From IMG/VR virus record IMGVR_UViG_3300033066_002329, positions 1 through 64,000 of that record: DNA of 64,000 nucleotides; one strand, written 5' to 3'. The notes beneath the pieces are model-generated. The model was not told the origin of the DNA, did not search any database, and saw only the letters and a list, made by a program, of their open reading frames with translations. Below, piece by piece: positions 1 through 64,000 of this stretch (positions are counted from its first letter, which is position 1; each line of letters opens with the position of its first letter). The translations under genes were made by a program, and so were the position numbers. Source of the stretch: a virus (lineage: Duplodnaviria; Caudoviricetes).

Positions 1-358
1 TAAATTCTTCTATTGTTATACCATCTTTTGTGACATTTACAGAAATATCTTCTCCAAATACTCTATTCATAAGCTCATCATCAAAACTATCCATTATATC
101 GAATAGTCTTAGATTAACTTTGTTCTGTTCTTCAGTGCTCATAAATGTAGCAGTCACATCTGGAGCTCTATGAGAAGAGTAGAAACCTTTCTTGTTATTA
201 ACAGAAAACTGCAATACAGTCTGTTCCCAATAAATAGATTGAACCGATGGGAATTCTTCAAAAAATGCCTTAAGAGATTCTACCAAAAAAGTTTCGGTAG
301 CAATTTGTAACTCATTATTTAAATAAGTTATCCTATCTTTAAATTGTTGCTTTGTCAT
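1..358 (-). CDS. hypothetical protein, runs off window start (MTKQQFKDRITYL...)
   Basis: Manual translation from ATG at 358; open for the codons read. Confidence 0.6.
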   Translation of the reverse strand, partial: MTKQQFKDRITYLNNELQIATETFLVESLKAFFEEFPSVQSIYWEQTVLQFSVNNKKGFYSSHRAPDVTATFMSTEEQNKVNLRLFDIMDSFDDELMNRVFGEDISVNVTKDGITIEEF

Positions 359-415
359 GGTTTATAATTTTATTTAATAAAATATAAACAATAGCCAATG
401 ATTTTCCAAATGATT

Positions 416-1291
416 TTAAAGCATATCTTTTCCAGTTCCCTTTTTAATTAATTCAATCGCATCTCTTGGAATTGCTTGATGAGTGTAAATCCACACTCCG
501 TTATCTGTGTTTGGGTCAAGAAACCATTTAACCCCATTAAGTTTCTTTGTATCAATCCTCCAAACATCATCATCCCATGTTGAGTCAAACCAGTCAACTT
601 TGTTATCTGAATTTGTTGCAAATACTGCATCACCTTCAATATCTGTATCAGAAAGCCACTGAAAGCCTCTATATGGAACAATGCCATTTTTTTCTATTCT
701 CTTTCTGTTTGCTATAGCTGAAGCGTGATAAAGATATCTGTTTAATTTAATTTTACCTTCATTTAAACCATCTACATTAGATTCTTTCACCTGCTTAAAC
801 AAGCATCTATGAAATACATCATAACCAAGAGTGGGAGCAAGTTTCTTTATAGGATTATCCTCAATTACAAGATTAACCTTAAGAGGTTCCTTACGAACCA
901 ATGCAGCAAACAATCTATGATGTCCATCTTCAACAAAAAACTTTCCCTTCTCAAAAGAAACATCAATAGGCTCTTCAAGACTAATCTTTTTTGCATAATC
1001 TAATTTAGATAATCCACTTCTTTCTTGTTCATGTTTAACATTTTCCCAATCTATTTTCCACTTTATTTTAAGTTGCTTAGGTTGAAGAGTCTTGATGCTA
1101 TCTTCTGTAAATCCAAAAGCTGCCATATCCAATATATCAGTTGGCAACCCTCCACTTCTTAGTAGCTGCTCATCAGTTTCAAATTTATTAACAAAGTCAA
1201 CTATCTCTTGAGTTACATTAATAACAGGACAAAAAAGCTCTTTTGACAAACCTTCTTCAATAACCTCTCTTATGTACTTTCTTAAATTCAT
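416..1291 (-). CDS. ParB/Srx-like domain fused to ADP-ribosyltransferase-like domain; N-terminal LRKYIRE motif
   Basis: VEDGHHRLFAA (ParB-like); LYHASAIANRKRIEKNGIVP (ART/Tpt1-like H motif). Confidence 0.55.
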   Translation of the reverse strand: MNLRKYIREVIEEGLSKELFCPVINVTQEIVDFVNKFETDEQLLRSGGLPTDILDMAAFGFTEDSIKTLQPKQLKIKWKIDWENVKHEQERSGLSKLDYAKKISLEEPIDVSFEKGKFFVEDGHHRLFAALVRKEPLKVNLVIEDNPIKKLAPTLGYDVFHRCLFKQVKESNVDGLNEGKIKLNRYLYHASAIANRKRIEKNGIVPYRGFQWLSDTDIEGDAVFATNSDNKVDWFDSTWDDDVWRIDTKKLNGVKWFLDPNTDNGVWIYTHQAIPRDAIELIKKGTGKDML

Positions 1292-1881
1292 TAACTATTC
1301 AATTTAAATAAACATACACCAACAGCCTTCATGTCTGCAGGCAATTTATCAAATGCATTTTTAAATGTGCTACCAGATGTAATAAAATCATCCATAACAC
1401 ATACAACATTTGTTCCTGTTAGGTCAACATCCAAGTGAAACAAATCACTTATTTTATCTCTGTCTGCTATTTGCAAAGACCTCATTTTGAATGATGGGTC
1501 CAATTTCTTAAACCCATTCTTAATAAATGGTTTATCTATAACACTGGCCATCTCTTCAGTAACAGGACTTGTTGTTTCTACAGACACAATAACTTCTGAG
1601 CTACTCAATTCAGGTATAGAATTAAATCTCATTTGAAATTCTTGTAAAAACATTTTATATGCCTTGTGGTCAAGTTTTAACTCTTCTGATTTACGTTTAA
1701 TAGCAAGTATTGATTCTCTGTTGTTGTAGTAATCAACATTTCCGAATAAAACATATACTGGTCTTCCTGAAATTTCAATTACTTGAATTTTGTCATAAGG
1801 CTCAGTAATTTCTAATGTATTATTTGTTACATTAAAATTCTCATTAATAATTTGTCTTATATACTTTCTTAAAGAGTCCAT
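1291..1881 (-). CDS. phosphoribosyltransferase-fold protein; N-terminal LRKYIRQ motif
   Basis: VCVMDDFITSGSTF PRPP-binding loop. Confidence 0.7.
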   Translation of the reverse strand: MDSLRKYIRQIINENFNVTNNTLEITEPYDKIQVIEISGRPVYVLFGNVDYYNNRESILAIKRKSEELKLDHKAYKMFLQEFQMRFNSIPELSSSEVIVSVETTSPVTEEMASVIDKPFIKNGFKKLDPSFKMRSLQIADRDKISDLFHLDVDLTGTNVVCVMDDFITSGSTFKNAFDKLPADMKAVGVCLFKLNS

Positions 1882-4800
1882 TTTATTCCTGGTATATTCA
1901 TTATTTCGTTTCCTGCCTTACTAAATAATTCAGGAAAATTATTATATTTCAAAGTCTCCCAGTGAATAGGAGTTTTATTATTATTTAATGTAACTGCATG
2001 TGCTTGTCTACCATTAAAATTAATCATTCTACTTAATGAAGCTGCAGTTTTCCAATCTACCTTTAAAGCTTTTAATTGACCATTATCATTTATAATTCTA
2101 AAAATATTAGAATCAAGAACAACCATTCTTGCGGATTTGCCTGGCGTATTATCAACCTTTGTTCTACCTAATTCCATAAGAGAAATTATATGACAAGCAT
2201 ATAAATTTTGTAAACCATTATCTTCTTTCCCTTTAATTAAAACGATGCCTCCATAAGTCCACAAATTTGTATCATTTGATTCTTCAATCACTTCAGACTC
2301 TTTATATAATTTATCATAATCTCTATCAGTTAATCCAAAATCAATTAAAACTAATTCTTCGCCACCATCTCTCTTAACAACTCCATAAGATGAAATTTGC
2401 CCTAAATCTCCAGCTAATGCATCTGTTCCATCCATAAATTCTCTAAGAGAATCTACAAATGAATCATTATATAATCTATCAAGTAAAGGTTTTTGTAAAA
2501 AATATTTTGCCTTTCTGCCATTGTTTTCATCTTGATGATTTATTAAGTATTTTGCAACATCTTCTAAATTAAATGTAGTTAGCATTCTAAATTCAGACTT
2601 ATTAATAGGTCTTGCAAGCTCCATTTCTACCCACAAACCATCTGGATGTGAATCAAAAACTTGAGCAAGAATATTAGAGAAATATGTATGATTTCCTCTA
2701 TCTATTTCTGTATCATTTTGAGTTATACCCTTAGCGTTCTTAGCAAGTTTCAAGACCTTGTTGTCATCAATTTGATAAACTATTCTTGAAGACCCTGAAC
2801 CAAGTCTTTTTAAATTAGCATTGCAATAAGCAACTCTTTCTTTAAATGTCTTAAGAGACTTAAAATGTTCCATATCGAATGAAGAAGGATAATCTTCTTG
2901 AATATTTTCTTCTATTTGTTGACTTTCTATTGCACGTTCATAATAATCAATTAATCCATTCTCTGTTGCAAAATACATTATATTCTCAGGCGCAAAATTA
3001 ACCGTTTCTCTACCTTTAATTTCAATACCATCATAGCCAAGTTTAAGCATTTCTTTTGATATAGAAGTATTTTGTGCAAACTCTCTTGAGTTCTTATAGT
3101 TCTTAAAAATCAAATTTTGTTGAATCCATATTTCTGCAAGATTTGTATCTCTGAAAACCATAGGATTTTTTGGTTTGCCATTAACTACAAAATAAAGTTT
3201 TCCATATTGTTTTGCCATCTTCATATTACTAAGCGGCGCCATATACAAACCTTCTCCGAATCTTGCACCTGAACCATTTTCAGTATCTAATGTACCATCA
3301 GAAGATATTCCTCTAACCATTACATTTTTTCTCTTCCATTTTCTATAATCATCAAGACTATTAGAAAATGCTTCTTGGACCATTCTTCTTGCTTCGGCAA
3401 GTTGAGCATCTCTTGATAACACTTCTTTTTCTCTATTAATACTCTGTTGATTTTTCTTATCAAGATTATCCATTTCCTTATGCCAATAAGCAGAAACTCT
3501 TGCTACAAGCTTTTTCTTAACTGAATCTGGCATTATTCTCCAACCATCAAAATGTATCATAAAATCCTTAACGACTTCAGCAAGAGGCTTCATCGTATAA
3601 TGAAAATAATCAACTCCATCTGGAGAAGTTGCGAAGTCACCCTTTGTAAATCTTGTTTCATTTACAGCCTGAGTAAACCTTGCCCAAATTTCATGTTGAA
3701 GCTTCAAATATTCTTGATGTTTTTTCTTGTTTAATTCAGGGTTTGCATACACCGCCTGTCTTCCGTTGGCCATTGTATGTTTCTTATTATATGCTTTAGT
3801 TTTTCTTGCTTGAAATAATTTTGAATTACTTCTATAGTCATCATAAGCATGTTGTATCTCATGTTCTAATGTAGAATGAAATGCATACCACATTGTAAAA
3901 TATGCATCTCTATAATCATGCTCTTTTTCCTTAGAATAATCTTCAGTTAATTTATTATAAAAGTCACTATTTGGAAATAAAACAATTTCTCTTATTTTAT
4001 CATTATCATATTCAGGCTCTTTGATATGTGTATAATGTCCTAAAACTCCACTATCTCTTGTAGCTCTTGATACCTTAACATATATTTTTGTGTTAACTAA
4101 AAAATCTGAAAGTACTTGGAATTTTTTCGGATTTTCCTGGTACACTTCAAGGAGTCTTACAGGCATTACATAATCAATATATTGATTACTCTTTACCTGC
4201 CTTACAAATGCATCTAAGTTTACCTTTGCAAGATAAATAAGAGTTTCGTTAGCTAAATCTTTAATCTCTTTCACAGAATTATAATCTTCTGCAAGAACTT
4301 CTTCATTCACTGATTTAGATTCAAAGAATTCTCTAACAAGTTTTCTAACCTCATCCAAAGGTTCCATTTCATCTGACTTTGTGTGATTAATAACTTTTAC
4401 AACTCTATCACTAAAAGCAACATATACATTACCTTCAAGCCAAGCTGTTTGACCAATTACACCATTAACATTACAAAAATTGTAAAGAAATTCTGATGCC
4501 TCTTTTTTACCTCCAAGAATAGCCTCTAAATATTGATAAAGACTATCCATTGTCCATAGACCATACTCTTGAATTTCATTTTGAAATTGCTCAGCGCTAT
4601 CTTCATGTTTAGTTTTAATTAATGCATTATAAACATCTTGTGCAAGACTTTCTGAAATTTCTGAATCCCATTCATAAAATGAATCTAAACCTATCAATTT
4701 AACTTCATAGATATTAAAACCAGCATCTTTAAGTTTTCCTATAGATAATTCCTTGGCATATTTTAAGGCTGTACTTGGACTATCTGTAAAATAAAATCCC

Positions 4801-4898
4801 CAACCAAATTTAGAACGAGAATCTCCACTGCCAACTTTTGATAAATCAAAATGGTCAAATTCATAAGGAGAGCCGTGATAAAAATTTTCTAAAATCAT
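1869..4898 (-). CDS. polyvalent protein: ART-like + HExxH metallopeptidase + second ART-like + kinase-like domain
   Basis: FYHGS...GFYFT; LEHEIQHAYDD; VRG...GLYM; LGSGSSRIVY...VLKLAK...LIDFG. Confidence 0.6.
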   Translation of the reverse strand: MILENFYHGSPYEFDHFDLSKVGSGDSRSKFGWGFYFTDSPSTALKYAKELSIGKLKDAGFNIYEVKLIGLDSFYEWDSEISESLAQDVYNALIKTKHEDSAEQFQNEIQEYGLWTMDSLYQYLEAILGGKKEASEFLYNFCNVNGVIGQTAWLEGNVYVAFSDRVVKVINHTKSDEMEPLDEVRKLVREFFESKSVNEEVLAEDYNSVKEIKDLANETLIYLAKVNLDAFVRQVKSNQYIDYVMPVRLLEVYQENPKKFQVLSDFLVNTKIYVKVSRATRDSGVLGHYTHIKEPEYDNDKIREIVLFPNSDFYNKLTEDYSKEKEHDYRDAYFTMWYAFHSTLEHEIQHAYDDYRSNSKLFQARKTKAYNKKHTMANGRQAVYANPELNKKKHQEYLKLQHEIWARFTQAVNETRFTKGDFATSPDGVDYFHYTMKPLAEVVKDFMIHFDGWRIMPDSVKKKLVARVSAYWHKEMDNLDKKNQQSINREKEVLSRDAQLAEARRMVQEAFSNSLDDYRKWKRKNVMVRGISSDGTLDTENGSGARFGEGLYMAPLSNMKMAKQYGKLYFVVNGKPKNPMVFRDTNLAEIWIQQNLIFKNYKNSREFAQNTSISKEMLKLGYDGIEIKGRETVNFAPENIMYFATENGLIDYYERAIESQQIEENIQEDYPSSFDMEHFKSLKTFKERVAYCNANLKRLGSGSSRIVYQIDDNKVLKLAKNAKGITQNDTEIDRGNHTYFSNILAQVFDSHPDGLWVEMELARPINKSEFRMLTTFNLEDVAKYLINHQDENNGRKAKYFLQKPLLDRLYNDSFVDSLREFMDGTDALAGDLGQISSYGVVKRDGGEELVLIDFGLTDRDYDKLYKESEVIEESNDTNLWTYGGIVLIKGKEDNGLQNLYACHIISLMELGRTKVDNTPGKSARMVVLDSNIFRIINDNGQLKALKVDWKTAASLSRMINFNGRQAHAVTLNNNKTPIHWETLKYNNFPELFSKAGNEIMNIPGIKWTL

Positions 4899-4919
4899 AG
4901 TTAAAGATAAATAGTTCCA

Positions 4920-4953
4920 AAAAAGGAAAAAGGATAGCTAAAAAGCCATCCTT
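4920..4953 (-). terminator. rho-independent terminator after release factor gene
   Basis: AAGGATGGC-TTTTT-AGCTATCCTT hairpin followed by U-rich tract. Confidence 0.6.
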
Positions 4954-4966
4954 CTTCAATTTAAGA

Positions 4967-5647
4967 TTATTTTTTTAACAATTCAAGTTTACCCTTCATA
5001 AACTGTTTTAGACTTGTCTCCTTGCCTGTTTCATGGTCAATAACCCTATCATCTTTCTGACGGTAAGTTCGCTTCTTATCAGACCTCTCTCCACTTCCAA
5101 TTTGAGAATTTCTTTCCTCAGAGGATTCTTCTTCATATCCAGTCCTATAAAAATTATTTACCCTCTTAGTTATTTCCTCTAATGCTTCTTCCTTATTTTT
5201 ATGTTGGTGCCTTCCATCTCTAACAACCTTAATGCCAGTTGAAATGTGGGTAATTACAACACAAGAATCTGTAGTATTTTTATGTTGACCACCATTTCCT
5301 GTTCCACGTGTTGTTTCAATTTTAAGTTCTTCTGGCCTAATAACAATATTTTCATATTGTTTATTTTCCAATACAGCAACTGTTATTGTTGATGTATGAA
5401 CTCTTCCCTTACGTTCTGTTGGAGGTATTCTTTGCCATCTATGGCCACCAGCCTCATTTTTAAAATAATCTTCTACTCCATCTCCAGTTAGTCAGATAGA
5501 TACAAGACCTTCTTTTCAGTGTTCGTTAGACACAATGAAGTTATTATTTTTGGCTGCTTTGATATACATTGCAGCCATGTCCTTTACAAGGAGTTTTGAA
5601 TCTTCACCGCCTTCAGCGCTTCTGATTTCTAATACGATTTTTTCCAT
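4967..5647 (-). CDS. prfA: class I peptide chain release factor, RF1-like, lacking domain 1; two in-frame TGA codons (5516-5518, 5492-5494)
   Basis: Manual translation MEKIVLEIRSAEGGED...EH*KEGLVSI*LTGDG...GGHRWQRIPPTERKGRVHTST joins in frame to the GGQ-containing ORF 4967..5371; PxT motif. Confidence 0.9.
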
Positions 5648-5654
5648 AACTGTT

Positions 5655-6569
5655 TTATTTATTATTTGTAAATATACTACTTTTTTCTAATACTTCAAAA
5701 ATATTATCACAATATTTTATTCTAATAAGTTCAATTTGTTTATCTTTACAATATTCATTTTTAATTTTATCTCGCTTTTGGATATCTTTAAAAGCCTTTT
5801 CTCCTCCCCATTTTTCTATAACTTCAAAATGCTGTCTCCCATCAAATTCAATACAGATATTTTTATCTGGTAAATAAAAATCGAAAGAAAGTTTATTCAT
5901 GTTTTTACAATCTGAAAAGGAATATTGACTTTCATAAGTGATTTTATTTTTAATTAAAAAATTTCGTACTTCTCTTTCACCTTTTGATTCTTTACAAATT
6001 GGACAACCATTTCCCTGTAAGTGATATTTTGGTTTTTGAAAAAAACTACCATGTATTTTACATCTTATTTCTATTTTAGTATGTTGATTTACATACTGAG
6101 AACAGTATGTAAATCTATCTCCATGAATTTTTAAAGCTTTATCAATAAAAATATTATTGTTATGTAAATGAGAACTTGAACTTGCTAATCTTCCACAAGC
6201 AGGACATCCTTTTCCGCTTAAGTGGTCATGTGGACTTTGCAAAAAAGAGTCGTGTAATGGACATTTAATTATAACTTTAGATTCATTATTTATGTATTCT
6301 GCTTTAGAATAATCATATTTTTCACCATGAATTTCAACAACCTTTTCAATGAAATATTTTGTATTTAACTTTCCTGTTCCAGAACAAATTGAACAGCCTT
6401 TTGTATTAATATGGTCATGATAGCGCTGTAAGAATTCTCCATGCTCTGGACAAATAATAGTAATTTTTTGTAAAGAATTTATATATTTTACTTTCGAATA
6501 ATCATACTTATTTCCATGAACTTCTTTACATTTAAAAACTATTTCTGAAGTTGTTAATTTTTTTGCCAT
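5655..6569 (-). CDS. putative homing endonuclease (CPxHG Zn-ribbon repeats + PD-(D/E)XK domain)
   Basis: Repeated C..HG.F.Q....H....GC..C; FDFYLP...IEFDGRQHF. Confidence 0.8.
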   Translation of the reverse strand: MAKKLTTSEIVFKCKEVHGNKYDYSKVKYINSLQKITIICPEHGEFLQRYHDHINTKGCSICSGTGKLNTKYFIEKVVEIHGEKYDYSKAEYINNESKVIIKCPLHDSFLQSPHDHLSGKGCPACGRLASSSSHLHNNNIFIDKALKIHGDRFTYCSQYVNQHTKIEIRCKIHGSFFQKPKYHLQGNGCPICKESKGEREVRNFLIKNKITYESQYSFSDCKNMNKLSFDFYLPDKNICIEFDGRQHFEVIEKWGGEKAFKDIQKRDKIKNEYCKDKQIELIRIKYCDNIFEVLEKSSIFTNNK

Positions 6570-6660
6570 TTTTATTTATAAATATAACAAAAAAAACAAA
6601 AACGACCATTCACAGCCCTTATTTCAAATGTAAATTTATTAAAATAACATATTTATATCT

Positions 6661-7071
6661 ATGAATATACAACTTCGAAAATTAATTAGAGAAACAATTG
6701 AATATATTGGTCAAATTAATCAACCAGAGTATTATTTAGATGATTTTTACGCAATAGATTACAATAGTGATGTAGATGAGAGTTCAGCAATACAATTTAT
6801 TCAATCTATAATAAATCAAGTTAATAATTTCACATTTCCACTCATTGTTTATAGAGGAATTAACACTAAATCTCCAAACGAAAGAGGTTACGAAAACTCT
6901 TCATGGTCATTAGATAAAAAAGTAGCTCAAGGCTTTGGAGATAAATTATTAATTGGTATTATACCAAATAAAAACATTATAGATTTAGAACAGACTATAA
7001 GAACAAGAGTAATGAATCCAGGAGAAAATGAAATTTATGTGCCTAATTCTGAAGGCGTAATAATACAATAA
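6661..7071 (+). CDS. ADP-ribosyltransferase-like protein; N-terminal LRKLIRE motif
   Basis: VYRG...SSWSLDKKVAQGF...ENE resembles the R-S-E ART signature. Confidence 0.55.
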   Translation: MNIQLRKLIRETIEYIGQINQPEYYLDDFYAIDYNSDVDESSAIQFIQSIINQVNNFTFPLIVYRGINTKSPNERGYENSSWSLDKKVAQGFGDKLLIGIIPNKNIIDLEQTIRTRVMNPGENEIYVPNSEGVIIQ

Positions 7072-7167
7072 TTAATTATTCTGCGGCACGAAGTTCAATT
7101 ACAATTGTTTTTTTCATAGCTGTTTTATTTTTTATAAATATACAACTTTTTATTCATGAAAAACAAA

Positions 7168-7863
7168 TTATTTAAAAATTTTTTCTAAAATTTCTGTTTC
7201 CTTAACCACTCTATCCCAATGAACCTTTTTAAGTTTCTTTCCCCACGCAGTATTAAATTCGATATCTTCAATAAATTTTTTTTGAGCTGGAATAAAATCT
7301 TCAAAACTTTTTCCAAATTCTTGAGATAATCCAAATACGCTTTGATGAATCCAATTATACATCATTACTTGCACAATATCCGCATCTCTAATAATCTCTT
7401 GATAAATATTTAAATCTTTCTTATCAATTACATAAGGATATTGAGTAGCATCCAATATCTCAGAAATAAATTTAAAATCTGCATCGACTTTTTCTTCTTT
7501 CAAAAATGTTTCTACTCCCTTTTTCGCTTCTTTGATATTTTTATCATCAGTAGTCTTACCTGCAGAATGATTAAAGTCATGAAAAATAGCTGCAATAAGC
7601 ATTTCTTTCATCATCTTATCTTCTGTAGTTGTTTCTTCACTAACACCATCATATACAGCCTTTGTAACAGTTAAAAGATGATTAAGATTATGATATGGAG
7701 CGCTGTTTGATTTATTATTTTTTATAATAAATTTAAAAGCTTTCTTCAAATAATCAAATTTATTAATTATCTCAATAGTTGATAAATCTTGTTTAGATGT
7801 AAATTTATTTTCAACCAATCCAGCAAGAATTGCCATCTTATTTTTTTCGTTTTCCATATTCAT
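7168..7863 (-). CDS. HD-domain phosphohydrolase
   Basis: PYHNLNH...AAIFHDFNH...DAD. Confidence 0.8.
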   Translation of the reverse strand: MNMENEKNKMAILAGLVENKFTSKQDLSTIEIINKFDYLKKAFKFIIKNNKSNSAPYHNLNHLLTVTKAVYDGVSEETTTEDKMMKEMLIAAIFHDFNHSAGKTTDDKNIKEAKKGVETFLKEEKVDADFKFISEILDATQYPYVIDKKDLNIYQEIIRDADIVQVMMYNWIHQSVFGLSQEFGKSFEDFIPAQKKFIEDIEFNTAWGKKLKKVHWDRVVKETEILEKIFK

Positions 7864-7892
7864 TTATACGATTTTAAATGTGAATAGTTACA
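7864..7892 (-). promoter_or_regulatory. ECF-sigma-type promoter TGTAAC-N16-CGTATAA (one of 11 copies)
   Basis: Exact 16-nt spacing shared with 10 other sites; abuts ATG of HD gene. Confidence 0.65.
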
Positions 7893-7895
7893 AAT

Positions 7896-7926
7896 AAAAA
7901 ACCCCCAGGTGTTACCTGAGGGCTTT
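7896..7926 (-). terminator. rho-independent terminator downstream of large ncRNA
   Basis: GCCCTCAGGT-AAC-ACCTGGGGGT + T run. Confidence 0.75.
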
Positions 7927-7944
7927 CAATTTTAAAAACTTGAG

Positions 7945-8842
7945 ATTACGGTTTTTAGTCCCGAACTTTGGTGGGATTATGTATTCCCCATTAGTCTTTA
8001 TCCAGGTATCTTGCGATACCTATTCGGTAGTCCTGATGAGCTAACGGCCATCACTCTTATCAATTGCTTCTATTCTGCAGATACTTCTCCTATACGATGA
8101 TGCCGCACCATATAAAACTTTCACTACAATCCGCCAAACTTTGTGAGTCTAAACGTTCCTAATTCAATCTTTCGAATGTTAGGATATGAAGAACCTTTCG
8201 AAGACAATCGTGTACGGGGTTTTTACTTTGTGTTATTTTAAACATAAATAGTAGCCTTCCAAGGGCAACTTTCCATCTTTCGATAAAAAGGGTTTCATAA
8301 TGCTCGCTAAGAGACGTACCCGTACAGGGTTGGCTCGGTTCCTTTTGAGAACGGAATACCACTACGCCTCTCTGTAGATGCTGACCGCATCCCACTAATT
8401 AATTTTATACTCTCCATTTGCATCATCCCGTCAAAGATAGCCTTAAATGGTGACGTAAGTATAAAACCTTTTTGACTTATAGCACTTGCCTTGCCTGACT
8501 TGCACAATAAATCTCGACTTTCTTATTTAGATATCCCTATCCTCAACACCACGTCATTATACATGATGTATTTCTCTCATCCATTAAGACATTGAGAAAT
8601 ATACTTATCTTTTGCTTGGTTGTCCTATCCAATGTATTACTACACTGACAAGGCGGAAGTTTGCAAACTCCCCTTTATTCACCATTACTGGGTTTATCTT
8701 TCCCCAGATAATTCCTCTTTCGAGAAACTATCTGTTGAGCCACCTTACGATGACTCAGGACATTGTATAACCTTTCGACTATACCAGGCCCCATGCGACC
8801 TGAATTTTTTTCAATATTTTAAAGAACGTTTCGTTTAATTTT
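7945..8842 (-). ncRNA. large (~0.9 kb) structured non-coding RNA, GOLLD/ROOL-like candidate
   Basis: GC-richer, no credible ORF, many GNRA-capped hairpins, own promoter and terminator, next to tRNA-like genes. Confidence 0.65.
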
Positions 8843-8848
8843 CTTTTG

Positions 8849-8880
8849 CAAATATATGATGACTTTCATCCAAATGCAAA
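8849..8880 (-). promoter_or_regulatory. Bacteroidota primary-sigma promoter TTTG-N20-TATATTTG
   Basis: Matches the -33 TTTG / -7 TAnnTTTG consensus. Confidence 0.75.
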
Positions 8881-8948
8881 TTTATTTTTGTTTTTTTTCT
8901 ATTTTTTTTATAACTAACTGTAAATCAAATAGAAAAAATAATAACGTC

Positions 8949-9030
8949 TGGTAATGGAGGACAACTCATTTCACTTATCCACATTTTTGCGAACATGGTG
9001 CTACTTTACTCTGTCCTTTATTCACTACCA
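8949..9030 (-). ncRNA. small structured RNA candidate
   Basis: Terminal stem TGGTAGTG/CATTACCA and inner stem AGGACA/TGTCCT. Confidence 0.4.
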
Positions 9031-9054
9031 ATATTTTAAAGAACTTATTAAAAA

Positions 9055-9187
9055 AAAGCCACAAGTAAAGCGTAGTGCAAGCGTCTCATGGACTCCTACT
9101 TTTTTCGATACTGATTTTGCATGTCCATCCTTCCTATTTTGTCTGCGCTATTTAAGGACCACCAAAGGCGATTGAACACGTAGCTTT
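9055..9187 (-). ncRNA. rod-like structured RNA candidate
   Basis: AAAGCTACG/TGTGGCTTT terminal stem; ATGGAC/GTCCAT inner stem. Confidence 0.35.
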
Positions 9188-9195
9188 TTAAATTT

Positions 9196-9216
9196 GCCTC
9201 CCAGGAGGGGTTCGAA
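9196..9216 (-). pseudogene. isolated 3-prime tRNA fragment (T-loop + acceptor strand)
   Basis: TTCGAAC-CCCTC-CTGGGAG-G at edge of endonuclease gene. Confidence 0.45.
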
Positions 9217-9247
9217 AATTTATTTTATATTTATATATAAATTATTT

Positions 9248-9928
9248 ATGAAATTACTTTACACAGAACAACAGTTTATACAAGCAAGAGGAAAAGAAGA
9301 ATTACCTTTAAAATGCTATTGTTGTTCAAAAACTTTTTATCTATCAAAAAAAAGAATTAAAGATTGTCTTAATCCTAAAGAAAATAGACAAGGAAAATAT
9401 TGTTCTCCAAAATGTCAATCCGATTCTACAATCAAATATTCAATTTTAAATTGTTTAGTGTGCAAAAAAGAATTTAAAAAAACGCAATCTGAAATTAAAA
9501 AAACTGTATCAGGTAATCATTTTTGCTCTAAATCTTGCTCAGCAACTTATAATAATACTCATAAGACAACTGGCACAAGACGCTCAAAACTGGAAAAATA
9601 TCTTGAAGAACAACTTATCACTCTTTATCCAAATCTATCTATTGATTTCAACAAAAAAGATACAATCAATTCTGAACTTGACATTTATATTCCATCGCTA
9701 AAACTTGCATTTGAACTAAATGGTATATATCATTATGAGCCAATTCATGGCCAATGTAAATTAAGTCAAACACAAAATAATGACCAACGCAAATTTCAAG
9801 CTTGTGCAGAAAATGGTATTTCACTATGTATTATAGATACCTCTAAGCAAAAGTACTTTAAAGAAAGTACCAGCCAAGAATTTCTAAATATCATAATTAA
9901 TATCATAAATAATAAATCAAAGAACTAA
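9248..9928 (+). CDS. PD-(D/E)XK homing-type endonuclease antisense to tRNA cluster; paralog of 41940..42605
   Basis: Cys-rich N-terminus; RRSKLE...ELDIYIPSLKLAFELNG; likely start ATG 9248. Confidence 0.8.
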   Translation: MKLLYTEQQFIQARGKEELPLKCYCCSKTFYLSKKRIKDCLNPKENRQGKYCSPKCQSDSTIKYSILNCLVCKKEFKKTQSEIKKTVSGNHFCSKSCSATYNNTHKTTGTRRSKLEKYLEEQLITLYPNLSIDFNKKDTINSELDIYIPSLKLAFELNGIYHYEPIHGQCKLSQTQNNDQRKFQACAENGISLCIIDTSKQKYFKESTSQEFLNIIINIINNKSKN

Positions 9929-9929
9929 G

Positions 9930-10003
9930 CTCTCCTGACAGGACTCGAACCTGCAACCTCTGATGTTAGGGCACCAGCCGTCTACCAGTTGAAATACAGG
10001 AGA
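9930..10003 (-). tRNA. atypical tRNA-Arg(CCT)-like, 8-nt anticodon loop GCCCTAAC
   Basis: Acceptor TCTCCTG/CAGGAGA; T-arm GCAGG TTCGAGT CCTGT; weak D-stem. Confidence 0.55.
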
Positions 10004-10011
10004 ATAATTTT

Positions 10012-10063
10012 AAACCTCCGAGGTTAGGCGCCCCAGCATTCTGCCAGTTGGAACTACAAGGAG
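10012..10063 (-). pseudogene. 5-prime half of tRNA-Arg(CCT), T-arm missing
   Basis: CTCCTTG TA GTTC...GAAT, anticodon loop CGCCTAA, then AT-rich spacer. Confidence 0.55.
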
Positions 10064-10076
10064 AGATTATTTAAGA

Positions 10077-10199
10077 ACGCTACAAAAAGAAGACTAAACG
10101 TAGGATTCGAGTCATGAACTCCCTACCTACATTTCTTCATGATTAACAATCATTACTCCCGTATTAGTTATTTTTCGGTAGTTTAGTCATCTGCATGCA
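10077..10199 (-). ncRNA. structured RNA candidate just downstream of ECF-type promoter
   Basis: GACTAAAC/GTTTAGTC, GTAGG/CCTAC and TGATT/AATCA stems. Confidence 0.4.
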
Positions 10200-10208
10200 G
10201 TTATCAAT

Positions 10209-10237
10209 CTATACGTTTTTTTTTAAAAAAGGTTTCA
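10209..10237 (-). promoter_or_regulatory. ECF-sigma-type promoter TGAAAC-N16-CGTATAG
   Basis: Same motif and spacing as other copies. Confidence 0.65.
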
Positions 10238-10250
10238 AAAAAATTAATTT

Positions 10251-11072
10251 TTATTCATCCCAATTTTTAGGGTCCATATCATCAAGCTTTTTATCGCCCC
10301 AATTTAAGTCATTCTTAAATCCTTCTGTTTCTGACTTATTACTTGGTTTTGTTGATGGGTCGAGAAGTGAAAGAAATTTTGAATTTATATCTAATCTGTC
10401 ATTGCCAAATCTTACTGAAATTTTATTACCATCTCTATTTACAACAAATCCATTTACACCAAAATAATTTTCAAGACCTCTTTGTTCATATTTTGGAATA
10501 AGCAATTCATCTAATTTAACCCAATCTCCACGAACAATTTTAGAATTTTCAGTTATTCTAACTTGCTGAACTCTTTCTCTATACCAATTTAAAAACCATT
10601 CTAACATAATTATTTTTCTTTGTTCAGTTAGTGGCCCAAGAGCAGGAAATTCTTTTGCAGTTTCTTCTCTGTTCCACACAGGCCCAGTTAACATTGTTGT
10701 TGCACAGACTCCATCAATTGGTCTTACATAATGCCACCCATCAATATGAGTCATATCATAATAACCACCATTTTCAAAAAGAATGGTAGCCATTTTCTCA
10801 GGAGGAGTTTCTCCTGAACCAAATCCAAGCCCCATTTCATATTTACCATTAAGAATATGCATAGCACTTGGCCAACGATGAGTATGAAATAATGCTTCTT
10901 CGGATTTACATGGATGTATAAAATGCAAAAGTAATCTATAATTACCAAGTTGAATCCAACATCTTTCTACAACTGGGGGAAAATAATCAACAAGTTTTGT
11001 TTGCCACAATTCAGGTTTAGATAATAATTCAATGATTTTTTTGTCTTCTATTTGTTGTAATTTATCAATCAT
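10251..11072 (-). CDS. cupin-like protein
   Basis: LFHTHRWPSAMHILNGKY...GWHYV. Confidence 0.5.
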   Translation of the reverse strand: MIDKLQQIEDKKIIELLSKPELWQTKLVDYFPPVVERCWIQLGNYRLLLHFIHPCKSEEALFHTHRWPSAMHILNGKYEMGLGFGSGETPPEKMATILFENGGYYDMTHIDGWHYVRPIDGVCATTMLTGPVWNREETAKEFPALGPLTEQRKIIMLEWFLNWYRERVQQVRITENSKIVRGDWVKLDELLIPKYEQRGLENYFGVNGFVVNRDGNKISVRFGNDRLDINSKFLSLLDPSTKPSNKSETEGFKNDLNWGDKKLDDMDPKNWDE

Positions 11073-11133
11073 AATTGAAACTTAACTTCTTTTTATACGT
11101 ATAAATATAGTAAAAGTTACGTCATAAACCAAG

Positions 11134-11436
11134 ATGTTTGTAAAAGCATACCATATTTCACATAGAAAAAATAGAGATTCTATTTTATCCAATGGCTTAT
11201 TGCCAAAAAGTAAGGATTCTGGAATAATACAATATCCACCAAGCATATTTCTATCTTTAAGCACACAAGATTTAGGTTATGATTTTGTTGATTATGTAAA
11301 TGTTGATTGTTGGGAATTTGAGGTTGATTCTGAAAAAATAAAGCCAGATTTATTTTCTGGCTCTACTAATCATTTTTATACTACAGAGAGAATATCTCCT
11401 GAAAAATTATCTCTTAACGAACTTTTTTCTGTTTAA
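11134..11436 (+). CDS. small ADP-ribosyltransferase/Tpt1-like protein
   Basis: AYHISHRKNRDSILSNGLLP...IFLS. Confidence 0.5.
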   Translation: MFVKAYHISHRKNRDSILSNGLLPKSKDSGIIQYPPSIFLSLSTQDLGYDFVDYVNVDCWEFEVDSEKIKPDLFSGSTNHFYTTERISPEKLSLNELFSV

Positions 11437-11935
11437 TAACATCCATATTTTTAATAATGGCATCTACCTTAAGCTTTTGAGCATCTTGAGCTACATAATT
11501 TTTAGCAAAATAAATTGTAATAATTTTATTGTCCCTTACAATTGCATAAACCATATTCCCATTACTTTGAGTTTCAGAATCTACAAATAATAAAGTATAT
11601 TTTTTTGCTTTTTCCTGAGCTTCTGGAGTTAAATATTTAACTTGTTGTTTATCAATAGGAACAACTGCTAATTGTATACCATATGATTTATTTTTTGGAA
11701 AATTATACCCCTCAATTAATTTGGCATTTTCGGCAATAGATAATTTTATACTTTCTGGTAAAGTATAGATTCCAACCTCTTCGTATTCTCCTACAGTACC
11801 TGGTATTTCATAGCCAACTGTTAAAATATCTTTATTTAAGAAACGGTCATATAACCTTTCAGTATAGTGAGGTTCCACAAAAGCTTCTTCTAATACTTTC
11901 CTAACCTCTTGTCTTATTTTTTTATTATTATCCAT
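11414..11935 (-). CDS. hypothetical protein with IRQEVRKVLEE N-terminal motif
   Basis: ORF; TATTTAT motif upstream. Confidence 0.6.
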   Translation of the reverse strand: MDNNKKIRQEVRKVLEEAFVEPHYTERLYDRFLNKDILTVGYEIPGTVGEYEEVGIYTLPESIKLSIAENAKLIEGYNFPKNKSYGIQLAVVPIDKQQVKYLTPEAQEKAKKYTLLFVDSETQSNGNMVYAIVRDNKIITIYFAKNYVAQDAQKLKVDAIIKNMDVIKQKKVR

Positions 11936-11995
11936 TTGTATATAAATAGTGCAAAAACAATAAAATATAACCTATTTATTTATAAAAATCAACTC

Positions 11996-13759
11996 ATGGA
12001 AAATAAAGAATTTGAAAACATCATTAAAAATATTTTAAAAGAATCTCACAATCAAGGGGCATTAAATGAAAGATTTGATGATGAAGATGAAGATGAAAAC
12101 TTAGGAATTTATTCTGGGAATTTTGATGCTGACGAATTTAGTGGCGATGCTATGAAAGCAGCAATGCAGGATATTGGGTCTGAATTTGAACCTTTAGGTA
12201 AAAGCAAATTTGAAAAAAATCTTAATCCAGATGAATTTATTTCTGACCTTGAAAGACAAAACTTAAATTTGCCAAATGATAAAGTTGAGCGTCAAAAATT
12301 AAAAAAAGCATTAGATACAAAGAAAAACCACGAAAAAATATTCGGTGCTGGTTCTCTTAATGAAGGTGATGAAATAAAATATAAAGGAGTAGTAATAAAA
12401 GTTTTACAACCTAGTGGTTATTTTGAGTTTTACTCAGATAAAGAGGGTAGATTTTTAAAGTTTGATGAATTGGATTCTGCAAAAGCTAGAATAGATTCTG
12501 AACTCGAAAATAATATTAAAGTTGAGCGTCAAAAATTAAAAAAAGCATTAGATACAAAGAAAAACCACGAAAAAATATTCGGTGCTGGTTCTCTTAATGA
12601 AGGTGATGAAATAAAATATAAAGGAGTAGTAATAAAAGTTTTACAACCTAGTGGTTATTTTGAGTTTTACTCAGATAAAGAGGGTAGATTTTTAAAGTTT
12701 GATGAATTGGATTCTGCAAAAGCTAGAATAGATTCTGAACTCGAAAATAATATTAATGAACAAAATAATTTTGATACAAAAAGTTTTTATCATTTTTTAA
12801 AAGATGCTTTATATCATGCTGAATCTAAATCTCTTGATTATGCTCAAACTGCAAAAATGCTAGAAGAAGCAATTATGGAAAATTACAATATAGAAAAAAA
12901 ATTACAAGAAAATATTGAATCTCCTGAAGTAAAAGCTTATTTTCCAAAAGATTCTGAAGGAAATAAACTTAAAATTAATACCATTGTAAAACACATCAAT
13001 TCTAATCATGAGGGTAGAATTAAAAGATTTGGAACTACAGAAAATGGACAAAAATTAGTTGCAGACGTTGAGTGGTTTGATAATAATGCTCCCATTCAAG
13101 GTATTCAAACTCCTCCTCCAAATAAAATAGCTCCAGAATTATTAGTTATTAGAAAAAAAGAAGATGAAATCGAAGAAGGTATGTCTCATTCTCACACAAT
13201 GGGAAGAGGACAAAACTTAAAACCTAATAATTATCCTAATACACTTAAAAGAGAAGGCTTATCAGAAAATCTTGATAGTGCGCAAATAGCAAAAAGCAAT
13301 AAAACAACATTTATTGTTGTAAATGACGCATTCAATAGAGCTCATTATGCTGACTTAATAGGTAAAACCTTTGATAATCCTCCAGGCTATGCTAGAGTAA
13401 AGCAAATAAATATTGAAGATGCTGATACAGAATCAAAAATTGATTATGATTTAGATGAAGACTTTGATTATGCAGCTGCAGAAAGAGCTTATCATGATGC
13501 TAAAGATTATGAAGAAAAACAAAATTTAATTGGAAAACAAATTGTAATTACTAATATAAATGCTATTCAAGAAATGCTTTTTCCAAATACAAAAAGAATA
13601 CAATCTATTTTAGATAGCATTAAAGAAGAGATTGCAAATCATAGAGTTTTCAACAATGTTATTGCTGCTACAGATAATATGGATACAACTTGGTTGTTTG
13701 ACCTTAAAAATGTAACAGATGATACAATAGAATTACAATTTACAGGAACAGCAAAATAA
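11996..13759 (+). CDS. acidic hypothetical protein with many LNE/IEE linkers and an internal 79-aa duplication
   Basis: Long ORF; likely start ATG 11996. Confidence 0.7.
   Translation: MENKEFENIIKNILKESHNQGALNERFDDEDEDENLGIYSGNFDADEFSGDAMKAAMQDIGSEFEPLGKSKFEKNLNPDEFISDLERQNLNLPNDKVERQKLKKALDTKKNHEKIFGAGSLNEGDEIKYKGVVIKVLQPSGYFEFYSDKEGRFLKFDELDSAKARIDSELENNIKVERQKLKKALDTKKNHEKIFGAGSLNEGDEIKYKGVVIKVLQPSGYFEFYSDKEGRFLKFDELDSAKARIDSELENNINEQNNFDTKSFYHFLKDALYHAESKSLDYAQTAKMLEEAIMENYNIEKKLQENIESPEVKAYFPKDSEGNKLKINTIVKHINSNHEGRIKRFGTTENGQKLVADVEWFDNNAPIQGIQTPPPNKIAPELLVIRKKEDEIEEGMSHSHTMGRGQNLKPNNYPNTLKREGLSENLDSAQIAKSNKTTFIVVNDAFNRAHYADLIGKTFDNPPGYARVKQINIEDADTESKIDYDLDEDFDYAAAERAYHDAKDYEEKQNLIGKQIVITNINAIQEMLFPNTKRIQSILDSIKEEIANHRVFNNVIAATDNMDTTWLFDLKNVTDDTIELQFTGTAK
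12281..12754 (+). repeat. perfect 237-bp tandem duplication (2 copies, in frame)
   Basis: 12281..12517 identical to 12518..12754. Confidence 0.9.
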
Positions 13760-13764
13760 ATAAT

Positions 13765-14088
13765 ATGCAAGAAGAAAACAAACAATCCAGTTGGTTTAAA
13801 ACTGACAAAAATATAAAATTTGAAAACTCTTTCAAATTTTGGTTCGCACTAATGTGGCAAAATCACTATATTCAAATTTTTGCTATAACTTTTTTATTAA
13901 CAATAATTGGATTATTCAATATTAATTGGGTTATAGATACTGTTAGTGAAAACTATTCTGATGAAGGAGCCTTAGGAGCTTCATTTGCTATTGCAGGTTT
14001 TTCAATTCCTCCTTTAGTTAGTGTAATAGTTGCATATAAAGGTTTCTGGCAATACTTTAATGACTTAAAACATGGCAGAAGTAGATAA
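13765..14088 (+). CDS. small membrane protein
   Basis: Two hydrophobic segments. Confidence 0.6.
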   Translation: MQEENKQSSWFKTDKNIKFENSFKFWFALMWQNHYIQIFAITFLLTIIGLFNINWVIDTVSENYSDEGALGASFAIAGFSIPPLVSVIVAYKGFWQYFNDLKHGRSR

Positions 14089-14470
14089 AAATAATCTTAC
14101 ATTACTTATCAGAGAAAGTCTTAGTTATTTTTTCAGAAAAAATGTAGAAGGGAAAGATTATCCTACTTTAAAAAAGCTAAGGTCAATTCTTAGAAATAAT
14201 ATTATTGTACCTTTAAGAAGAAAAGTTATTGAAGCTTATATAATTGGTTCTGAAGCAAAAGGAACAGCCAATGAAAATTCAGATTTAGATATAGCTATTA
14301 TAATAGAACCAGTTAGAGGTAAAACTGCTTTACAATTGACAGAGACATATCATAGCAAATTTTCAAGTGAGCAATTTGTTCCAAGATGGAATGGTAGAAA
14401 AATAGATGTACAGTTTTTTTACCCTGAAGATGAAGAATTAAAAAAATATCAAAAAATAAAACTTATTTAA
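14072..14470 (+). CDS. minimal nucleotidyltransferase (Pol-beta fold)
   Basis: IIGSEAKG...SDLDIAI. Confidence 0.8.
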   Translation: MAEVDKNNLTLLIRESLSYFFRKNVEGKDYPTLKKLRSILRNNIIVPLRRKVIEAYIIGSEAKGTANENSDLDIAIIIEPVRGKTALQLTETYHSKFSSEQFVPRWNGRKIDVQFFYPEDEELKKYQKIKLI

Positions 14471-14472
14471 AA

Positions 14473-14548
14473 TACGACCTAGGGCCGTGGCTGGCGCAAT
14501 CCAGTCGAAACCTCACCTAAATCGCTATCAGGTGGGGTTTCGTTTTTT
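14473..14548 (+). terminator. terminator preceded by two small hairpins
   Basis: GAAACCTCACCT/AGGTGGGGTTTC + T run; upstream ACGACCTAGGGCCGT and GGCTGG/CCAGTC. Confidence 0.65.
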
Positions 14549-14606
14549 ATAGAATTTACTTTTCCTTTTAATATTTATATTAAACAAACAATAAAACAAA
14601 CAAACA

Positions 14607-14759
14607 ATGGCAGCAGCAAAAACAAAACAAACATCTACAACTTTTTCATTAAGAGTTAGCACTAAAAAGAAACGTCCTGGCATACATGCCAAGAAAAAAT
14701 CTTCTCATATGAAGACTTCAAAAAATTACACTAAATCATATAGAGGACAAGGTAGATAA
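14607..14759 (+). CDS. 50-aa very basic protein ending KSYRGQGR (absent from ORF track)
   Basis: Manual translation MAAAKTKQ...KKKRPGIHAKKK...YRGQGR; TATTTAT motif upstream. Confidence 0.65.
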   Translation: MAAAKTKQTSTTFSLRVSTKKKRPGIHAKKKSSHMKTSKNYTKSYRGQGR

Positions 14760-15200
14760 ATGCTAAAATATTTCTACATATTATTATTTATATTAGGTCT
14801 TAGTTTTAGTTCTATGGCCCACATAGAAGATACATGCAAAGTTAAAATAGTAAAAATAGATAATAAGCCTATAATAGCTAATGCAATTTTTAATGCTTTT
14901 GCAAATAAAAAAATGTATGATTTATGTTCTTTTTGTAATAGTCATGTAGAATTTACAATCTTTCAAAAAGAAAAAAATTTCACTGAATCTGGTAGTGAAG
15001 TAAAAGCTATGCAAAATTTAACAGATATATTAACTGAAATTGATTATGTTAGATTTAAATTAATGAATGCAAAAGCTGAAAATGGAGAAGAGATAATAGC
15101 AATAACAGCATATAAATATGAATTTACTAATGATTATTCATTAAATATTCTTTTTATATTAAATTATAATTGTGAAATAAATAAAATAATTTTATTTTAA
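14760..15200 (+). CDS. hypothetical secreted protein
   Basis: N-terminal signal peptide. Confidence 0.6.
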   Translation: MLKYFYILLFILGLSFSSMAHIEDTCKVKIVKIDNKPIIANAIFNAFANKKMYDLCSFCNSHVEFTIFQKEKNFTESGSEVKAMQNLTDILTEIDYVRFKLMNAKAENGEEIIAITAYKYEFTNDYSLNILFILNYNCEINKIILF

Positions 15201-15202
15201 AA

Positions 15203-15610
15203 ATGGAAAATATTAGAAAATTTATAAAAAAAACACTTAACGAGTATGTATCATTTTCTGATTTAAAAGGAGTTGAAAATTATGCAGATGATATTTTTAA
15301 AGATGTGAATATAGATGTTGAATTTACAAAACATTTTCTGGACAGAGTAAATGACCCAAGAAATGGAATAGAAATTACTCCAGAAGAACTTAAGTTGCTT
15401 TATAAAAAAACACGTCAAAAATATGGTGAAATGTTATCTCAACTTAAGCCAGGTAATGAAAGAGTTGTAAATGATACTACAACAGATATAAATGTTCCAG
15501 TTGCAATTGGATGGGATGGTAAATCTCCAGACTTAGATATGACAGCTAAGACAGTTATGAGAAAAAAGAATTTTCTTACAACGCCTCAGTCTCCTAAATT
15601 AAAAGTTTAA
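15203..15610 (+). CDS. hypothetical protein with IRKFIKKTLNE motif
   Basis: ORF in operon. Confidence 0.6.
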   Translation: MENIRKFIKKTLNEYVSFSDLKGVENYADDIFKDVNIDVEFTKHFLDRVNDPRNGIEITPEELKLLYKKTRQKYGEMLSQLKPGNERVVNDTTTDINVPVAIGWDGKSPDLDMTAKTVMRKKNFLTTPQSPKLKV

Positions 15611-16960
15611 ATGAACCAGATAAAACTAAGAAACTTAATAAGAGAATCCATTGAAAATTTAATGGAAGACATTAATGTTCCTATAAATGTAGGAGATACA
15701 GTTCTTGGTGGTAAATTTAAAAACAAAAAAATCAAAGTCAAAGATATTGATAAAAATGAAAAAGGTGATATTACAATTAATGATAAACCATTATTGAGAG
15801 TAAGAATTCCAAAGGAAGTTAATGAAGTTGAATATGTTATTCCTACTCAAGATGAAATACCAAAAAATATTTCTGATAATATTAGAGTTTTTCATGGCTT
15901 TAATAGTTTTGAGAGTTTTGAAAAAGTTTTAAAAAAAGGCTTAAGCGGGAAAGAAACAGTTCCAAGAGTATATTCACATCATCTTCCAAAAGAACTAAAA
16001 GGGTTATTTGTTACAGCAGATTTCAATTTTGCAAAAAAATATGCTAATGGTGGTATAATAATTGAGTTTTCAGTTAATATAAATGATTTACTTCCTAATG
16101 ATGATAGTTTTAAAACTGGATATGATAATATAAGTTTTAAACATAGTAGTCAGGCAATATATACTGGAGATTTAGACCCAAATATGATTAAATATATTTG
16201 GAAATTTGAAGATGGTAAATGGAATAGATTTATAAGAAAAGATTTTATAAATAAATTTCATATTGATACAAGTCGTAGTGATTATGTTAAATATCTACCA
16301 AATGATGATTTCTCATTAGATGATTTTTCAAATACTTCAAGTGCTATCAATTTTTTTAAAAATGCTAATGAGTTTAAATTAAAACAAATGGGATTTTTCC
16401 CAAAACAAATCGACCAAATAATTAAACTTAAATCAGATGGATTTTTCAATGAAAAATTAAATGAAGGTTCTGTAAAAAAAAGTGATAGAGTTGATATATA
16501 CAGAGATAATAATTATGTCGTTGTAAGACCACTTACTGAAACAGCAAGCTGTAAATATGGGGCCTACACTAAATGGTGTATATCTGCCCCCAGTTCTGGA
16601 GCATGGGATAGCAGCCCTGATGCTATTGTAATTATGATTATTCAAAAGAAATATAGCATTACTCCTGAAAGACAAGAAATAATAGACAAATTGTTAAAAT
16701 ATATTGATGCTGCAGATAATAATGAAGTTACTCCAGAAATGAGAGAAGAAATGCGAGAATTAAGACGTGAAAATGATATTCATGATTTTGAAGATTTGTC
16801 AAAGATAGCATTAGTATTTCAAAAAAACAGTAATCATGTTGAAATATGGGATTCAAATAATATTAATATTAATGATAATTATCAATTTGGTTGGTTCGAT
16901 TTACCTTTAAGCTCAAATGTAATTAATGCGATTGAAAATTATATAATAAGCATAAAATAA
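15611..16960 (+). CDS. multidomain protein with ART-like domain; LRNLIRE motif
   Basis: VFHGF...KKGL...GLFVT; C-terminal SCKYGAYTKWCIS domain. Confidence 0.55.
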   Translation: MNQIKLRNLIRESIENLMEDINVPINVGDTVLGGKFKNKKIKVKDIDKNEKGDITINDKPLLRVRIPKEVNEVEYVIPTQDEIPKNISDNIRVFHGFNSFESFEKVLKKGLSGKETVPRVYSHHLPKELKGLFVTADFNFAKKYANGGIIIEFSVNINDLLPNDDSFKTGYDNISFKHSSQAIYTGDLDPNMIKYIWKFEDGKWNRFIRKDFINKFHIDTSRSDYVKYLPNDDFSLDDFSNTSSAINFFKNANEFKLKQMGFFPKQIDQIIKLKSDGFFNEKLNEGSVKKSDRVDIYRDNNYVVVRPLTETASCKYGAYTKWCISAPSSGAWDSSPDAIVIMIIQKKYSITPERQEIIDKLLKYIDAADNNEVTPEMREEMRELRRENDIHDFEDLSKIALVFQKNSNHVEIWDSNNININDNYQFGWFDLPLSSNVINAIENYIISIK

Positions 16961-16984
16961 AAAAGGCCTCATTTGAGGCCTTTT
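16958..16984. terminator. bidirectional terminator ending tRNA operon 1
   Basis: AAAAAGGCCTC-ATTT-GAGGCCTTTT. Confidence 0.75.
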
Positions 16985-16988
16985 CAAT

Positions 16989-17076
16989 TGGTAGCGGGAG
17001 TAGGAATCGAACCTACGGTCTCCGTGTCATTTCTGACGGCTTATGAGGCCTGGGGCTTACCAACAAGCTCCCCGCA
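16989..17076 (-). tRNA. atypical initiator-like tRNA-Met(CAT) with extra hairpin after anticodon arm; encoded CCA
   Basis: U1:U72 mismatch, loop CTCATAA, T-arm GTAGG TTCGATT CCTAC, inserted GTCA-GAAA-TGAC. Confidence 0.6.
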
Positions 17077-17081
17077 ATTTG

Positions 17082-17230
17082 TGGCAACGACAGGATTCGA
17101 ACCTGCACCTTACTGGTTATGAACCCAGCCGAACTTAGAGTAGACAGACCTTACAAACTAAAACACCTATCTATAGTTTCAATGTTTCAAAAATACGGTC
17201 TCATATAACTCACCATCGTTCTACGTTGCT
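17082..17230 (-). tRNA. tRNA-Met(CAT)-like with ~75-nt insertion in D-arm and 8-nt anticodon loop
   Basis: AGCAACG/CGTTGCC acceptor; insert 17135..17209 flanked by duplicated GTT. Confidence 0.55.
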
Positions 17231-17239
17231 AAACGTTTG

Positions 17240-17983
17240 TTATTTATTAAATTGTTTTATAAATTTTTCAAATTCTTCTTTTACAAATTTTTTATTTTCT
17301 TTCCCCATATCTTTAATAATATAAGGGGTGTATCCTAATTTTATTATTTCTTTTACTTTAATCTCATCTCTATTTTGAACCTGTTTCACAGAATGTTTAT
17401 TAGTTATTTTTTCATAATGCCATTTACCATTCCATAAGATAGCTATTTTTAAATCTTCAATTATTACATCTGCATCCCACCCATTAAATATACTTTCATT
17501 AAATTTTACTGATTCAAATTTTTCTTTACAAAGTTCTCCAAAATAAATTTCATTTTTACTTCTACGATTTTGAGACTGCACTGATTTTAAACCTCCTGCT
17601 CTTCCGTTATTTTGCGAAGCACAACTTTTACCACAAAAAATTTGTTTATGTCTTTTTTGTAAAACCTCGAACTTACATTTACATCCTGGACACTCTTTCT
17701 GTAAAGTTTCTTTTTTAACTCTATTTTCAAAAACACATTTTTGGCTACAAAACTCTTGTTTTCTTAAAGCCCATTTAACTGTAAATTCTTTTTTACATCC
17801 AGAACATGTTTTAGATACATCTGGATTTCCTCTTCCTTTTAATAATTTAGATACTGTTTTATTTATTTCTTTTCTTTTATTTTTTGTTGAAAACGCTCTT
17901 GCGCATTCTCTACAACAAAATTCACCTGTAGAATATTTACTATATTTTACACCTTCTTTTTTATTACAATTTTTACATTCCAT
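17240..17983 (-). CDS. PD-(D/E)XK homing-type endonuclease between tRNA-Met genes
   Basis: CxxC repeats; RSKNE...WDADVIIEDLKIAILWNGKWH; likely start ATG 17983. Confidence 0.75.
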   Translation of the reverse strand: MECKNCNKKEGVKYSKYSTGEFCCRECARAFSTKNKRKEINKTVSKLLKGRGNPDVSKTCSGCKKEFTVKWALRKQEFCSQKCVFENRVKKETLQKECPGCKCKFEVLQKRHKQIFCGKSCASQNNGRAGGLKSVQSQNRRSKNEIYFGELCKEKFESVKFNESIFNGWDADVIIEDLKIAILWNGKWHYEKITNKHSVKQVQNRDEIKVKEIIKLGYTPYIIKDMGKENKKFVKEEFEKFIKQFNK

Positions 17984-18044
17984 ACTAATAAATAGTATAA
18001 AAAATTCGAACTTATAATTTCTTATAGACTTTCGTCTTTTAAAG

Positions 18045-18119
18045 TAGCACAAGAGGGACTCGAACCCCCGTCTCTGCCTTATGAGAGCAGCGTAAGTAAA
18101 CCAACTCTACCATTGTGCC
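18045..18119 (-). tRNA. tRNA-Met/Ile2 (CAT)
   Basis: Canonical cloverleaf, loop CTCATAA. Confidence 0.85.
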
Positions 18120-18247
18120 ATAAAATAAATGCTATAAGTGATATTGCAAGCCACGCCCTGGAGGGAGTCGAACCACTCCAAGTTGGGGCCTCGAACCCCG
18201 CCTCACACTTACTCCTACTACCGTTCGGAATAACATTTATTATTTTT

Positions 18248-18571
18248 TTATTTACTAGGATATTTAGAATCCATTTCATCAATCACACTGAAAGGAGAAC
18301 CTCCAATGCCTGAATAACGAATATCGTCAAATCCATTTTCTTTAGTAATAAGAGATTCTTTCTCATCAATAGAACCTCTAAATTTATCAAACCCTTTTTT
18401 GTTTTCAATATTACCAGTTGAAGGATTATAACTTCCCCAATCTGCTGGTCTATCTGTACCAATAGGTTCTACAAAATATTTTTTACCTATTCTATAAGAG
18501 TGTACTATAAATCTACCACTCTCGTCTCTATCTGTTAAAAATTTTTGTCTAAATTCAAATGTTGTTTTCAT
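18248..18571 (-). CDS. hypothetical protein
   Basis: ORF within tRNA operon. Confidence 0.65.
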   Translation of the reverse strand: MKTTFEFRQKFLTDRDESGRFIVHSYRIGKKYFVEPIGTDRPADWGSYNPSTGNIENKKGFDKFRGSIDEKESLITKENGFDDIRYSGIGGSPFSVIDEMDSKYPSK

Positions 18572-18585
18572 AAAAGTTTCTTTTT

Positions 18586-18753
18586 TTATAACTTACTTAG
18601 CTCAAGTTTTAAATCTGCAATTTTTCTTACATAATCTGACACACTAATTTCCTTAGTGTCTGATGTCTTTTTTGTTAAAGACAATGTCATTTCATCTTGA
18701 AGATATTTTATTCTCTCTTCTAATTTTGCTCTTTTTTTATCTACTTTAGCCAT
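18586..18753 (-). CDS. 55-aa hypothetical protein (MAKVDKKRAKLEER...)
   Basis: Manual translation; below ORF-track cutoff. Confidence 0.55.
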   Translation of the reverse strand: MAKVDKKRAKLEERIKYLQDEMTLSLTKKTSDTKEISVSDYVRKIADLKLELSKL

Positions 18754-18893
18754 AACAAGTTTATGTTAGTTTTTTGTTTTTTTCCTCTAATACTTTCCAT
18801 ATGCTGAGCATATATTTTCATAAAGGCTTTCATCTTTTGAATCTTTTCTTCTTGGTGTTTACTTAAGGTGTCACCATCACCATCTGAATCCAT
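18741..18893 (-). CDS. 50-aa hypothetical protein (MDSDGDGDTLSKHQ...)
   Basis: Manual translation; below ORF-track cutoff. Confidence 0.45.
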   Translation of the reverse strand: MDSDGDGDTLSKHQEEKIQKMKAFMKIYAQHMESIRGKKQKTNINLLWLK

Positions 18894-18916
18894 TGGTTTT
18901 TTAAGTTAAATTTTTG

Positions 18917-18991
18917 AGCAGATGACGGGTCTCGAACCCGCAAAACCTCCACCTTGGCAAGGTGGCGCTCTACCAATTGAGCTACATCTGC
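18917..18991 (-). tRNA. tRNA-Gly(GCC)
   Basis: Canonical, loop TTGCCAA, U73. Confidence 0.92.
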
Positions 18992-18993
18992 AT

Positions 18994-19127
18994 AAAACAG
19001 GGATAGTTTATTAAGAGTGTATTTGTTTTGTTAAGCAGGAGTTGAACCTGCATCCTTTTTCTTGACATGAAAACACTCATCCATTGAGCTTTTAACCGAA
19101 GTAACTCTTAAATATTGCCACTGTTTT
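18994..19127 (-). ncRNA. Y RNA-like (Yrl) element enclosing a tRNA-like cloverleaf
   Basis: Shared arms GTGGC..AAGAGTTACTTC / TACACTCTT..ACTATCCC around D-, anticodon- (ATGTCAA) and T-arms. Confidence 0.65.
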
Positions 19128-19128
19128 G

Positions 19129-19202
19129 AGAGAACAATCGGGATTGAACCGACTCTATTTCGCCTTGGCAAGACGATGCACCACCACTTATGCGTCATTC
19201 TC
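19129..19202 (-). tRNA. tRNA-Gly(GCC), second copy
   Basis: Cloverleaf, loop TTGCCAA, U73. Confidence 0.85.
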
Positions 19203-19253
19203 TTGGAGAGGGACAGGTTATTTATACCTTTAAGGGACTCCCTCAGACCCTTG

Positions 19254-19326
19254 AGCGAAAGACGGGGCTCGAACCCGCCACCCTCAGATTGGAAATCTGA
19301 TGCTCTACCAAATGAGCTACTTTCGC
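19254..19326 (-). tRNA. tRNA-Gly(TCC)
   Basis: Canonical, loop TTTCCAA. Confidence 0.92.
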
Positions 19327-19360
19327 ATATACAGGATTACAAGGTTCCTGAGGACCTTTG

Positions 19361-19434
19361 AGCAAGTGACGGGAATCGAACCCGCTCTGTTCCAGATTGG
19401 AAGTCTGGCGCACCACCGTTTATGCGTCACTTGC
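19361..19434 (-). tRNA. tRNA-Gly(TCC), second copy
   Basis: Canonical, loop CTTCCAA. Confidence 0.9.
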
Positions 19435-19437
19435 ATG

Positions 19438-19599
19438 TTGTAATAGTAATTAAAATGAGTAAAATAGACCGCTGGGTTTAGCCACTCCCCCATCTCCCCA
19501 TTTATAATATTTGTGGGGAGAGTACGATTCGAACATACGTAGAGCATAGCTCGGCGGTTTTAACCAATTTTGAAGTAACTCGCATTGTAGCCATTACAA
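19438..19599 (-). ncRNA. YrlA-like RNA with circularly permuted class-II tRNA module
   Basis: Order: conserved arm, variable arm, T-arm, acceptor TCTCCCC closed by loop to GGGGAGA, D-arm, conserved arm. Confidence 0.7.
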
Positions 19600-19605
19600 T
19601 TTTTT

Positions 19606-19720
19606 TATAGGGATAGTTAAGAAGAGTATGATGCTAACCACTTAGCGTCATCCCCATTATTTAATTTGAGGGGATGACAGGAATCGAACCTGCGAAGTAA
19701 CTCTTACTTTTGCCACTATA
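19606..19720 (-). ncRNA. YrlA-like RNA (permuted T-arm / loop-closed acceptor / D-arm)
   Basis: GCAGG TTCGATT CCTGT, CATCCCC..GGGGATG, GCT AAGTGGTT AGC inside the shared bulged stem. Confidence 0.75.
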
Positions 19721-19746
19721 ATATTTTAAATTCAAAGAACTTTCTG

Positions 19747-19823
19747 TGGAGCGTGTCGTATTCGAAACGACCTGATATTCCTCTTTGCAAAAGAGGTGGC
19801 CAGCCCTAGCAGCCCCATGCCCC
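19747..19823 (-). tRNA. tRNA-Ala(TGC)
   Basis: Loop TTTGCAA, G3:U70. Confidence 0.85.
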
Positions 19824-19882
19824 AGTTACCAATTTTTCTTTTATTTTCAGTGTGCGGTTATTGGTTAACCTATCTGCTACTC

Positions 19883-20533
19883 TTAAAATTTTCTTCCTTT
19901 AGTCCAACCTTGTTTCAAATATGAATCTAATTCTTCTTTTTTTATTTTTTTATTTATACTATCTTTTGTTATCCAACATGTTCCAAATTGTGAATTTTTA
20001 TTTCCAATGCCTTGTTTAGATTTAGTTTCACTCATTTTATTTTTAGTTTTTTCATCATGTTGTTTACCATTCCAATCAAAAAAATATTTTCTTTCTCTTA
20101 CTCCTTCTTCATAAGATTTTATTTGACTTTTTATTTTTTTGTTTATCCAATTTTTTTTGAAAATAGTGTCGTTTTTTAATTTTTCATTAAAAGCTTTTTT
20201 ACCAGCCTTAGAACATTTAATCATATGTTCTTTGTTTGAAAAACCTCCTGAACCACCTTCTTTTAAGTTCATACACAAACTATCTAAAAGTAATTCTTTA
20301 TTTATAATTTCAGACTCTCTATTAATCAACAATTCTCTATTTGGTAAAAATTCAAGTATCTCTTTAACGTGATTTTCAATTCCATATTTTCTAATTGAAT
20401 ATCTTAATTTTGTACCTGAACCCATATATCCATCATCTAACTTTGCTGTTGAATGCATGCCTATATACCATTTTTTAGTTACATTACATGTTGTTTTATA
20501 AATGTAATGTATATTCGCTTTTTTTCTTGCCAC
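19883..20533 (-). CDS. GIY-YIG homing endonuclease between two tRNA-Ala genes; paralog of 21394..22059
   Basis: HYIYKTTC...WYIGMHST...YMGSG. Confidence 0.85.
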   Translation of the reverse strand: MARKKANIHYIYKTTCNVTKKWYIGMHSTAKLDDGYMGSGTKLRYSIRKYGIENHVKEILEFLPNRELLINRESEIINKELLLDSLCMNLKEGGSGGFSNKEHMIKCSKAGKKAFNEKLKNDTIFKKNWINKKIKSQIKSYEEGVRERKYFFDWNGKQHDEKTKNKMSETKSKQGIGNKNSQFGTCWITKDSINKKIKKEELDSYLKQGWTKGRKF

Positions 20534-20591
20534 TTTAAATCATTTCTAAATAAATATTTAGAAATTTTAAAAAGTACAAAAAAGTTTAAGG

Positions 20592-20665
20592 TGGAGATGA
20601 CGGGATTCGAACCCGCATACCTTCTGCTTGCAAAGCAGCTGCTCCGCCAGTTGAGCTACATCCCC
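20592..20665 (-). tRNA. tRNA-Ala(TGC)
   Basis: Canonical, G3:U70. Confidence 0.93.
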
Positions 20666-20669
20666 ATGG

Positions 20670-20749
20670 TCGGAAGTTCACAGAAACTAATCCCCTGCCA
20701 GGCAGGAAACATTTCAAAGGAATGACCTAAATCATTTCTGCTCTCCCGA
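20670..20749 (-). ncRNA. small structured RNA candidate
   Basis: TCGGGAG/CTTCCGA and GCAGAAA/TTTCTGT stems enclosing hairpins. Confidence 0.35.
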
Positions 20750-20758
20750 TATTTTTTT

Positions 20759-21175
20759 CTACTTCCACATTCCACCTTGTCCAAGCCATTCAGAATATTT
20801 TTGATTTCTCTTATCTTTTTTTCTTTCTAGGAAATCATCAAATTCTTTAATTAAAGGCTCAGGAATTTTTATATTTTTATCAATGAAAATTTGCATTATC
20901 TCATCTCTCGTAAAGGTCCAATCTACAATTCCGTCTGTCCATTGGTCTCTCCAAAGCCCCCAACCACTCTTACCTGTAAGTACATGCTTTAAAATATTTG
21001 GATGTCTGGTTTTTATTATTTCACCTTTTTGATATTGTCCATTTTCAAGTTTTCTAAAACAAAATTTTGCTTCATCTCCATTTGGGTCAAACATTATTTT
21101 ATTTTTACTCTCAATATCTGAACCACAAAAAGTTGTAATATTTTGTTTTGAGATTTGAAAGAAAAAGTTAAACAT
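20759..21175 (-). CDS. hypothetical protein
   Basis: ORF within tRNA operon. Confidence 0.6.
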   Translation of the reverse strand: MFNFFFQISKQNITTFCGSDIESKNKIMFDPNGDEAKFCFRKLENGQYQKGEIIKTRHPNILKHVLTGKSGWGLWRDQWTDGIVDWTFTRDEIMQIFIDKNIKIPEPLIKEFDDFLERKKDKRNQKYSEWLGQGGMWK

Positions 21176-21332
21176 TGTATTAAAATTATCAGAATACTTT
21201 TGAAGTTTCCGATTGTGTTTTGTTCCAATTACTTTTTTTCTTTCTTCGATTCTTTGTTGCCTTTCTTGGCCTAAATGGCGTCCAAGCTGTGACCTCCTTG
21301 ATTTTTCATTTTTTTAGTTTTTAAATTGTTTG

Positions 21333-21408
21333 TCAGAGTGGCAGGATTTGAACCTGCGAACTCTCGGCTCCTGACCGAGCGCACTAGACCTGGCTATGCG
21401 ACACTCTG
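21333..21408 (-). tRNA. atypical tRNA-Pro(AGG), loop TCAGGAG
   Basis: C1:G72 acceptor CAGAGTG/CACTCTG, intact T-arm, C33 instead of U33. Confidence 0.65.
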
Positions 21409-22059
21409 TTGTTTTCGTCCTTTGAACCACCCTTTTTTAAGGTGCGAATTAAGTTCTTCTTTTTTTATTTTTTTAGCAATACCTTCTTTAACTATCCAAC
21501 AAGTTCCATATTGAGAATTTTTATTTCCAATACGTTGCTTAGCCTTTTCACTCATTAATTCTTTAGTTTTATCAGATAATTTTTTATTAGTATTTGATTT
21601 GTTACCAAAATTCTTTTTTCTAACACCTGATTCAAAACTTATTTTCCAAGCTTCTGATAATGTTTTAGAATATTGTTTAGACCATTCTTCATTTTTAAAT
21701 AACTCTTTCTTTTTTTCATTAGCAGCTTTACTTATTTTTTTTCTTAATTTTATTGATAAACCAATAAGCCCTCCATCTCCTCCTACTTTTAAATTCATAC
21801 ATTCTTCTTTTGCAATTTCATTGAGATTTACAATCTCTCTTTCTCTTGCAGCCAACTGCTGTCTATCTTCAAAGAACTCTAATATTTCTCTTTTATGGTT
21901 TGCTACACCATATTTGTTAACAGAATATCTCAACCTCTTTCCTGAACCCATATAACCATCATCCAAGTCATTGGTTGAGTGCATTCCAATATAATACTTA
22001 CCACTAAGTAAGTTTGTCGTTTTGTATATGAAGTGATACTTCTTTTCTTTTCTTGCCAT
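21394..22059 (-). CDS. GIY-YIG homing endonuclease
   Basis: HFIYKTTN...YYIGMHST...YMGSG. Confidence 0.85.
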   Translation of the reverse strand: MARKEKKYHFIYKTTNLLSGKYYIGMHSTNDLDDGYMGSGKRLRYSVNKYGVANHKREILEFFEDRQQLAAREREIVNLNEIAKEECMNLKVGGDGGLIGLSIKLRKKISKAANEKKKELFKNEEWSKQYSKTLSEAWKISFESGVRKKNFGNKSNTNKKLSDKTKELMSEKAKQRIGNKNSQYGTCWIVKEGIAKKIKKEELNSHLKKGWFKGRKQQSVA

Positions 22060-22106
22060 AATATCCTTTTAAGATAAATAGAAAGAAAAAGTACAAAAAC
22101 GACCAA

Positions 22107-22195
22107 TGGTAGGTGTAGAGGAATTCGAATCCCCTGTGTATCTTACGTTCTTGTTTTACAGACAAGAGTCACTCCACCGCCGTGACCGTACACCC
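22107..22195 (-). tRNA. tRNA-Tyr(GTA) with encoded CCA
   Basis: Loop CTGTAAA, long variable arm. Confidence 0.88.
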
Positions 22196-22206
22196 ATGTT
22201 TTTTTG

Positions 22207-22288
22207 TGGGAGTGGTCAGATTCGAACTGACTCAGCAAAAGCACTTGTTTTACAGACAAGCCCAACTCTCCAACGTTGGCGCACTCCC
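22207..22288 (-). tRNA. tRNA-Tyr(GTA), second copy
   Basis: Loop CTGTAAA. Confidence 0.88.
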
Positions 22289-22392
22289 ATTAAATGACCC
22301 TTTTCAAAGCCATTTTTCACACTGAACAAACAATGTGGTTAGCCATAACTACTTGAAACTATAGACGTCCGTCTCAAGCAATCTTAGGTTAG

Positions 22393-22466
22393 CGGTCCTG
22401 ACGGGACTCGAACCCGCAACCTTCCCGCAGACAACGGGTTATCCTACCAAATTGGACGACAAGACC
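22393..22466 (-). tRNA. tRNA-Asp(GTC), atypical loop TTGTCTG
   Basis: Cloverleaf, G73, pyrimidine at position 37. Confidence 0.8.
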
Positions 22467-22494
22467 ATTTGAGTTTTAAGTTCTCCAACTTTTG

Positions 22495-22568
22495 CGGTCT
22501 GGACGGAATTCGAATCCGCAATCTTTCCCGTGACAGGGGAACGCCATACACCCATATGCTGCCAAACC
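22495..22568 (-). tRNA. tRNA-Asp(GTC)
   Basis: Loop CTGTCAC, G73. Confidence 0.88.
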
Positions 22569-22596
22569 AAATTAAGTTTTAAGTTCTTCAACTATG

Positions 22597-22685
22597 TCGG
22601 GGTAACAGGACTCGAACCTGCATAAGACTTAAACGTCCATTCTTGTTTCCAAAACAAGTCGTCTTCCAATTGACTACATACCCCG
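22597..22685 (-). tRNA. tRNA-Pro(TGG) with unusually long variable region
   Basis: Loop TTTGGAA; ~20-nt variable segment with GAC/GTC hairpin. Confidence 0.8.
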
Positions 22686-22690
22686 TTATG

Positions 22691-22765
22691 TCGGAAAGAC
22701 GGGGCTCGAACCCGCATAATCTCCTCATCCCAAATGAGGCGAGGTCCCAATTCCTCCACTTTCCG
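22691..22765 (-). tRNA. tRNA-Pro(TGG)
   Basis: Loop TTTGGGA, C1:G72. Confidence 0.9.
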
Positions 22766-22826
22766 AATCTGAGAATGATTCACATCATTCTCATAAACTT
22801 TTATTACCAATATGTCAAATAACGCT

Positions 22827-22864
22827 AAAAAAAAACACCCAACTCTTTTGGAATTGGGTGTTTT
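22827..22864 (-). terminator. attenuator terminator of tRNA operon 1
   Basis: AACACCCAATT-CCAAAAG-AGTTGGGTGTT + T run, between leader and first tRNA. Confidence 0.85.
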
Positions 22865-22891
22865 AAGTTTCTTTTATATTTTAAATCAACA

Positions 22892-23011
22892 TCATGACTC
22901 AATATTAAATAACACACCCTCATCCAAGCTATAATCCGCTGGAGCATAACCCGCCCCGCCGTTCATCGGCATTGCAGCTGGCATGTTTGAATATGTATTT
23001 AAAGTTTTCAC
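22892..23011 (-). CDS. 39-aa leader peptide MKTLNTYSNMPAAMPMNGGAGYAPADYSLDEGVLFNIES (attenuator 1)
   Basis: GTG start, TGA stop; 18 of codons 10-30 are Met/Pro/Ala/Gly/Tyr/Asp, the downstream tRNA set. Confidence 0.8.
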   Translation of the reverse strand: MKTLNTYSNMPAAMPMNGGAGYAPADYSLDEGVLFNIES

Positions 23012-23065
23012 CTGTTGTTTTATTTTAAATAGTTAATATTTTTTGTTTTTCAATAATTTCTACGA

Positions 23066-23098
23066 CAAAGATATAAAAAAGTTTCACCTAAATGCAAA
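23066..23098 (-). promoter_or_regulatory. Bacteroidota primary-sigma promoter TTTG-N21-TATCTTTG for leader/tRNA operon 1
   Basis: Consensus match. Confidence 0.75.
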
Positions 23099-23149
23099 TG
23101 TTTTTTTAAAAAAAATTATAAGTATCTGATTTTCAAACTAATAAATTTA

Positions 23150-23872
23150 TTATTCTCTTATAATTTTTTTCTTCATTTTTTCAAAAGAATATTCTTCATC
23201 TGGTTCTGAATCTCCATATAATGATGGCTGAGAATATATAACTTTATCCTCTAAAACTCTTAACTGTGGCTGCATTCCATCAACAGCAGGTACATATAGA
23301 GACCAAAATTCGTCAGAATTTTTAGCTGACCTTGCATAGTGACTAGTCCAAAGGTCACTTTCTTTTTCTTGTTTTTCTAAGAAATCAATAAAATCTTTTC
23401 TTGTAACTATTTCTTTTTTTTCAATCAATAATACATTTACAATACCATTAAACCCTAATTCTTTCGCCATCGGATATTCTTTCAAATCCTTATTTTCAGG
23501 ATTTGGGTCATATACAATATTAAATTTTTTATCAATTAATACTGCATGAGTTATTGGATTAGAATCATTTTTATCAAAGAATTTTGGAGAGTAAACAGAT
23601 GCGTAAAAATATCCATCTACACCATTATATTTATTTAGAGTACTTATAAAAGTTGGAAAATATAAAACTTTTTTATTTAAAGGATTATGAAGAACTCCTT
23701 CATATTGATAATCTGTAGTTTTTAAAAATTCAAGCAAAGGCTCATAATATCCATTCTTATTTTCAATAAAATTTGGAACATCTTCATATTCTTTTTCAAA
23801 CAAAGAAGCGATTGCAGCTCTCATGCAATCGCCCTTATCTTTATCTATCTCTTTCTGATAAACTTCTTTCAT
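23150..23872 (-). CDS. hypothetical protein, possible papain-like peptidase fold
   Basis: GDCMRAAIASL...THAVL. Confidence 0.45.
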   Translation of the reverse strand: MKEVYQKEIDKDKGDCMRAAIASLFEKEYEDVPNFIENKNGYYEPLLEFLKTTDYQYEGVLHNPLNKKVLYFPTFISTLNKYNGVDGYFYASVYSPKFFDKNDSNPITHAVLIDKKFNIVYDPNPENKDLKEYPMAKELGFNGIVNVLLIEKKEIVTRKDFIDFLEKQEKESDLWTSHYARSAKNSDEFWSLYVPAVDGMQPQLRVLEDKVIYSQPSLYGDSEPDEEYSFEKMKKKIIRE

Positions 23873-24447
23873 TACTTAAAATTTGGCTCTTGGAAATTTA
23901 AAGATTTTAAAATTTTACCATCAGCTTTTTTCTTAATGATAAAAAAATCATCCACCTTTTCATAATATGTTTCAATTTTTTCTCCCATCTTATTTGGATG
24001 AATTCCTTCAGAATAAAGTCTTACAGTTTCAATTGCATCTTCTTCTTTTTCACAGTACTTAGAAAAATTTGATTTCATTACCTCTGAAAAATCTTCATCA
24101 AATTTTTCTCTTAGACCTGCAAAATGTATTAAATTACCCATTACAACACGCATATCAGCGCATGCATCTCTTAATTCGTCAACACTACCTTCTTCTTTTA
24201 TATCAGTTAAAGAATCTTGTTTATTAATTGCTTTTTTAATTTTTTCTAATGAAGAATGAAGAAATTGAGAATATTGTTCTGTTGAACCTGATTCCGCAGC
24301 CTCCATTAATTCCTCAAGTATAAGTGATAATGCTAGTTGAAATTTATTATTTTCTGGAAACTTTGGAGTATTTCCTTCTTTATAGCCAGCTATATCCAGC
24401 CAATTTGATATTCTTTCTTGTTCTTTCATATTTAAGTTTTTATTCAC
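23872..24447 (-). CDS. MazG-like/PRA-PH NTP pyrophosphohydrolase
   Basis: ILEELMEA...DACADMRVV...EVMKSNFSK. Confidence 0.7.
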   Translation of the reverse strand: MNKNLNMKEQERISNWLDIAGYKEGNTPKFPENNKFQLALSLILEELMEAAESGSTEQYSQFLHSSLEKIKKAINKQDSLTDIKEEGSVDELRDACADMRVVMGNLIHFAGLREKFDEDFSEVMKSNFSKYCEKEEDAIETVRLYSEGIHPNKMGEKIETYYEKVDDFFIIKKKADGKILKSLNFQEPNFK

Positions 24448-24491
24448 TCAAATATAATAAAAAAGCCTGGCACTGCCAAGCTTTTAATATT

Positions 24492-24683
24492 TTATTTTTT
24501 AACATTACCATCTGAATCAAAAAATTCAGATAATGTAATTCTATCAGAATAATCAATTGTTAATTCTGAATTTTTTTGCTGTATTAAACCTAATTGCAGT
24601 TTCATATAAAACTGTTCATTAAATTTTTTAAGCTTTGATTCTCTTTTTACTCGTTCCCAATCTTTTGTTAAATTTGTTATCAT
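24492..24683 (-). CDS. hypothetical protein
   Basis: ORF in operon. Confidence 0.45.
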   Translation of the reverse strand: MITNLTKDWERVKRESKLKKFNEQFYMKLQLGLIQQKNSELTIDYSDRITLSEFFDSDGNVKK

Positions 24684-24688
24684 ATTAT

Positions 24689-25165
24689 TTAGAAATTATA
24701 AGTTAAACCTACAGATACATAATTTGTTCTTGCCCAATTACTATATTGAACAAAATATCCAAACTTCTTAGGACAATATGAAAAACCTGCTCCATACTCA
24801 ATAAAATTATTAAAGTTATTCTCCATATAAGCACCTACACCGAATAATAAATATCCACTGCATGCACCAATAGGTTGATAAACCGCTGTTTTCAATTCAT
24901 AGAAACCTCTTGTTGTAGAAGATGCAAATACATTCTCAGTTCCAACAATAGCTCCTAAACTAATATTTTTACGCATTAAACCAACTTCAAGAGAAGGGAA
25001 TGAAGCCTTATTGAAATTATCAATATTTGCATCGCTTGGGTCCACATGACCAATCGACATTCCGATGGATGCATAATAACTTGTTTTAGACTTTGTAGAA
25101 TCTGTTTGTGCTAATGCAGCTGTTGCCATAAGGCAGATGGCTAATGCCATGATGATTTTTTTCAT
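24689..25165 (-). CDS. secreted/outer-membrane beta-barrel-like protein
   Basis: Signal peptide; C-terminal VSVGLTYNF. Confidence 0.6.
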   Translation of the reverse strand: MKKIIMALAICLMATAALAQTDSTKSKTSYYASIGMSIGHVDPSDANIDNFNKASFPSLEVGLMRKNISLGAIVGTENVFASSTTRGFYELKTAVYQPIGACSGYLLFGVGAYMENNFNNFIEYGAGFSYCPKKFGYFVQYSNWARTNYVSVGLTYNF

Positions 25166-25182
25166 TTTACCTATTTTTTATT

Positions 25183-26061
25183 TTAAAGATTTACAAATAA
25201 GGAATCCAACTCATCACACAAAGAGTGAAATGCTGGCATTTTTTTAATTTCTGGATGCCATGCAAGATTTCTCTCAATCAAGTCATATTCATACTTAATT
25301 TTTGCTCCAGGAATTATATCTCCTGCTGGATTTCTATCTCGTCCCATAACCCAAAGAGTATCAGAGATTGCAGCAGTAGAAGGAATATCGTGAGATACAA
25401 TGATAATTGTATTAAGTTCATGCATATTAGCAACCTCAACAATAAGATTAGAAACCTTCTTCACCATATTAGGGTCAAGACCAGAGAAAGGCTCATCCAT
25501 TAACAAGAAATTATTTGAGCACAAAATCTGTTGCGCAATGGCTACACGTTGTTTTTGTCCTCCTGATAATTGACCAGGGTAAAAGCTTTTTCTATTAGAT
25601 AAATCAAAACGTTCCAAGATATCATTGATTCTATCTTCACGTTCTTTTTTGTTTTTGTATTTTACCTTAGCAGCTACTTCAAGATTTCCCAATACAGTTC
25701 TGTGTTCAAACAAAGGATAAGATTGTTGAATTACTCCAACTTTACCAATTTTAACTGGTTCAAGCTCGGCTCCTATTTTAATAGAACCATGCGCAAGCCT
25801 ATCCATTTTTTCAGCCACTCTATCTCCTGGATATTCATGACAATCAAACGGCATAATGCCAGATAAAAGTTCAAACAATTTTGTCTTACCAATTCCAGAT
25901 GGACCAAGCAATCCTATAATTTGACCTTGAGACATTCCAGGTCTTACAATATTCTTAACGTCAATATTGATATCTTTCAATATTGGTGTTTTACCATATT
26001 GCAATGATACATTTTCAACCTTAAGAATTGTTTCGTGTTTTTCGTATTGATAATTTGTCAT
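25183..26061 (-). CDS. ABC transporter ATP-binding protein (TauB/SsuB-like)
   Basis: GPSGIGKT; LSGGQKQR; LLMDEPF. Confidence 0.93.
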   Translation of the reverse strand: MTNYQYEKHETILKVENVSLQYGKTPILKDINIDVKNIVRPGMSQGQIIGLLGPSGIGKTKLFELLSGIMPFDCHEYPGDRVAEKMDRLAHGSIKIGAELEPVKIGKVGVIQQSYPLFEHRTVLGNLEVAAKVKYKNKKEREDRINDILERFDLSNRKSFYPGQLSGGQKQRVAIAQQILCSNNFLLMDEPFSGLDPNMVKKVSNLIVEVANMHELNTIIIVSHDIPSTAAISDTLWVMGRDRNPAGDIIPGAKIKYEYDLIERNLAWHPEIKKMPAFHSLCDELDSLFVNL

Positions 26062-26062
26062 T

Positions 26063-26851
26063 TTATTTTTTTTGTGTTCCTAATTGAGAATATGGGCAAA
26101 TAAGATTGCGAACTACTCCAAACAAATAATCTATCAATATACCCAAGAAAAATACAGTCATTTGCATTGCAAAAACAGAAGAAAGATTCAAATGTTTATT
26201 TTCGTTAAGCATCATGGCGCCAATACCTCCATCAGAACGAACAAGCCCCTCAGCAAATGTAAGCATTGTCCAAACTATAGCAAAATTTTGTTTAACAGCT
26301 GTAATCATTTCATGAACCTTACCAAGAACAACTCTCTCAAATACAACTCTCCATTCATTACCAAAAATTGTTCTTGCATGATTATATTGAACATCATTAA
26401 CACTTTGAACAACTGTAATCATTGATTCTACAATAAATACACTCATGCCAAATACAAGCAACTTGATTTTAAGGTCATAACCATTTGTAGACATCAAAGT
26501 AAATACGAAAGACAAGCCAACCATAGGTAAGAATCTTGACACTCTCATAAGATATGCAATTGGTTTAAAGAAAGTAATAACAGTTGAGTATGCTATAACC
26601 GCTGAAGCTATAATAGCGATTAATAACGCATGAAAACATAAAGACAGACTGGCCCATGTATCTTGTATTAAACCACCACTTATGGCAAGTTCAACCCAAG
26701 AAGTAAGAATCTCCATAGGCTTAGGTATTAATGGATTTGCAAAATAACACCAGTATAATAAAATCAAAACGATTTGACATGATGTCATTATAATAAAATT
26801 TCTCTTGCCAATAGCTTTATTAGGAGAGAAAATGTCTAAGAATTTCTTCAT
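26063..26851 (-). CDS. ABC transporter permease
   Basis: Multiple TM helices; WTMLTFAEGLVRSDGGIG. Confidence 0.85.
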   Translation of the reverse strand: MKKFLDIFSPNKAIGKRNFIIMTSCQIVLILLYWCYFANPLIPKPMEILTSWVELAISGGLIQDTWASLSLCFHALLIAIIASAVIAYSTVITFFKPIAYLMRVSRFLPMVGLSFVFTLMSTNGYDLKIKLLVFGMSVFIVESMITVVQSVNDVQYNHARTIFGNEWRVVFERVVLGKVHEMITAVKQNFAIVWTMLTFAEGLVRSDGGIGAMMLNENKHLNLSSVFAMQMTVFFLGILIDYLFGVVRNLICPYSQLGTQKK

Positions 26852-26990
26852 ACTATTTTATACGTTAATTATAAAAAAAGGTTACAAAAAAAGCCTGGAA
26901 AATTTCCAGGCTTTTCAAATTTATATATTAGAGTTTATTTACCCATCACGATTTCAATTTTTTTCTATCTATTTATAAAAAAACATATTT

Positions 26991-27707
26991 ATGACACCAG
27001 AAGAAAAAGAAAAGCGAAACGAATATATGAGAATGTATCGTGCAAAAAACAAAGAAAAAACGAGTAAATACAACAAAGAATACATGACTAAATATAGAAG
27101 TGGAGAATTTCGTAAAAAATACTTAGAAGGAAAGAAAAAATCTTATGAGAAAAATAAAGATAAAATTAGAAATGAACAAAAAAATTATTATTTAAAAAAT
27201 AAAAAAAAACTTAATGAAACCAATAAAGAAAATTATAACCTCAATAAAGAAAAAAGAAATTTACAAAGCAAAGAGTGGAGAGAAAAAAATTCTGAAAGAA
27301 ATAAAGAATTAAAGAAAAATTGGTATGAAAAAAATAAATATAAGAGGGCTCAGCAAATTAAAAAACGTAAAGAACAAGACCCCTTATTTAAACTTAAGAC
27401 AGCCATATCATCCAGAATTAGAAGCGGAATTAAAAGTACTGGTTTCTGCAAAAAATTTAAGACAAAAGAGATTTTGGGTTGTACATATGAAGAATTTAAG
27501 TTATATATTGAGTCAAAAATTGAGTCATGGATGACCTGGGAAAATTATGGAAAATACAATGGTGATTTAAATTATGGATGGGACCTTGACCACATTGTTC
27601 CATTAGCTACTGCTAAAACAGAAGAAGATATTATTAATCTTAATCATTATAAAAATTTTCAACCTCTATGTAGCAAAATTAATCGAGATATTAAATGGAA
27701 GAATTAA
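26991..27707 (+). CDS. HNH endonuclease inserted antisense within ABC operon
   Basis: WDLDHIVPL...NHYKNFQPL. Confidence 0.75.
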   Translation: MTPEEKEKRNEYMRMYRAKNKEKTSKYNKEYMTKYRSGEFRKKYLEGKKKSYEKNKDKIRNEQKNYYLKNKKKLNETNKENYNLNKEKRNLQSKEWREKNSERNKELKKNWYEKNKYKRAQQIKKRKEQDPLFKLKTAISSRIRSGIKSTGFCKKFKTKEILGCTYEEFKLYIESKIESWMTWENYGKYNGDLNYGWDLDHIVPLATAKTEEDIINLNHYKNFQPLCSKINRDIKWKN

Positions 27708-27754
27708 AAAAAAAGCAGGACTTAGCAGTCCTGCTTTTTTTTCTTTTATTTCAA

Positions 27755-29566
27755 TTAGCGGCCCATCACTATCTCCACACGACGGTTTTTAGCTCTACCG
27801 CTTGCGCTATTATTATCAGCAATTGGCTCTAATTGACCTCTACCTTGTACCTTTGCAAATCTTGACTCAGGATAATTAGCAGAAGATTTATTTTGTAACC
27901 ATTGTTTAACAGCTTGAGCACGTGCTTCAGATAATGACATATTAGAACTTGGATTTCCAACATCGTCTGTATGACCAAATATTTCTACTTGTAAACCACT
28001 TGCAATGTTTAATTGGTCATATAAGTTTTCTAATGTATTTAAAGCTTGTGGTGTAAAATTAGCACTACCAGTTTCAAATTCAATAGACCATGCACGCTTA
28101 GCAACTGTCTCACTTAAAGAACCTGTGTTATTATATGTAATTTTATCAGCAGAAACTAAATTGTTACTTCTTGATTTAACATTTAACATATAGCTTAAAT
28201 CTAATACACTTGCAATTTCAGGATATGTTTTAACATATTCAGGGTAAATTGAACTTACGATGTCACCGAACACTTTATAAACAGATGCATATACATTTGT
28301 CTTATTGTTACCAATACCATATAATTCAAGATTATCTGATAAATTAAACACTTTAGACCCACCTAATGAAACCATATTACCTTGAGCGTCTGATTGTGTT
28401 ACACCACGATAATATTTAACCCAATATGTACCATCTTTTTCATTATAAATTTTAGCACTAATTTCTCCAGCTTTTGTTAAAGCATCAGGATATGTTTTAA
28501 TTTGGTCTCCTGCATCAGCAATAGCCTTAATCATATCTTCAACATGCTTACGATTATCTTGCATATATTTTTTAATACCAATTACAACATTAGGCATTTG
28601 AGAACTATATTCTTTTGTAGATACAATACGAACTAAACCTCCTTTATTTTCAGCAACCATTACGTCACCAGGAGTCCAAGTAGTTGTACAGTTAACTGTA
28701 ATTTTCTTTTTATCACCAGTCTTAACTGTTTTACCAGTCTTTTCATCACGCTTTACTACATCACGCTCTTCAGAGTAACCTGAAATATATTTTTGAGCAG
28801 CATCAATAAAATCATTTGCAGCGACAAAATTCATAGCTTGTGGGTCATAAGTTTTTTCGTCTGTATTAACTGGAATTCCATTGTCTGAACACCATTTAAT
28901 TACAATATTCCAGTCCCCATCACGAAGAAAAGCAGAACAAACCATACCACGAGCATTTTGCGGATTTTCTTTTACGCTTGGAGCAGCCATAAATTGGTCT
29001 TCCCCATTAGATTTACCACAAGAATAAATAATTTGTGCAACATATTCATCACCTAACTTAGACAACTCGTTGTTAACACCTGATAAGAAAGCTGCTGCTC
29101 CATCTCCCATAATTGCTACGAAATTTGTACCTACAGCTGTTGAAGGATTGTTTTTATAATCATTAGCAAACTTAATTAAGTTTGCGGCCATTTGATTACA
29201 ATCGTCCTGTCTTTTAATAGTTAAATTAACATTATTCTTTTCCATTAAAGAACCTTGAGTAGTTTGAGGACCACCATTAGCTAAATTTAATCCCATTTGA
29301 GAATTCCAAGCCATAATTTCAAATGTCATACGTGGAGAATTTACTGTTGCAAGAGCATCTGTAGGCAAACCTGCAAATGCTACAGTTCCGCCTTGAACAT
29401 CTTTAGGAGCATCTGGTAAAATAACACTATTTACTTCTACTGTTTGCTTTATTTCTTTAGCGAAAAGCAACTCAGAATCTACGACTAACCATTTGATTCC
29501 GAAAATTAACGCTACTACTAATCCTGCTAAGGCTATCTTAGCTCCTGGTTTGATTTTTGTTTTCAT
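27755..29566 (-). CDS. ABC substrate-binding-like protein with C-terminal OmpA peptidoglycan-binding domain
   Basis: FETGSA...GHTD...LSEARA...NRRVEI; N-terminal TM. Confidence 0.85.
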   Translation of the reverse strand: MKTKIKPGAKIALAGLVVALIFGIKWLVVDSELLFAKEIKQTVEVNSVILPDAPKDVQGGTVAFAGLPTDALATVNSPRMTFEIMAWNSQMGLNLANGGPQTTQGSLMEKNNVNLTIKRQDDCNQMAANLIKFANDYKNNPSTAVGTNFVAIMGDGAAAFLSGVNNELSKLGDEYVAQIIYSCGKSNGEDQFMAAPSVKENPQNARGMVCSAFLRDGDWNIVIKWCSDNGIPVNTDEKTYDPQAMNFVAANDFIDAAQKYISGYSEERDVVKRDEKTGKTVKTGDKKKITVNCTTTWTPGDVMVAENKGGLVRIVSTKEYSSQMPNVVIGIKKYMQDNRKHVEDMIKAIADAGDQIKTYPDALTKAGEISAKIYNEKDGTYWVKYYRGVTQSDAQGNMVSLGGSKVFNLSDNLELYGIGNNKTNVYASVYKVFGDIVSSIYPEYVKTYPEIASVLDLSYMLNVKSRSNNLVSADKITYNNTGSLSETVAKRAWSIEFETGSANFTPQALNTLENLYDQLNIASGLQVEIFGHTDDVGNPSSNMSLSEARAQAVKQWLQNKSSANYPESRFAKVQGRGQLEPIADNNSASGRAKNRRVEIVMGR

Positions 29567-29597
29567 TTTTTGTTTTTAATTTATAATTTATAATAAC

Positions 29598-29626
29598 TTA
29601 TACGTTGTTTTTTTAAAAAAGTTTCA
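29598..29626 (-). promoter_or_regulatory. ECF-sigma-type promoter TGAAAC-N16-CGTATAA
   Basis: Same motif and spacing as other copies. Confidence 0.65.
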
Positions 29627-29627
29627 A

Positions 29628-30758
29628 TTACCAACGTTTAACTTCACTTCTTAATACACGTCCAATTAAGATTGAAGGCATTGAATGTAATCCATATCTA
29701 TTAAAATAGATTGTTTTATTATCTCCACTTAAAGCTGTAATATAAGTTACTAATAATTTTGTTGCACTAATTAATTGTAATTGATTATAAATTTTTAATG
29801 CACCCTTATATGCTTTCTGTTTCTTTTCATCAGCAATTTGTTTTTCTTGAAGAGATTTATAATATTCTCTATCTTGAATATCTGATAAAAAAGCTTTTAA
29901 TTTATCAAGATTTACTGGAACCATTTGACCATCTAAAGAAGCATCAGGATAAAGTAAAGTTGTAATTGCAAATGCAGCACCTCCTGAAAGATATAATTCA
30001 TTTCTATCTTCTGCTCCATCAATATTTGAAAAACTGTTTTTAATTTCTACTTTAAGAGAATCAAAACATTTATTCATACCTGCAATAAATGCTTGACGTT
30101 CTTGGTCTTTATCATCAGGATGAGATGACATATAACTTTTTGTAATTAACTCAGCAATACGAACAGACCCTAAATCGAAGTTTACTGGAATAGCAGTTAA
30201 TGAATTACCTTCTTTAACAATATATCCACCTTTTGTATTCGAGCCTCCTTGGTCAAGGACTAATGCATTATCAATTTTTTCATAAGGAATAGTACCTGCA
30301 ATTGTATATTTAGCTTCTTCAGTTTCTTTTACTACATATACACCATGTCCAGTTTTTGCCTTAACGGCCTCACAAAATTCATCAATATTTTTTGCCACAC
30401 CAACACCTGAAGACGTATAGAAAAATACATTTTTGTCATCAAGGCCAGCTGATTTATATCTTTCTAATAATTCACTATATGAATCATAAGAAGCAGAAGC
30501 AGCAGAAGCAATATCTTGAGGAGATATTTTACCAGTAGATTGGAAATTTTTAGACAAACCAATATTTAACTCTTTATTCTCAACTGGAACATAATGTCTA
30601 AAAGCTGCATCGGTATAGGCTATTACACCTAATTTAATGCCTTTACCGCCATATTCAACATACATTGTTAATTTAGTTGTGTTCTTTGGAACATTTGGAG
30701 TTTGCGCACCTAAAGTGAAAGCAAATAAAAGTGCGAAGATACAAAATATTTTTTTCAT
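29628..30758 (-). CDS. secreted ASKHA-fold (Ppx/GppA-like) protein
   Basis: VEYGGKGIK; VLDQGGSNT; LSGGAA; signal peptide. Confidence 0.65.
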   Translation of the reverse strand: MKKIFCIFALLFAFTLGAQTPNVPKNTTKLTMYVEYGGKGIKLGVIAYTDAAFRHYVPVENKELNIGLSKNFQSTGKISPQDIASAASASYDSYSELLERYKSAGLDDKNVFFYTSSGVGVAKNIDEFCEAVKAKTGHGVYVVKETEEAKYTIAGTIPYEKIDNALVLDQGGSNTKGGYIVKEGNSLTAIPVNFDLGSVRIAELITKSYMSSHPDDKDQERQAFIAGMNKCFDSLKVEIKNSFSNIDGAEDRNELYLSGGAAFAITTLLYPDASLDGQMVPVNLDKLKAFLSDIQDREYYKSLQEKQIADEKKQKAYKGALKIYNQLQLISATKLLVTYITALSGDNKTIYFNRYGLHSMPSILIGRVLRSEVKRW

Positions 30759-30777
30759 GATTTTGTGTTTTAGTTTT

Positions 30778-31164
30778 TTAATTAAAGTTTACGTTTAAAT
30801 TTTCTCTGTCTTCTTTTTTCTTTTTTTCTTGTTTTTTCTCAGGTTTAGCGACAGATTCTTTCTTAACCTTTGAATTTTGTTTTTTTACCTCTGTAGCTAC
30901 TTCTTGCGTAGATAAATTTTTATTTTCTGTAACTACACTCACTGTATTAGTTGAAGAAGTTACTGGAACAACTACTGGAGTTTCTGCTACTGTACTTATT
31001 GAAGTAGCTTGAACTGATGTAGGTGTAGAGGTAGAAACTTCTGCATTTGCAGTAGTTGTAACTTCTGTTTTTTTAGGTGCAAATGCAAAGTATAATCCGA
31101 ATATACCACCTACGATTAATGCAGCTAAAAAGATTTTAAATGCTGGTTTAATTTTTGTTTTCAT
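30778..31164 (-). CDS. membrane-anchored low-complexity protein
   Basis: N-terminal TM; Thr/Val/Lys-rich. Confidence 0.6.
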   Translation of the reverse strand: MKTKIKPAFKIFLAALIVGGIFGLYFAFAPKKTEVTTTANAEVSTSTPTSVQATSISTVAETPVVVPVTSSTNTVSVVTENKNLSTQEVATEVKKQNSKVKKESVAKPEKKQEKKKKEDRENLNVNFN

Positions 31165-31179
31165 TTTTTTATTGGTTTT

Positions 31180-32232
31180 TTATTGATTTTTTAGTTTAAA
31201 ATATTTACCTGTTTTTCCTGATTCATTATTTGACTTGCTTATTGGAGTTGGAGAAGGTATTTTAGTTAAGTCAACATAATTATTACTTCCCTGAGAAATA
31301 GCATTAGGAGTTGCTTGGTCTTTTTTTCCAAAGATAGCATCAATTCCATCTTGGTCAAATTTTTCCAATAATTTCATACCTTTTTCTGCATAAATTTCAT
31401 CATCAACTTCAACACAACTAATGAATTCCATAGAATCTTCTAACATCTTATCCATTTGACCAACTTTACCTCCAATGTCATCAACTACAAATTCCATAGC
31501 TTCATCAAAAATAATTTTCTTATCAGAATTTCCTTGAATAATACTCATTGCTGATTTCATTACAGAATGACCTTTTGTTATAGACTCTCTTTCTTCTTTA
31601 GCCTCTTCAACTTGCATTTCAGTTTCTTTAACCATGATAGAAGAGTAGTATTTCATTTTTTCTAAAACTCTATAAAGAACTTCCATTCTATTAGCTAAGG
31701 CCTGTAACTTATCAATTGATGCTTTAAGACGCATTCCTTGTCTTGCATGCATTTCTGCTTCGGCCCTTCTGTCTTTATCGTTTTTTAGTTGATTAGCTCT
31801 ATTTAAAGACATTTCACATTCATCTTTTTTCTTAGCTATTTTTAAATTTAAAGACCCTATCTGAGCTTTTAATTCAGTAAGCTGTTCTCCCATTTTAACC
31901 ATTTTCTCTTTAACATCTTCTACATAAGATTCTAAGATTGCTATAGGATTAAGTTCAATAGCTAAACCTGTAAAGAAACGCATCAACCCTTTGAAAAGAT
32001 ACCAAATAGTTGTTCTAAATCTATTATTCATCAAAAGTGAAATGATGAAAAATAAACCTACTCCAAGACCTATAGCAGTATAAAGATTTTGCATTAAATC
32101 AATAATAGATGGGAGCGCTTTATATAAAAAATAACCACCTAGACCTATTAATCCTGCTAATACAACCATTCCTGGTTTTCCTTCTGGCTTTTTCCAGAAT
32201 GATGTTGTTGTTTTTGAAATTTCGTTACTCAT
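31180..32232 (-). CDS. membrane-anchored PspA-like coiled-coil protein
   Basis: Two TM helices then long coiled coil. Confidence 0.55.
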   Translation of the reverse strand: MSNEISKTTTSFWKKPEGKPGMVVLAGLIGLGGYFLYKALPSIIDLMQNLYTAIGLGVGLFFIISLLMNNRFRTTIWYLFKGLMRFFTGLAIELNPIAILESYVEDVKEKMVKMGEQLTELKAQIGSLNLKIAKKKDECEMSLNRANQLKNDKDRRAEAEMHARQGMRLKASIDKLQALANRMEVLYRVLEKMKYYSSIMVKETEMQVEEAKEERESITKGHSVMKSAMSIIQGNSDKKIIFDEAMEFVVDDIGGKVGQMDKMLEDSMEFISCVEVDDEIYAEKGMKLLEKFDQDGIDAIFGKKDQATPNAISQGSNNYVDLTKIPSPTPISKSNNESGKTGKYFKLKNQ

Positions 32233-32249
32233 TTTTTCAGTTGTTTTTA

Positions 32250-32990
32250 TTATTTAATGTAAGTATTGATATTTAATTTATCTCTTTCAATCTCTCCTTT
32301 TACGATATCAATAGTTACCTTAAAGTTTTTACCTGTAGCTTCAATTTTATCTTTCATTTGCTGAGCCTCTATAGTGTCTTGATTAATAGACATATTTAAC
32401 TCTGCAATTTCAGCATTTAACTTAGCTATTTGCTCTGTTTTAGAAACTATAGTTTGTTGTTTTTCTTGAGCTGAATTTAAACGAGACTGAACTTGGTTAG
32501 TCATTTCCTTTGCCATTTCAGTGTTAAACTCTACTTCTTCTTTGTTTAATACATCAATGTAATGGTCAGCTGTTGTTACAAAATGTTCTTTTGCAACATT
32601 TTGATTTGATACTTGAGCCATAGCTTGAATTGATTCATATGCCATTTGATATTTTTGCGGCTCAGATAAATTTGGAATTGTTTCTTGACGTTTTCTAATT
32701 TTTGCAAACTCAAGATAATCATAACCCTCTAAGTTATTTTTATCTAAAATCACTTGCAATTCATTGTAAAAATTAGAATCAAATACTCCATTATTTTGTA
32801 ATGGATTTGGATTTGTAGAATAATTAAATGAACTCGGAATAGGAGCAGTAGCAGTAATTGTATCTACAACTGTCTCTTTTTTTGAGGGTTGGTCATTAGT
32901 ATCTGGAACTTCTTCTACAACCCAGCTTTTCATTTTTGAAAAAAAACTACTTGAGCTTTTTTCTTTATTGTTATCTTTTTCTTGTGACAT
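32250..32990 (-). CDS. coiled-coil hypothetical protein
   Basis: ORF in operon. Confidence 0.65.
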   Translation of the reverse strand: MSQEKDNNKEKSSSSFFSKMKSWVVEEVPDTNDQPSKKETVVDTITATAPIPSSFNYSTNPNPLQNNGVFDSNFYNELQVILDKNNLEGYDYLEFAKIRKRQETIPNLSEPQKYQMAYESIQAMAQVSNQNVAKEHFVTTADHYIDVLNKEEVEFNTEMAKEMTNQVQSRLNSAQEKQQTIVSKTEQIAKLNAEIAELNMSINQDTIEAQQMKDKIEATGKNFKVTIDIVKGEIERDKLNINTYIK

Positions 32991-33072
32991 TTTATTTATT
33001 TTTTTAACGGTTTTACAAATTTATACGAGCAAAATTAAAAAAAGTTGCGGGATTTCACAACTTTTTTTAATT

Positions 33073-33477
33073 TTATTTTAAAAATTCACTTAAATTATCA
33101 GGTAAAACAATTTTACAAGAATCATTTTCTATTGTAACAGGAATACGTACAACCTTTTTAGTTGCAAATACTTTAGCATCTGGATAATTTAAAATAATAT
33201 TCTCATTTTCTTTAGTTTCTGATTTTAAAGCCCCTAAAGCATATCCAAATTTAAATTTATTTTTATAAAATTCTAATACTTTATCCTTTCCATGTTTCTT
33301 TATGGATTTTGCACTAGTAAATTTTAACATATAGTCATAATTTCCTTGTGCATAAAAGATTTTAAACATATTTCCAAAATCAGAACCATAAATCATCGCA
33401 GGGTTAGAAAATGGTCCTTTTTGAGAAAAAGAACTTAAACTGGCAAGTAATAATAAAGTTAAAATTAAATTTTTCAT
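33073..33477 (-). CDS. hypothetical secreted protein
   Basis: Signal peptide. Confidence 0.6.
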   Translation of the reverse strand: MKNLILTLLLLASLSSFSQKGPFSNPAMIYGSDFGNMFKIFYAQGNYDYMLKFTSAKSIKKHGKDKVLEFYKNKFKFGYALGALKSETKENENIILNYPDAKVFATKKVVRIPVTIENDSCKIVLPDNLSEFLK

Positions 33478-33539
33478 TGTTTTTATTTTATCTTATTATA
33501 CGTTTTCTTTTAAAAAAAGTTTCAGAATATTTATATTAA

Positions 33540-34205
33540 ATGAATAATAACATTAAAATACTTGAATTAAGAAAGTTATTTAAAGAGTTTGGATTTCTTA
33601 AAGTAGATGAAGAATATAAAAAAGAAATTCAAAACATCTATGGACCAGAATTTTCAAAAACAGTTCAAGCAATTTTTAAAAAAAATCCAGATTTAAATAT
33701 ACTTTATAATAATTCTGAAAATTTATCTGAAGAAATTTCAACCAGCAATAAAGATAAAACTATTGGAGTTGAATTATATCAAGAAAACAACAATTATAAT
33801 TCCTTAGAATTATATACTAGTTGTGCAAATAAAAATGCTTTAAATGAAATAAAAGAAGAACATAAAAAAAGTGAGGAAATAAAAAAATTATATAGAAAAA
33901 TAGCGAATAAAACACATCCTGATAAAATACAAATAAAATTTTTAAATGACTTATATTTAAAGGCAAAAAACGCTTACAATTCTAATGACATCTTTACAAT
34001 TTATCTCATATGCAATGATTTAGATATAGAATATGATTTTCCAAAAGAAGAATTTTCTAACTTTAAATTAATTGTAAAAAATCTTAAAGCCCAAAATATG
34101 TTTATCGAACAAACATACCTTTGGGCTTGGATTAATGAGGAAAATGAAGAGATAAAAAACCAAATAATATTACATTATATCTCTAATGCCTATAAAAAAA
34201 ATTAA
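33540..34205 (+). CDS. J-domain-containing protein
   Basis: LYRKIANKTHPDK. Confidence 0.7.
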   Translation: MNNNIKILELRKLFKEFGFLKVDEEYKKEIQNIYGPEFSKTVQAIFKKNPDLNILYNNSENLSEEISTSNKDKTIGVELYQENNNYNSLELYTSCANKNALNEIKEEHKKSEEIKKLYRKIANKTHPDKIQIKFLNDLYLKAKNAYNSNDIFTIYLICNDLDIEYDFPKEEFSNFKLIVKNLKAQNMFIEQTYLWAWINEENEEIKNQIILHYISNAYKKN

Positions 34206-34828
34206 GATTTTACAATTGCATTTTCAGACCAAAATCTCACAGACCAGTCATAAGCTTTTTTATCTAAAGGAACTCCTGAACCACCCTCTTCCATTCCTAA
34301 TGCATTTCTCATCATTGTGATTGGCTGCATAGGTTCTTCATTGGAATGACTTTGTCCAAGAATAGCAACAACTCCCCACTCTTCATCTTCAGCTAATTCA
34401 AAATCAGGAATAATTGAATTTACATCAGCTTGCATTTTTTGTTTTTCATACTCTTTAAACAATTGCTCTCTGGAATAAACTACAACAATAAGAAAATTAG
34501 CCTTTGGAGCTGGGATTGGTAATTCAAACCATCTTGATAACACTGGAAGCTCTTGCTCTGTACGAGAAGAATAACCATGACGTAAATATTGAAAATTTGA
34601 TAAGTCTATTTTCATAGAGCCAACTTTAGCATCTGTAAAATTATCAATTGCTAATAATTTACAAAATGGAGCATATCCATCCATTATTTTTACAAACCCT
34701 TGAGATAATTCTTCTTCTAAGTGTTTTTCAAATTGATTAATTGTTGTATTGGTTATTTTTGTACCGCCCGATTTAGTTTCAAAATGACGTTTACCAAAAT
34801 TTGTGATTTTTACTTTTCCAAAAGACAT
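34202..34828 (-). CDS. DUF3228-like protein
   Basis: GYAPFCK...ELPVLSRWF...PMQPITMMRNALG..EGGSG. Confidence 0.7.
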   Translation of the reverse strand: MSFGKVKITNFGKRHFETKSGGTKITNTTINQFEKHLEEELSQGFVKIMDGYAPFCKLLAIDNFTDAKVGSMKIDLSNFQYLRHGYSSRTEQELPVLSRWFELPIPAPKANFLIVVVYSREQLFKEYEKQKMQADVNSIIPDFELAEDEEWGVVAILGQSHSNEEPMQPITMMRNALGMEEGGSGVPLDKKAYDWSVRFWSENAIVKS

Positions 34829-34891
34829 AGTTATTTTATTAAATTCGTTTTTTATACGAATAGAAATAAAATAAGTTTCAATAAAAATAAA

Positions 34892-35215
34892 TTATTTTAT
34901 AATATAAGCATATTGACCATTCTCAAGCATACTTAAATGTTGCGGTGCCCTGAATAAATTAGGCCCAACATATGATGTATTTGCAGAAACATAAAATTCC
35001 ATTATCTCTTTTTCGCTTGTTTGTACTTTGCAAATCCATCCATTTCTGATTTTTTTCGCATCTTCAAGAGCTTTGAGCTCATAATTTTCTCCATGAGATG
35101 TACATTCATAAAATATATCACCTTTTTTTAATTCTTTTATTTCTAAATAAAAGTCTTTCCAATCTTCTCCCTCTTTAAATAAAGACGGACTAATAATTTT
35201 TGCTTCTTTTTCCAT
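34892..35215 (-). CDS. hypothetical protein
   Basis: ORF. Confidence 0.55.
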   Translation of the reverse strand: MEKEAKIISPSLFKEGEDWKDFYLEIKELKKGDIFYECTSHGENYELKALEDAKKIRNGWICKVQTSEKEIMEFYVSANTSYVGPNLFRAPQHLSMLENGQYAYIIK

Positions 35216-35360
35216 AATAACTAAGTTTTTTAGTTTAATAAAGAACGATTTTATTGTCTTTTATAAATATGTAAAACTTATTTTTATTATAAAAAAGTTA
35301 ATAAAAAAAGGCTCAAAATTGAGCCTTTAATTTATTGATTTTCAATATTTTATATATTTT

Positions 35361-36419
35361 TTAACTTCCACATCCACCTCCACAGCCTCCTCCTCCACAG
35401 CCGCTACTACAACCGCTTGAACCACAGCCGCTTGAGCCTCCACTATCACTTCCGCAACCGTGCCCTCCTCCACTGTCTCCTCCATGACCACTATCTCCTC
35501 CGTGACCACCACCATGATTAGAGTCCGCTCCACAGCCTAAAAAAGAACCAGCTATTGTACAGCCTGTACCTCCTGAATCGCTTGAACTACTGTTACTTTC
35601 TTTTTTTGAACTTTCGGAATTTGTTTTTTTAGAAGACGAACTCTTACTCGAATAACTTGAATTAGTTGTTTTTTTAATATTATCTTTGTTACTTGCATAA
35701 TATCCTATGTCATTTTTAACATAATTACTATAACTACTGCTACGTTTTTCTTTCGTAAAGTATCTATATATACCATGCACAACAAAAAATGTAACAAGAC
35801 CAGCTAAAAAAAATAAAATTAAATCTGAATTATCTGAATTATCTGAATTTGATGCAGACATTAAAGTCACACAAGTAAAAAACCCAATTAAAGCTATTGA
35901 ATATACAATTAAATGTTTTTTAATTTTTGCCTTATTAAGGACAATATTATCATTCATATTTACTCTTTTAAAGTTTATATCTTCAAAGCGTTTTTTTGTG
36001 TTAGGCCATATGTCTGACGGAGCTTTTTCTCCAAATTCTGACTCATAAAAGTCAAGAGTGAATTGATATTGGTCTTTATATTTAACTGTTTCCTGATTTC
36101 CTCCTTTAGTAGGGCCATGATGTAATGATACACCTAAAGTTTCTTTACACAAATCAGTCCAATAAGAGTGAGTATAAATCATATGAAGATGCCATGCTTG
36201 GTCTACTTCTTCCGAAGGAGTTAAAGACTTACCAGAAATTACTGAAAGATATAAGAATTTCTTATATTCATTAATTACTCTTTTGGAATATTCACGACTC
36301 CAACCATTTTCTTTTGATAATCTACTTGAAAAAGGGAAAGATGATGTGGGGCTATCAAGATTAAAATCTGATATTTTTTTCCACAATTCTATTTGTTTAT
36401 TTTTATCTTGTATTCTCAT
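35361..36419 (-). CDS. glycine-rich-domain (TIGR04222-like) membrane protein
   Basis: EYKKFLYL...PSEEVDQAWHLH; G/C/S-rich tail. Confidence 0.7.
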   Translation of the reverse strand: MRIQDKNKQIELWKKISDFNLDSPTSSFPFSSRLSKENGWSREYSKRVINEYKKFLYLSVISGKSLTPSEEVDQAWHLHMIYTHSYWTDLCKETLGVSLHHGPTKGGNQETVKYKDQYQFTLDFYESEFGEKAPSDIWPNTKKRFEDINFKRVNMNDNIVLNKAKIKKHLIVYSIALIGFFTCVTLMSASNSDNSDNSDLILFFLAGLVTFFVVHGIYRYFTKEKRSSSYSNYVKNDIGYYASNKDNIKKTTNSSYSSKSSSSKKTNSESSKKESNSSSSDSGGTGCTIAGSFLGCGADSNHGGGHGGDSGHGGDSGGGHGCGSDSGGSSGCGSSGCSSGCGGGGCGGGCGS

Positions 36420-36465
36420 ATTATTAATTTATACGAAATTACAAAAAAAAAGTTACAGACAAAAT

Positions 36466-37059
36466 TTATTTTTTAAGATTACCGAACTCATCAAAGTCTT
36501 CAACTTCTGGAAATTGTGAAGGAATACCAGGATATGCTCGTACAGAACCAGTAGATGAAATATTCATTCCATCTCTCTCTTCTATTTTCTTATCATTTTT
36601 TAAGACTTTATTACCTATGCCTATTTCTCTTATTATACCACTTAATTTTAACTTTTGAATAGGTGTCCAATTAAGTATTTTTTTACTATCTGCAGCAGCA
36701 GCTCCAGTAGCTTTATTAAATGCAATGGTAATATGTGGTATATCATTTTTTGAATAATATCCAGATACTCCAAAGGCTATAGCATTTTCTGAAATTCCAA
36801 TCATATCAACAGTGAGTTCAACATCCTTATTTAAATCGCCTCTTAATCTTAATGTTTCTGGCAATCCACCATGAGCAATTGTCATATGATAATGAGCTGG
36901 TTCGCTCCAACCATCAGGAATATAATTTTTAGAAAATTCTTGTATCTTCTGTATTTCTGATGGTTCTTCAATTACAACTGCAGAGTATAAAACATCACGA
37001 TTTAAATATACTTCACTTAATGTTTTTCTAATTATATTACGAAGTTTATTCAGCATCAA
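36466..37059 (-). CDS. 2H phosphoesterase; N-terminal LRNIIRK motif
   Basis: Two HxT motifs (YHMTI, PHITI). Confidence 0.75.
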   Translation of the reverse strand: MMLNKLRNIIRKTLSEVYLNRDVLYSAVVIEEPSEIQKIQEFSKNYIPDGWSEPAHYHMTIAHGGLPETLRLRGDLNKDVELTVDMIGISENAIAFGVSGYYSKNDIPHITIAFNKATGAAAADSKKILNWTPIQKLKLSGIIREIGIGNKVLKNDKKIEERDGMNISSTGSVRAYPGIPSQFPEVEDFDEFGNLKK

Positions 37060-38116
37060 AACTTTTCATTAAATTGTAAATCATCTGTCTATACTCATCT
37101 GTTTGAGTCATATCTATTCTCTTAAGATTTTGAATATTACCATTTCTCAAAATTTGTTTATTTTCTAAGAAGACTTTTAATAAACCTTTCGAATCTGTAA
37201 ATTGATGTTCTATTTCAAAATTTGTACCAAATGATTCATTAAATTCTTTAATTTTTTCTTCAAACATTTTTAATTCTTTAAGATGTTTATTACTCATCAA
37301 ATCAAGTCCAGATATTTTTGATTCATTTATTTTAGCATCAATTGAAAACATTACATATTTGTGATTAATTGATTTATTAGAAAACCTCTCATCTAGTATT
37401 TCAGATTTTGTAATATTTACAATTTCACTACCTTCAATAAAATACATAAGCCATTCAAACATAAAATCAGGTAATTTAACATTCCCTCCTCTATCTAAAA
37501 CTCCATTTTTACAGTCAATACCTCTTTCTATGCCAACTTGTAAATCATCCTTTAACCTTTTATTGTACATCATCTCACCTGGAGTAACTCCCCTAAATTC
37601 AGGTTCATTATTCATTGGGTAAAATCTTCCATTTTTATCTTTAGGCAAATCTCTTACATCTGTAAATTGCTTATTAACATCATATAACATTCCTCCAACA
37701 ACATCCTCATATTTTGCTCTTAAATCGTTCTCAGAAGGTTGTATTTTTTTTGTTTCTCCAAGAGTATTTCTAATTGATTTAATGCTTTCTATTGGTATAC
37801 CAGTCCTATTTGAAGCATATTTATAATCAGCTTCTCTTAAATTTTTTTCTGATATAGAAATAAAATCATCTAAAAATTGTTTTTGAAAATCATCCAAAGG
37901 CCATTTAAGATGATTGAATTTTTTTGTTATAGGTTTACCTGCATATCTACCATCGCTCTCATTTAAAGAAATAGCCGAATCCATAAAAGAGATAGAACCC
38001 ATAGGTCTTTTTAAAACTGGAATAGAAACTTTTGAATTCTTTTTTTTCTTTTTAATTCTTTTAGTTTCTTCAGTTATTAATTTTAAAATAATATCTAAAG
38101 TACTTTTTGTATTCAT
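37046..38116 (-). CDS. hypothetical protein
   Basis: Long ORF with LNE linker. Confidence 0.65.
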   Translation of the reverse strand: MNTKSTLDIILKLITEETKRIKKKKKNSKVSIPVLKRPMGSISFMDSAISLNESDGRYAGKPITKKFNHLKWPLDDFQKQFLDDFISISEKNLREADYKYASNRTGIPIESIKSIRNTLGETKKIQPSENDLRAKYEDVVGGMLYDVNKQFTDVRDLPKDKNGRFYPMNNEPEFRGVTPGEMMYNKRLKDDLQVGIERGIDCKNGVLDRGGNVKLPDFMFEWLMYFIEGSEIVNITKSEILDERFSNKSINHKYVMFSIDAKINESKISGLDLMSNKHLKELKMFEEKIKEFNESFGTNFEIEHQFTDSKGLLKVFLENKQILRNGNIQNLKRIDMTQTDEYRQMIYNLMKSFDAE

Positions 38117-38118
38117 AA

Positions 38119-38538
38119 TTAGTCACCTTCTGTTCCAAAACTTTTCAATGCATTAGTTTGCATTTTTTCCATTGCTTTATATGGCTCATTTAAAATTTGA
38201 ATAGACCCATCTAAATTAACTGCAAATAATGGTTCTTCTCCATATTTTTCTTTAAAATCGTTAATATATCCATTCATCTTAAATATTTTATTTGATGTTG
38301 GATGAGTCCAAGCCTCAGAACCTAATATATCATCCTTAGATAAAATATGAGTTTTTCCTATCCCTTCAATTGAAGGCAAATAAGCATTACCTCTATTTTT
38401 AAAATCTACCTCTTTTCTAGTTTGTGGCAATTCATTAAATGGTCTAACCTGAAGAATATCAACCCCTTTAATAATAGGAGTTTTTTCTTGTTCAAATAAT
38501 CTTTCAAGAGCTTCTCTGATATATTGTCTAAGTTTCAT
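38119..38538 (-). CDS. hypothetical protein with LRQYIREALE motif
   Basis: ORF; TATTTAT upstream. Confidence 0.6.
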   Translation of the reverse strand: MKLRQYIREALERLFEQEKTPIIKGVDILQVRPFNELPQTRKEVDFKNRGNAYLPSIEGIGKTHILSKDDILGSEAWTHPTSNKIFKMNGYINDFKEKYGEEPLFAVNLDGSIQILNEPYKAMEKMQTNALKSFGTEGD

Positions 38539-38570
38539 AACCTTTTTGTAATAAATAGCCTAAAAAAGCA

Positions 38571-38596
38571 AAAAAGCCTGGCATATACCAGGCTTT
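38571..38596 (-). terminator. terminator ending tRNA operon 2
   Basis: AAAGCCTGG-TATATG-CCAGGCTTTTT. Confidence 0.65.
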
Positions 38597-38599
38597 CTA

Positions 38600-39304
38600 C
38601 TACCAATAATCCCATCTTGCAGAATTTCTGTGGTGATATCTGTATTCGTATTTATCGAATTCATCACCTCCGAACATCATATTCTTATAGACAGTTTGTT
38701 TAGAATTTCTTCTATCTGAACGATGGTATGGTTTTATGAAATCTTTTGGAGGATTTGCATCTCCCCATATTTGGACATCATAGAATTTTTTGCTAGATAA
38801 TTCATCATGCTTTTCATTGATTTGGCTTTCTATTACAGAATCAAACTCTTTATAATGAGTCACCCAACGAGCTTTAATTTTTATAACGAAGAAGTATGTT
38901 TGAACCACACATCTGTAACGTGGCCAAAAACTATTGTAGTCTTTATCTCCATAAGTTATTTTACAGAAGTATTTTTTAACTTCTGGCTCTAAGCCCTCAT
39001 AGACTCTTTCTGAAATATAACCGAATCCAGGACTTACATATTCGTATTTCCCTTTTCTGATTTTTTTCTTGAAAGATTTGTCTCTATTCCAGACTCTTTC
39101 TCCTACAAGTTGGATACATTTATAGAATACCCAAGCATCATCACGATTCTTGATGTCATCTCTTAAGTCCCATACTTTGTAGTAGCCATCTTTATATGGC
39201 TTTTCTAATTCTATCCAGTTTTGATTATCCTGGATTTTTTCAAGCTCCCATTTGTCTCTTTGGACTTTGAGCTTCTCTTTGTAAAGAGGATGTTTTGTGT
39301 TCAT
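38600..39304 (-). CDS. basic, Trp/Arg-rich hypothetical protein
   Basis: ORF. Confidence 0.65.
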   Translation of the reverse strand: MNTKHPLYKEKLKVQRDKWELEKIQDNQNWIELEKPYKDGYYKVWDLRDDIKNRDDAWVFYKCIQLVGERVWNRDKSFKKKIRKGKYEYVSPGFGYISERVYEGLEPEVKKYFCKITYGDKDYNSFWPRYRCVVQTYFFVIKIKARWVTHYKEFDSVIESQINEKHDELSSKKFYDVQIWGDANPPKDFIKPYHRSDRRNSKQTVYKNMMFGGDEFDKYEYRYHHRNSARWDYW

Positions 39305-39319
39305 ACGATTTTAGTTTAC

Positions 39320-39370
39320 TTACCAAAATCGCCAAACTCCTCCTGCAGTGCTTTTTAAGTTATTTTTCAT
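39320..39370 (-). CDS. 16-aa peptide MKNNLKSTAGGVWRFW
   Basis: Manual translation, ATG..TAA, A-rich upstream context. Confidence 0.35.
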   Translation of the reverse strand: MKNNLKSTAGGVWRFW

Positions 39371-39394
39371 TTTTTTATTTTTGTTTTTTATCCG

Positions 39395-39466
39395 TAGCCT
39401 CGGCAGGAATCGAACCTGCATCTGAAGTTTAGGAAACTTTTATTCTATCCATTGAACTACGAAGCC
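39395..39466 (-). tRNA. tRNA-Arg(CCT)
   Basis: Canonical, loop TTCCTAA. Confidence 0.88.
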
Positions 39467-39732
39467 AAATCATCTTGAATATCATTCCAGATTTGCTTAT
39501 TAATTTTAAACTTTGGAGTACGTTCATATTTTTCATATGTACACATCCAACAATTACATGGCCTTGCTGTCGTTCTTAAAAAAGTGCAAGACTCCCCTTT
39601 TTCTATCTCCTTAATCCACTCTTCTCTTTTTTGTGGATGATAGCTATAAGTTCCTTGAGTCCAAACTTTAATTCTTTTCTTAAACTTTACTTTTTTTTTG
39701 TAACGTCTTAGGGCTCTTTTATAATTTTTCAT
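39457..39732 (-). CDS. basic hypothetical protein with CxCxxC
   Basis: ORF; PCNCWMC. Confidence 0.6.
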   Translation of the reverse strand: MKNYKRALRRYKKKVKFKKRIKVWTQGTYSYHPQKREEWIKEIEKGESCTFLRTTARPCNCWMCTYEKYERTPKFKINKQIWNDIQDDLAS

Positions 39733-39733
39733 A

Positions 39734-39805
39734 TACTTCAGGTGTTATCCTCACCAGAATGCGTCGAAGTATTTCGATTTAGCATCTGGCTTAGCGCCTG
39801 CAGTA
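39734..39805 (-). other. long imperfect hairpin abutting start codon
   Basis: TACT.CAGG/CCTG.AGTA, CCAGA/TCTGG, TCGAA-ATAC-TTCGA. Confidence 0.4.
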
Positions 39806-39855
39806 TCTGAGTTTAATATTAAACATAGTTTTATTTTTTATAAATATACGAATTT

Positions 39856-40584
39856 TTAAGAGAACTTCTCAATCATTTTACGAGAAATCTCCTCCTTAAG
39901 TTGCAAATTTGTTTCATATTTATCAATTTCTACACCTAAATGCCTGGCAATCAAATGAATATTTTTTGTTCCATCCTCATTCATATTTGCCTTTCTAATC
40001 TTTTTATCATAATCTTCATCAAATAGATAAAGTACATGCTTTTCTCCTGCGGACTTAGACATTTTCTTTGTTGGGTCTATAAGTGACATAACCTTGTCTG
40101 CATCTCCAAATTCATATTTATAATATTTTCCATCAACTCTTTTAGATATGTCATTACAAAGGTCTATATGAGCAACTTGGTCTTTACCAACAATAATTAC
40201 ATCTGGGTCATTCATCATAATATCTGCAGCCATAAGTACAGGATATAACAATAGGCCCATATCAAATTTAACATCATCTTTTTTATCCTTGTATTGAGGC
40301 ATCTTAACAAGAGTAGGTAAACTAAGTTTGCAACATAATTTAAAAAAAAGTTCAGTATATTCTGGAGTTTGTCTTTTAATGTTTTTACAGCCAAGTCTAA
40401 TTAATTCTTGCTCTGTTACATCTGAATAATTATCAGTTGTTAGAGCATGATAATTTGCTATAAGAAATGTTACATCGTGACCCTGCGCTTGAAGCTCAAG
40501 TCCTCTCTTAATGCATCCCAAATAGTTTCCGATATGAAGTCGTCCTGTAGGTTGAATCCCAATAAGATATTTTTTTGTTTCCAT
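39856..40584 (-). CDS. trpS: tryptophanyl-tRNA synthetase (short, 242 aa)
   Basis: GIQPTGRLHIGNYLG; YPVLMAADI; VGKDQ; KMSKS. Confidence 0.88.
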   Translation of the reverse strand: METKKYLIGIQPTGRLHIGNYLGCIKRGLELQAQGHDVTFLIANYHALTTDNYSDVTEQELIRLGCKNIKRQTPEYTELFFKLCCKLSLPTLVKMPQYKDKKDDVKFDMGLLLYPVLMAADIMMNDPDVIIVGKDQVAHIDLCNDISKRVDGKYYKYEFGDADKVMSLIDPTKKMSKSAGEKHVLYLFDEDYDKKIRKANMNEDGTKNIHLIARHLGVEIDKYETNLQLKEEISRKMIEKFS

Positions 40585-41027
40585 GATAATGTTTTTAATT
40601 TTGTTTCATTTAAATTTTCTTCACAAAAACCGATAAGTGGTTTTGTTTTAATCCAAGAGTCTTTATCAGAAAGACCTTCAAGAGAAGAATCATCATCAAT
40701 TAAAATAAAATTATCAAAATTATTTTCAGCAATAAATTTTTCAAATTCTTCTTTTCTACTTATATAACCATAAATAGGAACGATACCGTCAATTTGTTTT
40801 TTGATATTTCTATTTTTAAATATTTGATTTAACTCTTCATTTTTTTTTGTTCTTCTCCTATCAGAGATAAGCCATAATTCAAAATTTAAATCATCTGTAA
40901 GCTCATTAAAATTATCTACAGCTATAGAGTTGAATTTTGAATAACCATCGCTTTCTAATTCATCTCTACGCCAAGAAGGAGTTGTAATAAGAACTCCATC
41001 CAAGTCTAATATAATTACATTTTTCAT
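40470..41027 (-). CDS. HAD phosphatase, Swiss-Army-knife RNA-repair type
   Basis: IILDLDGVL...ILIDDD; likely start ATG 41027. Confidence 0.7.
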   Translation of the reverse strand: MKNVIILDLDGVLITTPSWRRDELESDGYSKFNSIAVDNFNELTDDLNFELWLISDRRRTKKNEELNQIFKNRNIKKQIDGIVPIYGYISRKEEFEKFIAENNFDNFILIDDDSSLEGLSDKDSWIKTKPLIGFCEENLNETKLKTLSWKQKNILLGFNLQDDFISETIWDALREDLSFKRRVTM

Positions 41028-41030
41028 TTG

Positions 41031-41104
41031 CACTAGCGGCAGGAATCGAACCTGCCCACGGAGATTTGGAGTTTCCATCGCCTACCCTTGGGACATTCGC
41101 TAGT
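41031..41104 (-). tRNA. tRNA-Trp(CCA), atypical D and anticodon stems
   Basis: Loop CTCCAAA, G73, A30:C40 mismatch. Confidence 0.8.
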
Positions 41105-41198
41105 ATGTGATGATTCTCATTACTATTGAATCATCATTGAATTGCATCCTTCCTTTCGTAAGTGAGTAAGAGATTTAAAAATCTCAGCAATTCTATTG

Positions 41199-41269
41199 CA
41201 CGCCTGGACAGATTCGAACTGCCATCAAAAGTTTTGGAGACTTCTATTCTACCATTGAACTACAGACGT
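41199..41269 (-). tRNA. tRNA-Trp(CCA)
   Basis: Canonical, loop CTCCAAA, G73. Confidence 0.9.
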
Positions 41270-41278
41270 ATATTTTTG

Positions 41279-41355
41279 CAGCCACCACGGGAGTCGAACC
41301 CGTATGTATCCAGTTACTCTTTCAACTGTTTAGAAGACAGAGGAGTTATGCAGCC
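41279..41355 (-). ncRNA. rearranged tRNA-Arg(TCT)-like RNA (anticodon arm inside D-stem)
   Basis: ACTC [CTGT CTTCTAA ACAG] GAGT, then AACTGGATA, then T-arm ACGGG TTCGACT CCCGT. Confidence 0.65.
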
Positions 41356-41453
41356 ATAATAAAAAATAATTATGAATAACTGGAATTGCGATATTCCATT
41401 ACGTTATTAGCGTTGTCGCAGTCTCACTACTATACAGCCATAATTATTTTTTG

Positions 41454-41526
41454 TGACCCTAGAGGAATTCGAATCCCCATTAAAAGCTTAGAAGGCTCTT
41501 GTCCTATCCAGTTGAACGATAAGGCC
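41454..41526 (-). tRNA. tRNA-Arg(TCT)
   Basis: Canonical, loop CTTCTAA. Confidence 0.9.
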
Positions 41527-41607
41527 ATTTATAGTTAGTCTAAGTAGTTTTATGATGCCAACTATTAAATGCATCCTCATAACGGATTACTACAATCCTT
41601 GAATTTG

Positions 41608-41688
41608 TGCTAAGTAGTGGAGTCGAACCACCAGATAATCAGTACGTACATAACTATCTTTCCAAATGCATGCTTATTTGACCTCAAC
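41608..41688 (-). ncRNA. tRNA-like RNA without a recognisable anticodon loop
   Basis: T-arm GGTGG TTCGACT CCACT; stems CAAAT/ATTTG and AGATAGT/ATTATCT. Confidence 0.4.
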
Positions 41689-41692
41689 ATTG

Positions 41693-41780
41693 CGGAAGCA
41701 GTCGTATTCGAAACGAGCCCAACTAAATGGGTTCTTGTTTTCCAAACAAGCAAGAGCCACCTGCCCTATCTTCAACTTCC
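41693..41780 (-). tRNA. tRNA-Ser(GGA)
   Basis: Loop TTGGAAA, long variable arm, G73. Confidence 0.85.
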
Positions 41781-41781
41781 A

Positions 41782-41870
41782 TGGCGGAAAACGGAGCAAT
41801 CGAAGCCCAGTCAAATTAATGACCCTCTCGCTTAGCAGGCGGAGATAGAACCCTGTCTATTTCGTTTTCC
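41782..41870 (-). tRNA. tRNA-Ser(GCT) with encoded CCA
   Basis: Loop CTGCTAA, long variable arm. Confidence 0.88.
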
Positions 41871-41939
41871 ATTTTTTATGCGGAACTAAAAAGATTCAAA
41901 AATCAATTTTTACCACATATTTATTATAAAACTTAATTT

Positions 41940-42605
41940 ATGAAACCATTATATACTCAGCAACAATTTGACAGTGCTAAATCAAGAGATAAACTTCCTT
42001 GTGAATGTTATATTTGTAAAAATACTTTTTATAAAATAAAGTATGATATACAAAAACATTTAAACTCTAATAATATGCACAAAATAAAATACTGCTCTTC
42101 TAAATGCACTATTACTAAACAAACAGTTAACTGTATTCAATGTAATAAATCATTTTCTAAAGTTTTAAATCAAATCAAAAAAACAAAGAATAATTTTTGT
42201 TCAAAATCTTGTGCTGCAACTTACAACAATGCTCATAAGACCATTGGCACAAGACGTTCAAAACTTGAAATTTATCTTGAACAACAACTTACAACCTTAT
42301 ATCCAAATCTTCATGTTGACTTCAACAAAAAAGAAGCGATTAATTCTGAACTTGACATCTACATTCCATCTTTAAAACTTGCATTTGAGCTTAATGGCAT
42401 CTATCATTATGAGCCAATTCATGGTCAAAATAAATTAAGTCAAACACAAAATAACGACCAACGTAAATTCCAGGCTTGTATTGAACAAGGTATATCACTA
42501 TGTATAATTGATGTCTCTAAACAAAAATACTTTAAAGAAAGTACAAGTCAAGAGTTCTTAAGTATTATAACTGATATCATAAACAATATGTCAAAGAACA
42601 TTTAA
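41940..42605 (+). CDS. PD-(D/E)XK homing-type endonuclease antisense to tRNA-Ser genes
   Basis: C-terminal half nearly identical to 9248..9928. Confidence 0.8.
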   Translation: MKPLYTQQQFDSAKSRDKLPCECYICKNTFYKIKYDIQKHLNSNNMHKIKYCSSKCTITKQTVNCIQCNKSFSKVLNQIKKTKNNFCSKSCAATYNNAHKTIGTRRSKLEIYLEQQLTTLYPNLHVDFNKKEAINSELDIYIPSLKLAFELNGIYHYEPIHGQNKLSQTQNNDQRKFQACIEQGISLCIIDVSKQKYFKESTSQEFLSIITDIINNMSKNI

Positions 42606-42609
42606 TCAG

Positions 42610-42696
42610 AGGAGAGTGGAGGAACCGACCCCCTATCAGCTCATCACCGAAACCATAGTTTTCAAGACTATTTGCGCTCCATGCACGGCACTCTCC
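42610..42696 (-). tRNA. tRNA-Ser(TGA), degenerate T-loop, U73
   Basis: Loop CTTGAAA; acceptor GGAGAGT/ACTCTCC; T-loop TCGGTT. Confidence 0.65.
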
Positions 42697-42706
42697 ATTT
42701 TTATTC

Positions 42707-42740
42707 AAAAAAAAATCCTGATTCTTTTGGAACCAGGATT
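42707..42740 (-). terminator. attenuator terminator of tRNA operon 2
   Basis: AATCCTGGTTC-CAAAA-GAATCAGGATT + T run. Confidence 0.85.
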
Positions 42741-42781
42741 CAATATTGTAATTTAATTTATCTCTTATAACGTAAAAAAAA

Positions 42782-42868
42782 TTATGACAATATATGGCCT
42801 GGTTCGGAGTTTCTTGAACTCGAACTTGAACTTCTCCAAGACCATCTATATGTTGTTAATACTTTCAT
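42782..42868 (-). CDS. 28-aa leader peptide MKVLTTYRWSWRSSSSSSRNSEPGHILS (attenuator 2)
   Basis: ATG..TAA; 13 of codons 8-21 are Arg/Trp/Ser, the downstream tRNA set. Confidence 0.85.
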   Translation of the reverse strand: MKVLTTYRWSWRSSSSSSRNSEPGHILS

Positions 42869-42913
42869 TACTTTTAAATAGTGTAAAATTTTATTTTTTA
42901 TATTTTCTACGCA

Positions 42914-42945
42914 CAAATATATAAAAGGTTTCAATTAAATGCAAA
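42914..42945 (-). promoter_or_regulatory. Bacteroidota primary-sigma promoter TTTG-N20-TATATTTG for leader/tRNA operon 2
   Basis: Consensus match. Confidence 0.75.
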
Positions 42946-42993
42946 TATTTTTTTAATTTTATTTCTTTCTACTTGAGAATCAGTGTTTTATTT

Positions 42994-43257
42994 TTAATTA
43001 CGACGTGAATTATACTTATACCATTCAACTCTTGTAACTTTTTGTATAAATTTAGGATTTGCTAAAAAAAACATTTTTATTTTTTGACATACTTCATATT
43101 TTTCTAACTGACAAAAATATTCAAGTGCCTCTTCTATAACAAAGCTAGGTATTAGTTTAGATTCTTTTTTCTTAATTTTATTTTCAGCCAAGTCAGCTAA
43201 ACCATTGTAAACTTTTATAGATTTTTTTTCAACATTTATTTCTTCATTTATTTTCAT
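42994..43257 (-). CDS. hypothetical protein
   Basis: ORF. Confidence 0.55.
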   Translation of the reverse strand: MKINEEINVEKKSIKVYNGLADLAENKIKKKESKLIPSFVIEEALEYFCQLEKYEVCQKIKMFFLANPKFIQKVTRVEWYKYNSRRN

Positions 43258-43263
43258 AACTAA

Positions 43264-43506
43264 TTAACATAATAATCCATTCCCTTTTCCTCCTCCTAAG
43301 ATATTATTGTGTCGTGGAAGATTTCTTAAAACTTTTTTTGAAACTTCAACAGACTCACTCTCTTCTTCACTCCTATCGGGAGTTTCTTTTTTTAATACAA
43401 GAGCTAGGTGGTCCTTAATTATTGAAACTTGTTTTTCATTCAAAGTTTTAGCATCTGAAATCTCAAAATAACCTTGTAACCAATATATAAATGCCTCTGT
43501 TGTCAT
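43264..43506 (-). CDS. hypothetical phage protein (FIYWLQGYFE)
   Basis: ORF. Confidence 0.6.
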   Translation of the reverse strand: MTTEAFIYWLQGYFEISDAKTLNEKQVSIIKDHLALVLKKETPDRSEEESESVEVSKKVLRNLPRHNNILGGGKGNGLLC

Positions 43507-43591
43507 TGCTTTATTTTCTATTATAAATAACTTATTAAAACTTAAATTTGTCTTTTTAAAAATATATTTTTTTTATCCCGTTTTTTTCTTT

Positions 43592-43906
43592 TTATTGCAT
43601 ATTTACTGCTCTTAGAGGATTTCTTTCATACAAAAAATCACCTTGAATGTTATTACAATATGTAATTAACTTAAAATATTTTCTATCTTTTTTTCTTCTA
43701 AATAAATACATAGTAATACCATCTTTTTTTTGATGATTATACATATGTTCAAATGGAAAATCATCATTGATTTCATATATATCATCTTTAAAAAAAGAAC
43801 TTAAAGCTTTTTCTTCTCCATATTCAATGCAAACTTCACTAAATACTTCATCTACTATTTTAGCAGATTTTAAAAAATTTGAAATTTCGATTTTTTCCAT
43901 ACTCAA
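43592..43906 (-). CDS. hypothetical protein
   Basis: ORF. Confidence 0.55.
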   Translation of the reverse strand: MSMEKIEISNFLKSAKIVDEVFSEVCIEYGEEKALSSFFKDDIYEINDDFPFEHMYNHQKKDGITMYLFRRKKDRKYFKLITYCNNIQGDFLYERNPLRAVNMQ

Positions 43907-43923
43907 ATATAAGAAAAAGTCTT

Positions 43924-44002
43924 AAAAAAAACAAGAGCCGTGGTAATTTATCCACGACTCTTTAAGCAAACCAGGGTAGGCTTTGCCAGTAATAATTTGC
44001 TT
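43924..44002 (-). ncRNA. small RNA candidate with own ECF-type promoter (44009..44037) and terminator
   Basis: AAGCAAA/TTTGCTT hairpin then AAGAGTCGTGG/CCACGGCTCTT + T run. Confidence 0.4.
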
Positions 44003-44032
44003 ATTGTTTTATACGCAATATAGAATAAAAGG

Positions 44033-44575
44033 TTACTCTTGCTCTGGGGACATAATAACATAATGCCTCAAAGCCTCATATACACTCTTACCTTCATCAT
44101 ACATAATCTTTATATCTTCCCACTTCATAGATTCTCTATTATATTCTTCATAATCTCCATCAATCATTCCCCAATTCATTAAATAAGAAAAAGTAATTTG
44201 AAAATCTCTCCACTCACAAGTGTCTTTACTTAAATCATCAGGATAATAACTATACTTATTCACAAGCTCTTTCAATTTTAATTGAAACTCTTCTTGAAAA
44301 ATTGGATTTCCATTCTCGTCTATTTTATCTATTTTAGTTTTAAGTAAATCTATGTTTTTACAATCTACATGCATACCTGCTTCTCTTGACCAGAATATAT
44401 CTAAATGTATAATTGATTTTACTTCAGGTTCTGGTAATACCTTAAAAAGTTCATACCATTTTTTCGTTGGTTTAATCTGAGAAACTTTTAAGCCACCGAA
44501 TCCAACTCTACAGAATGGACAAGTAATTTCTGGGTGTAACAAGAATTTTTTACTGATTGGAATTTTTTTTTTCAT
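44033..44575 (-). CDS. hypothetical protein
   Basis: ORF. Confidence 0.6.
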   Translation of the reverse strand: MKKKIPISKKFLLHPEITCPFCRVGFGGLKVSQIKPTKKWYELFKVLPEPEVKSIIHLDIFWSREAGMHVDCKNIDLLKTKIDKIDENGNPIFQEEFQLKLKELVNKYSYYPDDLSKDTCEWRDFQITFSYLMNWGMIDGDYEEYNRESMKWEDIKIMYDEGKSVYEALRHYVIMSPEQE

Positions 44576-44730
44576 GAAAAAGCTTTTTCTTTTCCTTGAA
44601 AGATAGTCTCAAAACTTCAAGCTCTTCTTTCTTTTTTTTATACTCATCTCTAAGTTTATCAATTTCTTGTTCAATCAGTGATGGCTTAATAGATAATTCA
44701 TAATATTTTTTATTATAAATATGCTAATGT

Positions 44731-45024
44731 TTATAATATCTCAACTACTTTTCCAAAAATATTTTTGGTCCATCCATTGACATAGCCACTATTATTGGAT
44801 ATTTGGCACCCCTTCTTTGAATCGACTGCTGATACAAGATGAGTGTAATAATTACCCTTAACTTTACAATAAACAATATCTCCAACATCAACTTCTTCCC
44901 ATGTTGCAGGAATAATTTTTACTGGTTGTTTTGATTTTATAAGAGGAAGCATAGAATTGCCTGGCTCCTTAGAAATAATAGTTTCTCCTAAGGCAAGTTT
45001 TTCTATTTTCCAATTTCTTCCCAT
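44731..45024 (-). CDS. S24/S26 peptidase-like small protein
   Basis: GNSMLPLI...VGDIVYC...THLV. Confidence 0.6.
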   Translation of the reverse strand: MGRNWKIEKLALGETIISKEPGNSMLPLIKSKQPVKIIPATWEEVDVGDIVYCKVKGNYYTHLVSAVDSKKGCQISNNSGYVNGWTKNIFGKVVEIL

Positions 45025-45281
45025 TATTTTTTTTCATTTCTTTTTTTATACCACACACTTGCATAAGTACCTATAAATGCGCCTATTAATGCAGCAATTA
45101 CAAAAGTTTTATCATCAACATATGTATTTACAGAAAATGCTCCACAAGCCATTATCGCCATAGACCAAACTGCTGCTGCAAAACTTTTTCTTTCTTCTAC
45201 CTTAATAAAATAATAAGTCCAGCAAATATCGCCTATGCATACTGCTAAAATTACACTAAAAAATTTAATCCAATATTCCAT
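45024..45281 (-). CDS. small membrane protein
   Basis: Three hydrophobic segments. Confidence 0.6.
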   Translation of the reverse strand: MEYWIKFFSVILAVCIGDICWTYYFIKVEERKSFAAAVWSMAIMACGAFSVNTYVDDKTFVIAALIGAFIGTYASVWYKKRNEKK

Positions 45282-45283
45282 AA

Positions 45284-46684
45284 TTATATCCCTTGGCCCC
45301 CCTCTTCTTCAATTACTGTTATTATTCCCTTTTTATCTTTAGCTACACCTAAATATGTAGCTCCTCTATCAAAGTCCATAGTTTTATCATCTTTATCAAT
45401 GTAAGGAGTATCTATAGCTCCACTATTAATAAGAGTAATTAGTCTCTTTGGTAATATTATATCTTTATCTTTATTTATTCTTTCAATATTCTCAAAATCA
45501 GAAAAACGTTCTCCAGACATTTCTGTATAAGAATAAATACCATATCTACCAAAGAAAATTTTATCTAATTCTGGAGCAGCCTCAAAACATTTTTTACCAG
45601 CTTCGATTATAAATAACTCAAAATCTTTCTCTTCTTTATTTTCAAAATAATTTGTAATATCATATGACCTTACATTTTCTAAAATAACTTTACCATGATG
45701 CACAAGAGTGTATGTATCATCATAGATAGATTTTTTATATGCTTCTTCTGCTGCTTTCTCTTTTTCTTCTATTTCAATCTTAGCTTTTTCATCGTTTGAG
45801 TACTTTCTTAAATTAGGATAAGAAGATAAAACAGATTTAGATGCCTTAACCTCTACTCCTTCTAAATCATAAAATTGACTTATATCCCAATTTGAATTAT
45901 TAAGAAATTTTATTGTGTGGACTCCAAAATCTTTAAGATTTTTTATTTTTGTTTTAAGCAAATCTCTATTATCATAGTGAAGCAACTTATTCATGATAGA
46001 ACTAGTAGGCTTATAAACTCCATCTTTAATATCCATTTTAATAAAATGGTCTAAGTCAATTTTTCCTATTTTTTCTGCTGCTCCTTCCCACGTATATTCT
46101 GGATGTTTTTTTTGAATATAAGCAGATGGAGTCAGGTGAAATTCATTTGTTGGCTTTTTAGGAAATCCAATAGGACCAACTAATTCCTCTAATTCATATT
46201 CTACCAATGGAATATCTGGATTATCTTTTAATAATTCAATCAAAGTCTCAAGGCCTTCAAAAGATTTATTATAATGTTTTTTTTTATCATATCCAATACA
46301 CTGCTGTACTTCCATAGCCTTTAATCTATAACCATGATAATCCATATAAATTGCATGCTCAAAATAATCTTGTTTATAAAACTCACTTCTGTATACGCCA
46401 CTCACAAAACCATAAAATGTATAATCTCCTAAAATAAATTTCTTTCCAGCATATTTATTCCAATCTATGGAGTCATAAATTTTTTCGATTTCTTGAGGAG
46501 TAAATACTTTCCCAAATTTTTTGGAAAAATTATTCATACTATAGTGAGGGTCAAATTTTCCGTCTATTTTTTCATTCCAATTGTATCTTTGTTCTGAAGG
46601 TTTTTCATGAAAATACATATGGTCATTTAACCAAAAAGCTGTTCCATTCCAATAAGATTCGTGAAATTTTTCTATTGTCATCAT
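45284..46684 (-). CDS. hypothetical protein
   Basis: Long ORF. Confidence 0.7.
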   Translation of the reverse strand: MMTIEKFHESYWNGTAFWLNDHMYFHEKPSEQRYNWNEKIDGKFDPHYSMNNFSKKFGKVFTPQEIEKIYDSIDWNKYAGKKFILGDYTFYGFVSGVYRSEFYKQDYFEHAIYMDYHGYRLKAMEVQQCIGYDKKKHYNKSFEGLETLIELLKDNPDIPLVEYELEELVGPIGFPKKPTNEFHLTPSAYIQKKHPEYTWEGAAEKIGKIDLDHFIKMDIKDGVYKPTSSIMNKLLHYDNRDLLKTKIKNLKDFGVHTIKFLNNSNWDISQFYDLEGVEVKASKSVLSSYPNLRKYSNDEKAKIEIEEKEKAAEEAYKKSIYDDTYTLVHHGKVILENVRSYDITNYFENKEEKDFELFIIEAGKKCFEAAPELDKIFFGRYGIYSYTEMSGERFSDFENIERINKDKDIILPKRLITLINSGAIDTPYIDKDDKTMDFDRGATYLGVAKDKKGIITVIEEEGGQGI

Positions 46685-46694
46685 AATTCTAAAT

Positions 46695-47642
46695 TTATTT
46701 TAGCCATAAATAATCATGGCTGATTTTTGTATCATAAGTTGCAAATTCTACAATTTCTTTTTTTGGCATAATCCAACCATCATTTCTCAATTGTTCTATT
46801 GCTGTTTTTATTTTAAATTCAAATTCCTCTCTACCGACATGATAATCTCTAATTGTAATCATTAGAATATACTTACCATCATCAATTTTTTTGAATACAT
46901 TCTTAGACAAATGGCCATTAACTCTTCTTGCAGACGCTGTCAACTCTTCTCTCGCTTCTTTAGACCCATCAAATTCTACTCCTATGTGGCTCTCAAAATA
47001 GCAACCTGTAGGCATTGACTCTCCTTCTTTTTGAGGAGCTCCTGGATGCCAAGGTGCTGTTTCTACTTTTTCTCTAACTACTTTATACCCCAATCGTTTT
47101 AGAGAACCTGATATTCTTTGGAGCTCTTCATAAACACCTCTATTGTCTCCTACATATTTGGATGATGTCATAACATCATTTGATAAATCTCCTTCGCTAT
47201 TTTCTAAATCTAATACGATAGCTTTAACATTCAATTTTGTGCATGCATTTTGAAAAAGCTTAATAAAATCTTCTAATGGCATTTCATTATCTCTTTCAAC
47301 TGTTACATGTATTTCATATGGTAGTGGAAAGTTAGCACTCTCTTCTTTTGCTTGTAATCCTTGCCACATTTGAGATTTTTCAAACATCATTTCTTCAATG
47401 TCTTCATGCTCAAACCCAAGGTCATATGCAATTGATATTGCTGCTAGAACTGTATCTACTACTTCTTCTAATATATTATGCTTATCAACAAATCTATGTC
47501 TACAAGCATAAGCAGAATCAAAAGGAAGTGCTACTTTTGCAAGCTCTCCTCCCTCTTCAAATACTTTAGAAACTTTTTGAGATAAATTTTTCTTATCTCT
47601 CTTTGATAACTCCTGAATGTAATCTAATATTTTTTTATCCAT
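46695..47642 (-). CDS. MazG-like NTP pyrophosphohydrolase fused to C-terminal domain
   Basis: KVFEEGGELAK...ILEEVVDTV. Confidence 0.65.
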   Translation of the reverse strand: MDKKILDYIQELSKRDKKNLSQKVSKVFEEGGELAKVALPFDSAYACRHRFVDKHNILEEVVDTVLAAISIAYDLGFEHEDIEEMMFEKSQMWQGLQAKEESANFPLPYEIHVTVERDNEMPLEDFIKLFQNACTKLNVKAIVLDLENSEGDLSNDVMTSSKYVGDNRGVYEELQRISGSLKRLGYKVVREKVETAPWHPGAPQKEGESMPTGCYFESHIGVEFDGSKEAREELTASARRVNGHLSKNVFKKIDDGKYILMITIRDYHVGREEFEFKIKTAIEQLRNDGWIMPKKEIVEFATYDTKISHDYLWLK

Positions 47643-47748
47643 AATGCAAATATAATAAAAAAACAGTTAAAGAACATTTACTGTCGAGCTTAATGGGTAT
47701 TTCAAGGCTTCAGATTTTGTTCAGTACTATAAGCCTTTTTTCCTCTGT

Positions 47749-48075
47749 TTATTTTGAAAGTTTTTCGTAATCTTTATTTAAAGATTTAAAACTTGTATAT
47801 AACTCTTTAGAAATGTTTTTACTCTTATAGTTTTCTTCAAGTCTTGCTTTAATATCGGAAATATAATTTTTGCCTCTACCTGAATCTTTTGCAGCAGCAG
47901 ATAAAGATATCTTTCTTCTAATAGCAAGCTTTAAGATTTTAATACCATTTTCAAGGCTAACAACAGAACTACTTCTTCTTAATGTTTTAACAGCAGTTTT
48001 TGTGCTTCTTTTTGTAATAACTTTGCCAGTAGCTTTTTTTGCTACTTTCTTTTTGCTTTTTAAATTTGTTTTCAT
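47749..48075 (-). CDS. basic hypothetical protein (possible DNA-binding)
   Basis: Lys/Arg-rich ORF. Confidence 0.55.
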   Translation of the reverse strand: MKTNLKSKKKVAKKATGKVITKRSTKTAVKTLRRSSSVVSLENGIKILKLAIRRKISLSAAAKDSGRGKNYISDIKARLEENYKSKNISKELYTSFKSLNKDYEKLSK

Positions 48076-48151
48076 TTTTATCTTTTTTTAATTTAACAAC
48101 CAAATATAATAAAACACAAACTAAAAACCAAATTTTTAAAAAATTTTCCCG

Positions 48152-48688
48152 CTATTCTTCTTTTTTTATTTTTGCAATAAGATATTTGGTCACTTCTTCC
48201 CATCCGTTAAAAGGTTCAGTACCGAACATAATATGTTCTCCGATAAAATTAGATGCGCCATATTTAGTTCTATCATCTACAAGATAATGTCCTATAGACC
48301 TATCTTTTCTAAAGGTAAGGTCCATTCTTTTATATCCCCATTCTCCAAAGTTTTTTTCAACCCAAATTCTTTTTTCAATAAAAGAGTGTGGATTACTCCA
48401 AGATGGAGCAGACAAAAATCTAATTTGAAAGTGTTTATCCAATTCTTCAATTGCCTCTTTTGCTCCAGGCATTAATTCTAATTCTGCATAGAAATTAGGT
48501 TGTCTATATAATTTTTTATCTGCAAATTCTTTAGCTGTTAATCCTAATTTTTCGCCCCATATTCCTGCTGTTTTTTCAAAATCTGCCACAACTCCATCCA
48601 TATCTAAATATAGAGTAGGTTTTCCTTCTGCTAATTCAAGAGCATTTAATAATGTTTTAATTTGTTCTTCAGTAAGATGTTTTTTCAT
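48152..48688 (-). CDS. 5(3)-deoxyribonucleotidase (HAD, NT5C-like)
   Basis: LYLDMDGVVADF...EKRIWV...YLVDDR. Confidence 0.85.
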   Translation of the reverse strand: MKKHLTEEQIKTLLNALELAEGKPTLYLDMDGVVADFEKTAGIWGEKLGLTAKEFADKKLYRQPNFYAELELMPGAKEAIEELDKHFQIRFLSAPSWSNPHSFIEKRIWVEKNFGEWGYKRMDLTFRKDRSIGHYLVDDRTKYGASNFIGEHIMFGTEPFNGWEEVTKYLIAKIKKEE

Positions 48689-48695
48689 AGTGTTA

Positions 48696-49688
48696 TTATT
48701 TTATTAAATGTTTTATTACTGTATGCCAATCTGGAAATTGTTCACTTCCAAATTTTATCAATGTCCCTTCAAAATCCAATTGATTAGCATGTATATCATC
48801 ATCAATCAAATAATTACCTTTTCCGATAACAAGAGATTTATCACATGATAAAATTAAATTTTCAAGCACATGAAATCCAAGATAGCGTTTAATCCAATCT
48901 GCTTTTTCTGTATAACACATTAAATTATAAATAGAAGGCCTAGTAAGTATATATACTTCATAATGCTCTTCTAAAATTTTAAAGGCATCTATAGCGCCTG
49001 GCAATGGTTCAAGATTACTAAAAAACCCAAATTGAGATTGAGGATATTCTATTTCTGGATGGTCTTTTTTCCAAGCTAAATAAGAACCTTTAAAATCACA
49101 TAATACACCATCCATATCCACAAACATCTTAGGTCTTTGTTTATAATTTAATCTTTTATAAACTTCTTTTCTTGTTTGTGTTTTGTCTCCTCCTAAATCT
49201 CTAATTAAATATCCCTTTGGATAATACGCTGTTGTATCAATTCCTAGTTTCAATCCAGCTTTAATTCCAGCCTCATCAAAACCAGTTTGTCCTCCTGAAC
49301 GAATAGCTTTAATTTTTATCTTAAGTTCAGGATGATTTATTATATCGTATAATAAATCATAAGTAAAAGAATCACATTCTTCTTGAGTCATATGACCCTT
49401 CAAAGTATATATACCATTTCCAGCAATATTAAAAACTATAGAATGCTTTTTATTTAAAAAAGTAGAATTAATAAGCGGAACGATTTTATCTGCCTTATCT
49501 TTAGTATTGCCAGATGGATGAACAGGAATATATAGTTTATTATTTCCAACAGCTAATTCTTTAGTCAACTTCTCTCCTGCAGAATCAAATTTGATTGCGA
49601 TAGCAAAAGTAACATCAGATTTAATTACATTTACTTCTGTTCTATCTTTATATGATGAAGATTTATCTTCGGATAAAATAAATTGCAT
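48696..49688 (-). CDS. SLOG/MoCo-carrier-like domain fused to NT5C-like HAD
   Basis: IRSGGQTGFDEAG; FVDMDGVLCDF...YLIDDD. Confidence 0.75.
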   Translation of the reverse strand: MQFILSEDKSSSYKDRTEVNVIKSDVTFAIAIKFDSAGEKLTKELAVGNNKLYIPVHPSGNTKDKADKIVPLINSTFLNKKHSIVFNIAGNGIYTLKGHMTQEECDSFTYDLLYDIINHPELKIKIKAIRSGGQTGFDEAGIKAGLKLGIDTTAYYPKGYLIRDLGGDKTQTRKEVYKRLNYKQRPKMFVDMDGVLCDFKGSYLAWKKDHPEIEYPQSQFGFFSNLEPLPGAIDAFKILEEHYEVYILTRPSIYNLMCYTEKADWIKRYLGFHVLENLILSCDKSLVIGKGNYLIDDDIHANQLDFEGTLIKFGSEQFPDWHTVIKHLIK

Positions 49689-49693
49689 ATTAA

Positions 49694-50011
49694 TTAATCT
49701 TTAAATAAAATTTCATTATTACTTTTCATTTCTTTGAAATCATTCTCCCAAATGCAAATTCCATTATCAGAAGATAATACTCTTTCAAATAATTTATCTG
49801 ATATCATAACAGCCCTTAATAATCCTTCAGGCCTTGAATATTCTGCAGGAGTTTCTTCTGGCAAATCACTATTATATTCTTCAATATATGATTTATAATC
49901 TTCCTCACTAAAATGAATTGTATAACCATCTGGTCTTTTTCCCCAACCTGCCTCTGATTCAATCCAAGTTATTAATAATGCCTCTTTCATGTTTTTATAT
50001 TTATACCACAA
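49694..50011 (-). CDS. hypothetical protein
   Basis: ORF (ESEAGWGKRPDG). Confidence 0.6.
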   Translation of the reverse strand: MWYKYKNMKEALLITWIESEAGWGKRPDGYTIHFSEEDYKSYIEEYNSDLPEETPAEYSRPEGLLRAVMISDKLFERVLSSDNGICIWENDFKEMKSNNEILFKD

Positions 50012-50103
50012 AGATACAAATATTTTATTATATAAAAAAATTACTTTTTTAATGGATTTTTTTTGCTTTTATTATTACTATTTATAAACAAAAATAAGAA
50101 AAT

Positions 50104-50544
50104 ATGATTACTAATTTTTTAAAAAATCTATGGAATAAATTATTCCCAAAAAAGCAAGAAATTGCTAAAACAACTAATGATTGGACTCCTTCTAAGGAGC
50201 TACAGGCTTATATAAAATCGTCAATAAACGATAGCCCAGTTAACACTCCTGCTCCTATTGAAATCATCAAAGAAGCAGAAATAGAACCAGTTATTATTGA
50301 GCCTCAAATTCAAACTATTGAAATTTCTAATACTACATCTGTTGCAGAAAATTTCGAAGAGCATGCAACATCAAAAAAAGCTCCTATTAAAAAAGCTACT
50401 ACTAAAAAAGCAGCCACAAAAAAAACTCCATTGAAAAAAGCTCCTGCAAAAAAAGCTTCTATAAAAAAGGCTCCTGTGAAAAAAACTCCTGCAAAAAAAA
50501 CAACAAATAAAACAATAAATAAAACAACAAAAAACAAAAAGTAA
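50104..50544 (+). CDS. protein with histone-like KKAP/KKAT repeat tail
   Basis: KKAPIKKATTKKAATKKTP repeats. Confidence 0.65.
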   Translation: MITNFLKNLWNKLFPKKQEIAKTTNDWTPSKELQAYIKSSINDSPVNTPAPIEIIKEAEIEPVIIEPQIQTIEISNTTSVAENFEEHATSKKAPIKKATTKKAATKKTPLKKAPAKKASIKKAPVKKTPAKKTTNKTINKTTKNKK

Positions 50545-50545
50545 A

Positions 50546-50956
50546 ATGGCAAACAACAATAAAGAAAAAACTTATTTTTTCGGATGGCAAAACATAAAGT
50601 GGCTAATACGTGAAATGGCCGCTATGTATAGTAACAGAAAAAGTTACTTTAGTAAAAAAAGATTTGAAAGCTCTATGGCTTTTTTATCAGCATTAGGAGT
50701 TATCCTTGCTCATGTAATTATACATATTCATACAATAAGCAACTCTGAAATACTTGCAGATGCAGCGCTTTTATTTGGTGTAGCTGGATATACAGTAGGT
50801 CAAATCCAAAAAGAGAAAAAAGAATTGCCTAACTCTGAAGATACAGGAGAAACTCAAGAATCCAACTCAATTAAACAAGATAATAAATCTACAAAAAAAT
50901 TGATAACAGAAAACACAGATAAAACTGATTATTCAAAAGATGAAGATGCAGTGTAA
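50546..50956 (+). CDS. two-TM membrane protein (holin-like possible)
   Basis: Two hydrophobic helices, charged tail. Confidence 0.5.
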   Translation: MANNNKEKTYFFGWQNIKWLIREMAAMYSNRKSYFSKKRFESSMAFLSALGVILAHVIIHIHTISNSEILADAALLFGVAGYTVGQIQKEKKELPNSEDTGETQESNSIKQDNKSTKKLITENTDKTDYSKDEDAV

Positions 50957-50971
50957 AAAAAGCGACCTAAA

Positions 50972-51316
50972 TTAGGTCGCTTTTTTATTTAATGTAGACA
51001 TTTCTTCTATTGCTTGAAAATTATCATCTATTTTTTTACAAATAGCTTTAAAGTTTTTTATAATTTCATCAGAGAATCTAAACCATTCACCTTCAAGTTT
51101 ATTTCCATCTTCTTCATGAGCTTGAAATGATGAATAACTATTATGGATAGCTGCTTCTATTTGAGAAGCTCTATTTGTTTTATAAAAATCAGTAACAAGC
51201 AATTTTTTTGCACTGCCAGTTTGCAATTCTTTTAAACGTTTTTGAGGATTTTTCTTGGTAAAGCCAACCTTACAAACATTTGAGCCTTCTACTTGTATTA
51301 AATAAACAAATTTCAC
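50972..51316 (-). CDS. GIY-YIG-like T5orf172/MUG113 domain protein
   Basis: VYLIQ...KVGFT...RLKELQTGS...GEWF. Confidence 0.75.
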   Translation of the reverse strand: MKFVYLIQVEGSNVCKVGFTKKNPQKRLKELQTGSAKKLLVTDFYKTNRASQIEAAIHNSYSSFQAHEEDGNKLEGEWFRFSDEIIKNFKAICKKIDDNFQAIEEMSTLNKKAT

Positions 51317-51351
51317 AATTAAATATATAACTTATTTTTTTAATAAACAAA

Positions 51352-51768
51352 TTATTGCATACCTGAATTATCAAAATAATATTTATATCCTTCTTCATTA
51401 TTATCAATTTCTGACATAGGAATTTTATGAGCAATTGATTTTATATATGGTATTAACTCTACAATTATTTCATTGTCTTCGGATTCAGTTAATCTATTAA
51501 TTTCCATATATCCTCTAAGTAATCCTCCATAAATAATATAACACCTTTTCCCAGGTATTGTTTTGGGGACTGAACCTACTATAATATCAAGAGTTTGAGA
51601 ATTAGCTTTTAATTTTATAAAATAAGCTATATATTCAGACCAACTTCTATCTTTAGGTAAAGATATAATTATATCTCTATCTTGTAAATCTGTTATTTTT
51701 TTAAGGATATCCATATACAATAAATAATATTCAAAAAAACAAAACCCCGCTTTACAGCAGGGTTTCAT
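51352..51768 (-). CDS. hypothetical protein
   Basis: ORF. Confidence 0.55.
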   Translation of the reverse strand: MKPCCKAGFCFFEYYLLYMDILKKITDLQDRDIIISLPKDRSWSEYIAYFIKLKANSQTLDIIVGSVPKTIPGKRCYIIYGGLLRGYMEINRLTESEDNEIIVELIPYIKSIAHKIPMSEIDNNEEGYKYYFDNSGMQ

Positions 51769-51786
51769 AAGAATAATATTATTTTA

Positions 51787-53238
51787 TTATAATTCTACAC
51801 TATTTTTAATTGTATTAGTAAGAATGTTAATATCTTGCTCTGCAAGTTTCATAAGGTCAAAAATCTTTTCAGAAAATCCAACTAAAAAAATCACCTTATT
51901 TCCAACAAATTGAATTGTTGGATTACCTGCTAAATCAAAATTATATAAAAATGGATTTGCCCCTGTTTTCTTTTTATAATCATTAAAGCAATATTGACTT
52001 GAATTCATTTGACCCCAAGCTTCTCCATCTGATAATATAATCAAACGGTCATATTTATTTTTTTCTTTATCCATTAATTCAAAAAACTTACTATATTTTG
52101 TTCCTCCAAGGTCAATTCCATTAAACTTTTCACTGATAGTAAAAATACTATCTTTTAAATTAAAGTTTACATAATTAGCAGTATCTCCAAATACAATTAC
52201 ATCAGCATTATTTGATTTTGCTAATACAGCAGCAAATAAACCTCCAATTTTAGTTGGTTGACCACGCATAGAACCTGAACGGTCATATATTACACAAGTT
52301 TTTCCTGGTAATGCTGGAACATTAGAACAAGATATTTCAATAGCATCTTCTAATGCTGAGATAACTTGTCTCGAATTGCTTCCTCCTACTTTTTGCAATT
52401 CCTCAATTGCAGTTACAAATTGAAAAGGTAATATTAAAGACTTGGAAATTAAATTTTTATCTCTAAGCAAATTACATGCAGCATCTATAGACTCAGGAGA
52501 TTGAATCATTATATTTCTCAAATTTCTTACAAGAGCTAAATAACCAATCTTCTTAGTTTCAATAAGTTCTTTCCAAACTTGAGCCTTTTTTTCATTTTTA
52601 TCATTACCTGAATTAGACTGTCCTGCCTCAGAAAGTTTTGCCTCCCATGTATCTGTATTTTTTAAAGTACCATTAATAAGTTCAGCAAGAGCTTTCTTGT
52701 TTTTATTTGTTGCTTTAGGATGTACTAAATTAACAATATCAACAAGAGAAACTTCATTTCCTTCTCCTTTATATTTTGCCAATTGATATCCATCAAATTT
52801 ATCAAATGCCTTCGAAAATCCTTTTTTCAGAGAATTTGGTAAAGCCTTATTTTTATTTTTAATAAAATAATAAGATATAATTTCACTCATATCATCTGGT
52901 CTATTAATAATATCTTCAAAGAATTTTTTACTCCATTCTTTACCTGACAAGTATTTCGCAACTTCAACTGCAAGTACATGAGTAATAGAACGCATACCAA
53001 ATGTAGTTCTTGCATATATAGCAGCTTTTGCTGCAAATTTTGGGTCTACTTTTGTTAGTAATTCAGGAATCCTTTTTAAGGTATCTGTAGACTTTTTATA
53101 AAATTGGTCTTGTACAAATGAAGTTAAAAGAATTGACACTAATTCTACTTCTGCTGTTTTTTCATATGCTTGACCACCTGCATAATTAACAGCTTCAACT
53201 CTCTGTGGAGTTATCTTTTTTGTGTTAAATTTTCCCAT
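51787..53238 (-). CDS. Ro60/Rsr-like TROVE-vWA RNA-binding protein
   Basis: NYAGGQAY; YQLAKYK; YLALVRNLRN; YDRSGSM; LSDGE. Confidence 0.88.
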   Translation of the reverse strand: MGKFNTKKITPQRVEAVNYAGGQAYEKTAEVELVSILLTSFVQDQFYKKSTDTLKRIPELLTKVDPKFAAKAAIYARTTFGMRSITHVLAVEVAKYLSGKEWSKKFFEDIINRPDDMSEIISYYFIKNKNKALPNSLKKGFSKAFDKFDGYQLAKYKGEGNEVSLVDIVNLVHPKATNKNKKALAELINGTLKNTDTWEAKLSEAGQSNSGNDKNEKKAQVWKELIETKKIGYLALVRNLRNIMIQSPESIDAACNLLRDKNLISKSLILPFQFVTAIEELQKVGGSNSRQVISALEDAIEISCSNVPALPGKTCVIYDRSGSMRGQPTKIGGLFAAVLAKSNNADVIVFGDTANYVNFNLKDSIFTISEKFNGIDLGGTKYSKFFELMDKEKNKYDRLIILSDGEAWGQMNSSQYCFNDYKKKTGANPFLYNFDLAGNPTIQFVGNKVIFLVGFSEKIFDLMKLAEQDINILTNTIKNSVEL

Positions 53239-53270
53239 TTTCTTTTTTTTAAGGGTTAAACATTTTATGC

Positions 53271-53304
53271 AAAAAAAAAGGACATCATCTTACGACAATA
53301 TCCC
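53271..53304 (-). terminator. terminator between Y-like leader and Ro60 gene
   Basis: GGATATTGTC-GTAA-GATGATGTCC + T run. Confidence 0.75.
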
Positions 53305-53383
53305 ATTCAAACACACTAAAATAAGTTGTATAATTTTATAGCCTGAAATATTCAGGCACTTCCTTATCTTAGTATTTATTTTT

Positions 53384-53453
53384 ATAGGGATATTGTAAAA
53401 AGAGTATTTTGATAAATCTTGGTAATCGAAGTAACTCTTTTAGTCGCCACTAT
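53384..53453 (-). ncRNA. minimal Y RNA-like element (no tRNA module) upstream of Ro60
   Basis: ATAGTGGC..AAAAGAGTTACTTC..TACTCTTTT..ATATCCCTAT; same arms as the three elements at 19.0-19.7 kb. Confidence 0.7.
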
Positions 53454-53640
53454 TTTTTTACTTTTATAAATAACTAATATTATATATATTTAAAATTTAA
53501 TAAAACACTTCTCTTAAATCAAATATTTTTATGTTTTTTTTGTAACTTATTGATTTTCAATGCTAAAATTACTTATTAACTTATATTTTTTTTTCTTTTT
53601 ACGCAAAAAAACATTTATATTTATAAATAAACAGGTTGAT

Positions 53641-53904
53641 ATGGAAAACAATAAAGAAGAAACAAAAGACAAAGCAATCAATGAAGAAATAAAAGATACA
53701 GAAATCTTTTCATTTAGTTGTCTCGTTAATATTATTTTAGATTATTATAGTGAAACTTCTTCTGAAGAAGATTCGTCTGAAGCTTGGAAAAAAGGAACAG
53801 AACACGAAGAAAAAGGTGGAGTATCAGTTCCTAATGATGTAGATGATTTAGTAAAGAAAGCATTTAAATCTCAATTAAAAAAATTTATAAATAAAAATGT
53901 TTAG
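53641..53904 (+). CDS. acidic hypothetical protein
   Basis: Likely start ATG 53641. Confidence 0.55.
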   Translation: MENNKEETKDKAINEEIKDTEIFSFSCLVNIILDYYSETSSEEDSSEAWKKGTEHEEKGGVSVPNDVDDLVKKAFKSQLKKFINKNV

Positions 53905-54712
53905 TGATAACAATTTAATATTATTTTTACTTTGTATTATACCAGTAGTATTTTATTCACTTTTTATTTTTGCTAATTCTCCTTCTTTTTCAATAAGATT
54001 AAAGGCTTCTTTCACTTATTTGTATACAGGTTTATTATCAGTTACTTTGTTACAATTTATTCATTTTATATTTCCTCATTTACATGATGTATTTTTACAA
54101 ATTAATGTAGAAAAATTTACAATACAAAATGAGAATTTTAATTTTGTACAACCTACACTTGGCTCAATCATTCTATTTGCATTTATTCAAGTAGCATTAT
54201 TTGAAGAACTATCAAAATGGGTAGCTTTTAAATGCGTAAGCTATATGCGTGGCAGAAGAAGAAAAAACTTAGACCATCCTTATGCTATAATGTTTTATTC
54301 CTCATTAGTAGCAGCAGCTTTTTCTATAGTTGAAAATATTCAATATGCTCAACGAGCTATGTCTGGTGAATTTGGAATTGTAGAACCTTCAGATATTTTA
54401 ACCATAAGAGCTGTTACATCAGTAATTGTTCATATGGCCTGTGGTTTATTTATGGGTTATTATATGGGTCTGTCCAAAGGTTGCAACAAGCCAAAGGTAA
54501 TTTTATATAATACAATAGGTATTATATTAGCAACTTTTACGCATGGAATCTATGATTTTAATTTAATGAGAACAAATACTGCAAGTGATTTTTTTCATTG
54601 CTTCGGAACTGAAATACACATTCCAAGTTTAGTGATAATAAGTTTCAGCTTATTATCTTGCTATTTAATGTCTTGCTACTTAAAAACTAAAGAGACTACT
54701 AATCTTCAGTAA
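53897..54712 (+). CDS. PrsW-family intramembrane glutamic/metallo-protease
   Basis: FEELSKW; FSIVEN; HMACG; HGIYD. Confidence 0.8.
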   Translation: MFSDNNLILFLLCIIPVVFYSLFIFANSPSFSIRLKASFTYLYTGLLSVTLLQFIHFIFPHLHDVFLQINVEKFTIQNENFNFVQPTLGSIILFAFIQVALFEELSKWVAFKCVSYMRGRRRKNLDHPYAIMFYSSLVAAAFSIVENIQYAQRAMSGEFGIVEPSDILTIRAVTSVIVHMACGLFMGYYMGLSKGCNKPKVILYNTIGIILATFTHGIYDFNLMRTNTASDFFHCFGTEIHIPSLVIISFSLLSCYLMSCYLKTKETTNLQ

Positions 54713-55247
54713 CAACTGTACCATTTTTAATATAATAACTCATTTCATCAAAGATACAAGTTAATATATCCATCAATGTAAATTTTACTTTTAGCTTTAA
54801 ATTTACATCATTATGTTTAAGCTCAATATTATCATCTATAATCAAAGATAAACTTCCAAGCTTATCAGAACCTATCTCACCTTCTAAAGCTTCTATAAAC
54901 TCAATTTCTGGAAGAATATAGACAAATTCTTCATCTGATAAAAACTCATCTGATTCTATAACCATTTTTTTATACAATCTTACTGCTTTATATTTTTTAT
55001 CTAATTTAGTTGCAGTCGCAAATGCTCTAACAACTTCATATTCTTCTGAAAAATATCCCTTAATAAATTCTCTAAGGCCATAAAGTCCATGAACAAGTTC
55101 TTCAATTTTTACATCTTCATCAATTGTAACATAGAAACCCAGAAGTTGCATTAAATATTCATTTATATTTTCTACTCCTTCTGTTGTTACTAATCCATCT
55201 TCTATGTAAAAATTACCATTCTTTTTTATGCTTAATAAATTCTTCAT
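54699..55247 (-). CDS. hypothetical protein
   Basis: ORF. Confidence 0.6.
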   Translation of the reverse strand: MKNLLSIKKNGNFYIEDGLVTTEGVENINEYLMQLLGFYVTIDEDVKIEELVHGLYGLREFIKGYFSEEYEVVRAFATATKLDKKYKAVRLYKKMVIESDEFLSDEEFVYILPEIEFIEALEGEIGSDKLGSLSLIIDDNIELKHNDVNLKLKVKFTLMDILTCIFDEMSYYIKNGTVVTED

Positions 55248-56467
55248 TATTTTACAGTTACAGCATTTAATTTTTCATCAAACTTCAGTTTTAATACAGT
55301 TCCTGGCTTAACTTTTTTACCTAATAAAAATTTAGCAATTGGAGTTTCTACATATGATGTAATTGCTCTCTTAAGAGGTCTTGCTCCATAGTCTCTATCA
55401 TATCCATTATCCATAAGAAATTTCTTAACAGACATATCAATATTTACTTTGTAACCTTTATTCTCAATTCTACTAATCATATGACCCAATTCAATATCAA
55501 CAATTTTTAAAATATTTTCTTCTGAAAGAGGCTGAAAAACTATCTTTTCATCAATTCTATTTAATAACTCAGGTCTAAATTCTTTTTTAAGTTCAGACAT
55601 GACTTTTTCTGTAACTGAATCATCAATAGAATTGCCTACTGCAAAACCAAGTTTTTTATCGGTTAATATTTTTTCTGTTCCAATGTTAGAAGTCATGATG
55701 ATAATTGTATTCTTAAAATTTATTTCTTTACCATGAGAATCAGAAAGTTTACCCTCATCAAGAACTTGTAATAAAATATTAAAAATATCCTTATGAGCTT
55801 TTTCAATTTCATCAAATAAAACAATTGAATATGGTTTGTTTTTTACTTTTTCTGTTAGTAAACCCTTTTCTTCATGGCCAACATATCCAGGAGGAGCACC
55901 TATTAATTTAGATACATTAAATTTCTCCATATATTCAGACATATCAAATCGTATAAATGATTCATCAGTATCAAACAAATACCTTGATAATATCTTTGCT
56001 AAGTGAGTATTGTGAGACAATATACCATTTGTATAATATCTCCTATTAGAATTTTCATCCAATTCAAGGTCATACATTTCTTCGAAAAACCCAGTAGCAA
56101 CTATTGATTTTATTTCGTCAATCTCAAGTTCTCCATTCCCGCTATCTACATATATTAAATCACCCACTGACAAGTTTGCAACAAAAATTTCATCCATTAA
56201 ATAGTCGAAAACTATATGGTTATCTGCGCACCTTATTTCTTTTCCAGATTTAGTTTTTAGTTCATACACTTCATATGGTATGGTTGTATGTAAATTAACA
56301 ATATCAATAAACCCTTCGTCAGTCAACACTTCATAATCTAATACTTTTTTTGTTTCTACTATTTTTTTATATCCATCAAACTCTTTTTTGTCTAATATAA
56401 AAAACTGTGGTCCATTTTCTCTTTTTCCTTCTATCATAATTTTTAAGTTAAATATTAAAATACTCAA
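55247..56467 (-). CDS. clpC: split-intein C-part fused to C-terminal half of ClpC-like ATPase (AAA2)
   Basis: ...ILSHN then THLAK; DMSEYMEK; GAPPGYVG; LFDEIEKAH; RPELLNRID. Confidence 0.9.
   Translation of the reverse strand: MSILIFNLKIMIEGKRENGPQFFILDKKEFDGYKKIVETKKVLDYEVLTDEGFIDIVNLHTTIPYEVYELKTKSGKEIRCADNHIVFDYLMDEIFVANLSVGDLIYVDSGNGELEIDEIKSIVATGFFEEMYDLELDENSNRRYYTNGILSHNTHLAKILSRYLFDTDESFIRFDMSEYMEKFNVSKLIGAPPGYVGHEEKGLLTEKVKNKPYSIVLFDEIEKAHKDIFNILLQVLDEGKLSDSHGKEINFKNTIIIMTSNIGTEKILTDKKLGFAVGNSIDDSVTEKVMSELKKEFRPELLNRIDEKIVFQPLSEENILKIVDIELGHMISRIENKGYKVNIDMSVKKFLMDNGYDRDYGARPLKRAITSYVETPIAKFLLGKKVKPGTVLKLKFDEKLNAVTVK
56009..56467 (-). mobile_element. C-intein (about 143-153 aa) of split intein
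   Basis: Block B IRCADNH; block F MYDLEL; block G SHN followed by Thr. Confidence 0.85.
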
Positions 56468-56875
56468 TTATTTTTTTATCATATTACTTTTAATGCTTTT
56501 ATGAATATTATATTTAATACTCTCGCCATATTCTAAAATTTTTTTAATAATATAACTATTTAACTCACCATTTAAAGTTGCCATTACTTCTTCATCAATA
56601 ATATCTTCACTTTCACATATTCTTAAAGTTAAATGAAATATTTCATGTGATAACGTACTTATATCTATAATATAATTGTCTCTTTTTATAAATAGAATAA
56701 TTTTATTTGTATTATAAAAACAAATTACACATCCATTTATTTTTTCTATTTTAGATTTTACAATACTGTGTTTTTCATATAATTTTGTTACACTTTTAAA
56801 GTCTGACGAAATTAATACATGTATTAATTTCGTCACATTTTTAATTTTTATAATAAACTCTAAATCTTTCACCAT
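56468..56875 (-). CDS. hypothetical protein with HEIFH motif, inside fractured clpC locus
   Basis: LSHEIFH. Confidence 0.5.
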   Translation of the reverse strand: MVKDLEFIIKIKNVTKLIHVLISSDFKSVTKLYEKHSIVKSKIEKINGCVICFYNTNKIILFIKRDNYIIDISTLSHEIFHLTLRICESEDIIDEEVMATLNGELNSYIIKKILEYGESIKYNIHKSIKSNMIKK

Positions 56876-56880
56876 GCCTA

Positions 56881-57456
56881 TTATATATTATATATGAACA
56901 ATGCAGAATACTCTTTTTTTGAATTAAATTCTTTAATCTGTTTCATATACATACCATATGATAAATTTTTTTGCATATTGTTATCTAAAACAACTTTATA
57001 AGTTTCACCAATAATTCCCATTATTTTTTGCGTTTTTAGAGAATTTAATTCTTTTTTTTCTTCTTCATTAAACTCTCTAAAATATTCACTATCTCTAATT
57101 ATACTTAAGATTTCACTTGAAACAAAGATAGTGTTTATTTTTTTACCACTTCTATACATATGAACATTTGATAGTTGTGAAACACTTTTAATAAAAGTTG
57201 CGTTCCATTCCTTTTGGTTTCCATGAAAATTTGATTTATTTTTAAAACCATTATAATCCCATGATGCAGTACAAGGCAAAACAAACTCCTTAATATCTTC
57301 CCCCAATTCTGCAACTTCATCCTCAGCTAATATGTCATTATCATATTTTTTAAATATCTTTGTATATACTTTGTTTTTTTTAATATCATAATTTAGAGTT
57401 GATATTGTTTTCATTGTTTTCATTGTTTTCATTGTTTTTAAATTATTAATAAACAA
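56881..57456 (-). CDS. hypothetical protein inside fractured clpC locus
   Basis: ORF. Confidence 0.55.
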   Translation of the reverse strand: MFINNLKTMKTMKTMKTISTLNYDIKKNKVYTKIFKKYDNDILAEDEVAELGEDIKEFVLPCTASWDYNGFKNKSNFHGNQKEWNATFIKSVSQLSNVHMYRSGKKINTIFVSSEILSIIRDSEYFREFNEEEKKELNSLKTQKIMGIIGETYKVVLDNNMQKNLSYGMYMKQIKEFNSKKEYSALFIYNI

Positions 57457-57466
57457 ATATACATTT

Positions 57467-58999
57467 TTATTTAATTATTTCCAAAAATTTTAGGCATTTA
57501 TCTACAACTTCTTGTTTATTGTTTTTATATTCATTTTCACTCACATGTAAAACTTCATATCCACAACTTTTTATAGATATATCTCGCCTTTCTTCTCTTT
57601 TTTTATTTTCTGGATTCAATCTGTGATAATAAGTACCATCAAATTCGATTATTTTTTTATCTTCTAACACGAAAAAATCTGGTAATACAACTTTATCATC
57701 CAGACTCAATCTATATTCATTGTTTTTATCCTCAATCTCTTTTTCTTTTATCTCTTGGTTTAATGTAGCAAAAAACACCTGCCTCTTAAGTTTATAGCAC
57801 AAAGGCATCTCTTTGTAAATCTCCCAAAATAATTTCTGTGATATTTTTGAGTAATTATTTCTCTTGTAATTTTTTAGCCACTTTTCCTGTCTATCTCTCC
57901 ATCTTTTTTCTCCATCTTCTTTTCCATGATTTTCAATACACTTTTCTAAAGAAAATGTAGACTGTCTTTCTCTTAATTTTTCTTTTGCATCTTCTTCTGA
58001 GTGACCGTTGTTTATCCAATACCCAATTTGTGTTTGTGTCACAGCTGAATATGCGCCAGGATTTTCTTCTCTTTTTTTTGTAAACTTAATTGAGTTACTT
58101 TTTTGTAACTCTCTCACCTTGTATTTTGACTCGACTTCTGAAAACCCTTTCTTTGTCCAAAATTCTTCTTGAGTAGGAGATAAACATATTTCATCAATTT
58201 CCAAATCAGAATATCCATATTTTTTAAGATTTTCTTTTGTTGGTATGAATGGATTTATTCTTTTTTTAGAATTTTCAGATTGTATTTTAAATATTTCTTT
58301 TTTTGCGTCTTCCTCAGAATATCCTTTTTTCATCCAACTTTCAATAGATAAGGTGTTTTTTTCTTTAATTTTCTTTGCTATATTTCCAATCATCTTAATA
58401 GCAACATCATTCGGCAAAAAAGATAAATATTTATCATTTTTTTTCATGTTATGCGTTTTACAGTCATTAGACGAACATCCAATTATTTTATAATAAAATT
58501 TATCAGATATATTATTTATATTAACTCTTTTTAAAATTAAATCGCTATTACACTCATTGCAAATAGGTTTATTTTTTGAATAAAATATTCCAGATATAAA
58601 TCTAAATTCTTTTTCTGAACCATTTACAATTAACACATTCTTGTCCTTATTATGTATATTCCTTGTATTAGACTGCTTTATTGCTCTTTCTGATTTATCT
58701 TTCTGTATTATGTTATTTGATTCATCATTGCTCCAACCACGTTCAATCCAGAACTCTTTTTTTGTTACATTTTTATACTTAAAACTAAATCCTCTATGTA
58801 AATTTCTTGTTAGTCTTGTATATTGAATAACTTCATCTGTTATGGAAAAAAAACTATAGGCCTGTTTTATTTTATCTTCTATAATTTTACTATCAAATTT
58901 AAGAGAAGAATAATTTATTTTTAAATATTCAATAAACGAATCAACTGTTGGAAACAATATTACAAACTCTTTTCTTTTTCTTTCATGCACTATTAACAT
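57467..58999 (-). CDS. free-standing endonuclease (W..KGYSEE.A repeats + PD-(D/E)XK) inside fractured clpC locus
   Basis: Repeats; LPDFFV...IIEFDGTYYH. Confidence 0.75.
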   Translation of the reverse strand: MLIVHERKRKEFVILFPTVDSFIEYLKINYSSLKFDSKIIEDKIKQAYSFFSITDEVIQYTRLTRNLHRGFSFKYKNVTKKEFWIERGWSNDESNNIIQKDKSERAIKQSNTRNIHNKDKNVLIVNGSEKEFRFISGIFYSKNKPICNECNSDLILKRVNINNISDKFYYKIIGCSSNDCKTHNMKKNDKYLSFLPNDVAIKMIGNIAKKIKEKNTLSIESWMKKGYSEEDAKKEIFKIQSENSKKRINPFIPTKENLKKYGYSDLEIDEICLSPTQEEFWTKKGFSEVESKYKVRELQKSNSIKFTKKREENPGAYSAVTQTQIGYWINNGHSEEDAKEKLRERQSTFSLEKCIENHGKEDGEKRWRDRQEKWLKNYKRNNYSKISQKLFWEIYKEMPLCYKLKRQVFFATLNQEIKEKEIEDKNNEYRLSLDDKVVLPDFFVLEDKKIIEFDGTYYHRLNPENKKREERRDISIKSCGYEVLHVSENEYKNNKQEVVDKCLKFLEIIK

Positions 59000-59092
59000 A
59001 TTTTTTTAATTTTATTATAAATAGTAATTAAAAAATACTTAAACCAACAAATAGAAACTAAAAAGTGGGTTGAAGTGGGTTAGGAAAACGAT

Positions 59093-60439
59093 TTATAATC
59101 TTTTTTTCAACTCATCTATACTAATAGACTCAATCACTCCAGTAGACTTTCGCCTTGTAACTATTTGACTATCAGAACAAAAACATTTACCTACACCAGT
59201 TGAACCCAAAAATAAAAATGAAGCAATAGGCTTATTAGGGTCTTGGACTCCTATTCTTGACCTTTGAATTGCATCCGTAATTTTAGTTATTGCTTCATCT
59301 TGACCTATAATTCTTTCTTTTAAATAAGAATCTAATTGAAGTAGTTTTTCATTTTCAGAATCTGTCAATTTATTAAGAGGAATTCCCGTTTGTTTAGAAA
59401 TTATTTTTGCTACATCTTCAACAGTTACTTGAATTTTAATTTCTTTAGATTTCTTATGCCAGCTAATATTCTCTTCTTCAATTTTGATATTAATATCTCT
59501 AATTGAGTCTCTGAATTTTGCCGCAGATTCATAATTTTGTTGACGTGCTGCTTCTTTCTTTTTTAATTCAGCTTCTTTTAATTCTAATTCTAATTTTTTG
59601 ATTTCTTCTGAAACAAATACATTTGATAATTTAACCCTTGAACCTACTTCATCCATTAAATCAATTGCTTTATCTGGAAAGTTTCTATAAGTAATATATC
59701 TATCTGCTAATTCAACACATTTTTCAAGTATTTCATCTGAAAATACTACGCCATGATATTCTTCATATTTATCACTAATTTGTTTTAATATACTTACGGT
59801 TTCTTCTTTGGTTGGTATATTAACATATACTTTTTGAAATCGTCTTTCAAGAGCGCTATCTGTCTCTATTACTTTCTTATATTCATCAACAGTAGTTGCT
59901 CCAATACATCTCATATCTCCTCTTGCAAGAGCAGGTTTAATAATATTTGCAGCATCCATAGAACCAGAAGCTCCACCAGCACCAATTACATTATGTAATT
60001 CATCAATAAAAAGAATAATATCTGGATTATTTTGAACTTCTTTAATAATCTCTTCCATTCTTTGTTCGAATTCTCCACGATATTTAGTTCCTGATACAAC
60101 AGAAGTAATATTTAACTCAATAATTCTTTTATTGAATAACCATCTATCAATTTGCTTATTGTGTATTCTAATTGCTAAACCTTCAACTATAGCTGTTTTA
60201 CCAACGCCTGGTTCTCCAATTAAAATAGGATTGTTTTTTTTCTTCTTATTTAAGATTTGAATAGTTTGGTCTATTTCATCTTCTCTGCCTATTACAGGGC
60301 TTAAAGTTCCCTTAGCTGCTAACACTGTTAAGTCCTTGCCAAAATTGTCCAAAAAAGGAGTGCTTGTCTTAGTCTTTTTGATTTTATCAATACTTGACCC
60401 TTCATCTTCTTCTGGGCCGAATGCTCTATTTTTGTCCAT
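59093..60439 (-). CDS. clpC: N-terminal half of ClpC-like ATPase (AAA1 + coiled coil) fused to 30-aa N-intein
   Basis: GEPGVGKT; FIDELH; GATT; ends GSTGVGK then CFCSDSQIV...KKRL*. Confidence 0.9.
   Translation of the reverse strand: MDKNRAFGPEEDEGSSIDKIKKTKTSTPFLDNFGKDLTVLAAKGTLSPVIGREDEIDQTIQILNKKKKNNPILIGEPGVGKTAIVEGLAIRIHNKQIDRWLFNKRIIELNITSVVSGTKYRGEFEQRMEEIIKEVQNNPDIILFIDELHNVIGAGGASGSMDAANIIKPALARGDMRCIGATTVDEYKKVIETDSALERRFQKVYVNIPTKEETVSILKQISDKYEEYHGVVFSDEILEKCVELADRYITYRNFPDKAIDLMDEVGSRVKLSNVFVSEEIKKLELELKEAELKKKEAARQQNYESAAKFRDSIRDINIKIEEENISWHKKSKEIKIQVTVEDVAKIISKQTGIPLNKLTDSENEKLLQLDSYLKERIIGQDEAITKITDAIQRSRIGVQDPNKPIASFLFLGSTGVGKCFCSDSQIVTRRKSTGVIESISIDELKKRL
59096..59185 (-). 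mobile_element. N-intein (30 aa) of atypically split intein
   Basis: Begins Cys-Phe immediately after Walker A GK; block-A-like CFCSDSQIV. Confidence 0.8.
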
Positions 60440-60495
60440 ATTTTTATTTCTTTTTTTAAATATAATTGTTAAAACTTAAAAAACCAAAAAATTAA

Positions 60496-60690
60496 TTAAC
60501 TCTTTGGCTTAAGCTCTATAAAATAAATATTATTATTTTTTTTGTCTGCAGATATAGATAATACATCAAATTTATTAACAGAATAAGCAGCTCTAACCTT
60601 ATCCCATATAGCATCGAATCCCTCTTTCTCTATTTCTCTGGAAGTAACTGATATTACTATCTTTTCCAGAGTTCTTTGTATAAACTCCAT
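60496..60690 (-). CDS. hypothetical protein
   Basis: ORF. Confidence 0.5.
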   Translation of the reverse strand: MEFIQRTLEKIVISVTSREIEKEGFDAIWDKVRAAYSVNKFDVLSISADKKNNNIYFIELKPKS

Positions 60691-61021
60691 AATATAAATT
60701 ATATATTATAAATAATAATATAATTCTTTTAAATATCAATGTTTATAAGTGTTTTAAAAAAAATAAATAAAAAAAATCCGAGAAAAAATCTCGGATTTAT
60801 ATTAACTGTTTATTTTTTTCTGAAATCTTTTTAGAATCTTTATCTTTAAATTAATCTCTGAAAAATTTTCTTGATTAATTCTTAATTCTATATTATCTGA
60901 TTTTGCAGCGGATGAAGGATTATTTTCAATAAAAGACTGAATTATATTTCTTTTTTTATTTTCTAATAAATATATTTTCTTTTTAACGCATAAGCGTTTT
61001 ATTAGTTTGTGTATTTTATTT

Positions 61022-61927
61022 TTATAAACCATATTTTACATTCAATCTTTTTAACTCAGCAAATAACTGCATTGTTATTTCAAAAGTATCCGAACTTGAA
61101 GCATCTAAATTAGATAAAAATAAAGTCCATTCAGCTATAAATTCACTATAAGAAGAAATGTTTTTATCTAAATTTTCAATGTATTCGAATACTGTTTTAG
61201 TTAAATAGTCGTCAAATATAATTTTTTTACCTTTTAATGCAAATTCTTTTTCAGAATAAAATTTTAAAGTTTCTGAAGAATCTAAAATTTCATAATATAA
61301 TTTAACAAGTTTACCCATTCTGTTTTTTGTAGTCTCAATGGTTCTTGTATTTCTCTTTTCATCAAATACCATATGAACATGAGCATCTGAATCAAATTTT
61401 AAAAAACTTGCTCCTTCAAAGTCACCATCTTTAGTAAGTTGCCCAATTAAAATAACAACACCACCAGTTCTATCTTTCCATTCTGTTAAAACATCATAAA
61501 TATGTCTCATAGCAGCTTCTCTTGTCATTCCTTCTTTTACGAAGTCAACAGCAATTCTTTGAATAGAATCTAAGATTAAAATTTTAACATCTCCACGCTC
61601 TTCAATCATTTTCATAAATAAATTAAAATGAGGAAAGTCTTTGCTATCAGCAATAAAAGCATTTTTATGAGTAATTTCTAAACGTAAAGTTTGTTTTTTT
61701 ACCAAAGAACTTAACATCTCTCTTGAGTAAAAAGCTGAAACATGGTCTGAAATAAGAGATTGTATTTTTTTACAAAGAGTTGTTTTACCAGCCCCTGAAG
61801 TACCAGTTAAAAATATTAAATTAGCCCATTCAATACCACCTTGTGTAGAAAATAAGTTGTCTAATTTTTCATCTCCAGTTCTTACTGCTGCTACTGAGGA
61901 TAATTCAACGTCTTGATAATTTTTCAT
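61022..61927 (-). CDS. RadA/Sms-like P-loop ATPase
   Basis: TGDEKLDNLF..GGI; GTSGAGKTT; ILDSIQ; KNRMG. Confidence 0.75.
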   Translation of the reverse strand: MKNYQDVELSSVAAVRTGDEKLDNLFSTQGGIEWANLIFLTGTSGAGKTTLCKKIQSLISDHVSAFYSREMLSSLVKKQTLRLEITHKNAFIADSKDFPHFNLFMKMIEERGDVKILILDSIQRIAVDFVKEGMTREAAMRHIYDVLTEWKDRTGGVVILIGQLTKDGDFEGASFLKFDSDAHVHMVFDEKRNTRTIETTKNRMGKLVKLYYEILDSSETLKFYSEKEFALKGKKIIFDDYLTKTVFEYIENLDKNISSYSEFIAEWTLFLSNLDASSSDTFEITMQLFAELKRLNVKYGL

Positions 61928-61994
61928 TTTCTTTGTTTTTGTTTCTAAATTATTATACGTTTACAATTTAGAAAGGTTTCAAAAAAAATGAAAA

Positions 61995-63332
61995 TTATGA
62001 TAATAAGGAAATTATATTTTTTGCATCTTGATAAGATTTAGCCAAATATCTTCTCTGGCCTGTCTCTTTAGACATATGAGTTATCTTAAAAAGATTGCAA
62101 ATTGTTAAAAAATCTAATACTTCCTTTTCTTTATATTGAATTCCTTCTTTAGTTAATTCACTTAATAGAGTTGGATAAGACATTAAATCATCACCAACTT
62201 GCAAAGTCCCCTTATTAAATAAAACTTCTAAAAAAGAAATATAACTTGAGTTTTTCTCAATTCCCTGAGCCTTTAGTTCTTCTAACGATGATTTTGGAAT
62301 TTCAACTTTTATTTCTTTCACATCTTCTTTAACAGGTATAAACTCGCCTGAATTATCGGCTATATATTTCATTACTTCTTCTTTATTTGAAGTATCTACT
62401 ACAACTTCTGATATAGGCTCAATTGCAGCTTCAACTTCTTTTGAAATATCCTCTTTGGCTTCTATCAAAACATCGCCTAAAGATTCTGCTGTGTTATTTG
62501 GCTCAGGCTCCTTTTTATTATCTACATTTTTCTTAAATTCTTTTTCTATAGAAAGATTGGTTGCAATTACAAGAGATACAGCTAATGGGTCAAAAACAAA
62601 TATTAATAATAAAATAAAAAAATTAACAACAGAATCCATATCTTTACCTGTTAATTTAGCTATATATCTTAAAGGTCCTACTTCACTATTAATGTCATTA
62701 TTTTTTAAATCAATAACTTCAAGGTCTAAACTTGAAATCTCTGAATATTTTCTTTGTATCTGAGCTGTTAGTGTATCTACTTCTACAGTAGTCATTGATA
62801 TTTCTTTAGTTGATTGCTCTATTTGAGTTTCTACTCTTTTTGCCGCTGCAGTTTGTCTTCTATTATATAAACTATCTACTCTAGCTTCTTGTTTTGTTCT
62901 TAAATCTACAAGTGATTGAACTCTATTGCTTTTTAATTTTTTATTTTCTTCCAATCTTGTTATCTCTGAGTTTATAATAGTTTTTTTCTTATCAACTAAT
63001 TCAACCTGAGAATCTACATTTTGAAGTTTATTAGATGTTACAGAATAAGCATTTGAAAGGAAGCCATAAATACCAAGGCTTGTAATAATCATTACAGTTA
63101 TTACACCCAACGTTAAATAAGTTTTCATTTGCCATTTAAGGTCATTCCAATATCTATGTAAGAATGATGCTGTAACTAATTTAGCAAATTCTAAAGCAGA
63201 TGCCATAATGATAACTTCTGTCTTAGCTCCACCAAATAATTTTGATAAACCTGTAACTGAAAAAAAAGCTGCTGCGCCAGCTAATGATAATGCAGATAAA
63301 GCTATTAGTAATGGAAATATATATTTTTTCAT
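61995..63332 (-). CDS. membrane-anchored coiled-coil protein
   Basis: N-terminal TM helices; GPLRY...IFVFDPLAV. Confidence 0.65.
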   Translation of the reverse strand: MKKYIFPLLIALSALSLAGAAAFFSVTGLSKLFGGAKTEVIIMASALEFAKLVTASFLHRYWNDLKWQMKTYLTLGVITVMIITSLGIYGFLSNAYSVTSNKLQNVDSQVELVDKKKTIINSEITRLEENKKLKSNRVQSLVDLRTKQEARVDSLYNRRQTAAAKRVETQIEQSTKEISMTTVEVDTLTAQIQRKYSEISSLDLEVIDLKNNDINSEVGPLRYIAKLTGKDMDSVVNFFILLLIFVFDPLAVSLVIATNLSIEKEFKKNVDNKKEPEPNNTAESLGDVLIEAKEDISKEVEAAIEPISEVVVDTSNKEEVMKYIADNSGEFIPVKEDVKEIKVEIPKSSLEELKAQGIEKNSSYISFLEVLFNKGTLQVGDDLMSYPTLLSELTKEGIQYKEKEVLDFLTICNLFKITHMSKETGQRRYLAKSYQDAKNIISLLS

Positions 63333-63368
63333 AAGTGAAAAATAATAATTTATTTGTAAAAAATCAAA

Positions 63369-63830
63369 TTACTTTTCACCTGGTTCTAAATCACTATGAT
63401 TATTATCTCCAATTCCATGAGCTTTTTTAAATTTTTTTATTAAGCCCTGTAAATAAGAAGTAGGTCTTCCTTGAGTTTTAGAGTTTGGTCTAAGGTCTTC
63501 TAAGTGTTTTTTCGTCCACTTATTAACTTCCCCATCATCATTTATATAATCATCATAATTGTAATACCAAGTGTCTTTATACCATAAGTATAAAGGATGT
63601 TGTTCTCCATAAGAATAAGCTACATACATTTCACCTAAATCTCCAAGGTCTTCACCATAAGTATGAGAACCAACAAAATTTTGTCTATTATTTACACTTT
63701 CTGCAGCTTCTTTATTTGTAATTCTTTCCTCATCCAAGATTTGTTCATCCATCATACCTTGAAATTCCTGTATAATAGATTCTGCTATCTCAAAAGATTC
63801 TTTAATTATTTTATTGATGTTGATATTCAT
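63369..63830 (-). CDS. hypothetical protein with INKIIKES motif
   Basis: ORF; TATTTAT upstream. Confidence 0.6.
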   Translation of the reverse strand: MNININKIIKESFEIAESIIQEFQGMMDEQILDEERITNKEAAESVNNRQNFVGSHTYGEDLGDLGEMYVAYSYGEQHPLYLWYKDTWYYNYDDYINDDGEVNKWTKKHLEDLRPNSKTQGRPTSYLQGLIKKFKKAHGIGDNNHSDLEPGEK

Positions 63831-63907
63831 GTAAATTTTATTATAAATATCCTAAAAAACAAAAAACCCTCTAAAATTAGAGGGTTTTTTAATTGTTTTA
63901 TTTCAAA

Positions 63908-64000
63908 TTAGAATGGTAAATCATCCATTGCTTCACTTGAAAAAGAATTGTTTGCAAATGCACCAGCTGGTGTATTTGCATAAGCCTCAGCTTGCTTAGA
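63908..64000 (-). CDS. 3-prime end of a gene with acidic DDLPF tail (SSB-like C-terminus)
   Basis: ...AMDDLPF*; truncated by window edge. Confidence 0.45.
   Translation of the reverse strand, partial: SKQAEAYANTPAGAFANNSFSSEAMDDLPF

Follow-up and report, generated by a model that had tools for sequence, protein, structure and literature searches.

Probable trp-operon-style control of phage tRNA genes: a leader ORF whose codons match the tRNA array behind it

The leader-peptide attenuators of enterobacteria include multivalent examples, thrL (Thr/Ile) and the ilvGMEDA leader (Ile/Leu/Val), as well as trpL, hisL, pheL and leuL, and in E. coli such an attenuator, the pheM leader, also controls phenylalanyl-tRNA synthetase (pheST). 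Control of tRNA genes is, in the textbook view, exerted at the level of the promoter (growth rate, stringent response), and the tRNA arrays of phages are viewed as compensation for codon usage, for host tRNA degradation or for tRNA-targeting defences. Here, we analyse a locus at which phage tRNAs probably come under control in the style of the trp operon, being transcribed only when ribosomes decode their codons slowly: on the minus strand, a promoter box is followed by a 39-codon ORF, a strong terminator and a Pro/Asp/Tyr/Ala/Gly/Met tRNA array. The closest known systems in function are the multivalent thrL and ilv leaders. For the pheL leader, a description is given in PMC3082878.

The window, i.e. 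the whole stretch of DNA that was analysed (64,000 nucleotides), consists of the initial 64 kb of a virus record in IMG/VR that is 88.9 kb long, with an estimated completeness of ~29% and a G+C content of ~30%; it contains two minus-strand tRNA arrays and one GOLLD RNA. The features of the leader region ahead of the first array (unit 1), together with this array and a second such region (unit 2), are as follows:

23061..23098, minus strand: promoter-like box, sharing 83% identity with the region that precedes paralogous unit 2
22892..23011, minus strand: leader ORF of 39 codons, GTG start at 23011, TGA stop at 22894..22892
22989..23002, minus strand: segment 1, candidate protector strand (full-length minimum-energy fold)
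22922..22984, minus strand: regulatory codon run, codons 10-30, 18 of 21 for Met, Pro, Ala, Gly, Tyr or Asp
22911..22927, minus strand: segment 2, predicted 5' strand of the antiterminator, TTGGATGAGGGTGTGTT, within codons 29-34
22864..22848, minus strand: segment 3, terminator 5' arm and start of the loop
22827..22864, minus strand: intrinsic terminator, hairpin 22864..22832 of 14 bp, T9 at 22835..22827
18044..22765, minus strand: tRNA array 1, proposed to be attenuator-gated, ~4.7 kb, called by ARAGORN
42707..42956, minus strand: paralogous unit 2, with the same promoter box, leader, segment 2 and terminator

Upstream of unit 1 lies a gene of 240 aa, which ends at 23150 and has no relatives in IMG/VR. 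The promoter-like box consists of TTTG (23098..23095), TGAAAC (23086..23081), TAtcTTTG (23073..23066) and CGTA (23064..23061), with TAtcTTTG representing a Bacteroidota-type -7 box, and would place the transcription start near 23060. An A-rich untranslated stretch of ~50 nt leads from the box to the leader ORF, which encodes MKTLNTYSN-MPAAMPMNGGAGYAPADYSLD-EGVLFNIES at exactly the position given in the preliminary description and whose GTG start has no Shine-Dalgarno sequence, an absence that is usual in Bacteroidota. The promoter boxes are the only feature that points to a Bacteroidota host; no phage named for such a host was present among the 40 records listed by a GenBank protein search with the homing endonuclease of the array as query, and a DNA search of GenBank phages gave matches to tRNAs only. 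A spacer of 29 nt separates the stop codon of the leader from the terminator hairpin, and a further 61 nt separate the terminator from the first tRNA, with no Bacteroidota-type promoter box found between terminator and tRNAs. The terminator loop, TTCCAAAAGA, recurs in unit 2, and all five further genomic copies of this sequence lie in coding regions. A perfect 9-bp inverted repeat (GAGAATGAT-GTGA-ATCATTCTC, 22771-22792, minus strand) immediately precedes the first tRNA and may act as a processing signal.

Array 1 comprises, in order, Pro, Pro, Asp, Asp, Tyr, Tyr, Pro, Ala, Ala, four Gly, an Asp-like gene (which ARAGORN reports only when its threshold is lowered) and Met, with the anticodons Pro-TGG (two), Asp-GTC (two), Tyr-GTA (two), Pro-AGG, Ala-TGC (two), Gly-TCC (two), Gly-GCC (two) and Met-CAT. 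Between these tRNA genes are GIY-YIG homing-endonuclease ORFs (21394-22059 and 19883-20533, minus strand): relatives of the homing endonuclease are found in tRNA arrays on 43 further phage contigs, and the enzyme is distantly similar to T4 SegB (~36% identity), with SegB-like genes found by the GenBank protein search.

Several further observations concern the arrays and their surroundings. Most tRNAs of the two arrays (18044-22765 and 39394-42696, minus strand) stand next to, or close to, a second gene of identical anticodon (Pro-Pro, Asp-Asp, Tyr-Tyr, Ala-Ala, Gly-Gly, Arg-Arg and Trp-Trp), with one copy often longer or atypical, such as the 90-nt Pro gene at 22596-22685; the same pairing is seen in the related arrays L117, L124 and L127. 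The GOLLD RNA (7937-8372, minus strand; Rfam 156.5 bits, above the gathering score) lies ~10 kb downstream of the end of array 1. A non-canonical tRNA-like gene called by ARAGORN at 9929-10003 (region 9929-10085, minus strand) has an apparently 8-nt anticodon loop containing CCUAAC, for which ARAGORN reports a 2-base anticodon; by eye only, a sequence resembling this gene is found just upstream of it, and a TGAAAC-N16-CGTA promoter-like box (10236-10211) lies further upstream. Odd tRNAs of this kind are also present in L129, L130 and L135-L137.

Comparison of the leader with array 1 bears out the central count of the preliminary description: 18 of the 21 core codons belong to the six amino acids whose tRNAs follow, as called by ARAGORN, and the synonymous codons said to be sampled (CCA/CCG; GCT/GCA/GCG; GGC/GGG/GGT) are all present in the sequence. 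The three core codons without a matching array tRNA are AAC, AGC and TTG. In the best window of the leader, MPAAMPMNGGAGYAPADY, 17 of 18 codons fall within the amino-acid set of the array (binomial p = 7e-12 at a background frequency of 0.19 for this set), and the match score of unit 1 is 10.9 compared with a maximum of 3.3 for 37 unrelated arrays. At the level of anticodons, at least one leader codon is found for TGG, TGC, GCC, TCC, GTA, GTC and CAT, with Pro-AGG the sole array 1 anticodon lacking one (3-base anticodons at the default ARAGORN threshold). As a control, each of 41 non-redundant leaders from the family described below was scored against the amino-acid set of every array: the median score was 6.4 for cognate and 0.88 for unrelated arrays (Mann-Whitney p = 5e-24), and the cognate tRNA set beat every unrelated array in 35 of the 41 units. 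In most of the other six units, the array covers nearly every amino acid or is curtailed or divided by the following unit, or else the ORF is doubtful. A chance origin of the codon match is excluded. The circuit appears to be resolved to anticodon families, with Arg codons in the leaders tracking the anticodons downstream: AGA occurs with Arg-TCT and CGN with Arg-ACG or Arg-TCG, and where both kinds of anticodon follow the leader has one codon of each. Ser AGY codons of the leaders often stand without a called tRNA, probably because ARAGORN misses odd Ser-GCT genes.

The second line of evidence is an RNA pairing that competes with the terminator. A leader segment had been reported to pair with the terminator 5' arm and loop at 11 of 14 positions, and both coordinates and pairing were reproduced: TTGGATGAGGGTGT (22927..22914) and ACACCCAATTCCAA (22861..22848) form 5 + 6 bp around a 3x3 internal loop. 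With -16.7 kcal/mol, the duplex of segment 2 and the terminator 5' arm is an alternative fold of competitive stability, comparable to the terminator hairpin itself (-16.5 to -18.2 kcal/mol, depending on trimming). This cognate duplex ranks first when compared with 43 other arms (z -2.9), and an upstream segment restricted to the ORF gives a z of -3.2 (-3.5 against shuffles). Over 44 units, cognate pairing beats non-cognate pairing (Wilcoxon p = 1.7e-13), the ORF-only segment gives the same result, and z lies below -2 against shuffles in 34 of them.

Two further pattern scans provided ten distinct orthologs of unit 1. All ten leaders start with ATG or GTG, indels within the ORF are without exception multiples of three, unlike those past the stop codon, and changes in the GYAPADYS codons are synonymous. 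At segment 2, the peptide varies among the orthologs while the RNA pairing is kept, with compensatory pairs comprising GGGTGT/ACACCC, GGAAACGGGT/ACCCGTTTCC, GGAAGCGGGT/ACCCGCTTTC, GGGTAGCGAGT/ACTCGCTCCC and GGAACGAGT/GCTCGTTTC; the cross matrix of segment 2 against terminator arm is block-diagonal. Pairings were compared per sequence, since the MAFFT alignment placed the terminators of three orthologs one column out of register. Together with the codon match and the antiterminator seen in truncated transcripts (see below), the compensatory changes in these ten orthologs support the attenuator interpretation put forward in the preliminary description. One ortholog (L177 1455-1650), with a weak terminator (-8.6 kcal/mol) and a weak antiterminator (-6.4), may be a decaying copy. 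The 21-nt GYAPADYS-codon pattern also matches an unrelated, highly conserved stretch at L161, L165 and ~30 other metagenome loci; this stretch occurs on many human-gut and other metagenome contigs, and its frames are not leader-like.

Equilibrium folding with nucleotides masked for a ribosome, akin to the co-transcriptional folding suggested with the initial claim, gave a divided answer. When the transcript is cut before the 3' arm, the minimum-energy fold of unit 1 contains the antiterminator, and the probability that the 5' arm is paired upstream is ~0.6 with the A site at codons 1-27 (0.2-0.3 at codons 21-22) but only 0.05-0.19 at codons 28-37; unit 2 shows a similar dependence on ribosome position. 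The full transcript of unit 1, in equilibrium folding, forms the terminator with P = 0.96 at every position of the masked ribosome, which rules out an equilibrium competition as the switch: as the terminator wins everywhere, any switch must be kinetic, like that of the classical attenuators, although this result does not itself speak for the kinetic model. Of the proposal that a ribosome stalled at codons 10-30 frees the pairing segment, the part through codon 27 is in keeping with the truncated folds, whereas a ribosome at codons 28-30 would mask the antiterminator. Moreover, a ribosome on the stop codon (28-nt footprint) no longer covers segment 2, and hence the state of plentiful aminoacyl-tRNA must rely on timing, steric exclusion or a helix between segments 1 and 2. 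Segment 1 is part of the conserved N-terminal codons and, solely in the minimum-energy fold of the full-length RNA, pairs with a stretch including segment 2; both strands of this putative 1:2 protector helix are conserved, and the helix is seen in one minimum-energy fold. Termination in the state of plenty is thus the weakest part of our model.

In spite of this, it is probable, to judge from the sequence, that unit 1 is a ribosome-mediated leader-peptide transcription attenuator that gates the phage tRNA operon; we infer leader translation, stalling, the kinetic competition, the direction of the response and its physiological trigger. Transcription would begin at the conserved promoter box, and a ribosome would translate the 39-codon leader while RNA polymerase heads for the terminator. 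With Met, Pro, Ala, Gly, Tyr and Asp aminoacyl-tRNAs in plentiful supply, the ribosome would reach codons 28-39 and there cover or unwind segment 2 (22927..22911), allowing the terminator hairpin to form and ending transcription at T9, ahead of the first tRNA. Slow decoding of any such codon would instead stall the ribosome at around codons 10-27 and leave segment 2 free to pair with the emerging terminator 5' arm, upon which the polymerase would read into the ~4.7-kb array. As the products of the array are the molecules being sensed, the circuit would represent a closed feedback loop on tRNA supply.

The reading of UGA bears on where the leader ends. The remark in the preliminary description that no other UGA-terminated ORF had been noticed was roughly right: of 65 long frames in the record, only 2 have a terminal TGA. 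If TGA is translated as sense, 16 long frames and 15% more codons are gained (TAG: 4 frames), and a partial recoding of TGA in this phage is plausible on these counts; such recoding would shift the end of the unit 1 leader. The leaders of the orthologs end at the same place, with TAA (7 of 10) or TGA, and we therefore treated TGA as a stop in unit 1. If it were read through, the next stop would be TAA at 22876..22874, with the ribosome 9 nt from the hairpin, although any significance of this is speculation.

A self-search of the DNA revealed the promoter box a second time, at 42956..42872 (83% identical), ahead of the second tRNA array. The leader of this unit 2 (42868..42782, 28 codons) encodes MKVLTTY-RWSWRSSSSSSR-NSEPGHILS, with the peptide head as in unit 1 and a core of 12 consecutive Arg (AGA), Trp and Ser (TCT/TCA/TCG/AGT) codons. 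The array behind it consists of Ser-TGA, Ser-GGA, two Arg-TCT, two Trp and finally Arg-CCT; both Ser genes, as well as one Arg-TCT gene, are called only at a lowered ARAGORN threshold. The match score of unit 2 is 9.6 against a null maximum of 4.0. Its terminator (42740..42707) has the loop of unit 1, TTCCAAAAGA, on a different stem, and its segment 2, GAACCAGG (42805..42798), complements CCTGGTTC in this terminator: the geometry is that of unit 1, written in different letters. A Ser-GCT-like gene can be made out by eye near 41880..41790.

Similar units are found in other phages. Our sample consisted of 43 other loci obtained via the homing-endonuclease relatives, nearly all of which are tRNA arrays and many of which lie on large contigs, with 40 kb of the 642-kb phage LR756502.1 added. 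In an unbiased census, we paired every terminator found no more than 450 nt from a tRNA with the longest ORF of 15-70 codons whose end shortly precedes this terminator, and obtained ~50 leader-terminator units, 41 of them non-redundant. Leaders include QPQPQQHPQ ahead of Pro/His/Gln tRNAs, LVLCLCVLVL ahead of Cys/Val/Leu tRNAs, FDFNFEAAEADF ahead of Phe/Glu/Asp/Ala tRNAs, YQPKQYTQGG ahead of Pro/Gln/Tyr/Thr/Gly/Lys tRNAs, NTNRNMVVTAKAT ahead of Thr/Lys/Asn/Arg/Val/Ala/Met/Gly tRNAs, HMSSINIWRRNS ahead of His/Trp/Ser/Asn/Met/Arg tRNAs and SSRSRSS ahead of Arg/Ser tRNAs. Nearly all start with MK/MR/MN..NI or ..TY, and the gap from stop codon to terminator is 18-41 nt (median 27.5), so that a terminating ribosome does not reach the hairpin. 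TAnnTTTG is present upstream of 37-39 of 44 units (two counts), but just 2 of 44 have it in the interval from the terminator to the first tRNA, so that RNA polymerase must cross the terminator to transcribe the tRNAs. An ECF-type promoter was also considered, but TGAAAC-N16-CGTA, whilst fitting units 1 and 2, is found in only 10 of 44 units compared to 39 of 44 for TAnnTTTG, and we thus claim no ECF sigma factor. Two units of LR756502.1 (L154 19689-19840 and 20397-20533) are embedded in a tRNA array, where they immediately follow tRNAs and lack a promoter box; these would be internal gates that subdivide one transcript. A scan of IMG/VR with the shared terminator loop and T-run gave 108 matches, and those inspected were coding or unrelated terminators, with no matching leader-terminator unit among them.

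Different explanations of unit 1 can be weighed against these results. The attenuator could be the same and its signal something other than a tRNA shortage brought about by host defence or shut-off, namely amino-acid starvation or simply the added demand made by AT-rich phage genes late in infection, making it a general gauge of translation load: a stalled ribosome is blind to the cause of aminoacyl-tRNA scarcity, as established for trp and his attenuation, and the leaders do sample many amino acids at once. We consider this unlikely, given that extra tRNA would be no help when the amino acid itself is missing and that the Arg codon boxes of the leaders track the downstream anticodons, which favours the sensing of tRNA species. 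Leader translation could also act by another route, through pyrBI-type coupling, Rho-dependent polarity or stall-induced RNA cleavage, and in case of coupling the sign would be reversed, with fast translation causing read-through. That the antiterminator is never favoured in the complete transcript in equilibrium folds, and that a ribosome at the stop codon leaves segment 2 uncovered, would fit such routes; but coupling is at odds with the gap of 18-41 nt that separates ORF and hairpin in every unit and keeps a terminating ribosome out of reach, and none of these routes gives a role to the covarying pairing of leader and 5' arm, so that we regard them as very unlikely.

The remaining explanations dispense with attenuation altogether. 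Were the ORF an ordinary small gene or a chance frame, with the hairpin ending an upstream unit and the tRNAs served by their own promoter, the GTG start without a Shine-Dalgarno sequence and a TTGACA hexamer past the terminator (22817..22812) would find an easy place; yet the codon match excludes a chance frame, conservation extends to the RNA pairing but not to the C-terminal peptide, the upstream gene is separated from the leader by the conserved promoter box, and a Bacteroidota -7 box hardly ever occurs in the stretch from terminator to tRNA, leaving this explanation scarcely credible. The least probable of all, to the point of being negligible, is that the small peptides are themselves the product, for instance as precursors that join a conserved MKxLxxY/I head to a variable core, and that their adjacency to tRNAs is incidental: across units the N-terminus is indeed conserved and the core hypervariable, but in each unit this core tracks which tRNAs lie downstream, and every ORF comes with a terminator and an antiterminator to match. 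The preferred reading thus remains that of a ribosome-mediated attenuator that senses tRNA supply.

Beyond unit 1, we lean somewhat towards the view that Bacteroidota-type large phages carry a family of 'checklist' attenuators, through which each tRNA operon would be inducible and would sense the decoding speed of the codons read by its own tRNAs. If so, the measurement would be made at the level of anticodon families and a block would be switched on only when its tRNAs run short, for example upon depletion by host anticodon nucleases or host shut-off, with the tRNAs regulating their own transcription via the ribosome. If transcription of tRNAs were gated by a translated sensor of codon-specific decoding speed, this would represent a new regulatory logic for tRNA supply: it would explain the fixed amino-acid sets of huge-phage tRNA genes and their recurrence across phages, as well as how the making of ~30 tRNAs is avoided when the host pool suffices, and phage tRNA arrays would come to be seen as inducible responses, perhaps directed at host defences that cleave tRNAs. 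The leaders would then be natural, modular sensors of individual tRNA pools. In a literature search, we did not find a leader-peptide attenuator described ahead of phage tRNA arrays or for tRNA genes; a possible attenuator-like leader before E. coli pheV was discarded as a precedent, as the K-12 upstream sequence has no Phe-rich small ORF.

Comparison with known systems places unit 1 as follows. The T-box riboswitch (RF00230) shares with it a tRNA-responsive choice between terminator and antiterminator in a leader RNA, but binds uncharged tRNA directly via a specifier codon and without translation, whereas unit 1 has a conserved ORF of translated type and gives no RF00230 match even at E <= 10. 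In pyrBI-type leaders the ORF runs into or over the hairpin, in contrast to a stop 29 nt before it in unit 1. The Rfam Trp, His, Leu, Thr and Phe leader families do not match at their gathering scores, the best being Phe_leader with 17.2 bits (cut-off 55), driven by the terminator. Existing accounts of phage tRNA arrays concern the same gene cargo of large phages as is found here. In case of E. coli pheST, a component of the translation apparatus is likewise placed under leader-peptide attenuation that reads the supply of charged tRNA, but the gene is bacterial, a synthetase is controlled and one amino acid is sensed, whilst unit 1 would control a whole tRNA array. With thrL- and ilv-type leaders, unit 1 has in common a short promoter-proximal ORF with a run of regulatory codons, an intrinsic terminator placed ahead of the first gene, an antiterminator that makes use of the 5' arm of this terminator and the sampling of several amino acids per leader. 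It differs from them in being phage-borne with a Bacteroidota-type promoter, in belonging to leaders that sample up to six or more amino acids with codons that follow the encoded anticodons, and in that it would regulate tRNA genes instead of biosynthetic enzymes, making the sensed molecule and the product the same kind. Since the genes under its proposed control are tRNAs and homing-endonuclease ORFs, and not those of a biosynthetic pathway or a synthetase, we regard unit 1 as a variant of the classical attenuators and not as one of their members.

Follow-up and report, generated by a model that had tools for sequence, protein, structure and literature searches.

The enterobacterial leader-peptide attenuators trpL, hisL, pheL and leuL are built to a common layout: a promoter, a short ORF starting with MK, a run of regulatory codons, the alternative helices 1:2, 2:3 and 3:4, and a terminator placed before the first structural gene. 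They regulate biosynthetic enzymes. Some leaders sample several amino acids, a shortage of any one of which leads to readthrough: thrL senses Thr and Ile, and the ilvGMEDA and ilvBN leaders sense Ile, Val and Leu. Others act on genes of the translation machinery, namely the pheM leader of E. coli pheST and the His leaders found before hisS paralogues in bacilli (Naville and Gautheret 2010, PMC2965389). T-box riboswitches serve the same goal, in that they tie tRNA charging to the state of one specific tRNA by way of a choice between terminator and antiterminator, but they bind uncharged tRNA directly and need no translation.

We analysed a phage locus that shares the enterobacterial layout but lies in front of tRNA genes. 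The window (the whole stretch of 64,000 nucleotides that was analysed) corresponds to positions 1–64,000 of an 88.9-kb source contig, and the locus occupies its minus strand. On in silico evidence, we regard it as very probable that positions 42945–42707 constitute a transcription attenuator of the ribosome-mediated (leader-peptide) type and that a phage tRNA operon is gated by it. Most likely, the phage makes this tRNA set and a Trp-tRNA synthetase (TrpRS) only when Arg, Trp and Ser codons are decoded slowly. In contrast to trpL, hisL, pheL and leuL, the phage attenuator regulates tRNA genes, its region 2 falls within the ORF, before the stop codon rather than after it, it has no sequence or Rfam-model similarity to those leaders, and its setting is a huge phage of Bacteroidota. 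The phage leader samples several amino acids, as thrL and the ilv leaders do, but its amino-acid set is fixed by the downstream tRNAs (three amino acids here, six or more in sister units) and its codon choice tracks isoacceptor anticodons. As in pheM–pheST and the hisS leaders, a gene of the translation machinery is attenuated, since TrpRS belongs to the unit and two of the leader codons are Trp codons; pheM and the hisS leaders act on synthetase genes alone, whereas the phage leader precedes tRNA genes. Unlike a T-box, the site carries no T-box motif. Mechanisms of this class are known; what is new is the target, tRNA genes, and the signal, isoacceptor supply. In the full-text literature we found no description of leader-peptide attenuation of tRNA genes, phage or cellular, subscription-only papers being outside the scope of this search.

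To count as a classical ribosome-mediated attenuator, a locus needs a promoter followed by a short translatable ORF, regulatory codons that correspond to the products of the operon, an intrinsic terminator standing between that ORF and the first gene under control, an antiterminator exclusive of that terminator, and an anti-antiterminator that overlaps the regulatory codons and so lets the position of the ribosome decide the fold. At the level of sequence, the phage locus fulfils all of these requirements. The evidence consists of the anatomy of the locus, statistics, covariation and a thermodynamic model. Two orthologues were available for comparison: L147, a 1.1-kb metagenome contig, and L019, an IMG/VR contig with a near-identical copy in L146. 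The elements of the attenuator are as follows.

42908–42945, minus strand: promoter block with a Bacteroidota-type −33/−7 motif and GAAAC-N16-CGTA; block conserved in the paralogue and orthologues

42782–42868, minus strand: leader ORF of 28 codons plus TAA stop, from ATG at 42868 to TAA at 42782; frame conserved in L147 and L019

42806–42847, minus strand: regulatory codon run with core RWSWRSSSSSSRNS, codons 8–21, recognised by codon content

42821–42845, minus strand: region 1, the anti-antiterminator strand, in which AUGGUCU (42845–42839) and GUUCG (42825–42821) pair with region 2

42794–42806, minus strand: region 2, CGAACCAGGCCAU, containing the antiterminator strand GAACCAGG at 42805–42798

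42730–42741, minus strand: region 3, the terminator 5′ arm, containing CCTGGTTC at 42737–42730

42707–42724, minus strand: region 4, the terminator 3′ arm (42724–42713), running into a tract of nine T (42715–42707), from a hairpin search

The promoter block contains the −33 element TTTG at 42945–42942 and the −7 element TATATTTG at 42921–42914, and positions 42945–42914 satisfy the definition of a Bacteroidota housekeeping-sigma promoter (TTTG at −33 and TAnnTTTG at −7, 19–21 nt apart). The pattern TTTG-N19-21-TAnnTTTG occurs 12 times in the window against 2.9 expected. Overlapping these elements, at 42932–42908, is GAAAC-N16-CGTA, of which the window holds eight copies against 0.09 expected, at 10212, 11077, 23061, 29601, 33499, 34855, 42908 and 61956; seven of the eight lie on the minus strand. 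This second motif resembles a promoter class, either ECF-type or phage-specific, and at both tRNA leaders of the window it overlaps a housekeeping-type promoter. The 40 nt between promoter and ORF are A-rich and lack a Shine-Dalgarno sequence, and the ORF that follows, with its ATG at 42868 downstream of the motifs at 42945–42908, satisfies the requirement for a short translatable frame. On its other side, an AU-rich spacer of 40 nt separates the ORF from the terminator hairpin. Two other frames were considered and rejected. A TTG start at 42934, which would give a 50-codon version of the ORF, was discarded because it lies inside the promoter block. The 26-codon alternative frame at 42845–42765, rich in Lys, Phe and Glu, corresponds to none of the downstream tRNAs and is only 10 codons long in L019.

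The codon run reads AGA TGG TCT TGG AGA AGT TCA AGT TCG AGT TCA AGA AAC TCC. Thirteen of the 14 codons of the core RWSWRSSSSSSRNS fall in the set AGR/TGG/TCN/AGY, all of which are read by tRNAs encoded downstream, and the regulatory codons are thus cognate to the supply of the operon. The remaining codon, AAC, has no cognate tRNA downstream and counts against the attenuator reading. Across all six frames, the 88.9-kb contig offers 76,503 stop-free windows of 14 codons; the core is the single maximum among them (binomial P 1.7e-11), and the best Arg/Trp/Ser window outside the leader reaches 10 of 14 codons. The leader uses the Ser codons TCT, TCC, TCA, TCG and AGT even though two of them, TCC and TCG, each make up 2% of the Ser codons in the long ORFs of the phage; it therefore samples every Ser isoacceptor encoded downstream. 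The genes that follow the terminator are listed below.

42609–42696, minus strand: tRNA-Ser(UGA), the first gene after the terminator (ARAGORN, 95% thresholds; Rfam tRNA-clan score 32.5 bits, E 0.001)

41940–42605, plus strand: homing-endonuclease gene, not part of the switch (PHROG 559, 1.5e-12; PHROG 3339, 1.7e-10)

41783–41871, minus strand: tRNA-Ser(GCU)-like gene with encoded CCA (de novo MFE type-II cloverleaf, anticodon loop CUGCUAA; L019 synteny)

41694–41776, minus strand: tRNA-Ser(GGA) (ARAGORN, 95% thresholds)

41453–41526, minus strand: tRNA-Arg(UCU) (default ARAGORN, Rfam)

41030–41269, minus strand: two tRNA-Trp(CCA), at 41198–41269 and 41030–41104 (default ARAGORN, Rfam)

39856–41027, minus strand: HAD phosphatase of RNA-repair type and a short TrpRS (Pfam HAD_SAK_2, 9.9e-21; tRNA-synt_1b, 3.3e-38)

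With default settings, ARAGORN and Rfam call only Arg(UCU), the two Trp(CCA) and an Arg(CCU), and the Ser(GCU) gene at 41871–41783 is not called by ARAGORN. We accept the low-scoring Ser tRNAs because Ser(UGA) and Ser(GGA) are called at 95% thresholds, Ser(GCU) folds, and the order matches that of the orthologous L019 operon, where Ser(UGA), Ser(GCU), Ser(GGA), Arg(UCU), Trp and Trp follow one another in the same order and are all default ARAGORN calls. The three Ser tRNAs, falling below the default thresholds, could be impaired. The HAD phosphatase belongs to the ‘Swiss Army Knife’ family PF18143, the TrpRS has 242 aa, and their ORFs overlap by about 115 nt as listed. The original prediction, made from the letters alone, had placed a leader ORF at 42868..42782, taken its core codons to be those of the downstream tRNAs, and named three Ser, one Arg and two Trp tRNAs with TrpRS in the operon. 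Its ORF coordinates are exact, the codon statement holds for 13 of the 14 codons, and the Pfam match bears out TrpRS; the tRNA list stands on condition that the Ser calls rest on the 95% ARAGORN thresholds, the fold or the L019 synteny.

The homing-endonuclease gene is antisense, sits between tRNA-Ser(UGA) and tRNA-Ser(GCU), and is missing at the equivalent place in L019. From the leader to the HAD and TrpRS genes, a hairpin and terminator search returned no terminator-like site of note. Because this gene on the opposite strand breaks up the operon, it is an assumption that the distal genes are under the control of the promoter at 42945–42908. Two further elements were seen among these genes. 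A degenerate second Arg(UCU)-like tRNA at 41278–41371 (minus strand) has good anticodon and T arms and a poor acceptor stem, and ARAGORN finds it only at 85%. Following tRNA-Ser(GGA), an element of about 85 nt at 41607–41688 (minus strand) is near-identical to L019 positions 4355–4440, although the identity of the tRNAs on either side is only about one half; its fold is a cloverleaf in which an ‘anticodon’ arm of 11 pairs goes with a small loop, and it has no Rfam match at E up to 10. A 21-nt pattern taken from this conserved tRNA-like element recovered only the L019 contig.

Between the leader ORF and the first regulated gene stands an intrinsic terminator (42741–42713), as the attenuator layout requires: a stem of 12 pairs with the loop CAAAA, followed by the nine T, with a hairpin energy of −14.2 kcal/mol. 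The tRNA-Ser(UGA) gene begins 10 nt past the T tract, which therefore leaves no room for a separate promoter. The segment GAACCAGG pairs perfectly with CCTGGTTC in an 8-bp 2:3 helix of −13.0 kcal/mol, an energy reached by 3% of dinucleotide shuffles for this unit. This helix, supported by a compensatory change in L019 described below, is exclusive of the terminator. The leader RNA as a whole folds with z = −3.6, and none of 200 dinucleotide shuffles was equally stable. In stepwise folding of the nascent transcript, region 2 is bound to the regulatory codons, with pair probabilities of 0.8–0.98, before region 3 exists; the 2:3 helix is preferred once region 3 and the loop have been made and region 4 has not. 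The ground state of the full transcript, 1:2 plus 3:4, has −36.9 kcal/mol, compared with −31.2 when 2:3 is forced. The requirement for an anti-antiterminator overlapping the regulatory codons is therefore met in silico and, because the same segment (region 2) pairs with the regulatory codons before the terminator is transcribed, all four regions of a trp-type attenuator are present.

We then modelled the ribosome as a mask covering the A site −15 to +12 and folded the pre-terminator transcript, which was chosen because the terminator dominates at full-length equilibrium: there it exceeds 90% for most ribosome positions and barely varies with position. The probability of the 2:3 helix was at least 99% with the A site at codons 2–17, 84% at codon 18, 46% at codon 19, 0% at codons 20–28 and 2% at the stop codon. 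Seven other modelled units (W02a, W01e, W01g, W02c, WIN1, L147 and L019) show the same step at the end of the cognate run. The step suggests that a ribosome held on the Arg/Trp/Ser run permits antitermination, whereas a ribosome past the run covers region 2, so that termination can follow. As the terminator wins at equilibrium, the choice has to be made kinetically, as it is in the trp attenuator; the switch therefore depends on kinetics outside the model and on transcription–translation coupling in a Bacteroidota host. Without any ribosome, the truncated transcript also prefers 2:3, and behaviour in the absence of translation is therefore uncertain.

Based on these results, we propose the following mechanism. 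Transcription would start at about 42908, and a ribosome would translate the 28-codon leader behind the advancing RNA polymerase. With plentiful Arg-tRNA(UCU), Trp-tRNA and Ser-tRNAs, the ribosome would reach codons 20–29 or the stop and cover region 2 (42806–42794), so that the terminator at 42741–42713 with its nine T could fold and transcription would end 10 nt short of the first tRNA gene. Were any of these tRNAs scarce, the ribosome would linger on codons 8–18, melt the 1:2 helix and free region 2; the freed GAACCAGG could then pair with the terminator 5′ arm as that arm emerges. The polymerase would read through into the Ser, Ser, Ser, Arg, Trp and Trp tRNAs, the RNA-repair-type HAD phosphatase and TrpRS. 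The predicted outcome is that the phage regulates its own tRNA supply by negative feedback, separately for each operon. Leader translation, kinetic coupling, ribosome–polymerase coupling in the host, the direction of the response in vivo and any change in readthrough are inferred, and for the dependence of readthrough on translation and aminoacyl-tRNA supply there are no experimental data. The RNA-library data consist of assembled contigs over small parts of the stretch and give no transcript ends, strand or level, and so speak neither for nor against termination.

Comparison with the orthologues of this unit bears on both the frame and the helices. The leader N-termini of L147 and L019 differ, and every indel is a multiple of three, such that the ORF frame is preserved. 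Both orthologues keep the core, the EPGH-x-LS end, the stop codon and the promoter motifs, and the spacer is not conserved; start codon, reading frame, stop codon and the spacing from stop to region 2 are conserved. In L019, one position has been altered in three regions at once, from A to G in regions 2 and 4 and from T to C in region 3, which retains eight of eight antiterminator pairs and gives two compensated pairs in the terminator, with region 1 following through a U-G wobble. The 1:2 helices also form in L147 and L019. The joint change is a single evolutionary event, yet its pattern is the one that the alternative helices would predict; the covariation for this particular unit rests on this one diverged orthologue. 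The original prediction had described GAACCAGG at 42805–42798 as a perfect 8-bp complement of CCTGGTTC at 42737–42730, which is true base for base, and had seen in it a classical antiterminator placed after the sensing codons, an interpretation now supported in silico by the mask model, the 1:2 helix and the L019 covariation. The conservation in related phages that it proposed to check was found, in that L147 and L019 keep frame, core, stop and promoter and region 2 covaries with both terminator arms.

Other searches for relatives of the locus returned little. A scan of IMG/VR with a 15-nt core pattern gave chance matches only and no orthologue, and a blastn search of the whole region against phage records matched the TrpRS gene alone. 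One metagenome match, L145, was rejected as a chance hit in GC-rich bacterial DNA. Contigs at least 99% identical to parts of 41000–43300 occur in a riverine metagenome run from another study, and the phage itself is present in river and wastewater samples.

At the DNA level, the TrpRS gene is 78% identical to LR756502.1 (642 kb) and 73% identical to LR756501.1 (735 kb), which are Mahaphage-clade huge phages; for these and the related phages above 634 kb, the predicted hosts are Bacteroidetes (PMC7162821). We examined twelve units for a match between leader and tRNAs, two of them in the window and ten in LR756502.1 and LR756501.1, in the regions upstream of mapped tRNA clusters. The ten consist of a short ORF, a 10–14-bp terminator and a tRNA block, and five of them carry the same promoter-type motif. 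The second unit of the window and examples of the pairings are given below.

22827–23098, minus strand: paralogous attenuator in the window, which shares its promoter block and its TTCCAAAAGA terminator loop with the attenuator at 42945–42707

Lys/His/Phe leader, before a Phe-His-Phe-Lys3 block

Ser/Arg leader, before an Arg-Ser-Arg block

Leader with seven Gln, before four Gln tRNAs

Leader with all six Leu codons, before five Leu tRNAs

Asn/Leu/Thr/Val leader, before an Asn-Leu-Val-Ile-Thr block

The leader at 23098–22827 has a GTG start, is rich in Met, Pro, Ala, Gly, Tyr and Asp, and precedes the tRNA block Pro, Pro, Asp, Asp, Tyr, Tyr, Pro, Ala, Ala, Gly (three genes) and Met. All twelve leaders are enriched in the amino acids of their own downstream tRNAs. 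Matches to the own set number 131–140 of 329 leader codons, compared with 51–54 (sd 12) for permuted pairings, and none of 200,000 permutations reaches the observed match at either the amino-acid or the codon level. The matching rule excepted, the leader peptides of different units are wholly different in sequence. Across the twelve units, the duplexes between region 2 and the terminator arm give a combined z of −7.2, and in every one of them the best partner for the antiterminator falls within the final third of the ORF. Further units with matching leaders and tRNAs occur in IMG/VR relatives and in L012. Not every cluster has such a unit, as none was found in the examined stretches around the tRNA clusters of L007 and L009.

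The matching extends to the level of isoacceptors. Leaders that precede Arg(UCU) use AGA/AGG only (7 of 7 Arg codons, two lineages), and those that precede Arg(ACG/GCG/UCG) use CGN only (8 of 8 Arg codons, three lineages); one leader before both anticodon classes has one codon of each class. With codons treated as independent, codon class is associated with anticodon class at P = 1.6e-4 (Fisher's exact test), a value that overstates the evidence because of shared ancestry. Similarly, ATA codons precede Ile(UAU) blocks. This isoacceptor-level matching is needed by a sensor of tRNA supply and not by a sensor of amino acids, and is our main argument for tRNA supply as the signal.

The alternative that survives best, improbable as we judge it, accepts the switch as real and takes its signal to be amino-acid starvation or poor charging (Ser, Arg, Trp) rather than tRNA abundance. 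A ribosome senses aminoacyl-tRNA, the level of which is set by the amino acid and the synthetase as well as by the tRNA; TrpRS belongs to the regulated unit; and, to our knowledge, all known leader-peptide attenuators respond to charging. However, the chief output of the switch is tRNA genes, which bring no relief of an amino-acid shortage. Amino-acid sensing would also require neither the agreement between Arg codon class and anticodon class (AGR with UCU, CGN with NCG) nor the sampling of rare synonymous codons for every downstream isoacceptor.

Far less room is left for the possibility that the leader is a chance ORF or a small independent gene, and that the hairpin is an ordinary leaky terminator or insulator through which the tRNAs are constitutively transcribed. 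Short ORFs are frequent in AT-rich intergenic DNA, and a promoter and terminator can bound a small transcript, for or against which there are no transcript data. This explanation is nevertheless strongly disfavoured by a codon run that is the extreme of 76,503 windows, by the fit of leader composition to the own tRNA set in 12 units (0 of 200,000 permutations), by a frame kept through indels together with a covarying antiterminator, and by peptides that are unlike one another between units save for the matching rule.

Least plausible of all is a translation-independent RNA switch in which the codons bind tRNA anticodons in a T-box-like manner, or a protein binds the leader, to choose between 2:3 and 3:4: the alternative helices are present irrespective of translation and T-boxes do govern synthetase genes by direct tRNA binding, but no T-box or other Rfam family matches at E up to 10, the start codon, frame, stop and its spacing to region 2 are conserved, and up to 14 different consecutive codons would be without precedent as specifiers. 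In the Rfam searches, Trp_leader, His_leader, Leu_leader and Thr_leader had no match at the gathering score in the window and none at E up to 10 in 39000–43400, and the T-box riboswitch had none at E up to 10 in 39000–43400. Known RNA families were accordingly rejected for the site: no leader, T-box or riboswitch was found, and only chance-level sRNA matches with E >2 remained.

Why and when phages use their tRNA genes is debated, and compensation for codon usage, host tRNA degradation and escape from anticodon nucleases have been proposed. Returning to the attenuator with tRNA supply as its signal, we tentatively extend it to a hypothesis on which we remain slightly more doubtful than convinced: that Mahaphage-clade phages carry a decoding-speed sensor before each tRNA block, with a leader that samples the codons of the block down to isoacceptor class, and switch on the block and its linked repair and charging enzymes only when those tRNAs are short. 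If true, this would amount to autogenous tRNA homeostasis and to an automatic response, specific to the target, whenever host tRNAs are depleted or anticodon nucleases act in defence. No earlier case is known of leader-peptide attenuation that governs tRNA genes, and this one would extend this form of control to RNA genes and to viruses of Bacteroidota. A cis-encoded sensor for each tRNA block would show that these phages gauge tRNA supply in real time, and simple reporters would then allow a direct test of how phages use tRNAs. The leaders would further serve as a functional annotation of the tRNAs, indicating which odd-looking genes, such as the three low-scoring Ser tRNAs, are used and what they decode. 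Since the units are compact and modular, with one scaffold carrying different codon sets, they could serve as codon-specific reporters of translation speed.

Two observations outside the attenuator concern other RNA genes of these phages. In the 735-kb phage LR756501.1, two adjacent tRNA genes with CUA anticodons (L013 986–1140), labelled ‘Pyl’ by ARAGORN, suggest amber suppression or recoding. In the window, a GOLLD RNA (Rfam RF02032) lies on the minus strand at 7937–8372, scoring 156.5 bits over the full model, and a Bacteroidota-type promoter motif is found about 470 nt upstream of it, at 8849–8880.

What the first reader, a model, noticed from the sequence alone, without database searches (positions are those of the whole stretch)
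53238..53472. Y-RNA-like leader positioned to autoregulate Ro60 by attenuation
A minimal copy of the Yrl stem (53384-53453) lies upstream of a terminator (53271-53304) that precedes the Ro60 ATG. The 3-prime strand of the Y-like stem, ACAATATCCC (53387-53396), is a perfect 10-bp complement of the terminator 5-prime arm GGGATATTGT (53295-53304). Inference: free Ro60 binding locks the Y stem and lets the terminator form; when Ro60 is titrated by Y RNAs or damaged RNA, the antiterminator forms and more Ro60 is made. This would be a third, protein-sensing attenuator coupled to the tRNA-operon Y RNAs.
Basis: partly seen in the sequence, partly recalled or inferred. Interest (0 to 1): 0.8.

Follow-up and report, generated by a model that had tools for sequence, protein, structure and literature searches.

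The report
Y-RNA leader switch before phage Ro60
Just upstream of this phage's Ro60 gene lies a small copy of Ro60's partner RNA (a Y RNA); its tail can pair with its own 5' end or with the transcription stop signal that follows, and many related phages keep this choice, so it probably sets how much Ro60 is made.

Summary
The window is part of an 88.9-kb uncultured phage record. The minus-strand gene 51787-53238 is a Ro60/TROVE protein. Its 5' leader holds a minimal Y-like RNA (53453-53384), a hairpin domain, and an intrinsic terminator (53304-53279 plus U9) that ends 32 nt before the ATG.

The 10-nt complement between 53396-53387 and the terminator 5' arm 53304-53295 is exact (1 of 200 shuffles reaches this length).

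New here: among 45 dereplicated phage or metagenome Ro60 loci with a terminator before the gene, the best partner of the terminator's 5' arm lies in the 3' strand of a tRNA-less mini-Y in 32 (perfect matches) to 39 (energy-based). Cross-locus controls give 15-31%. At least eight different sequences are involved, with compensatory changes. The mirror pairing (Y 5' strand with terminator 3' arm) is at background.

In the window the two folds differ by only about 2 kcal/mol. A terminator/antiterminator/anti-antiterminator switch is therefore well supported. That Ro60 is the effector, and the sign of the effect, remain inferred.

This scan has noted the same architecture in other phage genomes (e1-5401662, e1-5941537, e1-3753721).

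The parts
53494..53522 (-). Candidate promoter TTGATT-17-TAAATT. An alternative -10, TATAAT, lies at 53484-53479 with no good -35. Weak and unverified.
   Evidence: Read from the sequence. It was not listed by the consensus scan, which needs 9 of 12 matches. The real start site is unknown.
53447..53453 (-). Segment 1: 5' strand of the outer Y helix, AUAG[U]GG, with a bulged U at 53449.
   Evidence: Pairs with 53389-53384 in the fold of the first 79 nt. The helix with a bulged U covaries across 46 distinct elements and is 100% paired over its six core pairs in the 24-sequence clade alignment.
53427..53441 (-). Inner helix 5' strand (53441-53434) and the invariant handle GUUACUUCG (53435-53427), the likely Ro60 contact by analogy.
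   Evidence: Handle found four times in the 88.9-kb record, all on the minus strand. It lies upstream of Ro60 in almost all related loci and its columns are invariant in alignments A3 and A5. It resembles the GNCGAA / CGAA motif of bacterial and phage Y RNAs (PMC4201824, PMC12135203).
53398..53405 (-). Inner helix 3' strand, ACUCUUUU.
   Evidence: Eight pairs with 53441-53434 in all folds. Inner-helix covariation is shown.
53384..53396 (-). Segment 2: the shared strand. CCCUAU (53389-53384) closes the Y helix. ACAAUAUCCC (53396-53387) pairs with the terminator 5' arm.
   Evidence: Its 7 nt in the internal loop (53396-53390) can act as a toehold (inference).
53308..53380 (-). Middle hairpin domain, capped by GCCUGAA/UUCAGGC at 53357-53341. 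It brings segments 2 and 3 side by side.
   Evidence: Folds. In relatives the same position holds a closed Y-type RNA.
53271..53304 (-). Intrinsic terminator: segment 3 (5' arm 53304-53294), loop 53293-53290, segment 4 (3' arm 53289-53279), U9 (53279-53271).
   Evidence: -12.3 kcal/mol. The 5' arm is identical in L057 while the 3' arm differs at several positions.
51787..53238 (-). Ro60 / TROVE protein gene (483 aa).
   Evidence: Pfam TROVE 1.4e-23 and vWA_Ro60 2.5e-07. 2889 homologues at E of 1e-10 or better; the start MGKFN is conserved.

Best explanation
The 190-nt leader of the phage Ro60 gene is a three-helix transcription attenuator built from a minimal Y RNA.

Segment 2 (53396-53384) can close the Y stem with segment 1 (53453-47); this is the anti-antiterminator. 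Alternatively it can pair with segment 3 (53304-53295); this is the antiterminator. Segment 3 otherwise pairs with segment 4 to form the terminator 32 nt before the Ro60 ATG.

Transcripts that stop there give a small Y-like RNA. Transcripts that read through give Ro60 mRNA.

Shown here: the three helices, their mutual exclusivity, their near-equal stability, and conservation of the 2:3 pairing by covariation in many phage lineages.

Inferred: the effector is Ro60 itself. Ro60 bound to the nascent mini-Y would hold helix 1:2 and cover the toehold, so the terminator forms. When Ro60 is all occupied elsewhere, 2:3 forms and more Ro60 is made. This would keep Ro60 and Y RNA in balance.
For: Exact 10-bp complement, 1 of 200 shuffles.

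Stepwise folds: the Y stem forms first. As soon as segment 3 exists the minimum-energy fold switches to 2:3 (-41.6 against -29.5 kcal/mol). With segment 4 the two states differ by 1.7-2.0 kcal/mol.

Across 45 dereplicated loci with a terminator, the best perfect complement of the terminator 5' arm falls 30-60 nt after a Y handle in 32. This compares with 15% for 1004 cross-locus controls and 15.5% of positions. Energy-based, it is 39 of 45 against 31%.

Mean duplex energy is -14.4 kcal/mol for a locus's own arm against -8.9 (sd 3.2) for arms from other loci.

The paired sequences differ between lineages: window 10 bp, L023 12 bp, L014 10 bp, the GACCAGA clade 7-9 bp with C-G to U-A in L114 and added G-C/A-U pairs in L027 and L110.

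On alignment A5, 74.6% of cells are paired against 40.5% or less when slid. The covariation score is reached by 1 of 500 shuffles.

Mean energies are 1:2 -11.8, 2:3 -14.3, 3:4 -17.0 and 1:4 -7.3, the last being background.

The nascent-transcript minimum-energy fold contains 2:3 in 28 of 29 loci.

The partner is always a mini-Y without a tRNA-like insert, and it keeps the invariant handle.

The terminator lies 57 nt or less from the start codon in 38 of 45 loci.
Against: There are no binding or transcription data, and the promoter is not identified.

In most relatives the terminator state is favoured by a median of 5.6 kcal/mol once complete, so the antiterminator must act kinetically or with help.

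In many loci 2 and 3 lie 230-340 nt apart.

Many of the 45 loci belong to one clade, where the core 7 bp is conserved rather than covarying.

Ro60 is reported to contact mainly the 5' strand and to open the helix (PMC4201824, PMC12135203), so the sign is uncertain.

23 of 68 phage or metagenome loci and 27 of 33 cellular loci have no such terminator.

No Rfam Y-RNA model matches.
Confidence: 0.5

Rival explanations
1. This is a stand-alone YrlB-like Y RNA gene with its own terminator, and Ro60 is made by constitutive leaky read-through. The 2:3 complementarity serves folding, processing or stability of the precursor, for example by closing the intervening RNA domain. It does not regulate anything.
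For: Y RNAs encoded upstream of Ro60 on the same strand and cut from one precursor are established (PMC4201824; phiLo Yrl1/Yrl2, PMC12135203). The mini-Y has the same handle and helices as the tRNA-like copies. In relatives 2:3 encloses a complete second Y-type RNA. An earlier follow-up on another phage reached this reading (e1-3753721).
Against: A processing stalk would not need to use the very strand that closes the mini-Y, nor the 5' arm of the terminator. The overlap with both helices is kept in every lineage. The helices are 7-12 bp, which is short for RNase III. The two folds are nearly isoenergetic in the window.
Confidence: 0.25
2. The switch is real but the signal is different. One option is that Ro60 binding to the 5' strand opens helix 1:2 and frees segment 2, giving antitermination and positive feedback. 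Another is that a different factor decides: a host chaperone or nuclease, temperature, polymerase speed, or a trans-acting Y RNA.
For: Ro60 mainly contacts the 5' strand and separates the stem in the Xenopus structure, as summarised in PMC4201824 section 6 and the PMC12135203 introduction. The window's outer helix is weak (6 bp, -6.2 kcal/mol) compared with 2:3 (-14.9), so read-through may be the default without any factor.
Against: Nothing tested here separates it from the main reading. Autogenous negative control is the common pattern for RNA-binding proteins whose leader mimics their target (established knowledge). The tRNA-operon Y RNAs match segment 3 by only 6 nt (read).
Confidence: 0.18
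3. The complementarity is a chance match in AT-rich DNA, or the hairpin is translationally controlled by the 13-codon ORF that starts at 53306.
For: Any 10-nt complement within 235 nt arises in 14% of shuffles. An ATG-initiated 13-codon frame covers the terminator.
Against: Locus-specific conservation in 32-39 of 45 loci against 15-31% in controls. The small ORF has no ribosome-binding site and is absent from L057 and L006.
Confidence: 0.03

Closest known systems
Bacterial and phage Y RNAs next to Ro60 (YrlA/YrlB, Yrn1/Yrn2; phiLo Yrl1/Yrl2): Chen et al. 2014 PMC4201824; PMC12135203
   Same: Encoded just upstream of Ro60 on the same strand. A long stem is formed by the 5' and 3' ends, with a bulged helix. 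A conserved motif on the 5' strand ends in CGA(A). Sister copies in the same phage carry the T-arm / closed acceptor / D-arm order of YrlA. The short, tRNA-less form resembles YrlB.
   Different: The handle is GWUACUUCG rather than GNCGAA. No Rfam model hit. Neither paper says anything about a terminator, alternative pairing or autoregulation; term searches in both found none. Here the Y RNA doubles as a cis-regulatory element.
Protein-dependent attenuators with anti-antiterminator, antiterminator and terminator (B. subtilis PyrR/pyr leaders; L20 control of the infC-rpmI-rplT leader; L4 at the S10 leader). Named from general knowledge.
   Same: Three overlapping helices ahead of the regulated gene. 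The proposed effector is the gene's own RNA-binding product, recognising a mimic of its normal RNA partner.
   Different: The mimic is a Y RNA and the protein is Ro60. The terminated product is itself a likely functional small RNA. The partner strands can lie 74-340 nt apart, bridged by another folded RNA. No binding has been shown. The sub-threshold Rfam L20_leader hit (25.4 bits against a 58.7 cut-off) reflects only a hairpin plus a terminator.
trp-type 1:2 / 2:3 / 3:4 leader attenuators
   Same: The same topology of mutually exclusive helices and the same default logic: the antiterminator forms first.
   Different: There is no conserved leader peptide. The 13-codon ORF over the terminator is not conserved. 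Helix 1:2 is a conserved protein-binding-type RNA fold rather than a ribosome-sensed segment.

Membership tests
Y RNA (bacterial/phage Yrl type) | Encoded within a few kb of a Ro60/TROVE gene, on the same strand | tested here: met
   The element ends 146 nt before the Ro60 ATG on the same strand. The same handle lies upstream of Ro60 in nearly all of about 120 related loci.
Y RNA (bacterial/phage Yrl type) | Stem formed by the 5' and 3' ends, containing a bulged helix | tested here: met
   Outer helix NNAG[U]RG / CYCUNN and an inner helix, with several pair types per position in 46 distinct elements. The six core pairs are 100% paired in A5. The window leader copy has 6 outer and 8 inner pairs.
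Y RNA (bacterial/phage Yrl type) | 5'-strand Ro60 recognition motif GNCGAA(N)G / CGAA | tested here: inconclusive
   The window has CUUCGAU. Many relatives have CUUCGAAA. This is similar but does not match the published consensus (PMC4201824).
Y RNA, YrlA subclass | tRNA-like domain (T-arm, acceptor-like stem, D-arm) | tested here: not met
   The leader copy has only a 19-nt apical segment. The tRNA-operon copy 19718-19610 does have the domain. The leader is therefore YrlB-like, not YrlA.
Y RNA (Rfam models) | Match to a curated covariance model | tested here: not met
   No Y-RNA family hit at E up to 10 in 52800-54000, up to 0.5 in the whole window, or at gathering score in ten related loci.
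Y RNA | Bound by Ro60 | not testable with these tools
   Needs a gel-shift assay or co-purification.
Transcription attenuator (terminator / antiterminator / anti-antiterminator) | Intrinsic terminator between promoter and coding region, with no room for a downstream promoter | tested here: met
   Hairpin of -12.3 kcal/mol plus U9, 32 nt before the ATG. The distance is 57 nt or less in 38 of 45 loci.
Transcription attenuator (terminator / antiterminator / anti-antiterminator) | Alternative helix that sequesters the terminator 5' arm, kept in evolution | tested here: met
   (numbers are given in the best explanation).
Transcription attenuator (terminator / antiterminator / anti-antiterminator) | Third helix that competes for the antiterminator strand | tested here: met
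   Helix 1:2 shares CCC with 2:3 in the window. In other lineages the 2:3 match always covers at least 3 nt of the helix core flanking the bulged U; this was read for WIN, L005, L014 and L023.
Transcription attenuator (terminator / antiterminator / anti-antiterminator) | A signal (protein, ribosome or ligand) that shifts the balance | not testable with these tools
   Ro60 is proposed by analogy only.
Transcription attenuator (terminator / antiterminator / anti-antiterminator) | Promoter upstream of the leader | tested here: inconclusive
   Only weak sigma-70-like candidates are present (53522-53494; TATAAT at 53484-53479). The relatives are mostly from Bacteroidota-type settings, whose promoters the scan does not cover.

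The most novel reading that the evidence does not exclude
A Y RNA acts in cis as the sensor of a Ro60-responsive attenuator found across many lineages of large phages. It would set the Ro60 : Y RNA ratio by choosing between a terminated small RNA and read-through Ro60 mRNA. This would be the first natural autoregulatory circuit described for Ro60 and the first cis-regulatory role for a Y RNA.
Probability: 0.4. Interest if true: 0.85.

Novelty: new variant of a known kind. Interest (0 to 1): 0.72.

Why it matters
Ro60 and Y RNAs are studied from bacteria to humans, where Ro60 is a lupus and Sjögren autoantigen. How cells or viruses balance the protein against its RNA partners is not known. A conserved switch in which the partner RNA gates transcription of the protein gene gives a concrete, easily tested answer for phages.

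It would also assign a function to the short, tRNA-less Y RNAs. In addition it supplies a compact natural part (about 190 nt) for a protein-responsive terminator. The comparative signal already defines which bases to mutate.

Tried and rejected
- **Rfam:** run at gathering and at permissive thresholds on the window and on ten loci. It found no Y-RNA family, only tRNAs, GOLLD and a sub-threshold L20_leader resemblance.
- **Single-protein scan of viral contigs:** found nothing. An alignment-based scan was needed.
- **The look-up of encoding contigs:** The single metagenome scan returned only relatives of 33-57% identity.
- **MAFFT plus RNAalifold on 23 mini-Y elements:** predicted no pairs because the 3' halves were misaligned. 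I replaced this with anchor-based pair tables, which pick the best complement and are therefore somewhat biased towards pairing. They mis-registered the weak outer helix of the window copy.
- **Perfect-match search:** missed loci whose 2:3 helix has a G-U pair or a bulge (L054, L083, L095, L113, L127, L130). These were recovered by reading and by the energy scan.
- **First count of structure pairs:** had an off-by-one error in my structure string. Corrected.
- **Pairing of the Y 5' strand with the terminator 3' arm (1:4):** considered and rejected because it is at background energy. This also argues against the terminator being merely a duplicated Y stem.
- **Leader-peptide control by the 13-codon ORF at 53306:** rejected because the ORF is not conserved.
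- **Cellular Bacteroidota Ro60 loci:** mostly lack the arrangement.
- **Literature:** searches found no report of Ro60 autoregulation or of a Y-RNA-linked terminator. The 2020 review PMC10870794 is not held.

Full report
**What is there**

The window is the first 64 kb of an 88.9-kb IMG/VR virus record with 29% G+C. It carries tRNA arrays and a GOLLD RNA.

The minus-strand ORF 51787-53238 is a Ro60 protein: Pfam TROVE 1.4e-23 plus the Ro60 vWA domain. It has thousands of homologues. It diverges from a plus-strand gene, so the 320-400 nt between them must hold whatever drives Ro60.

Reading the minus strand from 53465 down gives, in order:
- a Y-like element (53453-53384);
- a hairpin domain capped by a perfect 7-bp stem (53357-53341);
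- a terminator-like hairpin (53304-53279) followed by nine U;
- 32 nt later, the ATG.

**Is the Y-like element real?**

Yes. The handle AGAGTTACTTC occurs four times in the record, all on the minus strand. Three copies are inside the tRNA operon and one is in this leader.

The operon copies share both arms with the leader. The copy at 19718-19610 encloses a T-arm, a loop-closed acceptor stem and a D-arm in the YrlA order.

The same handle lies on the Ro60 strand, 100-600 nt upstream of the gene, in nearly all of 51 viral and 80 metagenomic loci that encode a relative of this Ro60.

In 46 distinct elements the outer helix has the form NNAG[U]RG / CYCUNN with a bulged U. The outer and inner helices both show several Watson-Crick pair types per position. 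In a 24-sequence clade alignment the six core pairs are always paired.

This matches the published description of bacterial and phage Y RNAs: same strand, close to Ro60, terminal stem with a bulged helix, and a CGA(A)-type motif on the 5' strand (PMC4201824; PMC12135203).

It does not match any Rfam model. The leader copy has no tRNA-like domain, so it is a short, YrlB-like member.

**Is the alternative pairing more than chance?**

In the window alone the evidence is moderate. One of 200 dinucleotide shuffles of the upstream 460 nt gives a complement of 10 nt or more to the terminator arm.

The decisive evidence is comparative. I dereplicated 124 upstream regions to 68. Of these, 45 have a terminator of -10 kcal/mol or better within 130 nt of the Ro60 start, and 38 of those lie within 57 nt.

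The main measurements were:

| Test | Own locus | Control |
|---|---|---|
| Longest perfect complement of the terminator 5' arm (plus 8 nt) lies 30-60 nt after a Y handle | 32 of 45 | 15% of 1004 cross-locus arms of a different sequence type; 15.5% of positions |
| Best-energy partner (G-U and bulges allowed) lies in the Y 3'-strand zone | 39 of 45 | 31% of 300 cross-locus controls |
| Mean duplex energy, kcal/mol | -14.4 | -8.9 (sd 3.2) |

The loci are not phylogenetically independent, but the paired sequences differ between lineages:

| Lineage | Segment 2 | Segment 3 | Length |
|---|---|---|---|
| Window | ACAAUAUCCC | GGGAUAUUGU | 10 bp |
| L023 | ACUCUGAUUACA | its exact complement | 12 bp |
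| L014 / L034 | CCCUUGCAAA | UUUGCAAGGG | 10 bp |
| L012, L083, L130, L095, L113, L054 | as L014 | as L014 with one G-U | up to 11 bp |
| L102 | CCUUGUAA | UUACAAGG | 8 bp |
| Large huge-phage clade | UCUGGUC | GACCAGA | 7 bp |

Further types are L062 (13 bp with a bulge), L058/L059/L127 (10-11 bp with a bulge) and L067/L070 (16 positions with one mismatch and one wobble). These were read.

Inside the huge-phage clade there are compensatory events. L114 has C-G changed to U-A. L027 and L110 have extra G-C and A-U pairs. L043 has an extra A-U pair. L005, L028 and L047 have an extra U-A pair.

On alignment A5, 74.6% of cells are paired against 40.5% or less for slid partners. The covariation score is reached by 1 of 500 shuffles, and 9 cells change on both sides against 4.4 expected.

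**Which pairing is selected?**

If the terminator were only a duplicated Y stem, the Y 5' strand (segment 1) should match the terminator 3' arm (segment 4) as well as 2 matches 3. It does not.

| Helix | Mean energy, kcal/mol |
|---|---|
| 1:2 | -11.8 |
| 2:3 | -14.3 |
| 3:4 | -17.0 |
| 1:4 | -7.3 (background) |

In several loci the 2:3 match extends into bases that pair with neither 1 nor 4. Examples are GUA/UAC in L023, UUUGC/GCAAA in L014, UC/GA in L027 and ACAAUAU in the window.

Between the window and L057 the terminator 5' arm is identical while the 3' arm differs at several positions. That is expected if the 5' arm is under a double constraint.

The partner is always a mini-Y without a tRNA-like insert. 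This holds even when tRNA-like Y RNAs lie nearer to the terminator.

**Energetics**

For the window:
- The first 79 nt fold into the Y shape (-8.4 kcal/mol).
- The middle hairpin then forms.
- When segment 3 has been made, the minimum-energy fold switches to 2:3 stacked on the middle hairpin (-41.6 against -29.5). The outer Y helix opens and the inner helix stays.
- With segment 4 present, the terminator state (-42.0) and the 2:3 state (-43.7 to -44.0) differ by about 2 kcal/mol.

Across 29 representative loci the nascent transcript's minimum-energy fold contains 2:3 in 28. Once complete, the terminator state is favoured by a median of 5.6 kcal/mol. This is the pattern of a kinetic switch. Partner choice in that test is partly by construction.

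In the window, 7 of the 10 bases of segment 2 sit in the internal loop, so segment 3 could invade without first melting the Y stem (inference). The leader's outer helix (6 bp) is also the weakest of the phage's four copies; the operon copies score 8/9 and 9/9.

**Mechanism**

Shown:
- three mutually exclusive helices ahead of Ro60;
- no room for a separate promoter after the terminator;
- conservation of the middle pairing.

Inferred: the deciding factor is Ro60 bound to the nascent mini-Y. The grounds are that the mini-Y keeps the invariant handle shared with the tRNA-like Y RNAs, that the regulated gene is Ro60, and that 2:3 always overlaps the helix core next to the bulged U.

However, published structures indicate that Ro60 reads mainly the 5' strand and can part the helix (PMC4201824 section 6; PMC12135203). 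Binding could therefore free segment 2 and favour read-through.

A non-regulatory role of 2:3 in folding or processing of the Y-RNA precursor cannot be excluded either.

I put about 0.8 on a real structural switch, about 0.5 on Ro60 as its effector, and less on the sign.

**Distribution**

Of 33 full-length loci from cellular genomes (mostly Bacteroidota MAGs), only 6 have a terminator before Ro60. Only one has the 2:3 pairing, and it is a 3-kb contig of the same type as L014. The arrangement therefore looks like a feature of phage lineages.

**Comparison with what is known**

Y RNAs upstream of Ro60, including in phages, are known. A terminator switch built from one is not mentioned in the two key papers or found by full-text searches.

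In kind it is an autogenous, mimic-based attenuator, like the PyrR, L20 or L4 leaders. This comparison is from general knowledge.

The scan has noted the same architecture on other phage DNA (e1-5401662, e1-5941537, e1-3753721). My analysis was made before I saw those notes, and it agrees with them.

**Limits**

The promoter, the in vivo RNA ends and protein binding are all untested.

Noticed in passing
window 18995-19718 (minus strand): Three Y-like RNAs inside the tRNA operon share the leader's arms. The one at 19718-19610 has the YrlA order T-arm / closed acceptor / D-arm. The Rfam tRNA model also hits 19027-19098 and 19129-19202, which ARAGORN does not call. Their outer helices (8/9 and 9/9 pairs) are stronger than the leader's 6 bp.
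   Followed up: partly
L009:2700-2935, L005:3575-3860 and the same place in about 20 related loci: A conserved structured RNA of about 270 nt lies between the mini-Y and the terminator in huge-phage relatives. It has a second GAGATACTTCG handle and a closing stem GCAAACA/TGTTTGC. It has no T-arm and matches no Rfam family.
   Followed up: no
L009:2470-2545, L017:2470-2545: A conserved block lies about 100 nt upstream of the mini-Y in the huge-phage clade. It includes CCACCTTCGAAAAAAACGAAATTT and GGTTGATATATAAC, and follows a terminator of the preceding gene. It could be the promoter or another control site.
   Followed up: no
window 53265-53306 (minus strand): A 13-codon ORF (MGYCRKMMSFFFA) starts at the ATG 53306 and runs through the terminator. 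It has no ribosome-binding site and is absent in L057 and L006.
   Followed up: yes
L137-L184 (cellular genome contigs): Relatives of this Ro60 in cellular genomes are almost all Bacteroidota (Saprospiraceae, Chitinophagales, Flavobacteriia and others). This hints at the phage's host group. These loci have Y handles but rarely the terminator or the 2:3 pairing.
   Followed up: partly
window 55247-56467 (minus strand); 50972-51316 (minus strand); 53897-54712 (plus strand): Three neighbouring genes: a ClpB-like AAA_2 ATPase with a weak intein-splicing match, a T5orf172/MUG113 domain protein just downstream of Ro60, and a PrsW-family membrane protease diverging from Ro60.
   Followed up: no
window 7937-8372 (minus strand): GOLLD RNA hit just above the Rfam gathering score (156.5 bits against 150).
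   Followed up: no

Follow-up and report, generated by a model that had tools for sequence, protein, structure and literature searches.

A jumbo-phage clpC-like gene interrupted at its D2 Walker A motif by an atypically split, probably trans-splicing intein

A clpC-like gene of a jumbo phage is carried in two halves, and we conclude from sequence analysis, at a probability of roughly 0.85, that it is a fractured gene in which a mobile insertion (a split class 1 intein, an EDxHD/Vsr-like homing endonuclease and two passenger ORFs) occupies the D2 Walker A motif and whose product would be restored by trans-splicing. The stretch of DNA analysed (the window; 64,000 nucleotides) belongs to a jumbo-phage record of 88.9 kb in IMG/VR, ~29% complete. 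The locus comprises the following features.

59093..60439, minus strand: N-half ORF, 448 aa, ending ...FLGSTGVGK, then CFCSDSQIVTRRKSTGVIESISIDELKKRL and a stop
59186..60439, minus strand: N-extein, ClpC-like residues 1-418, the D1 AAA+ module plus the first part of D2, through the Walker A Lys
59096..59185, minus strand: IntN, 30 residues (CFCSDSQIVTRRKSTGVIESISIDELKKRL), with Cys1 and block A only; stop codon at 59093-59095
59000..59092, minus strand: spacer of 93 nt from the N-half stop to the endonuclease start
57467..58999, minus strand: free-standing homing-endonuclease candidate, 510 aa, DUF559/Vsr-like (EDxHD-type)
56881..57456, minus strand: 191-aa ORF, start ambiguous (MKTMKTMKT repeat)
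56468..56875, minus strand: 135-aa ORF, phrog_1365 (E 7e-7; function unknown), a widespread phage family
55247..56467, minus strand: C-half ORF, containing ...RYYTNGILSHN and then THLAK
56009..56437, minus strand: IntC, 143 residues from the ATG at 56437, with blocks B (CADNH), F (MYDLEL) and G (RYYTNGILSHN)
55247..56008, minus strand: C-extein, 253 residues from Thr+1 (THLAK...), the remainder of D2 AAA+ and D2-small, then a stop

The break lies between the Lys and the Thr of the D2 Walker A motif, and the insertion between the codons of Lys418 and this Thr measures 3,177 nt (59185 down to 56009). Cys419, which is Cys1 of the intein (codon 59183-59185), directly follows GSTGVGK, and at the other end the terminal Asn (codon 56009-56011) is followed by Thr+1 (codon 56006-56008). 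The gap from the N-half stop to the C-half is 2.6 kb and holds three ORFs on the same strand (510, 191 and 135 aa). The locus is thus laid out as the earlier note had described it, with an N-half ending in GSTGVGK, a 30-aa N-intein and a stop, and, about 2.6 kb and three genes on, a C-half with blocks B, F and G and the boundary SHN-THLAK. A promoter scan returned promoter-like sites at the level of shuffled sequence (46 vs 45.7), none convincing; a terminator scan gave five terminator-like hairpins, none convincingly at a gene end, and no convincing RBS was seen for the separate genes. The 88.9-kb record contained no second copy of the intein or the endonuclease.

The record is a metagenome assembly, and the N-half and the 510-aa ORF share one frame, as would be expected if the split were an assembly or sequencing artefact and the endonuclease in truth a domain inside a contiguous intein, or if the contig were chimeric. 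We regard this as extremely unlikely, because at least two stops separate the N-half from the endonuclease, a further in-frame stop in the 93-nt spacer standing two codons ahead of the endonuclease ATG (512-aa open frame, 510-aa ORF), and because the 191-aa ORF lies in a different frame. A second, independent JGI contig carries an N-half identical at 447/448 positions with the same IntN tail and stop, and the public gene calls for the N-half, the IntC-C-half and the endonuclease each occur on two contigs. Homologous split loci were also present in many unrelated samples, and IntC stands at the protein N-terminus in 130 of the 150 best representative clusters of its family. The stops and frames also led us to reject one large uninterrupted intein that houses the endonuclease as a domain; a group I intron was rejected as well, as there was no sign of one and protein-level intein blocks were present.

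The host gene is best called a ClpC-like gene, predicted to encode an N-domain-less two-ring Hsp100 ATPase (protein unfoldase). In its N-extein the D1 AAA+ module, with Walker A (GEPGVGKT) and Walker B intact, is followed by the AAA lid, by an M-motif that is short and of UVR type, and by the opening part of D2, which ends in GSTGVGK. The N-half matched Pfam AAA, AAA_lid_9 and UVR (the last at residues 286-316) and, partially, NCBIfam ClpB, ClpA and ClpK, with no Pfam match to Clp_N. The M-domain is short and UVR-type, and 671 aa in total is too short for the ClpB M-domain, a long coiled coil. The C-extein has the motifs Walker B DEIEKAH, GARPLKR and an LGF loop, and it matched Pfam AAA_2 (1.3e-59) and ClpB_D2-small (3.3e-22) as well as the D2 of ClpB/ClpC in the PDB (1e-79 to 1e-67); two AAA+ modules (D1 and D2) and a D2-small domain are all present across the halves. 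On the profile of PHROG 4871 the N-half covers positions 164-510 and the C-half 510-756, exactly contiguous. The identification of the host as ClpC in the earlier note agrees with these Pfam, PHROG, NCBIfam and PDB matches and is narrowed to ClpC-like by the lack of Clp_N, a domain that is present in more distant relatives, e.g., L002. ClpC is a class I Hsp100/Clp unfoldase that works together with ClpP. In the C-extein, KKLGFAV lines up with the IGL loop that the ClpB-ClpA chimera 5OFO takes from ClpA (ClpP-docking loop type IGF/LGF/VGF), and no clpP (PF00574) was found in the ~29% of the genome that the record represents.

Uninterrupted alleles of the same gene occur in public data. Public assemblies contain two unbroken 671-aa ClpC proteins of the same 90% cluster that match the predicted ligation product at 617/671 and 612/671 positions (91-92% identity); they have the length of the N-domain-less predicted product and the same junction, GSTGVGKTHLAKILS. 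The predicted junction GSTGVGKTHLAK is the exact sequence in these proteins and in intein-free viral relatives, in line with the earlier proposal that ligation would rebuild GSTGVGKT. In the intein-free L003, L007, L012 and L020 the N- and C-extein matches adjoin with no gap, and the N-extein is 72-77% identical to the unbroken genes of L003 and L007. The same D2 break was seen in eight further, more distant viral contigs. Against GenBank phages, megablast with the 5.2-kb region gave only a 153-nt chance-like match, and tblastn with the C-half returned 489 records, all with an extein match only and none with an IntC-ClpC fusion, indicating that no deposited phage carries the element.

The 30-residue IntN had no PDB sequence match of its own (phmmer). 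Cys1 is kept in all 12 related Clp loci, homologous tails of 30-37 residues follow G-K/C in 11 related Clp loci, and the IntN segment is also found inside contiguous members of the IntC family. For the C-half, the ATG at 56437 is the likely start and is also that of the public gene call (396 aa); an upstream TTG as an alternative would give a 153-aa IntC. The best phmmer match of IntC in the PDB was CatC (6DSL_B, E 7.7e-5; alignment from CatC residue 16), and gp41-1 (8.5e-5), RadA and TvoVMA inteins were matched as well. IntC scored 18.3 bits against TIGR01443 intein_Cterm (cutoff 15.6) and remained under the gathering score of Pfam Intein_splicing (29.8 vs 35.8). An AF2 model of IntC alone (pLDDT 72; the first ~23 residues modelled as disordered) has the predicted HINT fold: its Foldseek matches are almost exclusively inteins, 6DSL Cat and 6VGV VidaL among them, and the 29 PDB matches at E <= 1e-3 are inteins without exception; a bacterial intein-like domain and a hedgehog HINT domain appear among the weaker matches.

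The residues expected of a splicing intein are in place. Cys1, the block B His, the block F Asp, the penultimate His, the terminal Asn and Thr+1 are invariant in the 12 Clp-borne relatives, whose IntC sequences share 33 invariant columns, the whole of CADNH among them. The block B Thr position, Thr in most inteins, is Ala here and in at least 90% of the IntC family. IntC dN/dS among relatives was 0.08-0.41, indicating purifying selection. Together these features support IntC as part of a predicted class 1 intein that is atypically split after block A, as had been suggested on the grounds of its short N-part (30-aa IntN with block A only, 143-aa IntC).

The two intein halves might instead serve as non-covalent association domains that make no peptide bond, as in split NrdA. 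Split-intein halves bind tightly by nature, and PMC3045599 reportedly offers a precedent in a fragmented phage enzyme assembled by mobile-element-derived domains. We consider this very unlikely: mere association does not need a conserved Cys1, terminal His-Asn and Thr+1, a P-loop severed between its Lys and its Thr and carrying ~170 intein residues is unlikely to bind ATP, and the family includes the proven splicers AceL/GOS-TerL and Cat (review PMC11766414).

Among the genes between the halves, the 510-aa ORF is a predicted DUF559/Vsr-like (EDxHD-type) nuclease. Its DUF559 match reached 33 bits (Pfam cutoff 20.6), the nuclease domain is C-terminal with the motif IIEFDGTYYH...RRD, and the E, D, H and D motif residues are aligned and conserved in 9 homologues. 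The N-terminal part has four to five W-x-x-(K/R)-G-x-S-x-E-E-A repeats, and a CxxC...CxxxC insert is Cys4-like. No PDB sequence match (phmmer) and no Pfam NUMOD match were found for it. Full-length homologues lie between the intein halves of L002, L004, L005, L006, L009, L010, L013 and L060, and seven of the eight further D2-break contigs have endonuclease sequence there, the exception being L011. The free-standing nuclease pointed out in the earlier note is thus retained, as one of three intervening genes. The 191-aa ORF had no Pfam, PHROG or NCBIfam match, only low-score Atlas leads, and no relatives in a pattern search of viral contigs. The 135-aa ORF fell into Atlas clusters of hypothetical viral proteins only (0.96), with a Peptidase_M78 lead at just 0.89, and may be a small metallopeptidase judging by its HEIFH (HExxH) motif, which was read off the sequence; the same pattern search returned no relatives of it. 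Neither ORF has a counterpart in the related fractured loci.

The two extra ORFs could mean that the locus is decaying, in which case the intein would no longer splice and the ClpC pieces would be inactive remnants, or a separate D1-only unfoldase and an orphan D2 fragment. Consistent with this, the stretch between the halves has gained two unrelated ORFs, close relatives get by with an uninterrupted gene, and decay does occur in the family, since the endonuclease of L008 is broken into four small ORFs. However, every catalytic residue is present and invariant in the 12 relatives, IntC is under purifying selection among them, both exteins keep all AAA+ motifs at 91-92% identity to the intact proteins with no frameshift or stop, and the arrangement persists in at least nine diverged phages, making decay an unlikely explanation.

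Under the preferred reading of a trans-spliced fractured gene, two polypeptides would be made, ClpC(1-418)-IntN (30 aa) and IntC (143 aa)-ClpC(419-671), and the short IntN would dock on the larger IntC to complete the HINT fold. Cys1 would undergo an N-S acyl shift, the thioester would be transferred to the side chain of Thr+1, the terminal Asn would cyclise with help of the penultimate His to release the intein, and an O-N shift would yield a normal peptide bond and a ClpC of 671 residues whose GSTGVGKT P-loop is intact. As the P-loop Lys and Thr are on different chains, ligation should be needed before D2 can bind ATP properly. In co-infected cells the endonuclease would presumably cut clpC alleles that lack the intein, within or close to the P-loop codons, and recombinational repair would then copy the whole cassette into the cut allele.

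This kind of element has been described since 2009 (Dassa et al. 2009, PMC2677866), when fractured genes made of a split intein and a free-standing homing endonuclease were reported in eight hosts. Those loci and the window locus are alike in phage origin and in their order on one strand (host-N with IntN, endonuclease gene, IntC with host-C), and half of them share the Vsr-like endonuclease type. The terminase locus among them shares the unusual break point, its IntC of 122 aa lacking motif N1 only. The element is less exceptional than first claimed. The hosts of 2009 are DNA synthesis or repair enzymes, whereas the host here is a protein unfoldase; a single gene follows a 27-51-nt spacer there, compared with a 93-nt spacer, three genes and 2.6 kb here, which we treat as a variation of the fractured-gene arrangement and not of its principle.

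By sequence the intein belongs to the family of AceL-TerL, GOS-TerL and the consensus Cat (6DSL), of which AceL/GOS-TerL and Cat are proven to splice (PMC11766414). The AceL/GOS-TerL type is split after block A, with an IntN of 25-37 aa and an IntC of 104-122 aa (PMC11766414, PMC2677866); the split point of our 30 + 143 aa element is the same, as are the class 1 residues and the phage or metagenome context. In contrast, the host is a Clp/Hsp100 unfoldase instead of a terminase, the nucleophile pair is Cys1/Thr+1 instead of Cys/Cys (AceL) or Ser/Cys (GOS) (PMC11766414), and IntC has an extra N-terminal extension of ~25 residues that is conserved in D2-site relatives. Classic P-loop inteins such as mycobacteriophage TerL1-a (PMC5050341) occupy the same site (GxxxxGK/T) with the P-loop Thr as +1 residue; they are contiguous, whereas the window intein is split, and its host is an AAA+ protein with two rings, of which it interrupts the second. 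For the EDxHD endonucleases, homing has been shown experimentally in one case, I-Bth0305I (PMC3239194), which resembles the 510-aa ORF in its C-terminal DUF559 domain, conserved E/D/H/D and repeated short helix-type motifs at the N-terminus. At 510 aa the window protein is about twice as long (the I-Bth0305I nuclease-domain construct ends at residue 266; PMC3239194), and its four to five W-x-x-K-G-x-S-x-E-E-A repeats and Cys4-like insert set it apart.

More than 1,400 representative clusters make up the IntC family; most are in terminases, DnaB helicases and Clp proteins, ABC ATPases are hosts too, and a third of the nearest members sit in T4-type large terminases; with CatC as the best PDB match, this bears out the likeness to AceL/GOS-TerL that had been noticed earlier. 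Short-N split inteins, which the earlier note had called few, are indeed few among characterised inteins and, by the prevalence of N-terminal IntC among the best clusters, common in sequence data. The Thr+1 that it had singled out is not distinctive, as Thr or Ser at +1 is the norm across the family's sequences (T 104, S 43 and C 1 of 149). The emphasis on the Clp host stands: no report of a Clp ATPase as a split-intein host was found in the literature searched, and this host appears to be new for this kind of element.

We give even odds to the further idea, drawn from sequence comparisons, that one lineage of atypically split intein and EDxHD endonuclease has moved between the paralogous D1 and D2 Walker A sites of clpC within a clade of jumbo phages. 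The two sites have a common DNA core, GGNGTWGGTAAA/AC. On a quick tree with weak support overall, D1- and D2-site inteins interleave, and L060 (D1) is sister to a D2 group at 97% SH-aLRT. The ClpC of at least one phage, L002, is in three pieces and would need two related but orthogonal trans-splicing reactions. If movement did occur, the window element would be one snapshot of a P-loop-hopping family, and that family would naturally supply many orthogonal split inteins with a short IntN and Thr/Ser+1.

Split inteins with a first part short enough to be synthesised are sought for semi-synthesis and labelling, and no more than a handful have been characterised; the window locus contributes one with Cys1/Thr+1 from a new type of host, and its large family (hundreds of clusters), mostly split at the same early point, is a pool of candidate orthogonal pairs. 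For the biology of these phages, the locus suggests that a protein-quality-control ATPase, and not DNA-metabolism genes alone, is open to colonisation by a selfish cassette of intein and endonuclease, and that the cassette may enter either ATPase ring where conservation is highest. The cassette is polymorphic, with intein-free alleles at 91-92% protein identity, a situation suited to studying homing.

The source, an 88.9-kb IMG/VR virus record whose first 64 kb form the window, has a G+C content of ~27% and 18 tRNA genes, and its completeness of ~29% (CheckV) points to a jumbo phage. Its clpC-like gene is divided between two ORFs (hereafter, N-half and C-half), with three other ORFs lying between them:

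59093..60439, minus strand: N-half ORF, 448 aa, with AAA, AAA_lid_9 and a UVR motif (Pfam)
57467..58999, minus strand: endonuclease candidate ORF, 510 aa, with a C-terminal DUF559 over the Pfam cutoff
56881..57456, minus strand: 191-aa ORF, no family match
56468..56875, minus strand: 135-aa ORF, phrog_1365, Atlas clusters at 0.96
55247..56467, minus strand: C-half ORF, 2.6 kb downstream of the N-half on the same strand

After ...FLGSTGVGK, the N-half closes with CFCSDSQIVTRRKSTGVIESISIDELKKRL and a stop codon. The C-half, which in the public gene call runs from the ATG at 56437 and has 396 aa, opens with 143 residues ending ...RYYTNGILSHN and then continues as THLAKILS... into AAA_2 and ClpB_D2-small. 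The two halves aligned to positions 164–510 and 510–756 of PHROG 4871 ('ATP-dependent protease'), and the meeting of the alignments at 510 places the break exactly between the Lys and Thr of the Walker A motif of D2, the second AAA+ module. The claim of the earlier note, that ClpC is fractured at Walker A by a split intein, was borne out in every observed detail (ORFs, junction residues and PHROG 4871 alignment). The ClpC-like host protein is without a Clp_N domain, and in alignment its LGF loop falls on the ClpP-docking loop region of a ClpB-ClpA chimera; no clpP was detected in the 88.9-kb partial record (~29% complete).

An assembly artefact was considered and rejected, given that the split gene features recur on a second contig and that stops and a change of reading frame separate the ORFs. 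On this second JGI contig (23.8 kb), the N-half is identical at 447 of 448 residues and carries the same 30-residue N-terminal intein segment (IntN) and stop. Gene calls of the N-half, the C-half with its 143-residue C-terminal intein segment (IntC) and the endonuclease were found on two contigs each. Between the N-half and the ORF that follows it there are at least two stops, and a different frame encodes the 191-aa ORF.

Based on sequence matches and a structure model, we assign the segment split between the two ClpC ORFs as an intein of the atypically split type. The best PDB sequence match of IntC was 6DSL chain B, the C fragment of the consensus intein Cat (CatC; E = 7.7e-5), followed among inteins by gp41-1 and then the RadA, TvoVMA and DnaX inteins. 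NCBIfam intein_Cterm scored over its cutoff, and Pfam Intein_splicing and NCBIfam intein_Nterm slightly under theirs. An AlphaFold2 model of IntC built with 12 homologues as input (pLDDT 72) matched almost exclusively inteins in Foldseek, including 6DSL and VidaL (6VGV), the weakest listed matches being other HINT-fold domains. Blocks B (CADNH), F (MYDLEL) and G (SHN) are all in IntC, and the 30-residue IntN contributes Cys1 and block A only. IntC aligns with CatC from CatC residue 16 onwards, so its break coincides with that of the AceL/GOS-TerL/Cat group, whose members have an IntN of 25–37 aa and an IntC of 104–122 aa, compared with 30 and 143 aa here.

To what extent the exteins remain intact is indicated by intein-free alleles. 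In the four closest viral relatives (L003, L007, L012 and L020; 57–77% identity), the matches to the N- and C-exteins adjoin with no gap, at the junction G(S/P)TG(V/T)GK|T. Two 671-residue proteins from Logan assemblies share a 90%-identity cluster with the N-half; they are identical to the predicted ligation product in length and in the junction GSTGVGKTHLAKILS, and match it at 617/671 and 612/671 residues. Such near-identical unbroken alleles indicate that the insertion is recent and polymorphic in the phage lineage, with intact exteins, and splicing would restore a native ClpC-like protein.

The motif IIEFDGTYYH...RRD of the 510-aa ORF is kept in eight homologues, which likewise lie between intein halves in other phages, and the ORF belongs to the Vsr-like 'EDxHD' homing-endonuclease family, described from fractured genes (PMC2677866) and including the characterised I-Bth0305I (PMC3239194). 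Its N-terminal two thirds contain four to five W-x-x-(K/R)-G-x-S-x-E-E-A repeats and a CxxC...CxxxC insert, both presumed to bind DNA. No relatives of the 191-aa ORF were detected in Pfam, PHROG, the viral contigs or Atlas. It opens with a tandem MKTMKTMKT (three ATG-AAA-ACT units), which makes its start codon ambiguous; the Atlas entry runs from residue 9. The 135-aa ORF belongs to a family that is common in phages and has no assigned function; it carries a HEIFH (HExxH) motif and a weak Peptidase_M78 lead, and may be a minimal ImmA/IrrE-like metallopeptidase. A terminator scan also revealed a perfect palindrome with a 14-bp stem, TGACGAAATTAATACATGTATTAATTTCGTCA, at 56804-56835 in the 5' part of this ORF, which might serve for protein binding or recombination inside the insertion. 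Neither the 191-aa nor the 135-aa ORF is present in the related fractured loci, where other small ORFs, or none, occupy their place.

The anatomy, homology, empty alleles and conserved catalytic residues are observed, and the most likely course of splicing and homing is inferred. The N-half and C-half would be made as two polypeptides, and the short IntN would dock on IntC to complete a HINT fold. Class-1 splicing would then run from an N-S shift at Cys1 through transfer to Thr+1 and Asn cyclisation to an O-N shift, giving a predicted 671-residue ClpC-like unfoldase with its D2 P-loop restored. During co-infection, the candidate endonuclease would cut intein-free alleles, and repair would copy in the 3,177-nt cassette.

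Upstream of clpC (61022-61927) is a 301-aa KaiC/RecA/DnaB_C-like P-loop ATPase with an uninterrupted Walker A (GTSGAGKT), and just downstream are a TROVE/Ro60-like RNA-binding protein (phrog_850; 51787-53238) and a membrane protein (53897-54712). A 182-aa ORF with no family match (54699-55247) abuts the clpC stop; it is kept directly 3' of clpC in the four intein-free relatives (27–56% identity) and may act with ClpC as a partner or adaptor.

A profile built from the 12 IntC sequences was run against 1.84 billion representative proteins and matched 1,467 clusters at E ≤ 1e-3; at E ≤ 1e-30 the number is 103. The domain is at the very N-terminus in 130 of the 150 best clusters, indicating that those proteins share the early split point, and ~17 of the 150 are contiguous, with G-K|C before a 30-residue IntN-like segment. 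The +1 residue among these 150 is Thr (104), Ser (43) or Cys (1). The short IntN and Thr+1, which the earlier note had regarded as rarities, are common in sequence databases. The hosts of the best 98 include Terminase_6N (n = 33), DnaB_C (n = 14) and Clp AAA_2 (n = 10), and more rarely ABC_tran (n = 3) and a clamp loader (n = 1). In a quick tree with weak support and many unresolved forks, Clp inteins mostly group in a single clade in which D1 and D2 copies are intermixed, and the nearest neighbour of the window's intein sits in an ABC ATPase.

Eleven further Clp-borne copies of the split intein were found on ten viral contigs. Eight occupy the D2 site that is used in the window (L002, L004, L005, L006, L008, L009, L010 and L011) and three the paralogous Walker A of D1, the first AAA+ module (GEPGVGK|T; L002, L013 and L060). 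With a dN/dS of 0.08–0.41, IntC evolves under purifying selection. The D2 split intein of L011 is without an endonuclease. In L008 (6820-8029), a homing endonuclease has decayed into four small ORFs between the intein halves of a fractured ClpC that is otherwise intact. L006 has a 364-residue in-frame insertion with a LAGLIDADG_3 match at the D1 Walker A (4074-5165), a contiguous intein of another family, and a D2 split intein in the same gene. A different intein was seen in L022 (6200-6983), at a position of the D1 P-loop that is two residues further upstream (GDPG|C ... SHN|TGKT). Its IntN has only ~18 residues and a 91-aa ORF separates its halves; it may be a split intein of an ultra-short-IntN type.

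Fractured genes were defined by Dassa et al. (2009), who described a terminase 'fractured at an unusual point', the C part of which has 122 residues and lacks motif N1 alone (PMC2677866). According to a review (PMC11766414), the members characterised so far are AceL-TerL, GOS-TerL and Cat, and the site separating Lys from Thr in the P-loop has been termed 'classic' for intein insertion (PMC5050341). Our literature search found no report of inteins in ClpA/B/C-type ATPases, only in chloroplast ClpP, and tblastn of the C-half found no IntC fused to ClpC in 50,697 GenBank phage records; within the literature and GenBank phages searched, a ClpA/B/C-type protein is a new host for an intein. The three genes between the halves are a new feature, whereas the fractured genes of Dassa et al. 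had one. Outside the window, the colonisation of both ClpC rings in relatives is also new, as is a ClpC in three parts. In the latter (L002; IMGVR_UViG_3300042888_002852), split inteins at both D1 and D2 leave ClpC in three ORFs (3999-9227). Its D1 intein has no endonuclease, with a stop near 4844 and a restart at 4905, and its D2 intein has an endonuclease and is 64% identical to the D1 intein. This double split raises the question of how two related pairs avoid cross-reaction.
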